From contig BQFW01000012.1 in NCBI GenBank assembly GCA_020891255.1, forward strand, positions 1,922,001-1,986,000: a stretch of 64,000 nt of DNA, in the 5' to 3' direction. The position numbers and the translations under genes are program-made. The DNA comes from Entomortierella parvispora E1425. Taxonomy: Eukaryota; Fungi; Mortierellomycota. A model generated the notes under the pieces. It saw nothing but the letters and a program-made list of their open reading frames with translations, was not told where the DNA came from and did not search any database. Each line of letters begins with the position of its first letter. Position 1 is the first letter of the stretch. This document shows positions 1 to 64,000 of the stretch, piece after piece.

Positions 1-947
1 TATTCCTTTGGACAATGGATCGATTTTGTATTTTATTTTTTTGGAACCCAGCCTGCTTGTTCCGCCGTTTACCACCATCTCCCCTGCGATTATCATTATT
101 CTCTACACTTGTTCAGCCGTCAGCAGACAATTGGTTTTCTCTCCATCACTTTTTCACTCACTCCACTCACCGGCCATTCCCACCAGACCCTACCGGCATG
201 CCGTTATTAATCTATGTACAGTGCATACATGTAGGGAAGAAGTATCATCCAAGTGTCCGCAGTGCAGGGAGAGAGACCTATCAAGCGTTGAAATTGAGAT
301 CGAAAAAAAGAAAAAGAGGCCGAGACAATAGGCAGAAATTAAAAAAATCAAGCTGGGCTCTCAGCACTCCAATTGTCCCGTCCTGCTGCTGTCCAACTCG
401 CTGCTGGACCACACCTTTCCTTTTTTCCGAGTTCATTTCTCCCTTTTTGTTCCCTTCAGCCCCCGTTCTCTTTGTGTCGAGATTACAGTTAATGCCTGGC
501 CTGTCATCCCCCCTTGTGTCGCCGTTCAATCTGTGTGTTTCTGAGCGAGAAATGTTTGCCCGAGTAAACGTTATTTGCCTCTGACTCGCCTCCTGTCTTC
601 TCTGCCCTGCCCCTGCCCCTGTCCCAGGCTGTGTTCCCCTGACCAGGAGGGGAGGGGCAGGGCCCTGGACAATCCGGACTTTTGTGGCATTGACCCGGCA
701 CACGCCCCTGCTCAGCAATTGCTCTTTCATGGCCACCAGTATAAAAACCTAGGGGTCGTCCTCACTTTTTTTTTCCTCCCTCCTTCTTCACTCTATCATC
801 TTTGTCTTCACTTCTCCCCTCCCTCGCGCACACAGCTCCACTCCACCCCCTGGAACTCTTCCTCTCCTTCTTTAACCCTCTTCACTCAACTACACGCGCG
901 CGCACTCACGCTTTCACAGCTTCATCAAAAAAATACATATAACAAAG

Positions 948-1421
948 ATGCACTCCACTTCCTCCTTCCTCTTGGCGCTCTTCGCCGTCTTGGCCCTCTT
1001 CTCCATCACAGCCGAATCAAAAATGTCGATCAAGTTTGGCAAGAGCTTCAGCGGCAAGAACACTTGGTTCGCAGGAAAGGATGCCCAGTCCGTGGCCTGC
1101 TACGGAGATCTCGAAAACAACTCTCATGTGAACGCTGAGGATTCTTGGCACATTGGCGCCGTGAACATGGACTCTTACTCTGGAGGAGAGAAGGCCGCTT
1201 GCTTCGAATGCGCCAAGATCACCTACAAGAAGCGCTCGGTCATCATCCGCATCATTGACGACTGTGCAGGCTGTGACTCGAACCAGATCGATCTTTCCAT
1301 GGATGCCTTCACCTCCTTGGCCCCCGCCTCTGTGGGTGAGATCAACACCAGCATCCAATGGGTCAAGTGCCCCACCAAGGGCATCAAGTGGCCCAGTACC
1401 CCCAAGGTCAAGAGCTCGTAA
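948..1421 (+). CDS. Secreted RlpA-like double-psi beta-barrel (expansin-like) protein
   Basis: 157-aa single-exon ORF with a hydrophobic signal peptide; ACYG, GAVNM, CFECAKI and IIDDCAGC..IDLS..AF..LA motifs typical of DPBB/RlpA/expansin-N domains. Confidence 0.85.
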   Translation: MHSTSSFLLALFAVLALFSITAESKMSIKFGKSFSGKNTWFAGKDAQSVACYGDLENNSHVNAEDSWHIGAVNMDSYSGGEKAACFECAKITYKKRSVIIRIIDDCAGCDSNQIDLSMDAFTSLAPASVGEINTSIQWVKCPTKGIKWPSTPKVKSS

Positions 1422-2121
1422 AGGAAGAGCAAACAGCCTTTTTTTTCCGACGCGACCTCTTTGGGGGCCGCACAGTTGAACCCGGCCCACAGAAACGAAT
1501 CTACACTACAAAAAAGAACGAGTTGAAAGGTCTTTCCCTTTCTTTTCCTTCAGAGTCATGAGCAAAAAAATGTCTGCCGAAAACAAAAAGAGGAATGATT
1601 CTGGTAATCGTCCCTCATATACTTGTACCTATCCTCTGTATCTAATTTGTATCTACAACCACCTACCACCATGCATCTCCATAATAAAAAAAAAAATACA
1701 AAAACATGCCTTCCAATACTCGTGCTACCATCGATTTGCTTTGCTTTTTCAAAGTGAGCTCTTTTGTGTATCCTTCCTGTGATAATATTTGAAGATAGAA
1801 AAAAAAAACTGCATGCGCACAGGGCACCGCCCAATTTCATCGAATCGGGAAGTGGTTTTGTCCAGCTGGATCCCATCTCGATCAATTTAATTTTTTATTA
1901 AGATTTTTTTTCCCCAATTCAAGCCAGGAATGAAGAACCTATGGGATGCAATGAATAATATCCAATGTGATGAGGGCGTTTATTAACATTGTAATGAGGC
2001 GTGCAAGAGTGAAAGCATGAAAACGAAGCATTGAAGACTATGATACAAGCAGGAAACGCGTGAAAGGGAGAAAGAGAAGGTAAACAGGGAAGGGGACAAG
2101 AGTGACAATGTGACAACTCGC

Positions 2122-5100
2122 TTAAATGGGGATAGTCGAACCAATGTTCTTGGGCATGTGCTGCGGGAATGCAAGAGGTCCCACAATCAACATCACAAAG
2201 ACCGCCATCAGCAGAACAAACAAGAAACCGTAGCCCCAGGCGATCTGTCTGCGTTGAGATTGCAATTTCGTGGAAAAGATTGGTGCCCGGATCTGCTTGC
2301 TTGGGCGCAACCAAAACAACATGGTCGAGTGCCATCGGTCGATCCAGGGGATCAGACAAATTGGGAAGAGGATAAAAAGAATGACATGACCCAAGATGAA
2401 ATCACAGGCAAACATTGACATCTCGATAATCTTGCACACGTATTCACGCAAAGGCTGTGTAACAGCATGCATGCCCAAGCCGCGTCCATGCCATTTGCCT
2501 GTCCACCAGGCTCTATTCGTCTCGTCGTGTTTGAACTCGCGGGTCAGGAAGACAGTGATCAACACCTTGAACACAAATCGCTGGACAGAGATGGCTGCAA
2601 TGATGCCCAAGACTGCATGGCTCGAGTTCCAGGACTCGAGTGCCCACAAGGCCTCGAAAAAGCCCAGGAGAGTGAGTACAGAGATCGCATGAGCCACAGC
2701 CGCCATAACCGATCCGAATTTGACGCAGCACATGTTCAAGCAGGAGCCGAGGAGCATCGACATGGCAAAGAGCACCGCCAGAACCGCGGCATTGACGACC
2801 ACAGGGCCCAGGGCAAAGACGGCCACTCGAAGCAACCCACTTGTATAAACTGCTGAGCCATCACTGCCTGCAACAGCAAACGACCTCACAAACATGTAAC
2901 AGACAACGCAGACCACGAGCTGCACCAGCGGAAAAACGATCTCGGAGACCAAAATGACCCAGAAGTTGGCCTTTGGAATGTCGCCTCCCAGCTTCTCAGA
3001 AGGATGTCCGAGACGCTTGCGCTTGTAGCCAGTGATTCGGGTTCGGAGAGTACGACAGTACGAGATCCAGGACGACACGTGGGTTCTAGAGTTTCCACGG
3101 GAAAGCCAACGCAAGAACTGGCGATAGTCGAGGAAGAACTCTGTCAACGCAAACTGATGGGGGTTGAAGATGAACGGAGAGATCACCAAGGCCATGACTG
3201 TGACCCAGAAGTAGATCAGATGAGGCACCCACATCGTCAATGAGGCAAAGATGAGCATGATCAACGTTCGCATGCCCAGATACAATGAAGGTCCCGCAAA
3301 TCTTGAGTACAACAGAGCAAACGGTGTTCTCGTCGTAGCAAAACCACGGCCAGTGGCAATATATCGTGCGCCTCCAAACGACAGGTTGGTGAGGATCGAG
3401 TTTGTGTAAATCTGGGTCACAAACACCTCAAAGAACGGCGACAGCGACATGAAGTGCTTCCCGAGACGAATCAGACTGCGGATAAAGCCACGCTCCATAA
3501 ACTCCTGGAGGAACAGAGGCAGGAAAGCGATGAAAAAGACGATGAAGATGGAGAGGACGCATCGCTTGATCCAGTCGTAGACTGGCACCAAGTTGACACA
3601 TCCTGCTTGAGCAACGTCGGCGCAAACCTCAACCGAAGACGACATCGATCCGATGAAAAGCATCGAAAACATGAAGAGCTGGACGGACAGCATGATGAAG
3701 ATGTTGTTGATGTGGAATCCAGGATGGGCATAATAGAATGTGAGGAACCGGTCCAGCGGCAATTGTGTTCCAAGGTAATAGTACTCGCGCGACAACATCT
3801 GTTCACCCATTCCTGTTCCAATCTTGGTGTTGAAGTTGAGGATAGAGCCAAAGCCGAGATCACGACCCTTGCCGCACTGGTAATACTCTGTATGCTTGAT
3901 TCTTCCGCCTCGGTTGAATGCAGTCATACCAGCATAGATATCCTCGTTCAAGTGCAGACCCTTTTGAGCCTTACTGACACCTAAATATTGGTGATAGACA
4001 AGTTGTTAGATTAGATCTCTGTCTCTGTCCACCCTATGACAACGGCCAAAGACCGATAAAAAAAACTCTTACCTCCTCGAGTCGTCATGTAGATGAAGTT
4101 GAGGAAATCGGGATGGCCATAATGAAGCTTGCCGCCAATCTTGGCCATCATACGCTGCGTTAGAGTACCGAATGTCTGCTCCTTTCCAGCAGCAACATCT
4201 CCCAAGACTCCAATGTTTTCTGAAAAGATGTACTCTCGTGCTCCCACAATGGCCACTGGCTCTGGTATATCCTTCGAAGAGATCTTGTTTGAATAGGGCG
4301 AGATAGGAGCCATGTGCATCTGCTCGAATTCTCCCAGAACATTCCTGATCTTGAGGGCTTCCTCGAGATAATTGTCTTGATTGGCATCGATTAGCTGAAT
4401 GTACTCGCCGCGGGTAAAGATAATGGCGTGGTTCTGGTTGTCAGACTTGCCATCTCCAAGAATTGGATTTCCGGGAAGACGAATGCGGTACCGAGGACGA
4501 CGCTTGCCATCGGGCATGAACTCGCATCGACCATCAATGAGAACTGAGAATACCACGGGTTCACCTCCTTCGACCTCTGGGGGACGCTCATCCAAGTAGG
4601 CAATCTGCAAGTTTGGATAGGCGCGGAGCATGAACTCTGCATTCTCGGCCTCGTCCTTGTTGAACTTGGTGTAGCGCTGCATCGAGACCACAAACTTGAA
4701 TTTTTGCTGAGAGAGTCGATCCAGCTCCCGCTCCAGCCGATCGCCATTACCTCCAAATTGCTGAACAACCTCAGGGTTCTCGATACGATAGAGTAGTTTG
4801 ATCGCTCTAGAGTAATTCATGAATCCGGACACGGTGCGGTACAACGTCTGAGAGCGAAGTGAGGCCCAAATACGGGTTCGGATCGTAAACTCTGGTGCTG
4901 CAGATTTGAATCCGACACTGTAAAAAGGAAGATCGTCGTTGTTGGATGAATCTAGGTCGCGATGAATCTCTTTGTTGCCATCCAGTCCAATCGCGCTGAC
5001 TCCCTCCAGTAATGCGGATTCCTCGGCCAAGATCTTTGTATCTCGCACAAAGTTATCCCACTCGACAGGGTGCAGCTGCTTGAGGTACTCGAGCAAGGTA

Positions 5101-8100
5101 ACCCTTGTGTTTTGATCTTCTTCCCTCAAGACCTCCTTGAGAGTGAGCAGTGTCTTTTCCGAGTAATGTGGAACCAACACTGTAAATGTTGGCATTTGAT
5201 CCACTGGTACTGGCTCTGGAATAGGCGTTGACAGGGACTGGGCAAAGAAGGTGATACGACGCTCGGCTTCAGATAGTTTGGTGAAAAATTCTGCCTTGAC
5301 AGAAGAGTCCTCTTGCGCTACAAAGAATGTGGGTGCCTTGAGGGTCTTCTTGTTGTCGTGGTCGGATGACACTTGTTGATAGAGAAGGCGCTGGACGTGT
5401 TCGATTGAAAGCAAGTGTTCGCGATACATTGAGATCACGATGGCGTTCCAGATCTGGGAGCAGAGTACTTTGGGCTTGTACTTGATGTCCATATCTGCAG
5501 TTGCCAGCAACTTGGCATAGATACGCTTGGGAAGTCGCGCAAAGACATTTCTCCATGGAGTCCAGACAGAGACGCCCAATCTGAACGACTGAACCACCGA
5601 AAAGACTGTATTCCAGATAACATACCACAGATACGTATCAAGGAAAAACAAGACCAGATCCGTAACAAACATGATCACGACGGTGAACACTGGCATCAAA
5701 GAACAAAGAGTCTCGCCTAGGAACTTGTCCTTGCAGTTGGGGATTCTCTGGGAGTACAAGGCCTTGAGAGGATCCTGGAAGGAGCGGGCCAGGAAAAAGT
5801 ACGACTCAACCAGCTTGCATCCAAAGACCAAAGTCCAAAGGAAGAAGGACAAGGCGCGATTGGAGCCTTTGAGCTTTGGAAATGAGGCCGTGAAGGTTTG
5901 CGAGGCCAAGTTCTTGCGTGAGGTTTTCGAGGAAGAGCCGAAAAGTTGATTCGAAGGAAAGATGGCAAAGACAGCAGTCGTCACCAAAGAAACCGCAAAG
6001 TGGACCATGCCAACAATCTTGGAGGTCTGGCCAGTGCGATTGTAGGCACAGACGTAGACTGCCGGGCCAGTGTTCAGGACAAGAACGATGATGAGAATGA
6101 CCAGGCGCCGAATGAGCATGGACGCATTGGACCAGGTCAAGGGAATGAACATGAACTCACAAAACACACCCAGGAGCATGATCAGCGTGGCAATCGCACC
6201 TCCCAGTCCAACGATCGAAAATTGTACGCCAGCCTCATCGACACCGTCATTCAAGTAGAGGAAAGGCGCGTTGTAGGCGGTAAAGTACCAGTACATGACT
6301 ACGTGGATGATCCAGACTCGAGTAAAGTTGACGGCGAGATGGAGCCAAGTGCGCTTCTCAATATATGTTTTGCGGAATGACGCCTCCCAATTGACATGGC
6401 CAAGTGCAATCCAACGCTTGGCAATATGGACATCGACAAGTCTTTTCCTGTCTCCTAGTTGGATTCTTTCGATTCCTTCAGGACTCCAGAAGGCCTGGTT
6501 AATGTCGTCGTAGCCAATCACGGCATTGTGATCTCGCTCTCGCTTGACATATCTGCCACCTTGAACCTCGTATCCTTGGTCACGGATGAATCGATAGAGT
6601 GGGGAGATGATAGTGCGAAGATAGTGGAACTCGGGGACTGGGTTCACCATTTGTTGGCATTCTTGAGAGAGGTAGTAGTCCTCAGCACACTTGAAGAGAA
6701 AGCACAGGCACTCGGGCAGGAAGCGAATCTGCGACGCCTCGCCCCAAATCAATAGGTAGAGAGCCACTTGTCGAGCGCGATCAAAATGGGACATCTTGTT
6801 CATCCTGGCCTTCCAGTGTTGCTCCGCCATGGCCAATGAGTCGTGGGTCTCCACATGTTCAGCTCCTGGTTGTGGGACCATCGAGTTTCTGTTGACCTTT
6901 TTGTTCTTGCCTGGTGCAGAGTGATAACCCATGTGGTCGTCTAAGTCCAACTGTGCAGCAAAGTACCATTTGCGATAGTTTGCATTCTCTCCTCCGATAT
7001 AGTCGGCGTGGATGGTTGTCAGAGCATGGACAGGGATCATTCTTGAAGCCCTCGAGTCCAACATGGTCAAGAACGCGTCATACTGGTTCCGCATGTTGTC
7101 GCGTTGGAAGCCAAACTTCCTTGTCAGATCCAGCATGATGCCCTCAATCTCCTCGCGCGTCAATGGGATACCCTTTTCGATAGTCCAAGAGGGATATGGG
7201 ATTGGAGGGGGAAGAGACTGTTGTGGTGGTTTTTGGTGTGTAGTTGATGCAGGCAGGGGGTCATAGCGGTAGTCCTGTCCAGGATGCGTACCTCTCTTGT
7301 GTTCGAGCAAGGACAAAAGAGCCTCGGATGAAGGCGAGAAGCCCTTGTATCGCCCGTCATCGGGACCACGGAAAGGACCGAACAGATCCATGTCAGCTCC
7401 TGTCAGGTTGTGCAGGTTGTCATCAGTAAAGGTTTCAGAGTCGGACTCTGAGAGACCTTGGATGCGACGCTTTCCCATGGCGGCTCTAGACGCAAACGGC
7501 TTCTGGTCTAATCCGAGATACAAGAGAGGGGCCCGAAGAGAAGAAAGACACGAGGGTTAGATACAATTTCCATCGTTCCATCGTTCCATTGTTCCATCGT
7601 TCCATCGTTCCATCGTTCCCGTTCCATCGTTCCATCGTTCCATCGTTCCCGTTCCATCGTTTCAAGGCACCGTCTTTCACGAGATGAAAACTTGACAGAC
7701 CACAATACAATACAACAATTTCCCACTGTCACACAGAGCAGCACATTCAGACGTGTGCGACAACCAATGAAAGAGCGGTGGAACACTCTGCTCTCTGGGC
7801 GACAATACATGTATAGCTTCCTGAAATACCAGGCAAGGAGTGCTCTCGATCCGGGGATCGCTGTGGTTCCAAAAGACGCTCATTCAATCAATCTAATCGG
7901 TCTGTCTGGAGTGGAGCTGTTCTCGTTCCGAGACACTGCATTATTCTCGCTCCGTGCCCCTGTGTCGGGCTGTCTGTCTGCCTGTCTGCCTGTCTGTCTG
8001 TCTGTGCTCTATGCCTTTTTCTCCTTCTTATTTCTCTCTCTCTCTCTCTCCCCCCTCTCTCTCTCTCTAGTTCGTTGCATCTCTTACCTTCACTCAGTCC

Positions 8101-8565
8101 CGAATCTTGATTTTGGAAGAGCGAGTTTTGGGAAGAGGTCGAGAAGAGCGTATCACGATGGTTAGGCTGACTCAACTCATCCTCAGAGTCAAGACCGTGC
8201 AGGGCAGGATCAAAGTGGTGGTTGCTGAACTGGTTGGCCGACCTCATGTTCATATTGCTGTTATTGGACTGATAAAAGGCGGGAACTGGAGGTGCTGGTT
8301 GTTGCAAGTCCCTGAGGGGAAAAGAATCTGCTGGGTGTGAATGCGTCTCCCCGCCTGGTCCCTGTCGAAAGGCACGAGGATGAGATGGAGGAGGAGGGCC
8401 GGCAGAAGGACGTCTTCCTTGGTCGTGAAGTGATGGTTGCAGAGGATGCGGCTGCTGCTGCTGCATGTTCATGTGAGGCGCACCATTCCGCAATGGAGGG
8501 GGACCTGGTCTCTGTACGCCGGGTCCCGTCTGTGGTGGAGGCGGTGTCCTCCTAGATGGATCCAT
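2122..8565 (-). CDS. FKS1: 1,3-beta-glucan synthase (GT48); exons 8565-8088, 7507-4073, 3980-2122 (1923 aa)
   Basis: ORFs 4011-7523 and 2122-3951 carry FKS motifs (LPGNPILGDGKSDNQNHA, IQLIDANQDNYLEE). GT-AG splicing joins [20 protein letters not shown] across intron 2. Total spliced length is 5772 nt, in frame. Confidence 0.97.
7568..7660. repeat. Octamer minisatellite (TTCCATCG)n with TTCCCG variants, in FKS1 intron 1
   Basis: About 12 tandem units read directly from the sequence. Confidence 0.9.
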
Positions 8566-9180
8566 GATGGCGTCTGTTCAAAAAAAAGTCCTGAAAAAGA
8601 AGGCAAAGGGAGAGAGGAGTGAGTGCGCATGCAAGAAGGGACAGTCAACGGTCGATGACGATGAACGATAGACAAAAAAGGGGGAGAAGAGAGAGAGTCG
8701 ATCATCACTTTGAATCCAGTGACGGAGGAGCGTGATGAGGAAAAGAAGTCTATATTTTTTTCTTTTCTTTACCCTTGAAAGATCCTGTTGCAATGATGGG
8801 GATAGAGGAGATAAAGGAGGGGAAGGGTGGAGCTGAACTCTGCGTCTTTGTACGAGTGCGCGTGTTTGTGTGTGCTTTGTCTGCTGGAAGTGCTGTAGAT
8901 AGACAAAGTGAATGAGAAGGATGGGTATAAATGGTTCTTGTGCTGAAGGAACGGGGCGTGAACGAGCAGGAGAGAACGGGGTGGGCGAGAAAGTGAATGA
9001 ATGAGTGAGTGAAAAGAGAGCGACGGGAGGTGGACGCGGTGCAAAGAAGGAGACGGTGAAGGCGACAAAAGAAAGAGGAAGGGAAGAGAGAAAAAGAAGC
9101 GAAACAACAGAAAAAACACTGTGGAAGGCAGGGGAAGTGAAAAAATAAAGAAATAAAGAGAACGACAAGAGGGCGATCAG

Positions 9181-9315
9181 GAACAGGAACAGGAACAGGA
9201 ACAGGAACAGGAACAGGAACAGGAACAGGAACAGACCAGGGATAGCGTACAGACGAACGAACGAACGAACGAACAAACGAACAAACCAACAAACGACCAG
9301 ACAGACAGACAGACA
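9181..9315. repeat. Microsatellite cluster: (GAACAG)9, (GAAC)n, (CAGA)n
   Basis: Perfect (GAACAG)9 at 9181-9234, followed by tetranucleotide runs, upstream of FKS1. Confidence 0.9.
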
Positions 9316-11238
9316 GACGGGGCGGGCAGTGGAGTTGGAAAACAGAAATAATAACGCTTTCTGCGATCGTGCTCCTTCGCTCCTTCTCTGCAGCTGGGCA
9401 AAAAATAACGTTGCGAGGTTGTTCTTCATTGCCTCTCTGTCCGCCTTGTCCTCTCCCTCCCTTTGTGTCTGTTTCTCACTCTCTCTGTTCTCTCTGCCTC
9501 TCTGTCTCCTTCTCTCCACTCGGTGGCCCCACCCTCCCATGTGCCCTCTAGCTATCGCAGCCATCGCTCCACGCGCCTGTTTGCATGACAGACAACTGTT
9601 TTGGGACCGCGTTGTGCTCGAGTTATTTTCTCCCGGTAAAAATAATTCGCCACTTTCTCGCTCGCCCCTGGTGAATGGAGGATGTTGCTATTCTTGCTCA
9701 TACCACTCGTCTTCTCAAACCAGTGGGGCTTCACTTTCTATCATCCTGCTTTTCTCAAAGTTAATCATCCGTCGTTTTTTTTTTTTTTTTTTTTTTACGC
9801 TTGTCAGAAAAGAGGACTTTGACAGCTCTTGCCCTTGTACCCTCAAAAGTATTGCCCGTCGTCCAGGAGGACAGGGCGTAGAGAGTATGCCATCCTTTCC
9901 CTGATTGAAAGGCTGTGGTGGAGCAAGTGCTCATCAACAAAGTTCAGTCAGGATGCAGCGGCCTGTGATAATTGAAAGATAAAATTCCTTGTCCCCAGCA
10001 GCAGGTCTGCTGTCGTCTGAGATTGAGCACATCGCTCTGTGTCCTTTGTCCTTGCTGGGACCCCCGAAAATGGGGCGAACTGTCCGTCAAAATTATTAAA
10101 TCAAAAGGAACCTCTCGACGCCAATGTGAACCGGGGATGACCATGTCTAGAATAACAGATAATGTCCTTTGGCCATTATTGTTTCCAAAGCAAAGAGTCG
10201 GACAGAGTTCCAAGTTGTGTTGCCCACCCTGCATTCGACGCTCGGTGGATAGAGCTCTTAGGTTCCCTATCTCGCAAGATCAGGGGTACTGAATGTGATT
10301 TCAAGCGACAGGTTTGCTTGCCGGGGAGAAGGAGGCACAGAAACCGAGAATTGGAAACGACCTTTATTTTTGCCCTTTGAGTTTCATGCCCCGACGAACA
10401 ATAAACACAAAAAGAAGGTGCAGAGCAGAGGCGCATCCCACAGTCTCGTGCAGGCCATGTCGTGCGCCCTTTTGACCGTTGCCGACAGGGCGTGCTCAGA
10501 GATGAACACGATATTGGCTGCACTCATCTTTTGCTTGAAATGAACACCGCGTTGCCGCCGCGCTGGCAGCGCTTGCGTCACGTGAGTCGAAAATGAAGGG
10601 TGGGGGCCTTTCGAGTCGAGCAACCCAATGCTGTCCTACTCGTTCTAGTCCTTCCTGTTCCAGAGAAGACATCAGTGAAGGCTCCTGCTCGGCTTGTGAC
10701 AGGATGGCGGCAAACCCTTGCCGCCAGGTACCGCTTAAAATACCGGGCACTTGGTTTGGTCCTGGCTCCGACAATCAGATTCTGATCTAATCTTATCTTT
10801 GTTTGAACCAAACCGGGGAACCTGGCCGCCATTTGGCTGTTCTCGGATGCTATGGCGATGACGAAGACGAATAAGGATGTCAGGGACACCTTCCATCTTT
10901 CGTTACCTCTTGATCCACACTGGCCTCTGACTCTGAACGCCAGACCTTGATGTATGTATAAAAGCCCAAGCGTCTCCATGACCTTTAACAACTCTCATCC
11001 TTTCGACCCTACCACAAACAAGTTGACTATCAGGCTTTAACCCTTCAGTGCCTTTGCCGCGTCTTTCTCGGGCTTTCAGCTTCTATCCACTCGTTTCCTG
11101 TTTTCGCGCTCTATTTTTATTGAGGAACAAAAAGAAGCGCTCCACTGATTCAGTTTCCTACTTCAATCATTCTCGCCTTTCCTCCGTCCCTTCTTTGTTT
11201 CTGACCACAATCTTCCCTCGAGCTTTGGAGTGTTTACC

Positions 11239-12847
11239 ATGACCCGACTCCTCGGCGCACCCACCCTTGCTCTCACAGCAGCCCTGTGCCTTAGCTCTGT
11301 CTTTGCGCTCAATCCGATCTCGATCAAAGGCACAAAGTTCTTTGACTCTGTCACAAAGGACCAGTTCTTCATCAAGGGCGTGGCCTACCAACCTCGAACC
11401 CTCTCCACTGACTTCAGCGACCCTTTGGCAAAGCCTGCAGACTGCAAACGCGATTCTGGTCTTATGAAGGATCTAGGACTGAATACAATTCGTGTTTATC
11501 AGGTATGCCCTATTCATGTTCTTAGAATCTAAATTACATATCTCGCATTTAGAGCTCGTCTAACAACGTTGTCGACCTAACCACTAGGTTGACCCGTCTT
11601 TAAACCATGACGAGTGCATGGCGATCCTTCGGCAAGCAGGAATTTACTTGATACTGGATCTGGTTGTACCTAAGCACTCGATTATTCGCACCAACCCCGA
11701 GTACGACACCAATATCTGGAACAACGTCCGGAGCACTATTGACGCCTTCCAGGGCTACGATAACACCTTGGGATTCTTTGTCGGGAATGAGGTTACCAAC
11801 GACAATAAAACAACTGTAGCCAGTGGGTACGTGAAGGCCCTCGTGCGCGACACAAAGACCTACCTCCATTCAGTAAGCTCTCGCAAGATACCAGTGGGCT
11901 ACGCCAACAATGATGATCCCGACGTCAGACTCCAAATACAAAACTACCTCAACTGCGGGCCGGAAGAAGAGCGGATCGACTTTTTCGGTATCAACCTCTA
12001 CGAGTGGTGCGGCTCCAGCACAAACTATCAAACCTCGGGATACGTGGAGAGGACAGCCGACATCGCAACCTACTCAATTCCTGTATTCCTATCTGAGTTT
12101 GGATGTAACTTGATCTCTCCAAGGACGTTCCCAGAAGTAAAGTCCATCTTCGGACCCGATATGACAGACTCTTGGTCTGGAGGCATTGTTTACGAATGGT
12201 CGCAGGAAGATAACAACTACGGCCTGGTCAAGATCAATCCCGACAACACAGTCTCGCCCCTCCCTGACTACACCAATTTGAAAACATCTCTGAAGACCCT
12301 TCACCCTGCAGGCGTCAAAATGGATGCCTTTAACGAACAGAGACCTGCCTCGACTTGCCCTGCTATCACTTCGACCTGGGAACCCAATGCCAACCTGCCT
12401 CCCACCCCATCAACAGCCGCCTGTGATTGCATGATGTCGTCGCTGAACTGTGTAGCCTCTGATCAAGCGGTGGCAACCACCGAGAGTTTGGGCACTTTGC
12501 TGAATACGATCTGCGGCATGACTTCCTGCGATGATATCAGTGCTAACGGTAAATCAGGAGTGTATGGCAAATACTCGTTCTGCTCCCCTGCCCAAAAGCT
12601 CTCTTACATGTATAATTTCTACTACACCAATATTGGCAAGAAGGCCGCATCGACTTGCAACTTCAATGGCATGGCAAAGCTCGCCGTCGCAGCCAAATCA
12701 TCCGATCAGGGATGCTCCTCTATCCGGGATCCCAACACTGGAGCCAAATTTGGGGGCCACAGCACTGGATCGGGATATCAGATTGCACCTGCTGCAGTGT
12801 ATTTGACTACTGCCTTGGTGACCTCCTCAGTGCTCAGTGTTCTATAA
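11239..12847 (+). CDS. GAS1: GH72 beta-1,3-glucanosyltransferase with X8/Cys box and probable GPI signal; intron 11503-11587
   Basis: Signal peptide, [16 protein letters not shown]|[25 protein letters not shown] and [18 protein letters not shown] motifs; Cys-rich X8 domain; hydrophobic C-terminus. Confidence 0.95.
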
Positions 12848-13061
12848 AACTTATCAATAAGTCGCCATGACCATTAACAACAATCCCATATGCCTCGGCT
12901 CGCGCACCGCGAGCAGCAGCGGCAATGATCGCCCTGCTCACTCTTGAACGTGCCTCTCGCGTGTGTCCCGCTCAGAGAAATTTTCTAAGCCACCGGTCAG
13001 TCGTATTTCTTTCTGTCTGTGCCAGAGCAATGGCTCCTTCCTTTCTCAACCCAAAGCAAAA

Positions 13062-14330
13062 ATGGTTGGTCACGTGTAGTGATAGGAGACTTCGCATCCA
13101 TGGGCGACAACCAGCACCACAACCATCCATCATCAGGAGCAGTGCAATCGACATATCTGACACCATAATCCGACATGGTATTCTGGGCGGAGGACTCATC
13201 CGTGACAGGAAATCGACCATTTACTCTGATTCCGCATCCATGCAAAGTTGAAGGCATGCGAGATGCTGCGTTCGAAGTCCTTTTTCTGCAAATTCAATCA
13301 GTAACCGGAACAAAGGGCTACATGCTGGAGATTTGCAAACCCACTTCAGCATGGAATCTTTGGAACAGACATCGATCAGAATCCATGTGGAGACTTTGAT
13401 CTCGATTAAGAGATCTTGAAATCATTGATTGGGGCCATTCAACAATGCCTGCAGGAAAATCTCTTGCAATCTTACAGTAGACAGTGAAATACAATCAGGA
13501 CAGAACATTGATTACAGGAGATATTCCATCAACAAACGACAGATTCTTCCTGATTCTCTGAAGCAAATCAAAGAGATGAAAGATGAAGAGACTAACATCA
13601 TCTTTGAACCATCTCATCTTTTGTAGTTGGCTGTCGACCTTTTGAACCCTTCCCACGCTCTTGAGCAGAAGACCCACAAGTTGAAGAGACTCGTACAGTC
13701 TCCCAACTCCTACTTCATGGACGTCAAGTGCCCTGTAAGTCAACACGCCTACTCACGCCTATTCGGAATTTTTCGTACAAGTTACAGGATGGAAGATTAC
13801 ATTCACTATGAAATATACAGAAGCTGCTGGCAACCTGGACGAGAAAAGGAGCTACCAACGATCCGATCCTGGGACTTTTTTTTTTTTGATATCCATGGAA
13901 TTTAAAGTGTCGATTTGTTACAACACATCTGCTGCGGCAACCTCCTTGATCGCACCCATATTCAACCCCAAACGATTTGTGCAACACACCAGGAATACTT
14001 CAAAACAGGACTTGGAATGATGCACCTTAGAGACTTACACATCCGATCTGCCCTCTTGGCACTCTTTTACATTATTTTTGACAATAGGGATGCGTCCAGA
14101 TCACCACCGTCTTCTCCCACGCCCAGACCGTCGTCATGTGCTCCAGCTGCGCCAACGTTCTTGCCCAGCCCACCGGAGGTATCACCCGCTTGACTGAGGG
14201 TAAGTTGATCTTGCGGACTGCGCTTCTCATCTTGGTGCATGTGTAAATATTCCTACTGCCAACTGTATATTGACCTCCTGTACCACTTTTGTTGTATCTA
14301 GGCTGCTCCTTCCGCCGCAAGCAGGCTTAA
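13062..14330 (+). CDS. RPS27: 40S ribosomal protein S27; exons 13062-13064, 13627-13734, 14088-14199, 14302-14330
   Basis: Spliced product [77 protein letters not shown] with canonical GT-AG introns. The ATG-only first exon is inferred. Confidence 0.95.
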
Positions 14331-14716
14331 GCGCTTGTTCTCCAAATGTTTTTTCATGCAATAAACAGCAGGATCAATTCTTTTGAGCGCTATGAGACTG
14401 TCCCATTGATCTAATGAAAGTGTACTTTACCTCGGCGAATTAGCTAGCTCTATCGTCCGATCCAGAGGAAGATCGGCCATTGAGTGTAGGTAGTAAGGAA
14501 CATTGCAGTAGGTGAAAAGGACCGAACGGCACAGCAATCCAAGTTTGGGTCTTTGCTTGGATGATTTTGATTGGCCACTGAATCAGGCAGTGCAAGGCTG
14601 CAGATGGATTGTCCTTTCGCCTGCTGATCGCACCAATGTCTCTGTCTTGCTCCATTCGCCTCATTTCATTGTCTTCTTTCACTACCACCGCAACCTATCT
14701 CACTCTTACTCACGTC

Positions 14717-16236
14717 ATGAGTTACGAGTACATCCTACTCGCTGCAGCCATCATCGTGCCCCTTGGTGTCTTTGGCATCTTCAAGGGCGGCAATTCGACC
14801 CCTCACCCACTCGCCACAAAGTCATCCCTTCCTGGAGCATTCGGCGACAGCTCCCCTTCAAAATCCAAAAAGAAGAAGCAAAAGAAAAAGTCCGGGGCTG
14901 CCAAGAGCTCGACATTGTCAGAAAAGCAAGAGGAATCTGAAGAGTCTGAAACTGAGGTAGCCGTTGCTCCCACTCCAGCATCAAAGAAGGAAACACGCGT
15001 CGAGACACTCTCCAAAAAGTCAACGGCCAAGGAAACAAAAGGATCCGCTGGTAATGGAACCGCTAACAAAAAGCCCAACCCCACTGTCGAGGCTTCAAAG
15101 TCCAAGAACCCGGCATCGGCTGTGCAATCGCCTGCAGCTCCTTCCAAGACCATCACCCAAGACCTCAACAAGAGCGATGACAAGAAGGCTAACGCGGCCA
15201 ACAACACCAACAAACCGGCTTCCGTAGAGAACTGGAAGAAACAGAAACAGGAGCAAAACAAGGAGCTTTTGGCCAAACAGCAGGAACAGTTGCGATTTGC
15301 TGCGGCTGCGGCTAAAAACGCTACCCATTCTTCTTCATCCCCCAACATTACTTCCATTCCTGGACCAGGCGCCATGGGAAACAACAAGAAAAAGAATCGC
15401 AGCAATGCCTCTGCTGGATTGTCCCATGCAGAGTTCCCCGCTCTTGGAACGCCAGAGCCAAAGCAACCCAAACCAAAGATCGCCAAACCACCAGCACATG
15501 CAAAGGTGACAACCCAGGTCGTAAAGGAAGAGAGTGAAGAAGAGCCAAGTGAGGAAGAGGAGGTGTCTGAGGAGGAGCCTGATCAGGAAGAGGAAGAGGA
15601 GGAATGGACTTCAGTGGAAAAGTCGACACCACCAGCAAGATCTGGCGGAATTGACTTCAATAAGCCCATGGATCCTTGGGTTGCGCAACAACAACAGCAA
15701 AAGCTTGAGCGGATTGCAGCAGCCGATCCTCACGGAGAGCACACGACACAGTTTGCACGCGTTTTGTCTATCAAGCCTACAGTGAAGGAAGAGCGTATCC
15801 GCGAGGCGATCCCCGATGGGTTCTCTACTCAGAAGTGTAAGTTATCGTGGTAAACGATGATTACAGATTTGGAGTGACCGATCTGACCATATCTCAAAAA
15901 CTTCCCCATCTAGCTCGCTCGTCAGGATCGTCAGGAGGATTCAGCCAGTCCCAGTCTGCAGAGATCACCAAGAAGCAACGCGAGAACCTCGCTAAAGCGG
16001 CCAAAAGGAAAGAAGAAAAGGCTGCTCAGGATGCCCTTCAGGAACAGAGGCGACTCGAGCACATGCGCCAAGTCAAGGCAGAAAAGATGAAAGAGTTCTA
16101 TAGAGCACAGAGTAAGAAGCAGGCGCCGGTCGAGTCCCGCTGGACTGCACCCAAGGAGACAGGGCCCTCGTCATCTGCTGTGAGTGGTGGTATGTCATCC
16201 CAGGTGAACGAGAAGGGCCAGTTGATTTGGGATTGA
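14717..16236 (+). CDS. Hypothetical protein: N-terminal TM anchor, Lys/Ser/Glu-rich, C-terminal coiled coil; intron 15837-15913
   Basis: ORFs 14609-15853 and 15847-16236 join in frame through GTAAGT...CTAG; hydrophobic MSYEYILLAAAIIVPLG start. Confidence 0.75.
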
Positions 16237-16405
16237 AAACATACAATAAATATATTCAAGATTTTTTTTTTTTACTATTTATTTTCGTTTTTCTCTCTTG
16301 CTTTTGCCTGTGTCTCTCATGATCTCACCTTTGTCTTTCACCTCATTTCATCGGCAATCGCAACAACTGCCAGAGCAACACGACCAACAGAGACGATCGG
16401 CATCG

Positions 16406-19400
16406 ATGGACATTGACGACGAGCCTGAAGAAGATTCCGTCGAGCTGGTAGCTGAACCGGTATGGATCTTGACATTGCAATATTGCACGTTGAGTAATTG
16501 CTGGAATTAACCTGCAAGTGGCTCAGCAGGAAGGGAATGCAGAGGGACAGAGCCTGTAGATCATGAATTCACGACCAACCACGACTCATTCACCGTTTTG
16601 TGCGCTTCTACTTTGTAGCCCATTCACCGCTTTCTCCACTGCTCTAAAGCAATGCTGCCCAGGTAAGCGGAGAGACGAACAACAGGAGGAAGGGATAAAA
16701 AATAAAAAATAAAAATCGACCCCTGCACTGCGGCCTGACATGCCAAAGAAAGTGGTCCACTCATGGAGCCAGAGGCGACTGTCAACAACAACACTCTAAC
16801 AGCCTCTACCTCCTGATAGTCCTTTTGCAAAGAAGCAAGGGAAGGGTGTCCCTATAGACGTGCCCACCGCGGAACGTCGGCAGTCCTCATATCACCCGTC
16901 ATATACCTCAGCACTAGTCACAGGAGCAAGAGATAATAATGGTGGCGTTTATGGAAAGAAATCAAATGCCCCCTTGAGGAAAATGTCTCCAACGAAAGGC
17001 AACCACGGAGGTAAGATCGTCAGGACAGCAAAAAGGACTTTGAACGTGTGCCCCGGGTTCTTACTCAAGTTGCCACCAAAAAATATCACCCCTTTCTTTG
17101 TGCTACCAAACTCAGAGAAGAAAAGAACTTGCTAAAAAAACCTATCTTTCAACTCCTCTAGACTTTGCTATAGTTGGAAAGGCACCAGGATACGAAGATT
17201 CTGGGAAACGGGAGGGGAAAAAGGTACGAGACATAATATATTCAACCACCCTGCATGACCTCCTATTCTTTCTCAACTAACATTGGTCAATCAAAAATCG
17301 CGTCCTTTTGTAGTTGCCAATTTCCGACACTGCCCGCACGGATGACAATGAAAAACGAGGTATTGCTGGATACAATATGTGCAAGAGTGTGGCTGACATA
17401 AGAAAACTACAGTGCTAACAGGAGACCTACCCCATTTAGTAGATCAACCATTGGCAAAGCGGAAAAAACTCGACCTTGTCAATTCGACGTCAGCCTCTGC
17501 TCCAGTTGGCTCTATGGTTTCCCAGCTGAAAAAACATGTGAGTTGAAGTTCATCGCCTCCTTTGGTTGGGCTTTACGATAACTTGGCGGACTGAGACGAC
17601 CTCTCATTTTTAACTAGAATGCAAGCTCTACATTGGCATTACAAAAAGAGAGGATCGGGGACAGTACAGCGGCCAAAACTGCAAAGCCCTCATCAACAAA
17701 CATCTCAGTAGCCTCGTCCAACATTTCAAAAACTCAACAACCCAGATTGGGAGGTATCAGGAAACCAGGCATTACCTCACCTTTGACAGAAAAGGCGAAG
17801 CAACTCGGCTCTGGCGTATTCACACAAATCAAACTGGAGTCTGTATGGATAGCAGATGTCAAGCAATATTCGTTCCCTGATATGTGGATGCAGTTTGCCC
17901 CTGGAAAAATTGTTATAAATATCGACGGCAATCCAACCACTATTTTACACAAGGATATCCGGGTTGCCAAGGTACGAACAACCTTTTCCTGAACAGGATG
18001 GAAATATTGCCACAGTCCCTTCCACTATTAAGGCACCTTATTCTGACAGTACTCTTTCTTATGGTATGGCAATAGTGCTTTCCTTACTTAGGAGAATACA
18101 AGATAAGTCTTTCAACCAAAAGCAAACTCCATCGGTCCTCGATTCTGGCAGAACGGTACGATCCCGCGGGAGAACTCGACACTTTGAATCTCACCGTTCT
18201 GTCATCATCGCGCATCAAGGTGAAGGAATGGATGCGAAAACTTGCAATGGAAGAAACTCGGCTCGTTGCTCAGCCCGTCTCGTAAGGAATTGTGGAAACA
18301 GTTCAAGAATATATCTGCCAGGGGATGATCATCTCTGATTGTTTGGCTTTTTTTTTTATCCTCCATAGACCTTTGGACAAGTCGGACAAAATAATATTGG
18401 CGGAAAAAAGGTGCGTTATCTTTCTTCTCTGCCATGTCAGCTACACATATCACTCGATCGATGTTCTAACATCCCCTCTTTGTCTGACATGTAGTCCCTC
18501 CGTCGCTGCTCCAACTTCTTCTCCTCCTTCGCCGACCTCAACTTCCGCTGCTACTTCGCCCTCTCCTCTAGCACGTCGCTTCAAATCCGATGAGATGTAC
18601 TATTGCTATTCCCATATTTCTCATATTCGCGCGTGTAGATCAACCCAGACTCCTTGTTTGCTGATGTTCATATGTCCTGAATCTAGGCTCTTCACATACC
18701 CCTTTAAAGTCATTGGGCGATCGAAGCAAATTGCTGTACAGTCTGAGGATTTATCACGACTGGACGATGGCGAATTTCTAAATGATACCATCATTGAGTT
18801 TGGGCATAAGTAAGATCCACTACCCTCGTCTGAAGGATGAAGTAGGAATAGAAGTTGACTGACCCCTGTATGCCTCCTCTTTACTCTCGGTGTATTTAGA
18901 TATATTCACACCAACCTTGAGAAGTCTAACCCCGAGGTCGCCCACCAAACCTACATCTTTAATACATTCTTCTATCAGCGGCTTGTCTCAAAACCATGGT
19001 AAGCGTTTGTAGCTCTGGCACAGCAAAATGATGGGGGTAGGCACCCCAATATGAACATTTTTTTCTCCCTTCTTTGTCATCTACTAGGACCGGGAAATAT
19101 TGTTCCTACGATGCAGTGAAGAGTTGGACAAACAGGGTTGATATATTTTCAAAAAAATATCTCATTATCCCCATCCACGAAAAGTATGACCCTCCTACGT
19201 TCTTTCTCCTGTCAACCTTGAAACCCCTTTCGGTGATTTTTTTCTGACTGCAGGGCACTCTCTTTCTGAACTACACTAGTTTACATTGGTACCTTGCTAT
19301 CATCACGAATCCAGGACTTCTACTTGAACAACGACCCGCTGCAGAATCCACGGAATCAAGTCCTGGTGGAGATCCGGAACTGAGTCCTCTTGTTGGGTCG

Positions 19401-20223
19401 AAACTGAATCCAGCAACTCAACCTAATGGAGACAAAGATATCGGAGCGGACCCTGAGAATGGCGATGTGCTTAATGGTGATGATGCTCGCAGCGAGAACT
19501 CCAATCACGCATCACCCTCGGGCTCTTCCCTGTTAGACAACCCCAAGGTTTTGAATGAATCGGGAAAAAACAAGAACGAAGACAAGCCACCATCGAACGG
19601 TACCTTGGACGAGCGGTTGCAATCGAAAAGAAAGTTGCGCTCAGCTTCAGCGATTCCTTTGGATCCTGATGAACGGTAAGCGAGCAGACAGCTTCTGAGT
19701 TTCTTCTCTTCCATGAACAGCTTTTTAATTATTTTCAAACGGGTATTACCATAGGCCCTACATTATTGTTTTGGACTCTATCGACGGTTATCATTCTGGA
19801 GTTTTCAAGACACTCCGGTCATATCTACAGCAAGAACTTCTGACGCGTAAAATGGTTGACAAGAACATTGGATCCGCCGAGATTGGGGGAAAATACGCGT
19901 CGAAATGCCCCAAACAGCAGAACCATTGCGACTGCGGCCTATATGTACTGCATTATTCTGAAGTGTTTCTCCAAAGACCTGGCCTCCTTTTGGATGGGAT
20001 TTTGGTAAGACTCGAGTCCCCTCCCGCGAACAGATAAGCGGTTTTATCATGTATATCGTTTCTGACCAACGTCATTTCTTTTTTACAGAACAAATTCGAT
20101 GGCGACAGCATGTGGAATTCGAGTGATTTGCCAAAGAAGCGTGAACATTATCGGAAGATCGTCTTAGATATTGCCGACCAATACCGGGAGCAACTTCATC
20201 CGACCGACCAGCAGAAACCATAG
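16406..20223 (+). CDS. ULP2: Ulp2/SENP6-7-type SUMO protease (peptidase C48), many introns; 5' exons uncertain
   Basis: Exon peptides EDLSRLDDGEFLNDTIIEF, YIFNTFFYQRL, VKSWTNRVDIFSKKYLIIPIHE, HWYLAII, IIVLDSI and PKQQNHCDCGLYVLHY give the His-Asp-Gln-Cys catalytic set. The start coordinate is approximate. Confidence 0.85.
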
Positions 20224-20346
20224 GATTCTGTAGATCATGACATCCTACCAGCAGCGTCTTGAGAACCTTTCCCGCCCCCCTCTTCTCTCAGTCACATTGT
20301 AAAATATAGCGTAGCGTAAAACCTCAAGTTGTTTCTATATTGAAGT

Positions 20347-22716
20347 CTATAATGGTGATGCTCCTTGCACTTCTGTTTCTCCCTGCACTTGTGTTATAAC
20401 TGCGGCAGGCTCATCGGCCGGATCCACTGCTGCTGTTTCGGCTGCTGTTTCCTCTGCTGCTTCTGTGTTTGTCTCGGTATCTAGCTTTGTCTCTGCCTCT
20501 GGTTGGGGTACTGCTGCTGATTCGGCCAGGCTCTCTTCCTCCTTCACCTTGTCTGCCTTCAATGTTTTCTCTTCCTCGTCATCATCCTCGAGCACGGGAT
20601 GAGGGACCAAACCACCGTAGATACCCTCATCAAAACACTTTAGGATATAGTCTTGAACAGCGCGCTTGTAAACCACCAAGAACCCGTCCATAATCTGCTG
20701 CTCACTCAACACCACCGACCCTTCCATCCCTTGCAATCGGAACGGAGCTACAGAGGATGCCGATGAGTTGGACTCTGCGTCCTGGGTATGGTGTCCGTTA
20801 GACAGACCTGGGTGAGAGTGACCATTCAATGCCTGATCTTTCTTGTGGTTCTTCAAGAGTCGCGAACGGAAAGCAAGTGCGGCGGAGGGGGTGCCACGGC
20901 GGTCTCCAAAGATGAACCGATCGTATTCTTCCAGAGCCATATCCACCCGAGTTAAACTCTCGATGAGGATCTGGCGCAACGGCATCGCAACAGCCAACGG
21001 GGCCAACAATCGGAGAGAATTAAGGGCGGAGAGGTACGCGTTCGTGAGGTAAGCCAGGGGAGGGTAATCCATCAAACAGGTCTGTGGGGACATGGAGGTC
21101 GAAGATGCGCCGGCCTCACCGTTCGCTCCTGTTCCTGTACGAGTGAGTGTTGGTGACGATGAAGAGGACGTCGGTGCCCTTCCTGTGCTACCCAACATCC
21201 AATGACTGGGCAAGGACCAATCCGGGAAATTCTTGCCCTCGCCCCCAAGACTCTCCAAAAAGTCCTCGGCGCCTCTCTCGAATTGTCCGCCCACGACTCG
21301 GACCACGGCTTCTTCGAAAAGAGAGGTGACCAGGTACCGAAGATCGAATCCAATCTTGGCCATGTTCGCTCCCAGATACATCAACTGCGTCAGGACCGAA
21401 GACAGGGCAGAGGTATCGTGGATCTGAGGGATGTGGGTGTGCAACATCTGGAGCAAGGTCTGGGTCCTATACGTCACAAAGTCGGCCAGAAGATTGTCTG
21501 TTGTCCAACAGTGTTGCTTTTGGGACGACGTTGCCGAGGCCGAGGAGGGCAGGGCCTCTGTCGAGGACAGTGATGAAGAAGCCGTGTATGTCGAAGAGCC
21601 AAGTCCTGAATAGCTGTCGACAGAGCCAAAGATACTCCTGTAGTAGGCCATGATGTCAAAGAGACACTCGCGTGTCACATCAATGTACTTTTTCAGGAAC
21701 CCAAACGAATCGCCTTTGTGAAGGACAATCTTGGAGAGTTGAAGGTGCATGTAAAGGCCCCTTGACTTGAGGAACAACATCTTGAGAGGCGTTTCGTCCT
21801 CCGTGACCACACTTGATCCTCGCTGAGCATGTCCTGACGCTGAGGTTGAAGTTGTGGTCGGGTGGCCGTCCTCATCGTCCAAAGCAGCGGCGGCAGTCGA
21901 CAAAGTTCCATTGAAACTTCCGATCCTCCTCAGGAATCCAATGATCCTCAACGCGACTGGCAACTTGATGGGCTCCCTCAACTGGGCCAACAGTTGCACC
22001 AACATCATCTCCTTGCCTTGAGCGACCTTGATCTCAATCTCCTGAATGATTCCAATTCCTGGGTATCTCAAGACCAATCTCTGGACATGACTGGCCAACT
22101 CCAGAGCTTCATTGTAATAGCCATTCCTGACACAGGTTTCCATCAACAACGGAATCTCTAGCACCTCCAAGAGTTGAGAATGCGTGGCTAGGATCGAGGA
22201 AAACACATGCTGTCGCTCCAAGATGGGTGCCACTCGGGCCGATACTCCTGTTAGGGTCTCGACAAACGTTGGGATGGTTTCCTGGAATCGGTCCAAATGC
22301 TGTCCCATCTGCTCAAAGGTCGACTGGACCTCCTGTTTACAGTCCTTGACAAGAATAAAGGCCTTGTAGTCCCGAAACGCCAACTCGGACATGTCCCGCT
22401 CCACCTTAAGTTGCTCCTCCCGTAATTTTTCGGGCTCGTTCTGGAGAGCTCGAGCCGGTAAGGCAGTCAGTCGATTGAGGTAATCCTTGGACCAACTTGT
22501 TGAGAGCATCTCGCGTTTTTGAGTGGGGACCTGTTGGAGGATGAGGTCAAAGAGGGCATCCTGGTCCGTGCTGCTGCTGCCGTGGCTGTTGTTGCTGATG
22601 ATGCCGGGATGGCTGTTGGTATGGCCATGACTGCCATGCTGCGCATCCGGAGACTCGCGTTGATCCCGCGGCGGGTAATGTTCGAATCCCTGAGTGGATG
22701 CTGTGTCCAGGGCCAT
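20347..22716 (-). CDS. COG8: Conserved oligomeric Golgi complex subunit 8 (Dor1 family)
   Basis: Single long ORF with EPEKLREEQ..ELAFRDYKAFI, LLEVLEIPLLMETCVRNGYYNEALEL and LPVALRIIGFLRRI motifs. Confidence 0.92.
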   Translation of the reverse strand: MALDTASTQGFEHYPPRDQRESPDAQHGSHGHTNSHPGIISNNSHGSSSTDQDALFDLILQQVPTQKREMLSTSWSKDYLNRLTALPARALQNEPEKLREEQLKVERDMSELAFRDYKAFILVKDCKQEVQSTFEQMGQHLDRFQETIPTFVETLTGVSARVAPILERQHVFSSILATHSQLLEVLEIPLLMETCVRNGYYNEALELASHVQRLVLRYPGIGIIQEIEIKVAQGKEMMLVQLLAQLREPIKLPVALRIIGFLRRIGSFNGTLSTAAAALDDEDGHPTTTSTSASGHAQRGSSVVTEDETPLKMLFLKSRGLYMHLQLSKIVLHKGDSFGFLKKYIDVTRECLFDIMAYYRSIFGSVDSYSGLGSSTYTASSSLSSTEALPSSASATSSQKQHCWTTDNLLADFVTYRTQTLLQMLHTHIPQIHDTSALSSVLTQLMYLGANMAKIGFDLRYLVTSLFEEAVVRVVGGQFERGAEDFLESLGGEGKNFPDWSLPSHWMLGSTGRAPTSSSSSPTLTRTGTGANGEAGASSTSMSPQTCLMDYPPLAYLTNAYLSALNSLRLLAPLAVAMPLRQILIESLTRVDMALEEYDRFIFGDRRGTPSAALAFRSRLLKNHKKDQALNGHSHPGLSNGHHTQDAESNSSASSVAPFRLQGMEGSVVLSEQQIMDGFLVVYKRAVQDYILKCFDEGIYGGLVPHPVLEDDDEEEKTLKADKVKEEESLAESAAVPQPEAETKLDTETNTEAAEETAAETAAVDPADEPAAVITQVQGETEVQGASPL

Positions 22717-23044
22717 AATGATTAACGCGAAGAGGATGTGAACATGATGTTCAAATGAGGGCAAAAGAAAAAGAAGAAACGTTGTAGCACGTGACTGGTT
22801 GACTGGTTGACTGGTTGGAGCAGGGCGGATTTATTTTACAGGTGAAGAGGTTGAAGTACATGAAAGATGATAGAATTGACGGACAGTAGCCAGTCCTTGT
22901 CAGATGAAAGCACAAGAGGAGAGGTAGTGGATTTCAGTCTGGTTCAAGAAGGACGGATTGACCGACAGAAGTATTAGAAGAAGAGGGTATGAAAGGGTAT
23001 CAGAAAATAAAAATATGACCTAGATGTCGTGCTCTGCGTGTTGT

Positions 23045-26000
23045 TCAGCACGGTGGAGCGCGAGGTGAAATGTACGCTGATTCGGGATAATGTGCCGCCG
23101 CAACTGGGGGTTGCAGCTGGTGGAAGCTCCTAGCAGAACTGGAAGAAGAAGGCGTCTTTGGACCCGAGCGTAAAGAGGCCGTTGAGGAGCTGTCCCTCTT
23201 TTGTTTGGTATGGACCTCAAAGGGAACCCCAACACCATGCCCGCTGTCGATCCCCCCTTGGCTCGAGGTACAGTCGTCCCCTTGTGAGGGCCGCTCGTGA
23301 CCAAAGCCGTAGCCATCGCCCGCTTGCGTGGCATCTGAAAAATCGTGGGTCATTCGGTCCTCAAGGTATGCACTCTGTCTTTGTGTAAGTGGATAATCAT
23401 ACCCCATGCGTCTGGCCAACTGACGCGCGTACTGTTGTCGCAAATCGTCATCAGTGTAGCCCTGATAATTGACAGTGTCCACTGAGAAATTCTCGTGAAG
23501 AACCTGCATGGGCTCGTCCATAGTGATTCGAGGGTTGTTGATCTCTGAATGAGTACGGCCATAGAGGATATAGACCAGGAGGCCAACAGCCATCCACACC
23601 AGCAATCGGATAATGGCCTCACGTTTCGCGCCTTGAAGTAGCAACAACGAACTGGCAGCGCCAATACCAGGCACAATAAAAGGACCTATGTGATGGAAAA
23701 AATGCAAATGGGATTAAAATCCATCCTCAACCTTTCTTACTGTCCATTACTGTAGTTTGCAAAAAAAGGTATTTACCTCCTGGGACCTTGAACCTCCGCG
23801 GGACAGTTTTTCGGGTATATCGTAAAATAATCACCCCAATGTTGACAACAAAGTAGGCAAAAATGGTTCCAACAGAAGATATATCACTGAGGACCGATAT
23901 TGGCAAAAGTCCTCCGCAAATTGCACAAATAACTCCAGAAACCAAGGTGCCCACATATGGAGTCTATGGCCAGAAACAAAAGTGAAATTAGCGACTCCTC
24001 CAAAAAGCCACCTCTCGTGTGTCACTAGTCAAATAAGTGTTATATTACCTTGTACTTTGGGTGCACTTTGGCAAAGAAGCGGGGAATCAATCCGTCATTT
24101 GCCATAGCGTAAAAGACACGGGGCTGCGAGATTAACAAGACAAGGATGACAGATGTGGTCGCCGCAAGGGCTCCGAGCTCTGTCAACACCACTAGCCAGA
24201 GCATGCCTGTTTGACGGGCTGCGTCGGTCACCGGAGAGCTTCCAGACAGGTTGCTGTAGTTCAGCACACCAACCGTTACAACGCTATTAGTGATAAGGGT
24301 TTTGGTTGGTTAACAAGGAACCAGACACGTATTTTCTCATGTTCAACGTAAGGACAATTGAACTTGCCTGATGCCGACATAAAGAATAGAGCTGGTAACA
24401 ATTGTGGCCATGATACCGATGGGCAAATTGACTTGAGGATCCTTTGCTTCCTGTGCCGTCGTGCTGATACTGTCGAATCCAATATAAGCAAAGAACACAG
24501 TTGAGGCGCCCGCCAGCATCCCAGAGACTCCAAACTCTCCATTGGCGTTCAGGGGTGGAATGTATGGATGGTAGTTCTCTGTCTTGACAAATGGAACCAT
24601 GGCAAAAATGACGATGACGAGCGCGATGACCTTGAATATTACAAGGAAGTTGTTGATCCTTGCTGTCAAGTGGATGCCAAAGTAAATGGTCGTCGAGACT
24701 ACAACGGAAATGAAGAAAGCTGGGGCGTTGAAATAGTCGCCAGTATAAGAAAAGTTCCCTCCGTCCCATGTGATGGGTGCATTGACCCATTGTTTCGCGA
24801 GGGTGACATGGAACGCATCTTGAAAGAAGGCGACCATGTAGCTAGACCAGCCTACTGACACGGTAGCAGCACCCACGAGATATTCGAGGATGAGGTCCCA
24901 ACCAATAATCCAGGCAGCCAACTCCCCTATTGACGCGTACGCGTATGTGTATGCTGATCCAGCGATGGGGATCATGGACGCCATCTCAGCGTAGGACAGT
25001 GCTGCAATTCCAGAAACAAATCCTCCTAGGATAAAGGATATTGTTACGGATGGACCCGCTTGTGAGGATGCAGCGGTGCCTGTAATTAAGGCAAGATGAC
25101 GCATGTAAGTAAGCAACATGCATTGCTCAGTCAAGTGACAAAACTGTACAAGGAAAGAGTACAGACAGAGGGAGAGCACTGGTCCAAAAAATGCATTCTA
25201 CTCACCCATCAACACAAACACGCCTGTTCCAATCACTGCACCTATGAGTCGTATTCACGAAAGAACGGGGCAACATTGTCAGGTTAGTGGCAGGACGATA
25301 GAACGTTTCTCGACAACAGAATGCTGTCCAGTTTTGGGGCTCTGGACTGATTGCTTTGTCATAGTGCAACCGTTTTGGTGACACCCACAAAGACTCGCCT
25401 GTATGCCCAATCTCTCAATATCCTTCACTCAATTCCATCGCACTAGAACCATTAAGCATTCAAGGCGAGATAGCTTGGGTGTTACCCAAAAACTCAAAAA
25501 TAAGAAACAAACGCAGAGACCCGACAAGATGGTAATGGGCGCATTGAGGAGAGGGGTTTGTGCATTGAAGCAACAGGCCTGCTTGGGCCGGGGGGTGTTG
25601 GAACAAAAAAAAAGAAGAGCTGGCATGAAAAGTGGGGAGAACAGAGAGAGATTGCGAGATGTTTGTTGTCTGGGCGCAACGCAGAACAAAGATGGTTGGT
25701 GCCCATAGAAAACACATGCAACCAACAGCACGAAGAGCTCTGATTGGGGAGGGGAACAGGGGATTGGTGTTACTCATCTATCAGTCGTGTTTGAGTGTTC
25801 GAGCATCGTTTTCCACCAAACCGGCAGGGTGCTGCAGACCTGGAGCCGCTGGATGCGAGGGTCTAATAGGCAGACCAGGATCTAGGCACACACCGCAAGG
25901 CACAACTCCCTCTCCCCTTTCTTATTTTTTGCTCTGAAAGTCCATGGGGGTCAAGAAAAATCCACCCCCCCCCCCCTCGATTTGCTCAATGCAGTCCATG

Positions 26001-26555
26001 CTCTCCAACGGCCCTGCAGAGGACAACGCGAGCTGAATGCACTGTGGTTTATGGATAGAAGGTCGAATCTCCGATGGTAGGAAAAAAGGAGGAAGAACGT
26101 CGCTCCTCTAGTGGACCCCACGCGGACACGAGCGGAGGTTTGGGTTCCAGTGCATTGCTTCCCAAAATCGTCGTAGTGCGGAGAATAATAACCGTTGCGC
26201 TGATGCAACGGGATTGTGCAGAGAAAAAGAGGGTTGCTTTGCAGGAAAGGTGGCCGCCGTGGAGAAGGGGGGACAAAAAGAGGAGAACTGAACGGTGGAT
26301 GTGAAGAGAGGGGAATACAGAGGGGAAGGGGTGAGTCAGGCAAGTAAGGTCCTCCTTACCTAGTCCCACAAAAGTGAGCTCGACAGGGCCAAGGGCCCTG
26401 TTGAACTTTGTCTCGGCCTCCTCGACGGTGTACTCGAGGCGACCAAGAGTCTGGATCGAGATCAGCCGCCGGGCATGGAATCTGAATTTAGACTCGTTAG
26501 GCTTGCGGAACGGCGTCTGGCCAGTGTAGTAGTAGCCCTCGTCATTGTCGTCCAT
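23045..26555 (-). CDS. APC-family cationic amino-acid permease; first exon 26555-26360, then a 1.1-kb intron and several short introns
   Basis: Exon 1 (..FNRALGPVELTFVGL) splices in frame to GAVIGTGVFV; AGPSV..SF, LSYAEMASMIPIAGSAYTY, IGWDLILEY, FFAYIGFDSIST and QPRVFYAMANDGL motifs follow. Confidence 0.9.
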
Positions 26556-26819
26556 CTGCTCCTTGTGCAAAGAGAGCGAGTGCTTGGGAGTAGACTTCAA
26601 TGTGGAAGTATGCTGGGGGAGAGGATGAGATGAGTGCAGTGGGGTGGAATGACGATGCAACCGGACTAAGGCTGAGGAGGAAGAAAGAACGGAGCGAGGT
26701 GGAGGACAGAGTGAGTGGGTGTGCGTGCGTGCGTGCGTGAGCGAGGCGCGAATAGCGAGGGAGAGGAGGAGACGAGAGCGAGGCTAGAGAAGAAGAGGAG
26801 GAGCGGAAGCAGGAAGAAC

Positions 26820-26986
26820 GAAGGAAGGAAGGAAGGAAGGAAGGAAGGAAGGGCGACGCAGGGGATGAAGCAAGGCAGAGAAGAGAGAGAAAGAGAGCGA
26901 GGAGAAACCTCGAGCAGACTCAGAAGACTCACCGATCACAACTGTATTCATCCATCACATCACATCACATCACATCACATCACATC
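26820..26986. repeat. (GAAG)n and (CATCA)n microsatellites
   Basis: Read directly at about 26820-26850 and 26953-26986. Confidence 0.85.
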
Positions 26987-27221
26987 ACTCCATCTGCAGA
27001 AAGGGTTGCTTTATGATGTATGTATGAGTGCTCTGTCCTGTCCAGCTGTCCGTCTGCTCTCTCTCGCTCTCCTTGCCCTATCAGCACCAGTCAGGAAGAA
27101 AAGAACCGAGCGATGAAACTGCAGCGCGTGCCTCTTTCTCTGAGCTTTAATTGTCAGCCACCGCTGGCATGTTTAGGATGTTCAGGGTGTGTGTGTGTGT
27201 GTGTGTCCGTGTGCGTCGGTG

Positions 27222-28332
27222 TTATCGCAGCCTGCATGCTTGCCCCCGAATCAGCGTTCTCTGTCCTCCCCCGTTGCTTCCCGTGCCAACGCGGTTCTCC
27301 AGCGCAAACAGGGCGTCGCGTACCGATACCATGTCGCCTAGTCGCACCTTGCGCGATTCCGTTGACTGACCTGGCTCCACATGGGTCATTTCCTCGCAAG
27401 AAATCGATCGGGCCCTGCTTGGAGGTCCCTGGCTCAACTTTTGCTCAGATGTCAGCCACGAGTATCGCCTGCCAAAACCGCCCACCAGCTGCAACAGTGT
27501 CTGATTTGGGACATGAGGCTTGACTGACTCTAGCGTCGGCTTTGGTCCCGGCAAATGCTGCGCTGCCACCTTCCTCGATCCGCCTCTCGACAACTTTGCC
27601 TTTCGCTGCAGCTCAAGTTTGTGCTCAACTCTTTCGATGGCCAGCAGCTCCTTCTTTGGGCACTGCTCAATCACGATCTTCCCGCTGTGATCTGACTCTG
27701 TCACGTCAAGTTGAGTGTTTCTCCTATGTTTGGACGCAAGGACCATTCGCTCAACAACATCGCGTAAATGTTGCTCGGTCGCCAGAGAAATATAAACGGC
27801 GGCGTCCTCGTCGACTCTCTCCAGTCTGTGCGTTTGGGCTAGGATAGACTCAAGAAGAAGGTGAACTCCCAAAAAAAGATGTCGTGGTGGCATCTAAAAA
27901 GTCAAAAAAAGAAAACAGCAAGCATCTCTTACCAACGCCGACCAGTCTCGTCAGCAATGCCTTCGTGTCGAAAAGAGTCTGCTTCTGTAAGCCCTGTCCA
28001 TTTGCACATGGTCCGTTCTGACTAGACCTACCAGGACCACACACTTTGGTGCCCCCGGCATGATCTTTTTCAGGATCAAAATCGAGACAGCCCATCACAT
28101 CCAAAGGTTCAGACATGGGCGCCTCCTTTTTAACTCGCTTGACGCCCTCCTGACTTTGGCGTTGACGGTCGATTCGATATTGGCGTTTACCCTGACCCTG
28201 CCTCGGACCACTTGCGGAAAAGTTTTGCTGTTGACCCCCTAGGCCTTGATCTTGATCCCGATCTTCAGTGGGTAAAGACCTCTGGATCGATGGGGGGACT
28301 AATAGCGGCGCTTTCTGTGGGCTGTTGGGCAT
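27222..28332 (-). CDS. TAF4: TFIID subunit TAF4-like histone-fold protein; intron 27932-27839
   Basis: Histone-fold segment VDEDAAVYISLATEQHLRDVVERMVLASKHR plus C-terminal NQTLLQLVGGFGRRYSWL and VSVRDALFALE, matching the conserved TAF4 C-terminus. Confidence 0.8.
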
Positions 28333-28692
28333 TGGCAAATAAACGTAATGGGGGGGGGAGACTGGAGGTTTTTGACGGGCACCGTTATATACAGTCATAC
28401 AGCATGCATCATCGAAGGGCACGTGACCTTAACGTCCTTGCATTTTTTTTTTTTTTTTTTTTTTTGGTGTTGAACAAAGAGAGTTATTCCTGTCATATGA
28501 AACTCACTGGCGCATTGATTAAGCCCCCAGCAAGCGATTAAGAGCAGGCGTTTGATCGCAAGCAATTAGAAAGTTCGCATTCACATAGACCAAAACGATC
28601 GCGCGAGGTGAAGTGTTGATTGCTCGATAGGTGGCCCACAAGCACAAAAACTGTGCAAGCAGTCCACCGAAAACATACAAAGTATGCTGAAG

Positions 28693-28945
28693 AAAAAAAA
28701 AAAGTGAGAGCCGCAAAATTCGAGGTGTATCTCAGTTCTGACTCTTCGCAGTCACCGTTGCTTTTCACCCACCGGGGGTACGCTCTCTTCGCCTGGTTTC
28801 CAAAGAGCGCCGAGACGAAGTAACACACTCCGTCGCAATTGAAGCCCACAATTTCAATTGGCACGGAAAGTCCGATCGAAAACCCTTACGCTATTTTCCT
28901 ATCTCACCTTCGCAGCCGAGCAACCCCCAGGCGGGCATCCTCTCT
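28693..28945 (-). ncRNA. Candidate structured non-coding RNA, family unassigned
   Basis: At least four hairpins plus long-range pairing; G-U wobbles work only on the minus strand; ends in an 11-T run. No family identified by eye. Confidence 0.35.
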
Positions 28946-29050
28946 CCCTCCTTTTCGCACGTTCATCCGAATAAACAGGGAAAAAACCAACAGTAGAAAG
29001 AAAAAAAACTTCTATGAAAATTTTATTACAATGCCTGTTCTAAAGGCCTT

Positions 29051-30512
29051 TTACTTCTGCTTTGCCTCCTCCTTCCTAAAGATTCCGGAATTAAAAGAGA
29101 GAAAGAAAACGAAAAGGTCAAAGACTCACTTCCGCTTTCTGTTCGATCGTTTGTTCTCTAAAATGGCCAAGTTACTTACTTAGGATCGCTGACATTCAGC
29201 AACAACGTATCAGCATCCAACATGACACGGTTAGAAGAGTGAGAGATAATGTTGGCAATTTCACGAGCGACCTCGATCTTTCTCAACTCGATGAAACCGG
29301 GCTTGTTCTTGATGGCTATTCAAAGGAAGAGAGAAAACAAGAGGGAAAGAGAGAGAGAGAAAGAGAGAAAAGAAAAAAAGCAGCGTTCAATACTCAGAGT
29401 TCAACATGAGAATCAACACGGACGTTCTAGCCCTTTGGCGAGCAATTGCTACTAACCCTCTCCAAGAAGCTCGGCAGAGCGGGCTTCTCCCTCAGCCTTG
29501 ACAATAATAGACTGCTTCTCCTGGATAGCACGGTCGACGACGAAAGCAGCACGCTGAGCCTCCTGCTGGGCGATCTGCTTAGCCTCGACAGCCTGGGTGA
29601 ACTCGGGCGAGAAAGCCATGTGGACGATGGAGACATCATCAAGGACAATGTTGAAGCGGGCAGCACGCTTGATCAAGTTCTCACGGACCAAACGGGACAC
29701 GCGGTCACGCTGGGTAATAAGCTGAGAAGCGTTGAACTGGGCAACAACGGACTTGGAGACCTCATTGATGATGGAGGGCAAGACACGCTCATCGTAATCC
29801 TGTCCCAAAGTACGGTAAATCTCGGCGAGGTCGTTGACACGGGGGCGGGACAAGACACGGACGGTGATGTTGACCATCTGCAAATCTATATTCCACAAAA
29901 ATGTCCTCCGTGTTAGTTATATTCAGTCTGGACGAGAGGTTCCACTTTGGTATCCTTCATACTGAAGAGCAAGGATATTCGCTGATTCCCACAGTTATCT
30001 TTGATCGAAGTATTTCATGGAGGTTCGAGATGCGCAATTGTTCCTGATCCCAAAAGTGTATAGTTGATAAAATCGGGCACACATACCCTTGGTTCCAGTC
30101 AAAGAGGCGACGTTTCTAGGCTTGGCACGGACATCGTAGATGATGGGGGTCTCGAACCAGGGGATAACGAAATGGGTTCCTTCGTTGTAGACCTCCTTCT
30201 GAACACCAAAGACGCGGGAGTACTTGACAGCACGGTGACCTCCGTCAACTAGAGAAGAACAAGAATCAATCATCCGTATGAGTTTCTGTACAAAATATAG
30301 GTTAACTCAACATAGAGACCCCTTCCGAGTGGGCCATGTTGGCTCCAGAGAGCGCATTGTTAATTCCTGATTTGCATGTTACCGTTGAAAAGAGAGGCAT
30401 TGACACCATAACCGACAGCGCCGAGAGCGATCAAGGCACCAGCGCCGCCAAAGAGGCCCTTTCCGCTGCCCTTGGGGAAGATTCCGCCGAGTCTGTTGAA
30501 TGCTTGAGCCAT
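29051..30512 (-). CDS. PHB2: Prohibitin 2, multi-exon
   Basis: [68 protein letters not shown] and [10 protein letters not shown] motifs. A last micro-exon (29075-29051) is inferred. Confidence 0.95.
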
Positions 30513-30817
30513 GATGTGAGATGGTGTGGAGGAGGGAGACGAGGAAGAGGAATGGTGCATCCACATGCTGGGGTGTCTGAACACACCCTTTCGGGAAAGA
30601 CAGTCCCATTTTGGCTACTTTTGGCAGCAACACAAGCCACCAGCGATTTGTGTCTCTCCACAGTCGCGCCCCTCTCGTTGACTGCCTCCACCGCCACCTT
30701 CAACCACGCTTCGCCCACCACGCTCATACCCCTGCGAACCCAACAAGCCCATCGGACCAGCAACAGACCAGAAACAGACCCCGACCTTGACCCCTTGCCT
30801 TTGGCCGCACGTTCATA

Positions 30818-32002
30818 ATGGTAATCGTCATAACCATCACCCTTGAAACAAAGCATGTCAGACTCTGGAAGACTGAGACCGCAGGTCGAGGAGCAATCCC
30901 ATGCCATGCTCGACTATCCAATGCCGACCAACTCATCATGGAGAATACGCCTCCTATGGTCGACAGAATGCGCATTGGAGAGTGAGCATGCTGAAAGACC
31001 GCCAGACTTACCCTTATTCTGCGCACATGCTAAAGAGATACGAAGCACTGCCCTTTCACTAACGTGCACTTCGATCGATAGGCTATTTCTAAAAACTCCA
31101 AGATGATGAACCTGATCAACTTCAGGTTAAGGATCACATTATCAGACTCTCGGGTATTGACAGGGCAGATGCTGGCGTTTGATAAACATATGAATCTAGT
31201 ACTTGCAGACTGTGAAGAGTTCAGGCGGATTAAAACAAAGGCGGGAGTGAAATCATCAGGGTCTCAGGAACAAAAGAGAACCCTAGGCCTGGTCATCCTC
31301 CGTGGAGAGACAATTGTCAGCTTGAGCGTTGACGGACCACCACCACCAAGTGCCGAGGATCAAAGGGCGCGCATGTCGCAGGTATAGTTATCAGGGACGG
31401 ACCCTATTACTTTGATTGTATTATTACATAATACTGATAGCGATCATCTCTCCTACTAACGCGACCCTAGTTGTCGGCTGGATCCGGAATTGCAGCGCCT
31501 GCAGGACGTGGTATGCCTATAGTTCCAGGAGCAGCACCAGGATTGACAGGACCAGTTCGTGGTGTAGGTGGACCAGCACCAGGAATGATGTTGCCTCGTG
31601 GACCAGCGGCGGCAGCACCACCAATGTCCTATGGGCGAGGAATGCCTCCTGGCATGCCCCCAGCGGGATTCAGACCCATGGCTGGCATGGCTCCCCCACC
31701 AGGCATGCCCCCTGGTATGGCGCCGCCTCCTGGGTTCCACCCAATGGGCCAACCTGGCATGCCTCCACCTGGCTTTCAACCTCGTCCCGGAATGCCTCCA
31801 GGAGCACCTCCACCAGGATTTCCTCCAGGGTTTGCGCCTGGGCCACCCCCACCAGGGTAAGATACTATAATTCCTGTTGCTTTCTGCGGTGTTGCCAAGC
31901 AGAAACATCATGATCCGGATAGTAATGCTTTTCTTTTCTAGCTTTCAAGGACCTCCCCCTGGCTTCCGCCCCCCACCCCCAGGATATCGCCCTCCTCAAT
32001 AG
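30818..32002 (+). CDS. SMB1: Small nuclear ribonucleoprotein SmB, four exons
   Basis: ATG|intron|[60 protein letters not shown], then a Pro/Gly/Met-rich tail; the last exon starts after a CTAG near 31940. Confidence 0.93.
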
Positions 32003-32587
32003 GACATGAACAAGGCTAACTATTTTCAATAAAACATACTGTAAATCACACCATCGTGGAAGGTTTTGAGATGTTCTAATGTTGCTACCAAGGGAGCTGT
32101 GGAGATCACCTCGAGGTTTAGGTTCCCGGGGGTGTTGAGATTGATAACACAAAGAAATTGTATCTTGGCTGATACTTAGATCGGCGCAGACATCCATCCG
32201 TACATGAACAATCCCAATTTGCATCTTGATTTTGCGAACAGGGCTGGCTTGGATGCAAACGAAATCTTTTTTTTTTATATATATTCGATTCCAACCCGTC
32301 TTTGAGATCCCTTCTTGAGAAGAAGGCCGATGCAACGGGAAAAAAAAAAAAAAAAAAGAACAACGTTTCCAAAAAAAAAAAAAAAAAAAAAAGATAACGG
32401 ATGAAGAGGCTTGAACGACAGCCCCCCGGGCCTTTCTGCATCAAAAACGCGATCGGTCTTCGTGATTCTCCTTTGTCTCTCAAACACCTCGCCTCTTGAC
32501 CCTTTATCTCACCCTCCCTCCCTCCTCTTACCTCTCTCTCTCTCTCTCTCTCTCTTCTTTGTTCTCTAAACAAAGTGCAATCCTCAC

Positions 32588-34759
32588 ATGGCCTTCGGCT
32601 CAAGTTTTGCAGCGCGCCTGTTCGCCAAAGTAAAACAGCAACTCCTTCCTCTCAATGATCAAATACCTCCTTCCATCCACCCGGTCCTCAACAGTCCTCA
32701 GGTGCAAAAGGATGCATTCCCCATGGCAATGGCCAATGATCCTCATGGGGCGATGTACCAACAAGATTTGAATGCAGTCTACCACATACAGCAGTTTGAA
32801 GTTCCAGTCCTGCAAGCTGAGCCTTCGGTTGCTCTCATGCATATGCAGCGGCAGAATCAACAATACCAACAACAACAACTGCAACAACAACAGCAGCAGT
32901 CAGATCAACAACTCAACACCCTGTGCAGCAATCCCACAGAGTCGGACCCTCCTGGCCTTGGGATTGAGCTGAGCAAACGTCTATCTGATCACCTGCATCC
33001 CCTTCAGGATAAGAATGGAGATGGCGGTGAGCTGCACCACCAAAGCATCTTGTCCTCCAATGGACAGGAGAGACGCGTCCCTAGGCCGCAAAGCATCGGA
33101 ACCCTAAATACCCAGCACTCAGCCACCACCACTACTAGCCTGCAGCACAGCCACAGTCTCAACCACCTTCCAGACCGACCCAAGCCAGAGCGCCTTCGCG
33201 ACTATTCCAAGGTCTTCCCCCTAGTGCGGAGTAGAACGGGTAGTGTCCCAGAGCACCTGCAAGGTCGCAACTCACCATTCGCGCGCTCTCGCGATACCCT
33301 CCAAGGCTCTAACAACAGCGTGAACGTCTCGCCTGCAGTGATGCAAAGCGGCAGCAATAGTGGCCCGTTCTCCCCCACCGTGACCACTCCCACGACACCA
33401 TTGTCTCGTGGTGAGATTGGCTACATGGGTAATCAAACACTGAAAGCGTTCCACACGATCCCGCGCTCGGCTTCCATGGGATATATTGCTGCTGTCAACA
33501 ACATGAATGCCAACAACGCTGTAGTTTCTTCCGTCGCATCAAGCTCGGGTAGCAACTCTATTCAGGGATCGCCCATTTTCAACAACGGCGGCTCCTTTGA
33601 TGACACCACGACACCCAATAGTTTGCGGAGCTACCGATCCATGTCGAGCTTCTTTGGGCAGCAAGGCAGACGTCAGAGTCAATCGGATGCCTTGGCAGCT
33701 GAAAAGAGCTTGGACGAACATCTGAAGGCGATCCGTCGTCGATCCTTTGCTGCGGAAGTGATGAACAGTCCTGGAGGAGCACTGAGCCCCACTTGCATCG
33801 ACATCACGTTGAGTCAAGAGCTCGTGGACGCTGATCAGACCCTCGAGGGCTTTGAAGGGAACTCTGGATCTCCCAGATCAGTAGCTCCCTCTCGAGGCAA
33901 AGGCAATTTCCGAATGTCATTTTCGTCGCCCAACATGGGTACCCTCCAGAGGCGATCCTCTTTGGCCCTGAAGTCCGTTTTGAACTCGATTGTGAGTTCT
34001 CCTGTGGTTTCGTCTTCATCTTCAGTGATCTCTTCTTCCTCCTCGGGCTCATCCGGCCCATCTTCGCCCCAACACCAGTCCGAGTTACCTCCTCCGTCTG
34101 CGCAGGATTTACTCAGGGCGGAATACGGCAGCATCTACACAGATGTGATGCAGCAACTCTCTTCTTCGTCCGTTGGCGCTGAGCAAGGGTTGACCATGAT
34201 TCAGGATCTGGATGATAGATTGCAGCCCTACGCTGCTTCAGGTGGTTCCGATGAGTCGGCAGCCGCGGCCGCTGCCACTGCTCATCAGCAGAGCCTTCTT
34301 CAGAGTTCAGCGCCTTCAGTCTCCAGCTCAGCGACACCGCAGCGCAGATCTCGTTCTGGATCGGTCTCGTCTGCTTGGACAGCTCGAACAAGTTCGAGTG
34401 GCTCCTCTGATTCGAATAATTCGACCCATTCAAACTTGACCTCGCTCTCGAACGAGGACCGAAGGAACTCGGTCAATGGCAACAACAATCCAACCTTGAA
34501 GCCTCCAGGACCCCCTCCAACGGTCATGAACAGGGTGCTCAACAAGTATCAGCACCATCATAACCCCCGACCGATGCTTTCACTGCTGAGAAGAGGCAGC
34601 TCTAGCGGTCGGATTCACACTGCTGACCTCGGCGATGCCAAGAACAAACGGGGTGGAACTCGCTCTGGAAACACAACCCCAGTTTCCAAAAAGTTTCCCT
34701 ATCAGGGCGATCTGTCCAGCTACAGTTGGGACTACCGACGTGATCTCCCTACGAATTGA
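32588..34759 (+). CDS. Hypothetical Ser/Gln-rich low-complexity protein (723 aa)
   Basis: Uninterrupted 2.2-kb ORF with plausible UTRs; no recognisable domain. Confidence 0.7.
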   Translation: MAFGSSFAARLFAKVKQQLLPLNDQIPPSIHPVLNSPQVQKDAFPMAMANDPHGAMYQQDLNAVYHIQQFEVPVLQAEPSVALMHMQRQNQQYQQQQLQQQQQQSDQQLNTLCSNPTESDPPGLGIELSKRLSDHLHPLQDKNGDGGELHHQSILSSNGQERRVPRPQSIGTLNTQHSATTTTSLQHSHSLNHLPDRPKPERLRDYSKVFPLVRSRTGSVPEHLQGRNSPFARSRDTLQGSNNSVNVSPAVMQSGSNSGPFSPTVTTPTTPLSRGEIGYMGNQTLKAFHTIPRSASMGYIAAVNNMNANNAVVSSVASSSGSNSIQGSPIFNNGGSFDDTTTPNSLRSYRSMSSFFGQQGRRQSQSDALAAEKSLDEHLKAIRRRSFAAEVMNSPGGALSPTCIDITLSQELVDADQTLEGFEGNSGSPRSVAPSRGKGNFRMSFSSPNMGTLQRRSSLALKSVLNSIVSSPVVSSSSSVISSSSSGSSGPSSPQHQSELPPPSAQDLLRAEYGSIYTDVMQQLSSSSVGAEQGLTMIQDLDDRLQPYAASGGSDESAAAAAATAHQQSLLQSSAPSVSSSATPQRRSRSGSVSSAWTARTSSSGSSDSNNSTHSNLTSLSNEDRRNSVNGNNNPTLKPPGPPPTVMNRVLNKYQHHHNPRPMLSLLRRGSSSGRIHTADLGDAKNKRGGTRSGNTTPVSKKFPYQGDLSSYSWDYRRDLPTN

Positions 34760-34934
34760 TTGGAAACCCCATAGAAAGAAACTGGAGAGGGGCGGGAGGG
34801 GAAGGAAGGGAGTAGGTTAATTCAGAAGGAAGAGATCGCTGTATTTTATTGAAAAAAATATTCACCCATAAAAAACAATAGGCCGTTATATCCTTAAAGT
34901 TGTCTTCGTTTTTGAACATCCATACACAGACGAG

Positions 34935-37900
34935 TTAACGTCCCCCTGTGAGAAGCAGCTTATTTTGCCGACGCACCCTTTCTGCCTGGGGGCAGTGGGC
35001 CAACGCTGAGCTTACAGTCTGGTGGGTTTGCATCGTAAGTATGGCAGCCTTCTGACCATCTTCTACGATGGCATGAATGTGCTTCCAGAGCACATTGTCG
35101 TCCAGCTGCCCCGTATATTTCTTTACTGTTGAGTTCTCATCCTCCGAGTCGGAACTGGAGAGCAGAGGTTGGACATGAGCCAATTGGTGCAGACTCGTGA
35201 CCACGGACGCCACAAAGCTATCGCCTGCCCCCGTGACACTCTCGACCTTTTCGACGGCATGCGCGGGGAACTTTTCCAGACTCCTCTTGAGGGATGGATC
35301 CGTGTCCGCGTTCTTGACTCTATCCACGACAAAGACACCCTTCGAGCCGAGCTTAATAAACAATGTCGGAATGAACAATGAGACTGTGAATGCATCCCGA
35401 AGAAAAGCCTGTGTTTCCCTCTCTTGCTTCTCGTCTCCCTCATTTAGTTCTCTCGAGAAAGACTTTTGAAAGGCTTCATCATCTGTGCTCGTTCCCAAAA
35501 GCTCTCTAGCAACCACGCCCATGGCCGCAAGCTCATATTCGTTTGGGCTGGCAAAGTTTAAAGCGTTACTCTGCAGCAGAGTCTTTAACGAAGAGTCGAG
35601 AACGCGAGTACATTTGGCAACAGATGTAGGTTCGAAAAAAGCTGTAGAAAAAGAGAAGTGAGTTAAAACATCGTCTTGGAGGTTTTCCTTTTCAAGGCTT
35701 TGCGCTGCTGCAATGTCACCATACTGAGAATATTTCGATCGCGGCAAGTCTCCAAAATCGTCCGCATGCAGTCAACTGACAAGTTTCCATCGAAGCAGAC
35801 AGTTCCAGGATGGTTGTCCTCGATTGCATACTTCACCTATTCGAAAGAAGAATTAGATATGGGTCATCAATGGCTACAGGCACTCGCCACTTAAAAAAAG
35901 AGAGAGAGAAAGAAATCAAAATTGAAGATAACTTACCTTGGCAGGAGGCAACATTTCAAAAACATCCATGTCCGCAACAGCTGACAGCAAGTTGCCTGTG
36001 GCGTCATGTACTGCTGTATAGGTTGCTGTACGCGCTCCTGGAACCACGTGGATTTCATGATTGTCCTACAGTAGGTCCGGTTTGGAGGTTAGTCGACATG
36101 AAGAGGCCTGGCATACTTGTTTTACTTAGTGATGAGGCCTTACCATGCCTCTCCGGGCGAGCTCACTTATGAGCCATGGTCCAAAGAGATCGTCTGAGGC
36201 GTCTTCTTTACTGCTCACTTGAGATTCAGTCTCCTTTTCTACATGCTGCCCGCCCACGGCAGAAACAAATACGCAAGGCTCGCCAGAGAGGGCAGAGATG
36301 CCTTCGGCCACATTCCGGCCTACCCCACCAAGCGATATCCTCGTTGCTCCTGGGTGAGAACTATTCAACATGGTTGGAGAAGAGGCCGCGGTCGCTGTTG
36401 ATGTAATATCCACTACTGTACCGCCAATGACCATAATCTATCGATTCACATGGCAACGGCGAGAGAACTTTGTTGAGAAAATAACGAAAATAAAAAAAGA
36501 ATTTTATTCTTCGTAAATGACGGATAGCACTTGGAAATACCAGCGTCAAGTATGTGTCGCATTGTGGTTTCCAACTGCTTAACTTACAGGTCGCTGCGAG
36601 CTTGGGTGGAGTTGTTTCATTCGCCGGGCCGAAGTCGAAAACGAACGTGTTTGCTGCCCTGATCGAGAGTTCTATGAGGATCGTTCATGAAGTGTAAGGC
36701 TTCTGTATTTCCGTTTTGAACAATGATTTTCGAGATACCGAGACAATAATTACCAAGCTGGACAGGTCCTTCGCAATTTTAGCTGCTACAGAGGCATTCT
36801 GTTTAACGAGGGCAATGTCTTGAGAGAGAATCCAGGAGTAAACATGTTAGAACAAAGCAACTTTTTTTTCTATTAGCATTGGTGGCAGTAACCTAATTCC
36901 TTACTTGACTTGAGAGAGTTTCCTCCTGTCAATTCGTTAACACGCTTGAGCAAGAATGGTGTGCTCTCCTTGCCAAAGATTCCCTGCTCACTGTTCACGT
37001 AAAGAAGGGACTTGAATTTAGCTTTCATCACAATAGTTTTTTCAGGCGGGATGTACCTGTTGATGCTCTTACTTTGATTCCCTGACTGCGAGATCGATAG
37101 CCTCTCCCACGAGCCTATCATCCATGGCATCAATCTCGGCAATTGGAACTCCAATGACAATTCCACTTTGGAGGTCAATAGAATGGTTTGCAGCGATCAA
37201 CTCTGCTGCTTCCAGGGGTGTTTCGATGTTGAGCATACTCTAAAGTCGATAAGGTATCATCAATAAAACGAGACGAGTGAATTACATCTTATCTGTATGG
37301 CAGAACAAAGGATTGATGGTATTACCTTGAAGCCACTGGTTCGGGTAAAGAAAGCTGGGAAATCGGGTGTACTTCCGTAGGTGGCAACGGTTACGCCCTG
37401 AGTCTCTAGGAATTCAAGCGTCTTCCCAATGTCCAAGATTGATTTCACTCCTGCACACACAACTGCTACTGGCGTTCTTCCTAGCTCAGTCAAGTCGGCG
37501 CTTGCATCCAAGCCTGAAAAATGAGGTGGTCAGAAAAAAAAAAGCAATAGATCGTCCACAAGGCAGATGAATGTATCATATCCTGGTATCATTACTATTC
37601 TCATAACCACGATGGACGCCTCCAATGCCTCCAGTGGCAAAAACAGGAATTCCTGCGCGATGAGCAAGGATCATGGTCGCTGATACGGTCGTTGCTCCTG
37701 TTTGTTTCTGGAAGGGTTCATTGTGTATAAGAGAAAAACAAGAAACAAGTCGTTGGTTATTGCTCCAGATTATTATACATGGAGGGCGGGTAGAGGAAAT
37801 AAGACAAACGTTTACCTTGGACAGGACGACGGCAAGATCTCTCCTCGAGGCCTTCACTGCGCCTCTCCCCAACTTTGCGAGCTTTCGGATTTGATCGTGA

Positions 37901-38229
37901 GAGAGTCCAATCTGGATTTGACCGTCAAGGATCGCAATCGTAGCCGGGATAGCTCCATTGTCTCGAACAACCTTTTCGACCTCAATGGCAGTCTCATAGT
38001 TTTGGGGATAGGGCATGCCATGAGAGATGATGGTGCTCTCAAGAGCCACGAGGGGCTTCTTGTTGTCGAGCGCCGAACGAACCTCGTCCGAGAAGGAGAG
38101 TGTCGAAAGGGTAGAGAGCGGCCGTGTACCCCGGCTGGCGTGGGAAGAATGTCGAGACCATTGGACAGCGGATGAGAGCGATGCCTTGGGTACCTGATTT
38201 AGGCGCAGAGAGATGGCCGCGCGTAGCAT
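34935..38229 (-). CDS. Fused pseudouridine-5'-phosphate glycosidase (PsuG/IdgA) and PfkB-type pseudouridine kinase, multi-exon
   Basis: [38 protein letters not shown] and [11 protein letters not shown] (PsuG); GGVGRNVAE and SVTGAGDSF (PfkB); Arg/Ser-rich N-terminus resembling a mitochondrial presequence. Confidence 0.92.
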
Positions 38230-39264
38230 GGTGATTTGAGAAGGATCAGATTGGGGGACGAACAAAGAAAGATTCGACCATGCGATGAATGAAGCATGCA
38301 AACATGTGCCGTTGAAAAAGTGGCGCAAAACGTGACTTGCGACGCGTAAAAACTCGAGCGCACATCGATCCTCATAGCAAACACTGTCATCGAAATCACC
38401 ATCACCACTGCCATGATCACCACCACCACCACGCTTGACGAAAGGAAGCTTGTGCCAGAATACAGGTTCCAAGTCACTGGTTCCTAGATTTCGCCTTGAA
38501 ACAGCTTGGATTCAAACGTGCTATGGATGAAAAAAAAGTTATGACAGAAGCTACTTCATCTGTTCGCTCCACGCTGATCAAAGGCCATGCTTCTGTGGAC
38601 AAGCTTTGTTCACGCGTTCTTGGTCTTGTGGAAGAATACCATCGCTTGGTACCATTGAAGGTACATGTCGCCTATTTAAGCAGGATGCTGAGCTGTAGTG
38701 ATCTGTGAATATGAAGCGCAGGTGTTCAAGGAAGAAGAACTTTTAAAACGTGCACGCTCCAACAAACTAAAGGTAGATGTATAGTTCCATGAAAACTGTT
38801 TCTGAAGACAACTCGAAACTTGCTTTCTGCACATTAGTTAACGCCTTGCCCACCGATATACTACGTGCTGTGGCGTCTTTCAGGCTTACACGATGAAGAC
38901 CGCAGAGGCATATCTTTGAAGAGATGACGATTCTTGCTACGCGATCTGACATAATAACTGCTCTCTCGCAATCTCCACAGGCATGCATAAGGGTGATGCT
39001 GCTGTAGCCTTTTTACCGCTTCGCCACTTCAGCAATAGAGATTCCCTCTCGATGATCATCTTTTGAGCGTTTGATATTACCTGTAGACACGCAGCCGTAG
39101 ATTAATAAGTTAGTTTTCATCGAAGAAAAAAATATCGTTCGTGCTTCCGAAAGATAAAAGGAGCGTCCCACTTGTGATGCTGCTGCAGAGTTGCGAAGGA
39201 CACGGAGTGGTCAAAAGGAGCAAGACGAAAAAAAAAAGCTCGTCAAGTAGACGAGCAAAAGAAA

Positions 39265-39336
39265 GGGCCGAACCGGGAATTGAACCCGGGACCTCTCGCA
39301 CCCTAAGCGAGAATTATACCACTAAACCATCCGGCC
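39265..39336 (-). tRNA. tRNA-Pro (AGG)
   Basis: Exact reverse complement of 39489-39560; cloverleaf with CTCGC-TTAGGGT-GCGAG anticodon arm and GGTTCAATTCC T-arm. Confidence 0.97.
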
Positions 39337-39488
39337 AATCAACTTGTTGGGAGAAAAAGATATTAGACATTTATGATTCTGTCAGTGACTAATCACGTGA
39401 CCTCGATATAGTCACGTGACTGATACCTGTCCGTTCTGGAACTTGCCTTTATAGATGATTTCCCAAAAAATCTTCCATCAAGTTGATT

Positions 39489-39560
39489 GGCCGGATGGTT
39501 TAGTGGTATAATTCTCGCTTAGGGTGCGAGAGGTCCCGGGTTCAATTCCCGGTTCGGCCC
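39489..39560 (+). tRNA. tRNA-Pro (AGG)
   Basis: 72-nt intronless cloverleaf GGCCGGATGG...TTCGGCCC with anticodon AGG; T-runs downstream. Confidence 0.97.
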
Positions 39561-39597
39561 TTTCTTTTGCTCGTCTACTTGACGAGCTTTTTTTTTT
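39561..39597 (+). terminator. Pol III T-tracts with an intervening GCTCGTC-tactt-GACGAGC hairpin
   Basis: TTTCTTTT, a 7-bp perfect hairpin, then T10; mirrored on the other arm. Confidence 0.6.
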
Positions 39598-39735
39598 GGG
39601 TTTATCTATTTGACAACCCAGGTTGTTCGTTTTACCTGACAACCCACTCTATATTTGGTTAGTCTCGTTTTTTATTCGGCAACCCACCTGTCATTCCTCA
39701 ATTGACAACCCAGGTTGCCAAACAAACGTTTATTT

Positions 39736-42700
39736 TTATGAGTGCTGTCTAGAATTGTGACCTTCCCCGCTGCACACTCCACACTTCGTTGATTTTTTTT
39801 TTGTCTCCATGCTACTCTTTATCCGAGAAGTCCTCGGTCTGCCCTTCGTCTTTGTATAGTGAGGATCCTTCATACCTTCTTCGCCTGCCCCCCTCACAAT
39901 GACACGGTTTAGGCCATCTTTAACTGTTTCGAATACTTCTGGATTGGAGTTCACGGTGTCCATGATATTCTTCATCAGGCCAGATATCTCTCCAATGCGG
40001 CGTTTTTTGGAAAGGTTGCGTTTATCAACCCCCGACAGGGATGGCACTGAGGGGAAAACCTTCATGATATCGCTCATGAAAGAAGAAGCAGGCTCTCCCT
40101 CTGCACTCCCCACCTGAGCGACCGTCTTCTGCGTTTTTGCGCTCAAAAACGCCCCTGAGAGATCAAGATCTGTTAGGTCCTGCAGTTCTTCTTTAAACCA
40201 CCGCATCGGAATAAGCCTGACATGATACTTGCATCTGTCACTAACTTGCATCAGATGGAAATAGTGTCGACATACAAATCCGCTGTTTTGGAGGAGGAGG
40301 CAAGTACAAATGTACGAGCCATCAGCCAGTAAAAGTATGTGCTGAAGTGACTTTCGCTCCGTGTCCAAGCGGAACGTCACGTCGAAGATTTGTACAATTC
40401 GATCAGAACCAACGATTGTCTGGATGGACTGGAGAGAGCTCATTTCGCGATCGTCTTTTGACGATCTCTCAATCTAAGGACAAAGAGAAGAATAACGGCT
40501 TAGTACCTCTATCTGGTCTTAGGATTGCGCTTGGGTATTGGAATGATGTACAAGTACTTACTTCCTCGAAATCACCTCCTTCGATTGATCGTGGAGCACA
40601 GGCGTCTATACCTGTGTGTGGATTGGACTGATACAAAACAGAGCGCGACATCTCTAACTTCATCTGACTTTTTGCTGCGATGCCAAGATAGCGATTGTTT
40701 GCATCGATAACATCGGCAAACATTTGCTGAACAAACGTCGACGTTGCGGGATCAACCGTTGTATCCGTCTTGTAGAGAATATACTTTGAAGTCTGGGCTT
40801 CATTTGATAGCTTCTTTTCAATTGCCTCGAACAGTGCTGGAAGGGACGTCTTGCCATTGACGGCCCTTTTGATGGCCGCATTCATACTCTCCACACGCTG
40901 AGTCGACTGCATTCCGGCGGTAAATCTTGTCCCAACCCAAGGCCAAGCCCAGTGCTCGCGCTTCTCGCTTATCCTTTTCAGGTAACCCTCAATCTTTGGC
41001 TTATCAACACCAAAGACCGCAACATGCTCTGACCATCTACGCTCAAAATCGGAGGCCGTAAGCGCGTTTCGGGTTGTCCAAAAAGCTGATATAAAATCAT
41101 TCCAGTCTTTGCCTAGCGCTCCGTGGAGGTTTTTGTTCAGGTTTTGTCGCAGATGCCAGATACAGTTCAAGACGGTGGTCTTGCTTATAGTTGTGGCACA
41201 AGCGGCCTCCATAGCGGGATCTTCGTCGACGAAAATGATATGAGGATATACGTTGTCGCTTGCCGCCAACAGTTGCTCTAGAATCCACTCATAGTCCTCC
41301 ACTGATTCCCCAGAAACCAATGAACACCCTACCAAACGACTCTTTCCTGCATTGTCGATAATGACTATAACATTAAGAGGCATGCCGAAACGGTTCGTCT
41401 TGTAAGTGTTATCGCTGATGACAACATCGCGGTAGCGTCGGTAGAGGTATCTTTGAGAAGGGCTCATCCAGAACATCCTTCTGAGCCGGCCATTTTCATC
41501 CAGATCGGTAGCAAAGAACCAGTCTTTATCGTTGCGCGTTTTATCCTGTAGAATCTTGTGGAGCTCTGCAGCCTCGGAGCCACCGATGTGAGCACTGTTT
41601 TTTGCTTTCTGGATGGCATTTGCGACTGTCCGAAGATCGAACGCTTTGTCTGGCCATTCATGTTGAAGCATGTAAACAATAAACTTGGGATCACATTTGC
41701 CTGCATGGGTGGTAATAAGCTGGAGCATTTCGGCACTGAGTCGTTTATCACGCTGGTTGGACTCCAGGATGTCGCATTTCTTGAGTTCGTGGCAGTGGTC
41801 TGTGACAAGGGAAGTAATACGCCAACGTGGAAACAACTCCCTTGGAGACCGAACAACGATTTGGCATGGGCAGCACTCGCGGCTGGAGGTGCAATTGCGG
41901 TGCTTATCTGGGTCAACATTCTTTTGCGGAACATGTTTTCCAGCCTTCTTGCAACCAAAAATTACTATTCATCGGCAAACCATACTTGTGTCAAAAAGAA
42001 TTGATCCATAGAGAAAAAAAAACAACCTGCAGATTTTAAGTACCTACCTCGGGGACTTTGGCCATTCATCCTCTTGAGTCTGGACTGCATCCTTCTCAGG
42101 AAAAATCCTTGCTTGCGAGCCCATGCGTGGAGTTTTTTCTTCTAGTTCTTCAAGAGTTTCATGCAACTGGCCGATATAAGGTGTCCACGGCAGGCTGTCA
42201 CCCTCTTCAGCACTGTTGCCTGTGATGGCTATGGCGGCAGCCGCTACCTCTGCCCTGGCCCCACATGAAGAGGGTCCGTCAGCTGCAAGAGCATCACTTG
42301 TAATGGTTACGGCGGCGGCCGCTGCCTCTGCCCTGGCCCCACATGAAGAGGGTCCGACATTTAAGAAAGCATCACTTGTAATGGTCTCCTCTAGAATAGC
42401 CGCATCGGCTACAGCTGTAGTGACCCCATCTTCGGTAGGTATCTCTTCATTGACTGCGACTTTTACAATGGCGTTGTCTGTGATGATTGAGTCAGTTGTA
42501 ACTATGTCCGGATCATTTGCCGACACAATATCGAGATCAGCCACCCTTGCCACCCCTTGGCCTCGAGAAGCATGTGCTGCATGTTCGATCTAGATGAATT
42601 GAGTATTAATCTACGGTGGTCGGACAACGGGGGATTTGTGTCATACGTTACAAACAAGCAAAGATTCACCTTGTTGTAGCCGGTGGCCAGCTTCAAAAGC

Positions 42701-43815
42701 CTCAATCGATGATGTGCAGATCGTTCGTGAGTCCAGAGTTCTATTTCAGGATTCATTCTCCTCTCGACAGCATTGATGGAGTTGACAGCGCACGATCCAC
42801 TGCTAGCTGGTTGCCGTGGGACATCGAGATGCTCGATGTGGCTGCTCCAACGATCTATATCAAGCCCACAGCATCTTATCCATTGTCGTATCGCTTGACA
42901 GGCCTCACGAGGTGTGGGATAAGAGAGGGAATCCCCAAATGAGATCTGACATTTAACGAAATCGACCTCGATCGCACCCCAATGAGATGGCATATAAACA
43001 ATCGAGAATGCCTTTTCAACTCGCCCGCTTCGGAGCTCGTCCCTTTTCCATTCCAGGTATAGATTCTTTCGCCAGTTGTTGAGTTGAGTAGGTGTGATCA
43101 AAAGGTATCGATTGCTTGCCCCATACGACTCGGCAAAGAGCTGCAACACCGTGCGCACGACCTCGTCATTAATGAAGCACTCCTTCATGAGACAAAACGC
43201 GTTTCCAATGGCCAATGGCGCCTCAGAAGTTGGCTGAAACTCCCAATGGATGATGCCTGAGGTATTGGAAATTAGGTCGCGGATCCAATCGGCAAAGTTG
43301 CGATCCGAGACGGCATCGATCCAGTTAAACATCTCCATCGCTTGAATGATGAAAGTGTGCGTCTGCACCGCGCCGAGTAAGATTTTGACCGAGGCATGCG
43401 AGAAATCTCCAACGCCATGGATGCGAATGCCCCACGCCTTTTGAGACACTGACGCACCAACTATAAATAAACATATTGTAACTGTGCTGGTCAGGAGTTT
43501 TGCCAATTGACACCTAAACGAAAAGAGCAGCCGATGTTTTCTCTTATTGAACCTACGCAGCATTTCGTTGGCCTTCATAACAACATCTTGCGAAGGTAGC
43601 GTTTTGAGAATTGCAACTCTGGCTTCGAATATTCTCTCTTTGGGCGGTGGCAGCTCATATATGACCTCGACCTCGGTACAAGTTTTAGTAATCGGAAGGG
43701 GGATTTTCAGCAGTGCCTTGCCAGTTTGTAGCCTTTGCCAGTATTGGCTGTACATCACTTTCGATTCTTTCGACGTCCCTGGGTCGTCCACAAGATGATT
43801 AACAGCTGACGACAT
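39736..43815 (-). CDS. Ulp1-like protease fused to FAR1-MULE DDE-SWIM-zinc knuckle transposase; exons 43815-42670, 42589-42048, 41964-40562, 40473-39736; one extra base in T6 at 42133-42138
   Basis: C48 motifs HWGAIEVDF, FGDSL and PRQPASSGSC; FAR1-type AWARKQGF and CPC..W..HCH; DDE motifs DNTYKTN, FVDEDPAM, CIWH and QRVESMN; SWIM CTC..CRH; CGVCSGEGH. Three GT-AG introns give 1275 aa if one A is removed. Confidence 0.8.
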
Positions 43816-44071
43816 CCTATATTTTTTTTAAATGCCAAAATAGACTGTATCAGCAAAACGCTCCAAAGAACTTCAGTAGGTACGAGACAGACAACAAACC
43901 CCGTACAGAGAAGTATGGCTCGGCTGAGGTTATAAGATTCTTGTGAATCTTCGTCGGTGCCTACTGCCGTAGCTTTATATCAGAAGTTCCAACGTTTCAT
44001 TGTCTCCGCTTCGAGTAGAGTAACTCAAAACCCCGAACACTATTTGCAGTCTATGTGTATATACCATATAT

Positions 44072-47000
44072 GTACCATAGTCGGCCAAAAAAAAAAAAAG
44101 ATCCATTTTGCCTTCTGTATGCATGCAATTGACAGGCATCCTCTAAGTCATGGAGGGTGATAGTCCAGTGAGCTCTGACCTTGTCCGGTCCGGAAGACTG
44201 GAGCGGGTATCAGCCGTGTTTCTTTCCTCTGGTATTGATCTACCCCCGGTCAACCCTCAGTCAAAAAAAAAAAAAAAAAACCTCTGCATGCAAGAGTAGA
44301 CCATTCCTAATTGGGACTTCTGGCGACTCGCAAGGACTCGCAAGACGGTATGTGTACCATGGTCGGCCAAAAGAAAAAAAAAAGTGCATTTTGCCTTCTG
44401 TATGCATGCAATTGACAGACATCCCCTAGGTCATAGAGGGTGATAGTCCAGTGGGCTCTGACCTTGTCCGGTCCGGAAGACTGGAGCGGGTATCAGCTGT
44501 GTTTCTTTCCTCTTGTATTGATCTACCCCCGGTCAACCCTCGGTCAAATAAAAAAAAATCCTCTGCATGCAAGAGTAGACCATTCCTAATTGGGACTTCT
44601 GGCGACTCGCAAGGACTCGCAAGACGGTACGTGTACCATGATCGGCCAAAAGAAAAAAAAAAGTGCATTTTGCCTTCTGTATGCATGCAATTGACAGACA
44701 TCCCCTAGGTCATAGAGGGTGATAGTCCAGTGGGCTCTGACCTTGTCCGGTCCGGAAGACTGGAGCGGGTATCAGCTGTGTTTTCTTTCCTCTTGTATTG
44801 ATCTACCCCCGGTCAACCCTCGGTCAAATAAAAAAAAAAAGCCTTTGCATGCAACAGTAGACCATTCCTAATTGGGACTTCTGGCGACTCGCAAGGACTC
44901 GCAAGACGGTATGTGTACCATGGTCGGCCAAAAGAAAAAAAAAAGTGCATTTTGCCTTCTGTATGCATGCAATTGACAGGCATCCTCTAAGTCATGGAGG
45001 GTGATAGTCCAGTGAGCTCTGACCTTGTCCGGTCCGGAAGACTGGAGCGGGTATCAGCCGTGTTTCTTTCCTCTGGTATTGATCTACCCCCGGTCAACCC
45101 TCAGTCAAAAAAAAAAAAAAAAAAACCTCTGCATGCAAGAGTAGACCATTCCTAATTGGGACTTCTGGCGACTCGCAAGGACTCGCAAGACGGTATGTGT
45201 ACCATGATCGGCCAAAAGAAAAAAAAAAGTGCATTTTGCCTTCTGTATGCATGCAATTGACAGGCATCCCCTAGGTCATAGAGGATGATAGTCCAGTGAG
45301 CTCTGACCTTGTCCGGTCCGGAAGACTGGAGCGGGTATCAGCTGTGTTTCTTTCCTCTTGTATTGATCTACCCCCGGTCAACCCTCGGTCAAATAAAAAA
45401 AAATCCTCTGCATGCAAGAGTAGACCATTCCTAATTGGGACTTCTGGCGACTCGCAAGGACTCGCAAGACGGTACGTGTACCATGATCGGCCAAAAGAAA
45501 AAAAAAAGTGCATTTTGCCTTCTGTATGCATGCAATTGACAGACATCCCCTAGGTCATAGAGGGTGATAGTCCAGTGGGCTCTGACCTTGTCCGGTCCGG
45601 AAGACTGGAGCGGGTATCAGCCGTGTTTCTTTCCTCTGGTATTGATCTACCCCCGGTCAACCCTCAGTCAAAAAAAAAAAAAAAAAAACCTCTGCATGCA
45701 AGAGTAGACCATTCCTAATTGGGACTTCTGGCGACTCGCAAGGACTCGCAAGACGGTATGTGTACCATGATCGGCCAAAAGAAAAAAAAAAGTGCATTTT
45801 GCCTTCTGTATGCATGCAATTGACAGGCATCCCCTAGGTCATAGAGGATGATAGTCCAGTGAGCTCTGACCTTGTCCGGTCCGGAAGACTGGAGCGGGTA
45901 TCAGCTGTGTTTCTTTCCTCTTGTATTGATCTACCCCCGGTCAACCCTCGGTCAAATAAAAAAAAAAAGCCTTTGCATGCAACAGTAGACCATTCCTAAT
46001 TGGGACTTCTGGCGACTCGCAAGGACTCGCAAGACGGTATGTGTACCATGGTCGGCCAAAAGAAAAAAAAAAGTGCATTTTGCCTTCTGTATGCATGCAA
46101 TTGACAGGCATCCTCTAAGTCATGGAGGGTGATAGTCCAGTGAGCTCTGACCTTGTCCGGTCCGGAAGACTGGAGCGGGTATCAGCCGTGTTTCTTTCCT
46201 CTGGTATTGATCTACCCCCGGTCAACCCTCGGTCAAAAAAAAAAAAAAAAAGCCTCTGCATGCAAGAGTAGACCATTCCTAATTGGGACTTCTGGCGACT
46301 CGCAAGGACTCGCAAGACGGTATGTGTACCATGATCGGCCAAAAGAAAAAAAAAAGTGCATTTTGCCTTCTGTATGCATGCAATTGGCAGACATCCCCTA
46401 GGTCATAGAGGATGATAGTCCAGTGAGCTCTGACCTTGTCCGGTCCGGAAGACTGGAGCGGGTATCAGCTGTGTTTCTTTCCTCTTGTATTGATCTACCC
46501 CCGGTCAACCCTCGGTCAAATAAAAAAAAATCCTCTGCATGCAAGAGTAGACCATTCCTAATTGGGACTTCTGGCGACTCGCAAGGACTCGCAAGACGGT
46601 ACGTGTACCATGATCGGCCAAAAGAAAAAAAAAAGTGCATTTTGCCTTCTGTATGCATGCAATTGACAGACATCCCCTAGGTCATAGAGGGTGACAGTCC
46701 AGTGGGCTCTGACCTTGTCCGGTCCGGAAGACTGGAGCGGGTATCAGCTGTGTTTCTTTCCTCTTGTATTGATCTACCCCCGGTCAACCCTCGGTCAAAT
46801 AAAAAAAAAAAATCCTTTGCATGCAACAGTAGACCATTCCTAATTGGGACTTCTGGCGACTCGCAAGGACTCGCAAGACGGTACGTGTACCATGGTCGGC
46901 CAAAAGAAAAAAAAAGATACATTTTGCCTTCTGTATGCATGCAATTGACAGACATCCCCTCGGTCATAGAGGATGATAGTCCAGTGGGCTCTGACCTTGT

Positions 47001-47259
47001 CTGGATCAGAAGACTGGAGCGGGTATCAGCTGTGTTTCTTTCCTCTTGTATTGATCTACCCCCGGTCAACCCTCGGTCAAATAAAAAAAAAGCCTTTGCA
47101 TGCAACAGTAGACCATTCCTAATTGGGACTTCTGGCGACTCGCAAGGACTCGCAAGACGGTACGTGTACCATGGTCGGCCAAAAGAAAAAAAGATACATT
47201 TTGCCCTCTGTATGCATGCCATTGACAGACATCCCCTAGGTCATAGAGGATGATGGTCC
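44072..47259. repeat. Tandem array of ~281-bp units (11 complete plus a partial twelfth) inside the MULE
   Basis: GTACCAT anchors at 44072, 44354, 44633, 44915, 45199, 45478, 45762, 46043, 46326, 46605, 46887 and 47166; units differ by SNPs and A-run lengths. Confidence 0.97.
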
Positions 47260-47411
47260 GACATGTTCTTCTGGTTCGAAACAAAGGGACTGACTCGACT
47301 GACTCGTACATCCAGGCTTCTTGTGTCAGCAACTCCCACATGTATAAATATGTGTACTTGCGGCATCCAGTTCTGTATCTTGTCCTCCTCATCGTTCTCA
47401 CCTCTTCCAAC

Positions 47412-48264
47412 ATGCCTCGTGGTGCTTGCACTTACGGCTATTGCGCGCTAGGTCTCCTCCCCCCTGCCGAACCCAAGACCAAAAATCAGAAGAACCATGT
47501 TGCAGGGTATCACGTCGACAACCCCATCAAGTTCATGTGCGGGTACACTGATCGACAAGTCACCTTTAGTCGAATTCCCACAAAACACATGGATTTCGTC
47601 TGCTACTGTGGCCTGACGTTCACCCTTAACTCTTCGATCCATCGCCATTACCATTACTGTGCCGTTGCCAGGGACGCCGCCCTAAATGCAATCGCACATC
47701 CACCTCCTCCTGGTGCAGGTGGTGCAGGCGATGGCAATGGCGTTATTGTTGCGCCGGCGCCTCCTTCAACGGCCCTGGTGGTAGCGGAGCGCAGCGTCGG
47801 GGAGCATTCTGGAGGAAAAGTTGATTGAGCAACATCAAGCCTTCCTGGAGACGTTCACAGGACAGAGCGCGAAGCTCGTCGAGAGCATGACCCAGTCTCA
47901 GTTGTCGTTTCTGAACACCTTCACCGCTTCGTATGCTGAACAAGCTGTGGCACATCAGCGCAGCATCGCTGAACATAACCGCTTGGCCTTAGAGGAGCAG
48001 CGCACGGCCCTCGAGGAGCAGCGAGCTGCCATTGAGATGCAGCGAGCAGCTGTTGAGGAACAGAGAGTGTTCTACAATCGCCATCAAAACAATCAAGCAG
48101 AGATAATGGCCGAGCAGAAGCTTACAAGGGACGAGGTTAGAAACCTCATGTCACTCAAGCGCGATCGATCTTTCACGTTGGAAGTCAGCGAGCGAGCACT
48201 CAAAGGCCTTCAGAGTGACCCATCTTACATGGTCAGCCCCTGCCAGGACGACGAGGACATGTGA
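47412..48264 (+). CDS. MULE accessory gene: Cys/His motifs, Gly/Pro linker, coiled coil; apparent 1-bp frameshift near G4 at 47799-47802
   Basis: C-x4-C..H-x4-H and CYCG..HRHYHYC motifs in ORF 47250-47828. Removing one G joins SVG to SILEEKL-IEQHQAF of the helical ORF 47821-48264. Confidence 0.55.
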
Positions 48265-48512
48265 AAGACAGATAGTGCGCAATCCCACGTCGACGAAGTG
48301 TAACAGGTTATGTTCGCAATTATTCAATAAAAATATTCTTGCGAAATATCTTCTGATGCTATGGCGGACGAGGTGGACTTTTTTTTTTTTTACATATTAT
48401 TTGCTATGTCGAGACAGTGAAGCGAAGTGCGAGAACAAACTACTAACAATGAAGCCCGAATCCCCGCGCAACAAATGCCACGACTCATCGCTGTTTAATA
48501 AAGAATAAAATG

Positions 48513-49100
48513 TTACAAAAGTGTCGATATATGAACCTGGCCACGCACACCAGCCAGTAAGCGCTGGTCTGCCAGCTTAAGGTCATCTTGGGCATCTGGG
48601 CAACGGCCTTGGTGGTGGCCGGAGTGAGGTTTACCGCATTGGCAGGTGTCTGGTGGTAAGATCGTAGCAAATGCATTGTTCCAAGGTTGGCCTCGCTGTG
48701 CTTGCTTCTTCATCTTGGAGCGGATGCCTTGAGTCTTCTCCCAGGCAATAGTAACCTCGCCGCGTGTCTTCCGGATACGTGCAAGAGTATCCCTATCCTG
48801 ACGACGGATAAGTTGATGAGCAACTGCGACCACGACCGAGTGAGGGCCTTTAATAATTGGAGTCCAGGCCTTGATCGAAGCGCAGTGTAACACTCCTTGG
48901 TAGGCAGTGACGACCGACTGAGCCGATGCCAACGGGGCTGGTGCCAACGGGCTGGTGATCTGTCCCCTCACAGGAGGACAGGTCGTTGGCGAGTCATGGA
49001 AGGCAGAGTACAATGATGTCCACAAAGCCGTGTCCGATGGCTGGTACCATGGAGGCGGTTTCGGGCGGCAACTTCGGGTTTGCGGGCTTGTTGCGAACGA
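48513..49100 (-). CDS. Possible third MULE gene with a C-x-C-x7-H-x4-C motif; start unresolved
   Basis: Open frame ending ..DTCQCGKPHSGHHQGRCPDAQ..; no clear in-frame ATG inside the TIR. Confidence 0.3.
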   Translation of the reverse strand, partial: SFATSPQTRSCRPKPPPWYQPSDTALWTSLYSAFHDSPTTCPPVRGQITSPLAPAPLASAQSVVTAYQGVLHCASIKAWTPIIKGPHSVVVAVAHQLIRRQDRDTLARIRKTRGEVTIAWEKTQGIRSKMKKQAQRGQPWNNAFATILPPDTCQCGKPHSGHHQGRCPDAQDDLKLADQRLLAGVRGQVHISTLL

Positions 49101-49595
49101 GGTGGAGCTCACTATCTGACAACCCAGGTTTCCATGCAATTTTCCAAAGTGTGACTGGTGGGTTGTCAAACAAAACGAACAACCTGGGTTGTCAAATAGA
49201 TAAATCCTTTTTTTTTCGTCTTGCTCCTTTTGACCACTCCGTGTCTCCTTCAAGTAAGGTCGACCTCCAGTTTCCCATCAAACAGTTCCATGCACGTATT
49301 TAGTCTCTATTTATAATCATGGGCTTGAAAGCTATCAGGCGTAGAAAATGCGTCGACCCAATCCAGATCAAGAGAAAAAAAACCGTTGAAATGTTCGTGG
49401 GTACAATACACTGAAGCTTGCGGATCAAATTCGAGGCGTATAGCACGGTAATAATGAAGTTTTTAATGACAAAAAGAACGTGAGTGACTCTCCTATTTCG
49501 AGCTTGGATAATGACACCACAGTTCCCCATGGTGGCGGATATGGGATGGTCTGCCAACAGACAGAAATGCAGGGTGGTCGTCAGGTCGATGAAAT

Positions 49596-50414
49596 TTAAA
49601 CAGTGTTTGCAAAATCGCCTTCGACGCCCTCCTGCATGAAAGCTGCATGGCCTAGAATTGTCACTGCACTGGCGCCTACATTCCAGGGGTTGAATAAAAG
49701 GCAGTTAGGAATAGACCTTTTTTGCAGAAATTGCCCTTCAAGAAGTGTACTAGTGCTTACCAATGATATAAAAAATGGTGCCAATAGTCGAGCTGAAAAA
49801 GAAGAGAGGAACAGCGACGATCATTAGACCAGTTTGGAGCTGTCGAGCGGAATAAGTCGTGGATCCGATCACAGTGCCCTCTGGTGGCACCTTTGAGATG
49901 AAGTGCATGCCTCCCACCACTACACCAACACTGAACATCAACATGACATTTGTGATCCTATCGAGTATGAGAATATTGTCAGCGTCTGGTCAAATGGACG
50001 TCGGGTTTCCCAAATCAGTATGCCTGCATGCTTACAAACTGTATGCGGTGATTCCAAGAAACATAAGCATGTAATTGCCCTGGAAATAGGACAGGTTGTA
50101 GTTAAAGCGGGATGTTACACCTAATTGAGAGGTCGATCAACAAAATGGGTCAGCTTTATCCTATGAGTTCAAGGCCAAACGAAAATAAAGCCCTCCTTAG
50201 ATAGGCATAGTTGCATACTGGCAAGACCTGTGGGCTTTGAAAACCGGTTGGTATCAAAGAACTCGGACATTGGCCTCAAGGACGAGAGACGCTCTTCGCG
50301 AAACTTTTTGATAAAGCCCAAGCCTAGGGTTGCAGGGGATTCATCGGACGGTGGCAGGGGAAATGAGCCAGAGAAGGGATTTGAGGGCACTGGGGTGTAT
50401 GCAGGAGCAGCCAT
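49596..50414 (-). CDS. YIP3: PRA1/Yip3 prenylated Rab acceptor, four exons
   Basis: LSSLRPMSEFFDTNRFSKP, VTSRFNYNLSYFQGNY and GASAVTILGHAAFM motifs. Confidence 0.88.
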
Positions 50415-51436
50415 GAGGATGTACTGGGGGAAGGGGGATTTGATTAGGTCGAGGGAGGAAGGAAAGAAAGAGAGGAATGGATGTCCAAACGAATGTCCAA
50501 AGGAAAAAAGAGAGCGCGAGATTTCCTTTTGTGAATCTCTTTCTTGGCGCTGTGGCACCGGTCGCCATGCGGTTGAGACGGCCTGTCTTCTTTCTCATCA
50601 CTTTTGTCTGCAGACATTGTAAACGCAGATGGGTCCATGGCATCTGAACGCTCCCCCCCTTCTCGCCTGAACTTCTTCCTCTCCTCTAGTTAGGTGCCAT
50701 TGCCATATCTCATTTCATTCTATGCGAGGACACCTCATTGCCAACACAATCACAGCGTGGATGAAATGGCCCCTGTGAGTGGAAAGGACGAAGGATGGCA
50801 GTGATTTCAGAGGACCTGATGCACGAGTGGAGAGTGCAAGGAGAGGGGAACGGGAGCGAGATGGTCATCGGTCTGTCTTCCTCTTTCTCTCTGCGGACAG
50901 GACAGGACAGGGCAGAGCGAACAAACAAGGCTGAACGAACAAGGGCCCGCCTGATTTTATTTGTTTCCGTTCTTCCTCTTTTTTCATCTCTCTCTGTCCA
51001 TCATCCCTCCATCTGTCTGCTCAACTAGCACTCCCTTCCCTGATCCCTTTGATCCCCCATCCTTCCTTCCCTCCCTTTTCTCCTTGTTGCTCTCCTTCGT
51101 CTGTCTCGAAGGCATCCGTCCTTGTTTCTTGTTCCCCTATTTTTTTTTTTTGGTTAATCGGCTGATTCGTCACCCGTCCTTCTTTGGCGCCACTTTTTGT
51201 GTTTTCCCTCCATTTTTCGTTTTGTTCTTGAGAGGTAATCGAAATAACAACCATGATCTCCTCGCCATGGCTCATCCTTGTCCCAGCTACCGGGATGGAG
51301 TTCTCATTGAATGCAAAGCTGACCGACATTACCTTGTTTATTGTCATGTACCCACCTAGGCACTTGCAAAAGACTTAACGCAAACATTCAAAGGCAAAGC
51401 TGCTTATAATCAATCCGCAGGGCGTATGAATCCACC

Positions 51437-54400
51437 ATGAGCTTGATTGATCCTGCCCAAACAAACGCGAGCAGGAACAGCGGCAATAATGATGGCATGG
51501 ATCATACGGACGACGGCAACATTACCTCCATCACGGACGCGTCCGGCTCTGCTTCACAATCAGACTCACAGACGGTTGAGGGTGCGTTGTTGTCCTCAAC
51601 TGCTGGCGGCACAGAGGCAGGCGGGTCAGAATCCAGTATGAGCGACACCATCCCATCCGCATCAGTATCAGTGGCAGAAAGCTTCAGTGCCAGCAATGGC
51701 GGTGTTAGGCCAGTGCAGCCACTACCAGGAACTGGCGATAACCTGTCGAGCGTGCGAAACTTCAAGGTTCTGTACGATCCCTTCCTGGACACCAGCAAAA
51801 CGAGGAATGCTACACTGATCTGTCGTTACCAGGACGATCTGTTGGACGAGGTGAGAACCGCGAGCAAAACATCATTCTCCTCGTGTGGTCAGGTTGCCTT
51901 GGCGGATAAGAGAGGACTGGTAGAATAACACTGCGATTTTTTCTTCCCGACGAATAGGATGCACAGGAGCCACAGGATCCACGTCGAACTGCTGCCAACT
52001 ACAGCTACCTTGTCTCCAAGACCAGAAAAGCATTTAAAGGCACTTTGACGCCTGTTCGGTTTGAGGTAATGAATGATTCATTCAGTTTAATATCCGGCTC
52101 ATGACATGGTATAATATCGAAGCACGTTGCTTACTTGCTGGCCCCATTCAATAGCGCGACGCCAACTCCATCACACAACACGCAGTTCTGATTTCCCACC
52201 TATCCTTCATCACCACCAATTTGGATCTCGAAATCCTCCTTGCGGGATGTGGAGACATCCTCGACACCATGATTGAAAGACACCCAGTCACAGGAACAGG
52301 ACTGGGATTCGGGCGCGTAGTGTTCGCAGGACCAGAAGCCGAGGCAGCAGCAAAGAAAGCAGTGGATACCTTGCATGGGAAGGAGTTGGAAAGGGGTCCT
52401 CTCAAGGTCATTCTGGATGGCAGTGGATCAAAGTTTAGGAAAGCAAGAGCAAACGTGGCTGCCAGAATCGAAGCCGCAAAAGCAAAAGCGGCCTTGGCGG
52501 CGGAGTCGAGCCATGAAAGGGATATCTATGCAAATGACGACGATATGGAAATCGACGATGCCTCCACTCCACCCCCAAACGACATATTTTCACCTTCTCT
52601 ATCGCAGCCCTCTGTGATCGAATCAGGACCGTCGGCAGAAGCTAACGGGAGCTCATCAAACACAGTTATAGGAGATGCACCAACTATACCCACTACAGGA
52701 ACGTCCTTGCCAGCGAAAGGAACTGGAGATCAATCGACAATATCCGCTAATGGCTCACAGCCAACACCGCCTAAGCGAATTCCTATCCCCCTTCCAGCAA
52801 ACCCAAGAACTCGCATCCCCTTACCCCCAATTCCGCCACCTGAGCTGCATCAGGTCAGAGGCAACAAACCCAGTAAGGAAGAAGGGGAGATTGACGACAA
52901 GTCTTCAAGGCCATCCAAGCCCGTTGGAGTCATCACTGGGCCAGGTGCTATTCGGATACCTCCGCCTGCTCGTCGCGACTGGGATAAACAGGCAGAGTCT
53001 GGATTCACGTCTCCTCCACCTGATCCTTACAGAATTCCCTTAAAACTGCGAGATACCGATGGCTATCGTCAGGGAGCAGGACATCTACCATTAACGTCTC
53101 CCGCAGCAATGGGTCGACCAGAGTGGAGCAAGCAAGGAGGGCCATTATCTGCACAAATCCCAAGGGATGACTTTTATGACCGCCGTGGAGCTGGGGGATA
53201 CTTTGATGACATGGCATTTCCGCCAGGAGCATACGACCGCTATCCACCCCGGAGAAGAACAAGCAGGAGTAGAAGTCGAAGCTGGTCGAGGAGCAGAAGT
53301 AGAGATCGGAGTACCAGTCCAAGCTGGGGTCTCGACTCAAAGTCTCATGGTGCAGCACCACCTAGGCGCATCGGTCGCGCTCATGGCGATAAGAGAAGCT
53401 CTGGGTATGATGGTGATAACTCTGGATGGCAGCGGGACTTGGCTTGCTTAATCATCAACCGTGACTGTCTGCCGTTTCATCGAATCTCTCTCGATGATAT
53501 GAAGCGAGAGTTTGACAAGTTTGGACCAGAACGGGTAAGGCGTCGACCTAATATATGCTCTTCAAAATATCTCCGTGGTTTACTAATGTCCACCTCATTG
53601 TATTAGATTGAGCGTCATGACGAGAATTGGTATATCCGATTTGTGTCGCTTGCGCAGGCTAGGAGATGCCATGTCGTTCTGGATCAAAAACCTTTGTTGG
53701 GGCAGAAGATCTCAATCACCCTTCATGAGCCCGGGGATGACAAGTTGCCACCAGACCTGATGCCGCGGCGTGATAGTTTCAAGGAATTGGGTCATCGTCG
53801 CTCTTCTGACACAGGAAGGAGGTCGCATACAACAACTGTGTCCAACACTCGAGCGAAACCACCCTCAAAGGACGACTCACTTGTGCGTTCAGCCTCTGAT
53901 ATGATCATGAGGGAGCTGTTTCAAGTGTTTTTGAAGGATCTTGGGAATCGTGTCATTGTGCCCGCCATCTACGACTTTTTGAATCCCGCGACTCGCAAAA
54001 CGAAGACAACAGAGCGTCGTCGTATGCCCTCCGAAGTTGTTGATAAGAGCGAGTCAAAATCAAAAGCTGATGAGAGTACTGCTCTGAGCTCGTTGGAAGA
54101 TCCCTCAGCAGACATATACGCTGACGAAGGCGCCAATGGAAACCGCGACGCCAACGCGCATGGACAATTGCAAAAATTATCAGAGTCAAAGTCACCGGTA
54201 AAGTCAGGAACGATCAAGAGCGAGCCAAGTAGCTTGAACCTTTTGCCAAAGTTCAAGAAGAGGCCTCAGGCCAACTCTGATGGTGTGCGTGCACCTCGAG
54301 CGGACAAGGGTGTAACTCGACCTCGCAAAACACAGCCTTCTGCACGTCGATCGCGTTCGCGGGATTCATCGTCCTCACGATCTAGATCACGACCCAGCCA

Positions 54401-56378
54401 ACATCGTTACAGACGTCATTCAAGGTCCTTGTCTCGATCGCCTTCTCCCCCCAGACACCACACTAGTTCCAAATCTCGTGGACGTTCTATTTCGCGTTCG
54501 CGTTCCAGGAGCCAATCTGCAGGACGAAGCCACTCGCGTGGCCGACGCTATGCGGGCTCTGGTTCTGATTTGGATAGAGCCAAGTTTAGCAAAAAGAAGA
54601 CATCAAAGTCAAAGCGCTATTCTGATGCTGAAAGCGGTTCTAGTCAGGACGAGACTCGCGGCAGGAATGGATCCAAGAAATCACACAAGAAAGCAGATCG
54701 ATTCAACAAAAAACCTACAGGCAACAAGAAATCGACGCAGCAGCGACTTCGAGATTATATGAGCAGCAGCGACGATGGCCCAGTGGACGATTTCCTGGAG
54801 GAGTTCCGTCAGCGTCAGCCACAGGGAGATAGCAGTGATGAGTACGATGAAGGAGAGGACTCTTCTTTTGTTGTGGATGACGGTGATGTGATTGATAATG
54901 AGGATGCCGAAGGCGAAGGCACCGAGAACGATGAAGTGGCGGCTCTAGGCGGAGCACGCAATAGCGATGCCGAGGAGGAGGATGAACGCGATCGCAGGCG
55001 AAATAGTGCGGTCGCAAAGCGCAAGCGTTCTGGCCATGTCCGAGCTTCCAGCCGTGATCTTGATTCCAAGCAGGAAGACACGCCTGTGGGCCACGGATCA
55101 GGTTCAGACATGGAAGCTGGAGCTGAAAAGGCACGGAAGCCCAAGAAACCAAAGAAAGGTACTGGACGTGCTCAACCCAAGAAGCCTCAGGCACAGTCTG
55201 AGGACGAAGAGGATGTTGTCATGGAGGATGTTTCGACTCTGCCAAGATACAACGAGCACATTGAAGATGACCGGGCCAGAGACGAGACACCCGAGTACTC
55301 TGATTCTATCTCTATCACTGAATCCGAGTCTGATTCCGATGCTGATTCCGATTCCTCGTACTTTGATCTGTATGAGCCTTACGAATCCGGAAAGGGTGCG
55401 GATGCTGTGAACGATCACAAAGATGCCGCGCCTCTCGACTTTAGCAATGGTGATGACGAGGACTTTAGATTCATGAAGGCGGCGCTGGAAATGGAGCGGA
55501 AGCATGCAGAAGACGAGGAGCATTCTCGTAGGAACGGCACTTCTCTGGTCGCCAGAAACATGCTGGAAGACCGCGCTAGCCAACTGCGGGAGCTGGAGGC
55601 TACATTGGCTTCACAAGACAATTCGCGACTCGATTCCGAGCCGTCAGCTCATCGAACAGGGTCTGCTCGCACGGAAGGCTTCTACAAGATTTCGGATATG
55701 GCCAAAGCAATCTACTTGCCCCACCGTAGTACTGCCAAGGTCAATACCGCGACGGCCAGAGTTTCCTCTCGTATGAACCGAGTGAATAATCGACGGATGT
55801 TGGTTGGTATGGCAACCGATTCGGATATCATGAAGTTTAACCAGCTCAAGGTCCGCAAGAAGCAGCTCCGGTTCGCAAAATCGCCAATTCACGATTGGGG
55901 GCTGTTTGCTATGGAAAAGGTCGATGCGAACGACATGGTGATCGAGTACATTGGCGAGGTTATTCGTCAAAAGGTGGCAGATCATCGCGAGAAGCGATAT
56001 GAACGCATGGGCATTGGCTCAAGTTATCTCTTCCGAGTGGATGACGATACTGTGATTGATGCAACCAAAATGGGCAACATTGCTCGTTTTATTAATCATT
56101 GCTGCACTGTAAGTTTTTGTTCTTTGTTCCTTGCCCCTCATTGACCGTTGACTGTTTTGAGGGATATCATCAAACTCATCAAATTCTTTTACCGCCTCAT
56201 TTAGCCCAATTGTAATGCCAAGATCATCACTGTGGACGGCCAGAAAAAGATTGTCATCTACGCCAAACGGGACATTGAAGAAGGCGAAGAAATCACGTAC
56301 GACTACAAGTTCCCTATTGAAGCCGACAAGATTCCTTGTCTCTGCGGTTCTCGAGGATGTCGCGGCACATTGAATTAA
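51437..56378 (+). CDS. SET1: Histone H3K4 methyltransferase Set1 (two RRMs, N-SET, SET, post-SET)
   Basis: [63 protein letters not shown]|PNCNAK and [13 protein letters not shown] motifs. Confidence 0.96.
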
Positions 56379-56530
56379 ATAAATCCTCATTTTTGATGAC
56401 ACAATAAATGACACGCCTTTGTCAGACAAAAATCTTCTTTCGAAGCATGGCCGAGTACAGTGGTTTTATGATACAGTTTTTTTTTTTTGGGAAGATCGAT
56501 CGAAAAGAAAGGTCTATGTATAAAATCAAG

Positions 56531-58211
56531 TTATCCGCTGAATCCAAAGACACGCAAACTTCCCGTGCTGACCATGTTTCCACCAGGTCCCCTCTCCGTT
56601 TCATCTCCAGCGTAGGCCAAGAGGTATTTGTTTGGATGCCACGCAATTGTATTCATGGCCGCGCCGCACTTGACCTGATGAACCGACTCTCCAGTCTCTA
56701 CCAATGACTATGAGGAACAAATAAAAAGGGAGAAGCGTTGTCAGTATTTCCAAACAGAGCGTGTCAGTCGTGGGACAAGACTAGGACACTAGTTCCTTAC
56801 GATATCAATGGCCAAGTCTTCAGATCCGGACGCAATGAATGCACCGTCAAAGCTGAAGCTCAATGTTCGAATAGGCCAGCTAATGTTATGGTACACAGTT
56901 AGGAAGGGGTGAAAAAAAAAAGGAAAAAATCAGCATTGAATTTGAATAAAGCCAGCTGTAGTTTGCAAATCCAGCATCCTGACAAATGGTAGAGGGTTCA
57001 ACTTACTTGAGCTGTCCAAAAGTCCTCACGCAAACGTATTCGTCCAAGTCCCAGAGATTGACTGAAGCATCTGCACTTCCGCTGGCCAAGTACCTAGGAA
57101 CAAATCAAAAGAAGAAAAAACATCAGGGGTCTGCCTATTCCCAAACAAAGAACCAAAAAGGGAAAAAAATCAAGAGAAATAAAAGTTACCTTCCACGGGG
57201 ATCAAACTCCAAGCAATAGCAATTGGCGGTATGGGCGTCCAGAACATGCAACTCTGCCATGGTATGATAATCCAAGACCTTGACCGTGCCTTGACCTGTC
57301 GTCAACAAGAACAAATCGCCAGTAGGGTTCCAGCTGATCTCATTCACCTCCACATTGAACTGTGCCGTCTTTTCAATCTTGAACGTCCTTGTATCAATAA
57401 AGCTGATCATGTCCTCCTTATTACCGACCGCAATGCTATGTCCATCTGGGCTCCATGCAATATTGATGTTTTGTCCACTTGTGTCCACTTTGTGAATGCA
57501 TTTGCCAGCTATGGGAGGTTGTTGTCAACCGAAAAATAGAGCAAAATAAAGGTAGAAAGGAAGGACGCTAATTAGTTCAGCCACGTCTTCCCGCTTGTCC
57601 ATAAAATCCAGGTCTGTTATGTTGAGTGTAGAAGAAAGAGAGAGAAAGAACCACTCACATCGAGCATCCCAGATCCGTACGGTCCTGTCGCAACTTGCCG
57701 TGGCCAAATGATCTGGATGAGTTGGATCCCAGCGAAGCTGATCAACACTCTCGGTATGGCCCCTGAGCTCGATCGAAGTTCGAGGATCCGACTATTGTCA
57801 ATATGAAGTCCAATAGGATGACAGAAAAGAGGGGGGGATAGTTATTACATATGTCAATATATCCGCAGGTACCTGATGAGATGCGATTCAAATTCTTTTT
57901 TGCAATCCTTACACTCCTCTCGGGCGCCCAGATACGTGCCGACTTGTCTATTGATCCAGAAGCGAGTCTTCTGCCATCGCAGTTCCAACCTACGGTATGG
58001 ACATTTGATTTGTGGGCCTTGTAGTCACGCGTCTTCAAGAGAGGGAATCCTGCAATCGTCTACAAGGAATGAAAAAGGAAAGAATCCAGATTCCGTGTTA
58101 ATTAACTTGTCCTGGATGTGCTTCGATGGGTATTCCGTGTTGTCCACAATGAAAAAAAGGATGGATTTTTTCAGCAACCTTTTCCAGCTGAGGCGTCCGT
58201 TGAAACTGCAT
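56531..58211 (-). CDS. THOC3: THO complex subunit 3 (Tex1), WD40 repeats, multi-exon
   Basis: VHTVGWNCDGRRLASGS, GHTESVDQLRWDP, ATASCDRTVRIWD, NINIAWSPDG, EVNEISWN and HTANCYCLEFDPRGR motifs. The first exon MQFQRTPQLEK is inferred. Confidence 0.9.
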
Positions 58212-61200
58212 GGCCGTTTGTAGTGGTCTTGTCAAGGGATTGAATGGAGATCAACGTTGCCCTGAGCACTTTATTCATATATATATGCTCTAGTCACGTG
58301 CAAGAAAAGAAGGGTCGCACGCCTTGTACGTATTACCCCTCATTTTTTTCGCGTCCGCGTTTCCAGTGATGTTCTCTTTTGCAAAGCAGCTTCTACGACT
58401 CCACCGTATCTTGAAGATAATCGGAAGCTTCATTCTATGAAAGAAGGCGATCGGCGATGATGAATCTTCATGGTGTCGTCCTTGCCTCTTTCTTTTTTTA
58501 ATCTTATAGCCCCATCTCGCTTGCCTAGATGGGAGAGATCGGGGCGAAGCGCAGGGGAGACCAGGAGACTCCGGCCTTCCTCAAGTCGAGCTGGCCAGTT
58601 AGTGTCCATTCATGGTTTCTTCGTATTTGGGATCAAAGCATGCCAAGGAGGATCTCCAAGACCGCCGCTGAGGTCGATGTCTGCTGAACCTAGAACGGTT
58701 CGAGGCGCATCTGGAGAAGTGTGTTGCACGCAATTCCACGGGGAGAGAATTGTAGAACTTCCCTCCCCTTGCACGATCGTTTGTCAGCCGCTTCTGTCTG
58801 ACTTGGCAGTGATCCACCACTGCTGTCGGTAATATTGCCCCTTATTAAAGCTTTTCTTCACACATAGAGATCAAGGAGATGTTCAGGGTCAAGCACGCTC
58901 TGCTCCGTTCCCCTTCAGAAATAAACGGGGACTATACATAACACTACTTATGACTTGACGCGACATATATCTTCTTCAAATGATATCCACCACTACTAGT
59001 TCGTGTTGTGTGCCCAGCAGGACCAAATGACCGAGCTCTCGTCGTTTTAGATCCGTCCCATCCCATATAACAAAAAAAAAAAAAAAAAAATAGAAAAAGA
59101 AAAAAAAGGACTCAAGCTGCTGATTCACATTAGACATGGTGGAATGTAGCAACGGCCATCTGATTGCTCTGCATCCCTTTACCGAGAAACTCGGAGACAC
59201 CGCTGGTGCGTGCGCCAAGCTGTTGAAAATTACTTCACTCAAACTTGTGAGTCACTCGTCATCACGTCCAACGGGAGTGCACGTCAGAGTAAACAGTCTT
59301 TTTTTTTTTTGCCGTTCTTCTTACACCCACCACCCTCTTCTCACACATGCACGAACACACACATATTTCCATTCCATTCCTTCCATGGTCCATTCCTTCA
59401 GATGGCCCCAAGGTTGTGCAAGTCAATGCAAGCACACACGCGAGTGCTCTGCTCGCGTTTAAGGTATTTTTGAGAAATGAAATCCAGCCAAACAAACAAA
59501 AACCCACATCTGCAAAGCGCGCCCTAATTCATTTTTTCAGACCACTGACGCCCTTGCATGTCCATCCTCTTTTGTAACTGCCCTTGCACCGCTCGTACGC
59601 AGATAGCCAGTACAGATTCCACCTGCAGCGCAACGGCCTGCATCCTCGCCTCAAGCACCGTCTTTCTTGTTTCTGTGAGGCGCAGCCGTTAAGAAAAGAA
59701 CGCTCCTCGGCCCCCAAGGTCCTGAGTTGGCCACGCTGGCCACAAGCTTCGCTCTTTGAGCAAGGCGCTGTCCTCTGTAGCCTACCCAGCGCTTCAAGAA
59801 CGTCTCTCCTTCCAGACCCACGGAGGGTCAGCCTTCTTGGGAACAAGCCCCTGCTTCCCACGGCAGGGCTTGGTTCTCCAGGCGTTACCTGCCTTTCGAG
59901 ATCATCGGAGCCTTTCGAAGCCCCACAACAGTTTCTCGGCCATGTGGTATCCTCAGTCCTTGACTTCTCCGTAAGCCGCCCTCGAGGGCCTGCCTCTGCC
60001 TGTTCTACTGCGCACACCACATAGGCGGTCCCGTTTCCAGAGATGTGCAAATCTTCATCGCGAACATGTCGAAAAAAAAGTGGAAGTCCTTTCTCTCCCC
60101 CTTCCTTTCCTTTTTTTCCACGTGGACGAGCGTTGCAACGACGCGGAGCAAGTCGGGGTCCTTCTACTTGTTGCTCAGCTACTATGGTCCGTTCTATGCT
60201 GTACGCGTTTGGCCCATTCTCAGGCAGAGAACAGTGCGCATGGAGCCGGTTTTCTTGGGAAGATCGAGCGGCTCTAGAAGTTCCTCATTGTATTTTTTTC
60301 AGCAGACTGATTTTGGGAGCGCGGTAATGGAGGATTATGGTCATGAAAGACAAAGTACTGGGCCCCTTTTCATCACTCTTCTTTTCTTTCCTGTGCAACG
60401 CAGGTCTGCGTTTCCGCAACTGCTGGTTTCCGAGATCTGCCCTGTCTTTAATAATAGAAACGAAACAGAAATATTAAATATATGTACAGCAATAAATAAT
60501 CAACGAAAGGTCATATCCAAGGTACTTCATAAAGGTGCTAGAGTAAATCTGGAAGAGAATTACCGAGTTTATTGCATTATTGTACGGTACAAGGGTCGAA
60601 AGAAAAGTGCTTCTGAAAGGCAAGTCTCTGAAAGGAGAGTGATCTAGCAGGAATATGGTTGGACAGCTTGGGGTAAGATGAAGATGCCGATCTTGCCGAT
60701 TTTCACTTGGGGAGCGGGGTGACGATGATCGCGGGTCTTCTTGTCCTTGTCCTTTTGTTGACTCCAGACTGGTGATGATACGCAGTGTGGTCTTTGGACC
60801 ATGACCGAGGAGTTGAAGAGCGAGTATGTTGTCTTTGTACGTCGCCGATAGTACTACCATCTTTTTACAATTACTCCTTCTTTTTCTGCGTGCATCCAGC
60901 TTTTGTCCTTTGTCACCCTTCGTCTTTGATCACTTTGATGCGTTGCTGCTGCATGGGTCAGTGCTGTTGGCAATGTCTGAAAGGACGTCCCTGCGTCCCG
61001 ACGTGTTGTGTGTAGGTAAATTAATCACCCTTGTCCTTTCTCAAAGGAAGGGGTGGGCAGGCGATATGTTGACTTACCAAAGATTCTTTCCACATTGTCT
61101 TTCCATCAAATGTTCTCTCGCGCTCTTGTCTCCCTTATCCCAAAACGCGATTCGCAATTGCCCAAACTCTAAAATAACAAAGCTGGTGCGACAACGGTTT

Positions 61201-62922
61201 GCAGAGTTGACACGATCTCTTACTTATCGCAAACGTGGATCCTTGCCCCCAGCAGCAGTAAAGTAGATCAATCTTTTTTTTGCATGCGCGCTGTTTCCTT
61301 TTTTGCATTTGACACGTTGATAAAATATCTAATAACTGCAAGAAAAAAAGAATATGGAAGACGTGGACGAGAGACTTCGAGGTGGAGATTATCCTGAACT
61401 CTCGCCGAGACGATGTTTCGAGTCCAAGCGCAGCAGCGGGTCCAACGCAGGTGCTGTGTTCCAACGGACCACTAAAAGCCCATGGTAGCGATGAAAAGGA
61501 GAAAAAAAAGGGGGGAGCCAGTTGTTTCCATTGCCTTCTGTTTGATACCCTCCAATGGAACCAACAGAGCCTTTCTTTGTTGACGCTGTTATTGTAGAAG
61601 AGGAGCAAGCTCGGGGAGGGACCGACGGGGCAAACGTGCGTTATCTTTTGTTTGTGGCATGACTTGATGCTATGTTGGCGTTGGTGATCGGCGAGAAAGG
61701 GAGGCAGGGGAGGGATGTTCTGGACAGTCCTGAGACTGAATTGTTGTTGGGCGCAAAGTCAAAGTGAACACAACAAGATGGAAGAAAAAAAACAATCGAA
61801 ATAGCGGCCCCGAGGTTTAAAAGGATGGACGAGATGAGGTGGCGCAAAAGGCAGGAACCAGGAAGAAAGTAAGAGAGGAACGAGGAAAAGGACAGACCAG
61901 ACATGCAAGTCCCACAACGTACATACACACACACACGCACAGTCGTTGGGTTAAAAATAGGTCAATTGGGCCTGCCTCCAGAGACAGAGATGGCGGGACA
62001 GCACAGAAAACGGCGGAAGAAAGAAAAGAGATGAAAGCCGTGACCGATGGTTGACTTCATCGATATGGGTGGGGCTTTGTCTCTGCTGTTGTCACGAACC
62101 GTTCCTTGCTGATCTGCCTTCTCTCTTCTTTCTCTTTCCTTCCTTCCTCATTCATCTTGCATCCATTGATCCATTCATTCGCTTCCATTCATTCATTCAT
62201 TCACTCCCTCGCTTACTTCACTTTCCCATTCAATCGCCTATTATTATTTTTGATCCCCTCGCTCTGCAATTGCTTCTTCCCCCCCTTCCGCCTCTCTTTC
62301 TCTCTGTCTCTCTCTCCCACTCACAAACATATACACACACCGCACTCCGTTTTTGCACTCAGTCGGTGGCGTGTCTTCCAAAAGCCAGGAACCACCTCTC
62401 GCCTTCCTTTGTTCTATCGATATCTCTTTACTCTACTCTGGGTCTACTGCTTCGAGAGGTAAGCTCAACTCCTGTCAGGTTACCTAGACATCTTCCTCAT
62501 CTGCTCTCAGATTTCTTGCCCCTACCACCCGCTCAACTTCAAACACACACAAAAAAAGGTCGTGCGGTGTGGTAGGGCGTGGGCACGGGCGTGGTGGAGT
62601 CGATCTTCCCGACACGCTGCCTCGTTTCATGATCCCACAACAGAGAGGCAGGACGGTGCGAGATCAATTCGCCTAAAGAGCGATTCGATCCCGCTGGGGG
62701 GGGGGGGTCCGGTCTATTCCTGCTGCACTTCGGTCTCCTGCACCGCTTGCTCGCTCCGTTGTTCTGTCGTGTGTCCCTAACCATGTAGCTCTTCTTTTCC
62801 AGCCTCTCCAGGAGACACCACCGCCACACCACACCAGTCAGGGCACCATTGAAACGCGTCCACCGTCCACTCCCAGCACCCGACAGCGAGCTCTTCGAGC
62901 ACAAAAAAAGAAACAAAAAATA

Positions 62923-63897
62923 ATGGCAGGGACCAGCAGGATCGGGCGTGCAGCAACGTTGAGCTTGCTATGCTCTTACGTACTTGTGTCACTTTCACTC
63001 CAATGCGTCAGAGGCGCCGCAAGTTCATGTCCGCCTTGCGACATTGTCGACTCGCTTCTTAAACCGTGCAATACTTCTCTTCAAATGGATACGTGGCCAG
63101 GCACGCTAGTCTACCAGTAAGGAAATGCCCCCGAGCATCGAAATTATGACGCCCTCGCACACTCAGTCGAGATGGGAACGACCCCAACCGTCGCAGCTTG
63201 ATGCAGTACAAAACTGATGACCATATATCCCAAGGGAAACAGCTATCTGACGAATTCTTTTCCCCTTTCACTTTCGCCTTTTCATTAGACCAACCCAAGC
63301 ACAGGCGCCATGTGGATGCAACCAAAACTACTATGATCAGGTCGCGTCTTGCATGAGCTGTCAATCGTCTAGTTCTGCACACTATTCTGTCAAGGCACAA
63401 CCCGATTACGAGTTGGTTTGCACGTCCTTCAACCAACCTTGGACGCAAATCAACATTCCAGGACAGACGACCAGCTCTGCTGCTACGGCTGCAACTTCAA
63501 CTCCAAAAACCACACACTCAACATCTCCCTCTCCTGGAGGGATGACTGGCGAGAAAAGCTCGCAGTCGAGTAATCTTTCCTCAGGCGCCCTGGCCGGCAT
63601 GTAAGTGCACTGTTCCCTTTTCCTCTCTAGATCAGGGACCTGAGCTAAATGATAGCGTAATAATGTACTCACTGCTCGTTCCCTGTTACTTTTTCTTGCA
63701 CTAGCATCGTATCCGCAATTGCGCTTGTTGTTGCGCTTTCGGTCGCCGCCTATGTCATTACCCGACGTAGGAGAGATAGCAGAAAGCAAAAGTACGACAC
63801 GCAGTACAAGTACAACGACCCCCACAATCGCGATTCATATGCGGAATCAGGACTCCCTCAATATACTGGCATCACCTCTGTTCAACCAATGTCGTAG
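62923..63897 (+). CDS. Small type-I membrane protein: signal peptide, Cys-rich ectodomain, Ser/Thr stalk, one TM; two introns
   Basis: Exon peptides CPPCDIVDSLLKPC, APCGCNQNYYDQVASCMSCQS, and GALAG|IIVSAIALVVALSVAAYVITRRRR. Confidence 0.75.
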
Positions 63898-64000
63898 GTG
63901 TCAAAGACTATCTTTCTTTGTTTATGTTTGTCGAGCCGGACCCCGTTTTGTTTGCTAATTCAAACCCTTCACCTTTTTCTCGGCCGTTTGTTATCTTTTT

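Follow-up and report, generated by a model that had tools for sequence, protein, structure and literature searches.

A young, tRNA-gene-targeting Mutator-like element of Entomortierella parvispora with a protease-transposase gene and a zinc-finger accessory gene

The element found at positions 39598–49207 of the window (the whole stretch of 64,000 nucleotides from contig BQFW01000012.1 that was analysed) is a Mutator-like element (MULE) of Entomortierella parvispora that is very young and of autonomous type. It carries two genes of its own and actively targets the trailers of tRNA genes. The first-pass annotation is right in part: several genes, a Ulp1-like protease, a tandem array and a zinc-finger accessory gene specific to the element (here termed ACC) do occur together in this MULE. 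On balance, and by no wide measure of confidence, we favour the view that ACC is an auto-activating regulator which acts on an amplified upstream module of this two-gene element.

Termini, genomic copies and target sites

In the genome of E. parvispora E1425 the element is 9,610 bp long and is bounded by terminal inverted repeats (TIRs) of 50 nt each that are 92% complementary (left, 39598–39647, + strand; right, 49158–49207, − strand). A 32-nt TIR probe matched only two sites in the window, with 0 expected, and these are the two TIRs, in agreement with the ends that had been proposed from the letters alone. Subterminal GACAACCC(AGGTT) motifs are present at 39612, 39638 and 39704 in the left end. 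A 9 bp target-site duplication (TSD), TTTTTTTTT, flanks the element at 39589–39597 and 49208–49216, its left copy lying in the oligo-T tract behind a tRNA-Pro(AGG) gene (39489–39560, + strand; ARAGORN; Rfam RF00005, 56.6 bits). The 3′ end of this gene is 28 bp from the start of the TSD and 37 bp from the first base of the element. An inverted twin of the tRNA-Pro gene is found at 39265–39336 (− strand), and this undisturbed sister arm of the inverted repeat provides the uninterrupted pre-insertion sequence at the TSD.

Eleven copies were recovered (eight full-length and three of a single deletion derivative), close to the copy number of about 11.4 given by the depth in DNA run X1 (858 versus 75). 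With the array excluded, the eight full-length copies differ in 15 columns, two of which are substitutions. Co-retention of array and accessory sequence, on which the first-pass annotation had hung its reading, extends to all 11, the three non-autonomous derivatives included.

Each of the 11 copies lies 24–69 bp downstream of a tRNA gene, frequently within the oligo-T tract that follows it. Nine different tRNA species are involved and either end of the element can be proximal. With 192 tRNA genes in 38.7 Mb, an insertion would fall in such a trailer position by chance with a probability of about 2.3 × 10−4. Active targeting of tRNA-gene trailers by the element follows from this. The transposase, through its own domains or through a partner, would be anchored at the Pol III transcription complex or in the open chromatin belonging to it.

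Gene content

The leftward gene (39736–43815, − strand; delineated from ORFs, Pfam matches and an intron search) encodes a transposase with an N-terminal Ulp1/SENP-like cysteine protease domain, followed by FAR1, MULE, SWIM and Zn-knuckle parts, much as first described. Short introns are predicted at ∼42546–42646, ∼41921–42047 (two alternative choices) and 40474–40561. The frame of the assembled copy is interrupted by an additional T at 42133 in a homopolymer, which leads to a stop at codon 556. NCBI models of 1164 amino acids carrying FAR1 and MULE are available for sister copies, and in copy L004 the transposase is a continuous ORF of 1274 amino acids. The MULE DDE transposase core (PF10551, E = 5 × 10−20) maps to 41141–41425 (− strand), corresponding to residues 138–232 of the ORF 40469–41836.

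The Ulp1/SENP-like (peptidase C48) catalytic domain was located at 42661–43203 (− strand) by family alignment and profile, and its putative catalytic residues are His278, Asp295, Gln335 and Cys342 in the numbering of the first-exon ORF. The only top PDB matches of the family profile are SENP1, Ulp1, SENP3 and SENP5; the best is SENP1 (E = 9 × 10−4), with the His/Asp/Gln/Cys residues aligned. PF02902 is matched weakly in 4 of 14 family members, and the domain in the present element is too divergent to pass the Pfam threshold. In the relative P0082 the protease is followed by the beginning of FAR1 within one unbroken ORF. A 78-bp tandem repeat of 2.1 copies (42221–42385, − strand) lies in the linker that joins the protease to the DNA-binding portion of the transposase. 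A separate VANB-like protease gene, as a strict parallel with VANDAL elements would imply, is thus not what is found: the 1164-aa sister models and the L004 ORF have the protease fused to the transposase.

The rightward gene, noted earlier for its Cys/His residues and coiled coil, is borne out as ACC (47412–48264, + strand), which is unspliced and encodes, when intact, a small protein of 283 amino acids that combines two zinc fingers of classical type with a long helix. Residues 1–95 harbour the two zinc sites, C6/C11/H29/H34 and C64/C66/H79/C83, residues 96–129 form a disordered linker and residues 130–267 a single long helix (AF2 models with pLDDT of 85 and 91). The zinc ligands are conserved in 39 sequences. 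The family profile matches fingers of ZBTB43/ZNF297B, CTCF and SALL4 (best E = 1.6 × 10−4), and fold searches gave weak C2H2-like matches only. The zinc-finger domain is basic (pI 9.0), and ACC would be a nucleic-acid-binding regulator that the element itself encodes and that probably works as a dimer; such fingers are also able to bind RNA or protein. Homologues are present in elements of other Mortierellaceae, and among the named members of 61 representative hits no relative was detected outside this family. The assembled copy contains an additional G at 47799 (G4 instead of G3 in a homopolymer), which is contradicted by a contig of DNA run X1 from the same sample; the resulting frameshift is most likely an assembly error.

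Of the two zinc-motif accessory genes that had been proposed, only ACC is genuine. The other, the leftward CCHC-like ORF at 48513–49253, was rejected as an accessory gene and is part of a dead, 5′-truncated non-LTR retrotransposon fragment (48379–49096, − strand) that consists of the C-terminus of ORF2 with its CCHC motif, a 3′ UTR and a poly(A), the latter seen on the + strand as a T13 run at 48379–48391. The fragment has its own 10 bp TSD, ACGAGGTGGA, at 48368–48377 and 49097–49106, read directly from the sequence. Its protein homologues are 57–79% identical. Two further loci, L017 and L018, match it at 75–78% nucleotide identity through the 3′ UTR up to the poly(A), and in L018 an RNase H ORF lies directly upstream of the matching segment. 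Within the element the ORF has no ATG before its last ∼65 codons, and it continues out through the TIR into the flanking DNA.

The tandem array and the role of ACC

The central array of 3.2 kb stands as first described. It occupies 44067–47259, between the two divergent genes, and contains 11 full units and one partial unit of 279–284 bp (94% matches), with three unit types in a three-unit higher order. Its length differs among copies (11.4, 7.4, 4.8 and 3.8 units) and no Rfam family is matched. The 3′ part of the unit and the region upstream of ACC align to a single-copy intergenic region of 313 bp in a relative with an ACC protein of 55% identity; the array is the sequence upstream of ACC, amplified in tandem. 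Only the E. parvispora family has the large array; at this place relatives carry two small repeats or none, which shows that the family can exist without it. All 22 occurrences of the palindrome TGCATGCA in the window fall within the array. Upstream of ACC it is conserved in only one relative, but not in a second close relative or in the more distant ones.

ACC has a TATA promoter of its own, from which it is transcribed at what appears to be a very high level. A TATAAATA box (47343–47350, + strand) is located ∼60 bp upstream of the start codon, and the RNA contig depth starts just downstream of it. In an RNA-like run that shows GT–AG joints, the ACC word depth is 52,000–236,000 compared with 70–330 on the spliced neighbouring host gene, a difference of ∼1000-fold in contig word depth from one run and summed over all 11 copies. 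The 11-fold amplified upstream module would explain this extreme transcript level. ACC would act on this module, which is common to both divergent genes, and so keep the element transcriptionally on. As an auto-activator of this kind it would overlap in practice with an anti-silencing factor. For this reading speaks the retention of ACC in two non-autonomous lineages whose deletions arose independently; against it count the lack of the large array in relatives, the limited conservation of the palindrome and, in metagenome relatives, an in-frame stop after codon 91 of ACC.

Alternatively, ACC may be an integration or targeting cofactor, the array being merely a strong promoter. It would then serve as a tether to the Pol III machinery, as proposed for the ORF1 protein of Dictyostelium TRE5-A, or be needed for reinsertion like MURB of MuDR. 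The strict trailer targeting of all copies and the persistence of ACC in non-autonomous derivatives are consistent with such a role, and accessory ORFs that integration depends on are known in MULEs (mudrB; PMC6446971). However, profile and fold searches detected no similarity of ACC to any Pol III factor-binding protein, a stoichiometric targeting factor is not obviously in need of a ∼1000-fold transcript level, and the transposase itself, through its Ulp1-like or FAR1 domains, could tether equally well. We regard this role as unlikely.

Improbable, in our judgement, is the proposal of the first-pass annotation that ACC is a VANC-like anti-silencing factor which removes repressive marks from its own array while the protease counters SUMO-dependent silencing, in a convergent VANDAL-type system. 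The protease is part of the transposase, the dense short motifs targeted by VANC have no counterpart robustly conserved between relatives, and the family is young and expressed, with no sign of being, or ever having been, a silencing target. Homology to VANC was not detected, and every named member of the ACC family comes from Mortierellaceae. For this proposal speak the variable unit number, which resembles that of VANC target repeats, the retention and strong transcription of ACC, and the presence here of all VANDAL21 ingredients (PMC5735166).

ACC and the array could also be passengers, a captured or selfish lineage-specific gene using the element as its vehicle and a neutral satellite-like expansion. 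MULEs often acquire host fragments (PMC6446971), relatives are devoid of the array, and ACC-like genes occur at three loci where no transposase was found (L014, L015 and L016). One and the same 2-bp deletion damages ACC in two derivative copies that occupy different sites, so that an element can be mobilised without an intact ACC in cis, a point that also counts against the auto-activator reading. However, ACC is divergent from and adjoins the protease-transposase gene in both E. parvispora and Linnemannia elongata, and in E. parvispora and the metagenome lineage it is found next to the right TIR. This placement, conserved at only 47–55% protein identity, together with a dN/dS of 0.19 against the L. 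elongata homologue and the nature of ACC as a complete, unspliced gene with its own conserved promoter rather than a fragment, makes the passenger explanation the least probable of all.

Comparison with known systems

Arabidopsis VANDAL21/Hiun encodes the VANA transposase, the Ulp1-like protein VANB and the anti-silencing factor VANC (PMC5735166). Like it, the present element belongs to the Mutator superfamily, carries a Ulp1-like domain, encodes an accessory protein restricted to its lineage and has dynamic tandem repeats in non-coding DNA, and to this extent the VANDAL-like architecture noted at first pass is retained. The analogy is only a loose one: protease and transposase form one fusion, a single accessory gene takes the place of two, and an anti-silencing role is at most a candidate. 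Further differences are the clear 50-nt TIRs, the targeting of tRNA genes and the repeats, which are 280-bp units of one promoter region and not dense short motifs.

MuDR (mudrA and mudrB) and Mutyl (mutA and mutB) are MULEs that likewise have two genes and 9-bp TSDs, the second ORF being confined to the family; mutB of Yarrowia lipolytica is described as DNA-binding and maize mudrB as needed for integration (PMC6446971, in whose consulted passages neither a protease domain nor tRNA targeting is mentioned for them). None of the named members in the set of 61 representative hits links ACC in sequence to mudrB or mutB, and in the present element the genes diverge around a 3.2-kb array.

C48 proteases are among the accessory domains used for recognising fungal DNA transposons (Muszewska et al., 2017; PMC5751038), and in plant KI-MULEs and other Ulp1-carrying MULEs a C48 (Ulp1-like) domain also travels with a DNA transposon. 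In contrast to these cases, the domain is here fused in frame, N-terminal to a FAR1–MULE–SWIM transposase.

Yeast Ty3/Ty1 and the Dictyostelium elements TRE5, TRE3 and Skipper-2 likewise insert in a narrow window beside many tRNA genes of any identity, Skipper-2 and TRE3 also downstream of them (PMC5006619). These retrotransposons rely on contacts of integrase or ORF1 with Pol III factors, whereas the present element is a cut-and-paste DDE transposon. Dada elements are also DNA transposons and keep company with genes for tRNAs and other small RNAs, but they insert at a single defined sequence within a particular gene family, with 6–7 bp TSDs and a transposase superfamily of their own (PMC3706591). 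The present element uses a MULE transposase and inserts, with 9-bp TSDs, 24–69 bp behind nine tRNA species.

A Mutator-type element with a protease-transposase gene

The element spans 39598–49207 (9,610 bp) and ends in 50-nt terminal inverted repeats (TIRs; 39598–39647 and 49158–49207) that are 92% complementary. With a 32-nt probe taken from the left end, matches occur at two sites in the window, both of them TIRs, against a chance expectation of 0. Identical termini delimit all 11 copies, and the copy in the window is bracketed by a 9-bp target-site duplication (TSD), TTTTTTTTT. The TSD is perfect in nine copies and matches at 8/9 and 6/9 in the remaining two. In a Pfam search the DDE domain matches PF10551 (E=5.2e-20, which passes the cut-off) and PF00872 (E=1.8e-5). 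By its TIRs, its 9-bp TSD (8–11 bp being the range used as a criterion) and its MULE/MuDR-type DDE domain, the element belongs to the Mutator superfamily. The first-pass annotation had described a TIR-bounded element with a central tandem array, and this is borne out by the TIRs, the TSD and an array at 44067–47259. Rfam returned nothing on the element beyond the two flanking tRNAs, and a scan for bacterial promoters and terminators was set aside because the host is a fungus.

The leftward gene consists of four minus-strand ORF pieces. In order, these carry a Ulp1/SENP-like domain, a linker that contains a 78-bp repeat, the MULE DDE core and a last exon, where a SWIM-like CxCx9CxH motif is visible and, terminally, a motif like a Zn knuckle. 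The SWIM-like motif has no significant Pfam match. A FAR1 domain (PF03101) is recorded in the annotated models of sister copies; single exons of the window gave no FAR1 match. The original reading of a ULP–FAR1–DDE–SWIM–zinc-knuckle gene stands in part: the MULE DDE domain and a Ulp1-like domain are found, FAR1 is taken from the sister models, and SWIM and the knuckle are seen as motifs.

The Ulp1-like domain is divergent. Thirteen homologues from Mortierellaceae and metagenomes have invariant HWG, FGDSL, QP and GSC motifs, and among 14 family members the catalytic His-Asp-Cys and the oxyanion Gln (H278, D295, Q335 and C342) are invariant or nearly so, with conserved order and spacing. When a profile of the family is compared with the PDB, SENP1 is matched at E=9e-4 and Ulp1, SENP3 and SENP5 more weakly; the ten top matches are all SENP or Ulp1, and the catalytic His, Asp, Gln and Cys line up with the catalytic motifs of SENP1. 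Only the family profile gave matches, as phmmer with the protease ORF found nothing among PDB sequences. The curated C48 model PF02902 leaves the window protein unmatched and matches 4 of 14 relatives (best E=0.0035).

NCBI models of two sister copies are single proteins of 1164 aa with FAR1 and MULE domains. In copy L004, applying three canonical short introns yields an unbroken ORF of 1274 codons that begins at the protease ATG and runs to the final stop, and in a related protein (P0082) the protease and the start of a FAR1-type domain lie within one uninterrupted ORF. These gene structures place the protease within the transposase, the Ulp1-like domain being exon 1 of the transposase gene, so that there is no separate gene of the VANB kind. 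Fungal DNA transposons are already known to carry C48 as an accessory domain (PMC5751038).

Copies of the element and a nested LINE fragment

A search with the rightward ORF, the accessory gene ACC (47412–48264, plus strand), led to EMPS_02794 of Entomortierella parvispora (GCA_020891255.1). Ten further copies were collected through exact-protein look-ups, giving a total of 11. This number agrees with the contig depth in the DNA run of the source sample (X1), which is 858 in the element and 75 in the flank, or about 11.4 copies. The eight full-length copies measure 9,604–9,614 bp, except for one of 8,482 bp that is shorter because its array has four units fewer. The other three (4,293–4,598 bp) represent one shared deletion derivative in which element position 1312 is fused to the array; it is without most of the transposase gene and retains 3.8–4.8 array units, ACC and the right end.

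When the full-length copies are aligned with the array set aside, only 15 columns vary, two by substitution and 13 by indels of 1–2 bp. Twelve of these indels are at homopolymer runs and one is at a GA dinucleotide repeat. Homopolymer discrepancies include those at window positions 42013, 42133, 42388, 47708 and 47799. The E1425 assembly is built on GridION reads, with Nanopolish and Pilon used for polishing (PMC8759367), so that assembly error is probably behind most of the 1–2-bp indels between copies. The deposited reads are named in that paper as DRA013164 (RNA-seq) and DRA010776 (DNA-seq). This family of elements is very young. An extra T in a T-run at 42133 halts the transposase frame of the window copy at codon 556; in view of the assembly error pattern we regard this as unproven damage. 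The NCBI models vary from copy to copy (window, L004–L008, L019 and L020), with 125, 150, 234, 283 or 337 aa for ACC and 239 to 1164 aa for the transposase, because homopolymer lengths differ in the Nanopore-based assembly. Repeated elements in the E1425 assembly are hence probably under-polished.

Co-retention of the array and ACC, proposed at the outset as a test, was found in 11/11 copies. The derivative without transposase and with ACC retained has spread to three tRNA genes. In a second, independently deleted lineage from peat and soil metagenomes, ACC is retained beside the last transposase exon and a TIR. Two further copies of this same deletion-derivative lineage came from a metagenome scan with P0008, and a metagenome scan with the ACC alignment found no relative.

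The first-pass annotation had counted a leftward CCHC-like ORF (48513–49253) among the genes of the element, a reading that we reject. This ORF starts outside the element, and its first ATG inside lies only about 65 codons before the stop. Its homologues, 57–79% identical, include EMPS_06752 from the same genome and a metagenome ORF directly after an RNase H-containing ORF (locus L018). At the DNA level, 48379–49094 is 75–78% identical to the LINE-related loci L017 and L018 through the stop codon and the 3' UTR up to the poly(A), which appears on the plus strand as a T13 run at 48379–48391. The fragment is flanked by ACGAGGTGGA at 48368–48377 and 49097–49106, and in metagenome relatives only about 48 bp separate the ACC stop from the TIR. 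From the homology to an ORF2 C-terminus and 3' UTR, the poly(A), the fragment's own TSD and the short gap in the relatives it follows that this is a 5'-truncated non-LTR retrotransposon insertion, inherited by all copies.

The sole RNA contig across the LINE fragment has six substitutions typical of the deletion-derivative subfamily. At L017 (9745–11400, E. parvispora) several 3' ends of a related LINE family are stacked in tandem with poly(A) tails. In the source strain, pieces of the LINE 3' UTR and the TIR (48455–48576 and 49176–49216) are several-fold deeper in contigs than the rest of the element. In two other strains under the same species label (X3 and X5) these pieces, at high depth, are the sole parts of the element found, ACC and the inner parts being absent at at least 90% identity. 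Related LINE and MULE/MITE families therefore have these ends in common.

The accessory gene and the array upstream of it

In intact copies ACC is intronless and encodes 283 aa from 47412. The window has GGGG at 47799, where three copies have GGG, and its frame shifts after about residue 130. A real mutation was considered and rejected, since the single X1 contig carries GGG at full depth, as does most of the RNA depth; the frameshift of the window most likely arose in the assembly. Also rejected was an intron that would connect the two frames: RNA contigs have no joint in ACC, and the intact copies form one ORF of 283 codons.

Sixty-one representative relatives came out of an exhaustive HMMER search with ACC. 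All named ones are from Mortierellaceae (Linnemannia, Dissophora, Entomortierella, Mortierella and Haplosporangium), and no VANC homologue was found among these named members. The conserved part corresponds to the first ~90 residues, with eight ligands (C6/C11/H29/H34 and C64/C66/H79/C83) each conserved to 90% or more. Confident AlphaFold (AF2) models (pLDDT 85 for the whole protein and 91 for the domain) consist of two finger-like units with helices at residues 24–33 and 73–82, a disordered linker and one helix of 138 residues. The predicted zinc sites have the classical C2H2-type layout, with two Cys and two His/Cys on a β-hairpin and helix. The ACC profile matches the classical DNA-binding fingers of ZBTB43/ZNF297B (finger 3, E=1.6e-4), CTCF and SALL4, and the finger domain is basic (pI 9.0).

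Single-ORF Pfam searches gave no match for the protease ORF, ACC or the third ORF, and among 39 ACC members three match zf-C2H2 below the Pfam threshold (E=0.016 or weaker). With the zinc-finger model, Foldseek found nothing in the PDB below E=0.7, and its AFDB matches are of C2H2 type with a TM score of about 0.5. Searches of AFDB clusters and the ESM atlas gave weak C2H2-like matches and no named fold, while a feature-based atlas search scored 0.85 and was treated as a lead only. Relative to the Linnemannia elongata homologue ACC has a dN/dS of 0.19, with dS saturated. Of the two zinc-motif genes originally proposed, ACC is thus a real gene of 283 aa with conserved zinc ligands, whereas the other is the LINE fragment.

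Two copies of the deletion derivative (L019 and L020) have in common a 2-bp deletion, equivalent to window positions 48118–48119, that truncates ACC. L019 additionally lacks, in frame, one 21-bp (7-residue) repeat of the coiled coil (equivalent to 47992–48012). Metagenome relatives (L009:540–1460, L010 and L021) have an in-frame stop after ACC codon 91, right at the border of zinc-finger domain and linker, and gene callers therefore give only the C-terminal 213 aa. Given this stop and the damaged ACC of mobile derivatives, an intact ACC in cis is not essential for mobilisation. ACC may act in trans.

Around the ACC paralogues L014 and L015, and in the Linnemannia elongata element (L013), no clean TIR boundaries were found. 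L013 is degenerate and contains a nested element (13073–17425) with inverted ends of ~250–400 nt; it keeps the divergent arrangement of protease and ACC at 8931/10001. In Linnemannia gamsii (L016:1280–6941) an ACC-type zinc-finger gene adjoins the gene for a 1253-aa DUF6589 protein, behind a CT-rich repeat of 89 bp × 4.

Eleven full units and a partial one (279–284 bp), of three types in a three-unit higher order, make up the array (44067–47259), which lies between the two divergent genes. The number of units varies among copies. The 3' part of each unit can be aligned, as can the unique stretch that separates the array from the ACC start codon, with the 313-bp intergenic region of a metagenome relative (55% identity in the ACC protein). 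Blocks in common are CCATTCC..ATTGGGA, TGCATGCAATTGA, CATCCC.TAGG, GCTGACTCG, a TATA-like box and the ATG context. The array is therefore an 11-fold amplification of the region upstream of ACC. The metagenome relative has only a two-fold internal duplication there, and the L. elongata element a repeat of 108 bp × 2.2. The palindrome TGCATGCA falls within the array in all 22 of its occurrences in the window; neither this motif nor CCAAT is consistently conserved upstream of ACC homologues.

Among runs listed as RNA, none matched the 1.9-kb right part of the element. Without that restriction two runs were returned, both from the source sample and one of them RNA-like (X2), and the run comparison covered 3,241 nt of the right part. 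In X2 the neighbouring host gene is spliced at three GT-AG joints and loose ends carry Illumina adapters, so that the run behaves like the RNA-seq library of the genome paper (PMC8759367). Its contig word depth is 52,000–236,000 over ~47.4–48.3 kb, corresponding to ACC, 0 just upstream, 87 on the remaining right part of the element and 70–330 on the neighbouring host gene. Contig word depth is a rough measure, by which the apparent transcript level of ACC is far above that of the neighbour even after division by 11 copies. A TATAAATA box is present at 47343–47350. The host neighbour (49300–50600, minus strand) is itself expressed and has short GT-AG introns at 49675–49759, ~49957–50034 and ~50119–50216.

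Insertion behind tRNA genes and comparison with known systems

All 11 copies lie 24–69 bp past the 3' end of a tRNA gene, several of them inside the oligo-T tract that follows it. The genes are those for Pro (two), Gln, Ile, Tyr (two), Glu(CTC), Glu(TTC), Val, Cys and Leu, and either end of the element may face the tRNA. With 192 tRNA genes in 38.7 Mb, the chance of a random insertion in such a window is about 2.3e-4. Selection after insertion is not a plausible source of 11/11 among near-identical copies, and we conclude that the element actively targets the DNA behind tRNA genes. Physical tethering to TFIIIB, TFIIIC or Pol III might provide the means.

In the window, the element interrupts one arm of an older inverted pair of tRNA-Pro(AGG) genes (39265–39336, minus strand, and 39489–39560, plus strand), the sister arm being unbroken. 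The insertion site (39199–39597 and 49208–49245) is an arm of an inverted duplication of ~155 nt with the two tRNA-Pro(AGG) genes in convergent flanks. An inverted tRNA-Pro pair is seen again at another E. parvispora copy (L002), and twice in L013. An empty site in another strain was considered, as X5 contigs run from the tRNA trailer straight into 49209; since an identical junction is given by the sister arm of the inverted repeat, the join is no proof. The ACC paralogue EMPS_02200 (38% identical, E. parvispora; L015:9457–10657) begins 463 bp downstream of a tRNA-Ser gene. No transposase or TIRs were found near it, and the locus may be a relic of another tRNA-targeting element.

We propose that ACC would be a dimeric nucleic-acid-binding regulator that acts on the amplified upstream module as an auto-activator. 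Auto-activation would be functionally near anti-silencing and is the weaker claim of the two. As a serious alternative, integration may be tethered to Pol III genes by ACC or by the protease domain. On a wider reading, which we consider improbable, a cut-and-paste MULE of an early-diverging fungus would have built, independently, a VANDAL-like module for self-activation or anti-silencing, with the zinc-finger/coiled-coil protein ACC binding its own amplified promoter array and the transposase-borne SUMO protease helping, and would also have evolved retrotransposon-style positional targeting of tRNA genes. As the family is young (11 near-identical copies) and expressed, in a host that can be cultured, the roles of ACC, the protease domain and the targeting are directly testable.

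Multi-gene MULEs and Ulp1-carrying MULEs are already known, and second ORFs (mudrB, mutB and vanB/vanC) are named in passages of PMC6446971. Sequence-specific regulators encoded by plant transposons include VANC (PMC5735166) as well as TnpA and the AtMu1 transposase (bioRxiv 10.64898/2026.08.24.746577). The initial view that no description of such a system was known in this lineage agrees with our literature searches, which found nothing for the family, and neither a VANDAL-like module nor tRNA targeting for a fungal MULE. In the literature searched, an 11-fold amplification of an accessory-gene promoter region inside an element is undescribed, as is a Mortierellaceae-specific zinc-finger/coiled-coil accessory gene that is kept by non-autonomous derivatives and has exceptional apparent transcription.

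The VANDAL-type trait is an accessory protein that binds short motifs accumulated in tandem repeats, with loss of DNA methylation. The likeness to VANDAL architecture claimed at first is partial: an array and a Ulp1-like domain are present, but the latter is fused to the transposase instead of forming a separate VANB gene, and the HMMER search with ACC gave no VANC homologue among its named members.

In PMC5006619, positional targeting next to tRNA genes is described for retrotransposons only, and the literature found on such safe havens likewise reports retrotransposons only. A DDE cut-and-paste element that lands within ~70 bp downstream of tRNA genes, whatever their identity, is undescribed in the literature searched, and a DNA transposon with built-in targeting of tRNA trailers could serve as a tool for integration at safe sites. 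Dada is a DNA transposon found at tRNA genes, with sequence-specific insertion inside the small-RNA gene and a TSD of 6–7 bp (PMC3706591). Unlike Dada, the present element has a TSD of 9 bp and inserts outside tRNA genes, at a variable distance from them.

Follow-up and report, generated by a model that had tools for sequence, protein, structure and literature searches.

The locus considered here, in the fungus Entomortierella parvispora E1425, holds a block of head-to-tail repeats of ~281 bp placed between two outward-facing genes, and it raises the question of what this block is, how it is inherited and whether it acts on the genes beside it. The window, i.e. the whole stretch of 64,000 nucleotides of contig BQFW01000012.1 that was analysed, had previously been read from its letters alone, and this initial annotation placed a 281-bp array of about eleven repeats in the bidirectional promoter of a mobile element. 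The features discussed below are collected in Table 1.

Table 1. Features of the window, with positions counted from its first letter
Feature	Position	Strand	Basis or remark
tRNA-Pro(AGG) gene	39489..39560	+	upstream of the element
Mutator-like element, complete, 9,610 bp	39598..49207		copy-homology ends, termini, target duplications
Left terminal inverted repeat, ~50 bp	39598..39647	+	GACAACCC at 39612, 39638 and, subterminal, 39704
Transposase gene region	39736..43815	-	reads away from the array; annotated protein P0001
SWIM-containing ORF	39736-40443	-	within the transposase gene region
MULE domain ORF	40469-41836	-	Pfam MULE E = 5e-20
Ulp1-like ORF	42502-43815	-	within the transposase gene region
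TATA-like box TATAAAG	43973..43979	-	158 bp upstream of the transposase-side ATG, outside the array; read from sequence, putative function
Tandem array	44067..47259		11 full ~281-bp units + 94-bp partial unit; Tandem Repeats Finder + unit split/typing
Starts of full units	44072, 44354, 44633, 44915, 45199, 45478, 45762, 46043, 46326, 46605, 46887
Partial unit, 94 bp	47166-47259
Two TGACTC motifs	47291-47306		precede TATA-like box TATAAATA
TATA-like box TATAAATA	47343..47350	+	62 bp before ATG 47412, outside the array; read from sequence, putative function
Second gene	47412..48264	+	reads away from the array; one intron near 47805-47830
Retroelement-like fragment	48379..49094	-	nested in the right arm; starts with a T13 run (+ strand, 48379)
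Right terminal inverted repeat, ~50 bp	49158..49207	-	GACAACCC at 49186, 49160 and, subterminal, 49118 (opposite orientation)

Organisation of the array

Tandem Repeats Finder reports a period of 279, 11.4 copies and 94% matches, in line with the repeat described initially. When split at one conserved word, the array yields 11 full units of 279-284 bp each, arranged head-to-tail and, as had been noted before, free of variable spacers. The units (u1 to u11) fall into three types that diverge from each other by 3-7%, namely alpha (u1, u4, u8), beta (u2, u5, u9) and gamma (u3, u7, u10), while u6 combines alpha and beta as a mosaic and u11, at the end, has diverged. The types recur in a higher-order pattern of ~843 bp, with one extra unit, and the variant block that had been picked out earlier in units 1, 4 and 8 is what defines the alpha type.

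The motifs named in the initial annotation were likewise recovered. TGCATGCA is present twice per unit, giving 22 in the array and none elsewhere in the 64-kb window, GACTCGCAAG forms a tandem pair in each unit, and CCGGTCCGG has ten occurrences. Two A-tracts of at least 9 bp (9-19 bp) are found per unit, all with A on the + strand, and their spacing along the array is alternately ~176 and ~105 bp. The 22 tracts in the 3.2-kb array, all on one strand, compare with 21 on both strands of the 54 kb outside the element, and their density in the array is ~18 times that of the remaining window. Among the 39 distinct unit variants found in all copies, the longest invariant runs are 51 and 28 bp, and variation along the unit is clustered rather than evenly spread (permutation P = 0.005, in a test that is only approximate because the units, being copies of one another, undergo concerted evolution). 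The 51-bp run is found, for example, at 44862-44912. The observed/expected CpG ratio is 0.65 in the array as compared with 0.87-0.91 in the arms of the element, but nothing is drawn from this difference since the array value reflects the composition of one unit, repeated.

The array forms the centre of a Mutator-like element

Flank searches of the genome revealed that homology with other genomic copies stops sharply at positions 39598 and 49207. The inverted-repeat termini at these two ends are 92% alike, and a clear 9-bp target duplication was seen in at least six of the 12 copies, these being the copies with non-homopolymer targets (e.g. D, E, H, I and L). The sharp homology ends, the inverted-repeat termini and the 9-bp target duplications thus identify the array as the middle of a Mutator-like element, and the transposase domain (PF10551, E = 5.2e-20; PF00872, E = 1.8e-5) together with the terminal inverted repeats and the 9-bp target-site duplication places this element in the MULE superfamily. 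With 4.5 kb between it and the left end of the element and 1.9 kb to the right end, the array is outside the few hundred bp next to the termini where subterminal transposase-binding repeats of the En/Spm and Ac type would be found.

The element starts 37 bp beyond the 3' end of the tRNA-Pro(AGG) gene, inside an oligo-T tract, and its position behind tRNA genes was confirmed. Across 13 relatives of the Ulp1-like frame, H278, D295 and C342 are invariant and Q335 is nearly so. The retroelement-like fragment in the right arm belongs to a dispersed family, with ~75% DNA identity to ~30 loci and, at the amino-acid level, 76% identity to portions of open frames 1164-2361 aa long that lie elsewhere.

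Genomic copies and turnover of the array

A genome-wide search with one unit, as had been suggested in the initial annotation, gave 121 matches, all of them within 12 element loci and none free-standing. The head-to-tail units hence lie wholly inside the element and are present in its copies, which is the definition of a transposon-internal tandem array. The 12 loci comprise nine full copies and three copies of one deletion derivative, each of them with the array, so that the array is not peculiar to the copy in the window; a single 357-bp element remnant is without it. What remains in the derivative is the entire right arm, 3.3-4.3 units and, of the left arm, 1,322 bp; its three copies, located at three sites with differing target duplications, must have transposed. 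It is evident from these copies that the whole array is copied as a single block with each transposition.

The order of unit variants is identical in eight of the full copies. The ninth (C2, 7.4 units) is without units 5-8, a loss between units 4 and 8, and these two units are identical in the consensus copy once A-run length is collapsed. The loss of exactly four units between identical units is, judged from the unit sequences, the mark of unequal exchange; together with the conversion-like patches described below, it bears out the exchange between units that had been proposed before.

No substitutions separate the eight 11.4-unit full copies over 6.4 kb of arms; they differ there only by indels of one base, of the kind that Nanopore homopolymer error typically produces, while C2 carries two substitutions, both in the left arm. 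The arrays of the full copies contain 14 substitutions, found in three copies and all at sites that are variable between unit types, and in some patches they turn half of a unit into a different type. This pattern points to exchange or recent conversion. Polishing error is a possible source of the same substitutions, because the assembly was made from Nanopore reads with Pilon and short-read polishing could mimic a conversion pattern.

Compared with the full copies, the derivative lineage has arms that diverge by 0.3-0.4% and units that follow another order, at a distance of ~2.2% from the closest unit of a full copy. Set against the 0% that separates the arms of full copies and the 0.3-0.4% of the derivative arms, the 3-7% between unit types indicates that the array is far older than the present burst and has been kept in the active lineage. 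By these comparisons the turnover of the array is faster than that of its flanks. In combination, these observations leave no doubt that a young fungal MULE carries the array as a real internal satellite, inherited and of higher order, and that this satellite changes by unequal exchange.

Flanking sequences and the second gene

The array edge is 252 bp from the transposase-side ATG (43815, minus strand) and 153 bp from the ATG of the second gene (47412), close to the distances of ~255 and ~150 bp estimated previously. The two TATA-like boxes are situated 90-95 bp from either array end, in unique sequence. Consequently, the array is to be regarded as upstream, intergenic sequence and not as a core bidirectional promoter. 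Of the bidirectional promoter assigned to it in the initial annotation, what stands is that the array fills the space between two divergent transposon genes; the core elements, to judge by the TATA-like boxes, belong instead to the unique flanks.

The product of the second gene (283 aa) is identical to the annotated protein EMPS_02794 (P0062). A Cys/His domain makes up its N-terminal part, and its C-terminal half is one long helix (residues 126-267), which was all that a single-sequence model gave. The conserved residues are C6, C11, H29, H34, C64, C66, H79 and C83, with the spacings Cx4Cx17Hx4H and CxCx12Hx3C. No Pfam family was found in either of the second-gene ORFs, nor consistently among 40 relatives, and the N-terminal domain, for which an alignment-based model reached a pLDDT of 82.9, gave no clear structural match (the lowest Foldseek E was 0.4, and the highest Z, 4.3, was for small fingers of C2H2 type). 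A full library search returned ~60 relatives, and the ten named clusters of relatives that were looked up are all from Mortierellaceae. The E. parvispora genome contains four paralogues, none of them beside a MULE gene; the Ulp1-like and MULE parts are adjacent at ~10 paralogous loci. Because its paralogues are unlinked to MULE genes, the second gene may have been captured from a host gene family instead of being a long-standing transposase partner. It had been introduced as an accessory gene, but it is not a conserved partner in the transposase family, to judge both by these unlinked paralogues and by a metagenomic relative in which the transposase gene starts directly at a terminus.

Relatives and similarity to the termini

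A metagenome scan returned three short contigs with relatives. Two of them, L034 and L035, have 39-52% identity in the Ulp1-like part and very similar termini. In L034 the Ulp1-like/transposase gene starts ~370 bp inside the terminus, and there is no long-period array; the layout of L035 is colinear (Ulp1-like, MULE, SWIM, terminus) and compact, again without an array. The array is thus not conserved in the wider family, and the array, the second gene and the retroelement fragment look like later additions in the E. parvispora element lineage. A relative, P0048, is encoded on a 50-kb contig of Mortierella polycephala.

The termini of the element carry GACAACCC three times per end, six in all, and the 54 kb beyond the element contain it twice. 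The array holds exactly one GTCAACCC per unit, 11 in total, among them that at 44812-44819, and in a single orientation, a motif one base off the terminal GACAACCC of this element; GTCAACCC occurs once in the same 54 kb, bringing the occurrences of the two motifs there to three. GTCAACCC is in turn repeated in the termini of L034 (five) and L035 (four). The L035 terminus additionally shares an exact 12-mer with the unit invariant block, plus a GTCAACC...A-rich stretch. Measured against real genomic control segments, the similarity of the unit to all four termini is marginal (P = 0.08), reaching P = 0.045 for the L034 and L035 termini only, and local alignment of the unit with the element's own termini was not significant (P = 0.34-0.44). 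MULE termini are known to hold both promoters and transposase sites (PMC3310237). As a lead, the array unit may descend from, or mimic, the terminal region of the family.

Two further candidate similarities were set aside. A k-mer scan for motifs common to the unit and the element arms gave weak enrichments, and the CATTCCT(C)AATTG match seen at the left subterminus is no more than chance would give when every word of the unit is taken into account.

Possible roles of the array

The array shows no sign of being an RNA gene or a coding repeat. No Rfam family was found in it at E ≤ 1 and no tRNA-like gene by ARAGORN, and the folding energy of the unit equals that of shuffled sequence on both strands (z = 0.58 and -0.21). 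The two longest ORFs of the array are without a Pfam family, and the unit lengths of 279-284 bp break the frame.

The reading favoured here, with a probability of roughly 0.4, is that the array arose by amplification of an upstream region, regulatory or factor-binding, that is common to the two outward-facing genes. It would serve as the upstream control region of both, with the core promoters at the TATA-like boxes just past the array ends. In fungi, long poly(dA:dT) tracts exclude nucleosomes and open promoters. Each unit contributes two such tracts, bracketing alternately ~163 bp, which would leave room for one nucleosome, and ~85 bp, which would be too short for one. The short interval includes most of the 51-bp invariant block, a likely factor-binding site. 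Eleven units would then provide a row of open, factor-bound sites, and the gain or loss of units would change the dose.

Several observations argue for such a control region: all unit matches are inside elements, eight full copies agree in their unit order, and the array has been retained in the active lineage, the invariant blocks are non-random, A-tracts are in excess, TATA-like boxes flank the array, and no coding, RNA-family or RNA-structure signal points to another role. Precedents are the tandem-monomer promoters of mouse L1 (PMC9022269, PMC6454616) and the MULE termini in which promoters and transposase sites are combined (PMC3310237). Against it stands L034, which has no long-period array. 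A full array is moreover not needed, as copies with 7.4, 4.3 and 3.3 units persist, and no known fungal factor site was identified with confidence in the array.

A strong, close rival, which we regard as a serious possibility, is that the array is a neutral internal satellite, i.e. intergenic DNA that was expanded in a master copy by slippage or unequal exchange and has since been carried harmlessly to gene and transposition. Tandem arrays are a common component of transposons, often with no demonstrated role (e.g. PMC3879986). The compact, array-free L034 and L035, the persistence of the shorter copies, and full copies that are too young for selection on copy number also speak for it. What neutrality accounts for less readily is the age of the array: unit types 3-7% apart within identical arms indicate long survival in an active lineage, though tandem arrays collapse easily. 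The non-random invariant blocks and the ~18-fold A-tract density also speak against it.

It is rather unlikely, though not far-fetched, that the element's own proteins use the array as a binding platform, either the transposase, via the 8-mer that resembles the terminal motif, or the zinc-finger/coiled-coil neighbour, leading to self-activation, anti-silencing or titration of the transposase. The presence of one GTCAACCC per unit in one orientation, with GACAACCC and GTCAACCC at termini and rare outside the element, is consistent with this, as is the exact 12-mer that the L035 terminus shares with the invariant block; P0062, which has a conserved pair of Cys/His motifs and a long helix that would suit multimerising, could be imagined in such a role, and there are precedents (PMC5735166, bioRxiv 10.64898/2026.08.24.746577). 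However, the similarity between unit and termini is marginal overall and for the relatives and not significant for the element's own termini, from whose motif the array 8-mer is one base off. P0062 itself is without VANC domains or an assignable DNA-binding fold, and its paralogues are unlinked to MULE genes in the genome. A more elaborate form of this idea, and a slightly more doubtful one, would have the array derive by amplification from the ancestral promoter and transposase-binding region at the family's termini, which would now lie inside the element and form a platform where the transposase and/or the zinc-finger/coiled-coil protein switches both genes on or counters silencing. This would make it a fungal counterpart, in a tRNA-adjacent element, of the self-regulation of plant VANDAL, Spm and AtMu1.

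It is improbable that the array is a source of small RNAs, acting as an RNAi trigger, or of a repeated structured RNA. Tandem repeats can feed RNAi, and the stem TGATA-G-TCCAGT...ACTGGA-GCGGG-TATCA proposed in the initial annotation does exist as an imperfect inverted repeat in each unit. The unit nevertheless folds no better than shuffles, and with this and the negative Rfam and ARAGORN searches the small-RNA source that had been suggested is not supported in a structured form; both flanking genes also face outward, so that no known promoter reads through the array. Least probable is that the length and variants of the array were produced by long-read assembly and polishing, for although the assembly is of the Nanopore and Pilon type (PMC8759367), with one-base indels that resemble homopolymer errors and a polishing step that can swap repeat variants, eight loci, spread over five contigs, were assembled independently with one and the same order of 12 units, and a ninth locus displays a clean four-unit deletion.

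Comparison with known systems

Arrays inside transposons are already known, in the form of L1 monomers, VANDAL repeats and repeat-bearing MITEs, and constitute one known route to satellites and new regulatory DNA. To our knowledge, tandem arrays in autonomous fungal DNA transposons have rarely been described, and none inside a fungal MULE was found in the searchable literature. The present element has been active very recently and offers natural variants of 11.4, 7.4, 4.3 and 3.3 units in one sequenced strain. Since RNA-seq (DRA013164) and Nanopore (DRA010776) data exist for this strain, E1425, one could read directly how expression, chromatin and methylation depend on unit number.

The monomers of mouse L1 (A, Gf and Tf) are comparable in that they are head-to-tail units of ~200 bp upstream of a coding region, vary in number and are carried by the element (PMC9022269, PMC6454616). 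L1, however, is a retrotransposon of the non-LTR class, and its monomers, situated in the 5' UTR, each possess promoter activity, whereas the E. parvispora element is a cut-and-paste MULE with its array between two divergent genes and the TATA-like boxes outside. A short satellite-like array inside a TIR-bounded element, spread by transposition, is also found in DTC84 of Donax trunculus and other repeat-bearing DNA transposons or MITEs (PMC3879986), and in plant MULEs with tandem TIRs there is tandem duplication of sequence that bears promoters and transposase sites (PMC3310237). These elements are mostly non-autonomous, or have duplicated termini; the E. parvispora element, by contrast, is autonomous, and its array is central and has a three-type higher-order pattern.

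Regulation of an element by its own products has precedents in VANC of VANDAL21 and TnpA of Spm. The AtMu1 transposase acts as an activator at its own termini (bioRxiv 10.64898/2026.08.24.746577). Arabidopsis VANDAL21 and VANDAL6 resemble the E. parvispora element in belonging to the Mutator superfamily, in carrying extra genes and in having fast-evolving tandem repeats within their non-coding parts, including upstream of the transposase gene (PMC5735166). In VANDAL, a 9-bp motif bound by VANC is concentrated in repeats that occupy several regions, whereas the E. parvispora element has a single central array of 281-bp units. A Pfam search detected no homologue of a VANDAL-type VANC protein (DUF1985/DUF287) in either second-gene ORF. 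The counterpart of the VANDAL-type motif concentration would be the one terminal-motif-like 8-mer per unit, a candidate site whose similarity to the termini is marginal. If the units do bind the element's own proteins, self-regulation of the VANDAL/Spm type would extend to early-diverging fungi.

Insertion sites

In all 12 element copies that retain both ends, the element lies 24-69 bp downstream of the 3′ end of a tRNA gene (in the window, the plus-strand tRNA-Pro gene of the table; elsewhere, the flanks of loci L011-L031), and the usual insertion point is the oligo-T tract of the tRNA gene or the sequence adjoining it. Ten different tRNA species are represented, and the end of the element facing the tRNA gene is the left one in 9 copies and the right one in 3. 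In the window, the two identical tRNA-Pro(AGG) genes are both contained in an inverted duplication of ~370 bp with arms of 81% identity; the copy at C12:1766817 is flanked by the same inverted tRNA-Pro(AGG) arrangement.

Features in and beside the element (window coordinates)
Feature	Position	Strand	Remark
Inverted duplication	39228-39597		
tRNA-Pro(AGG) gene	39265-39336	-	identical to gene at 39489-39560
tRNA-Pro(AGG) gene	39489-39560	+	identical to gene at 39265-39336
B-box-like word and two TGACTC words	47273-47306		just right of array
Right-arm fragment	48379-49094		begins with T13
ORF	48513-49253	-	start outside element

Sequences outside the array

A B-box-like GGTTCGAAAC lies a short way to the right of the array. 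Two TGACTC words follow it and precede the second gene's TATA-like box by 37-52 bp. Chance could account for either the B-box-like word or the TGACTC pair, the 8-mer GGTTCGAA being expected ~0.3 times per element. Further to the right, the right-arm fragment displays ~75% identity to about 30 dispersed loci and, at the protein level, corresponds to portions of open frames 1164-2361 aa long at other sites. It appears to be a truncated piece of a retroelement, now mobile with the MULE, and the minus-strand ORF, the "third zinc-motif gene", is probably this retroelement-like fragment.

The 357-bp remnant at L032:623-979 (G000:C15:992922-993278) fuses the left end, of which 16 bp survive, with 341 bp from the right arm; it has T runs on both sides and is a MITE-like deletion product devoid of the array.

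Relatives of the element

Beside a metagenomic relative, in DNA beyond its terminus, an ORF contains a 12-bp × 9.9 tandem repeat (L034:1073-1191) that bears no relation to the 281-bp unit. Within the E. parvispora genome, the zinc-finger/coiled-coil gene shows no linkage to any of the ~10 paralogous Ulp1-like/MULE loci. Because Ulp1-like and MULE transposase parts adjoin in these ~10 loci, representing at least four other MULE families, the protease-transposase pairing is old.
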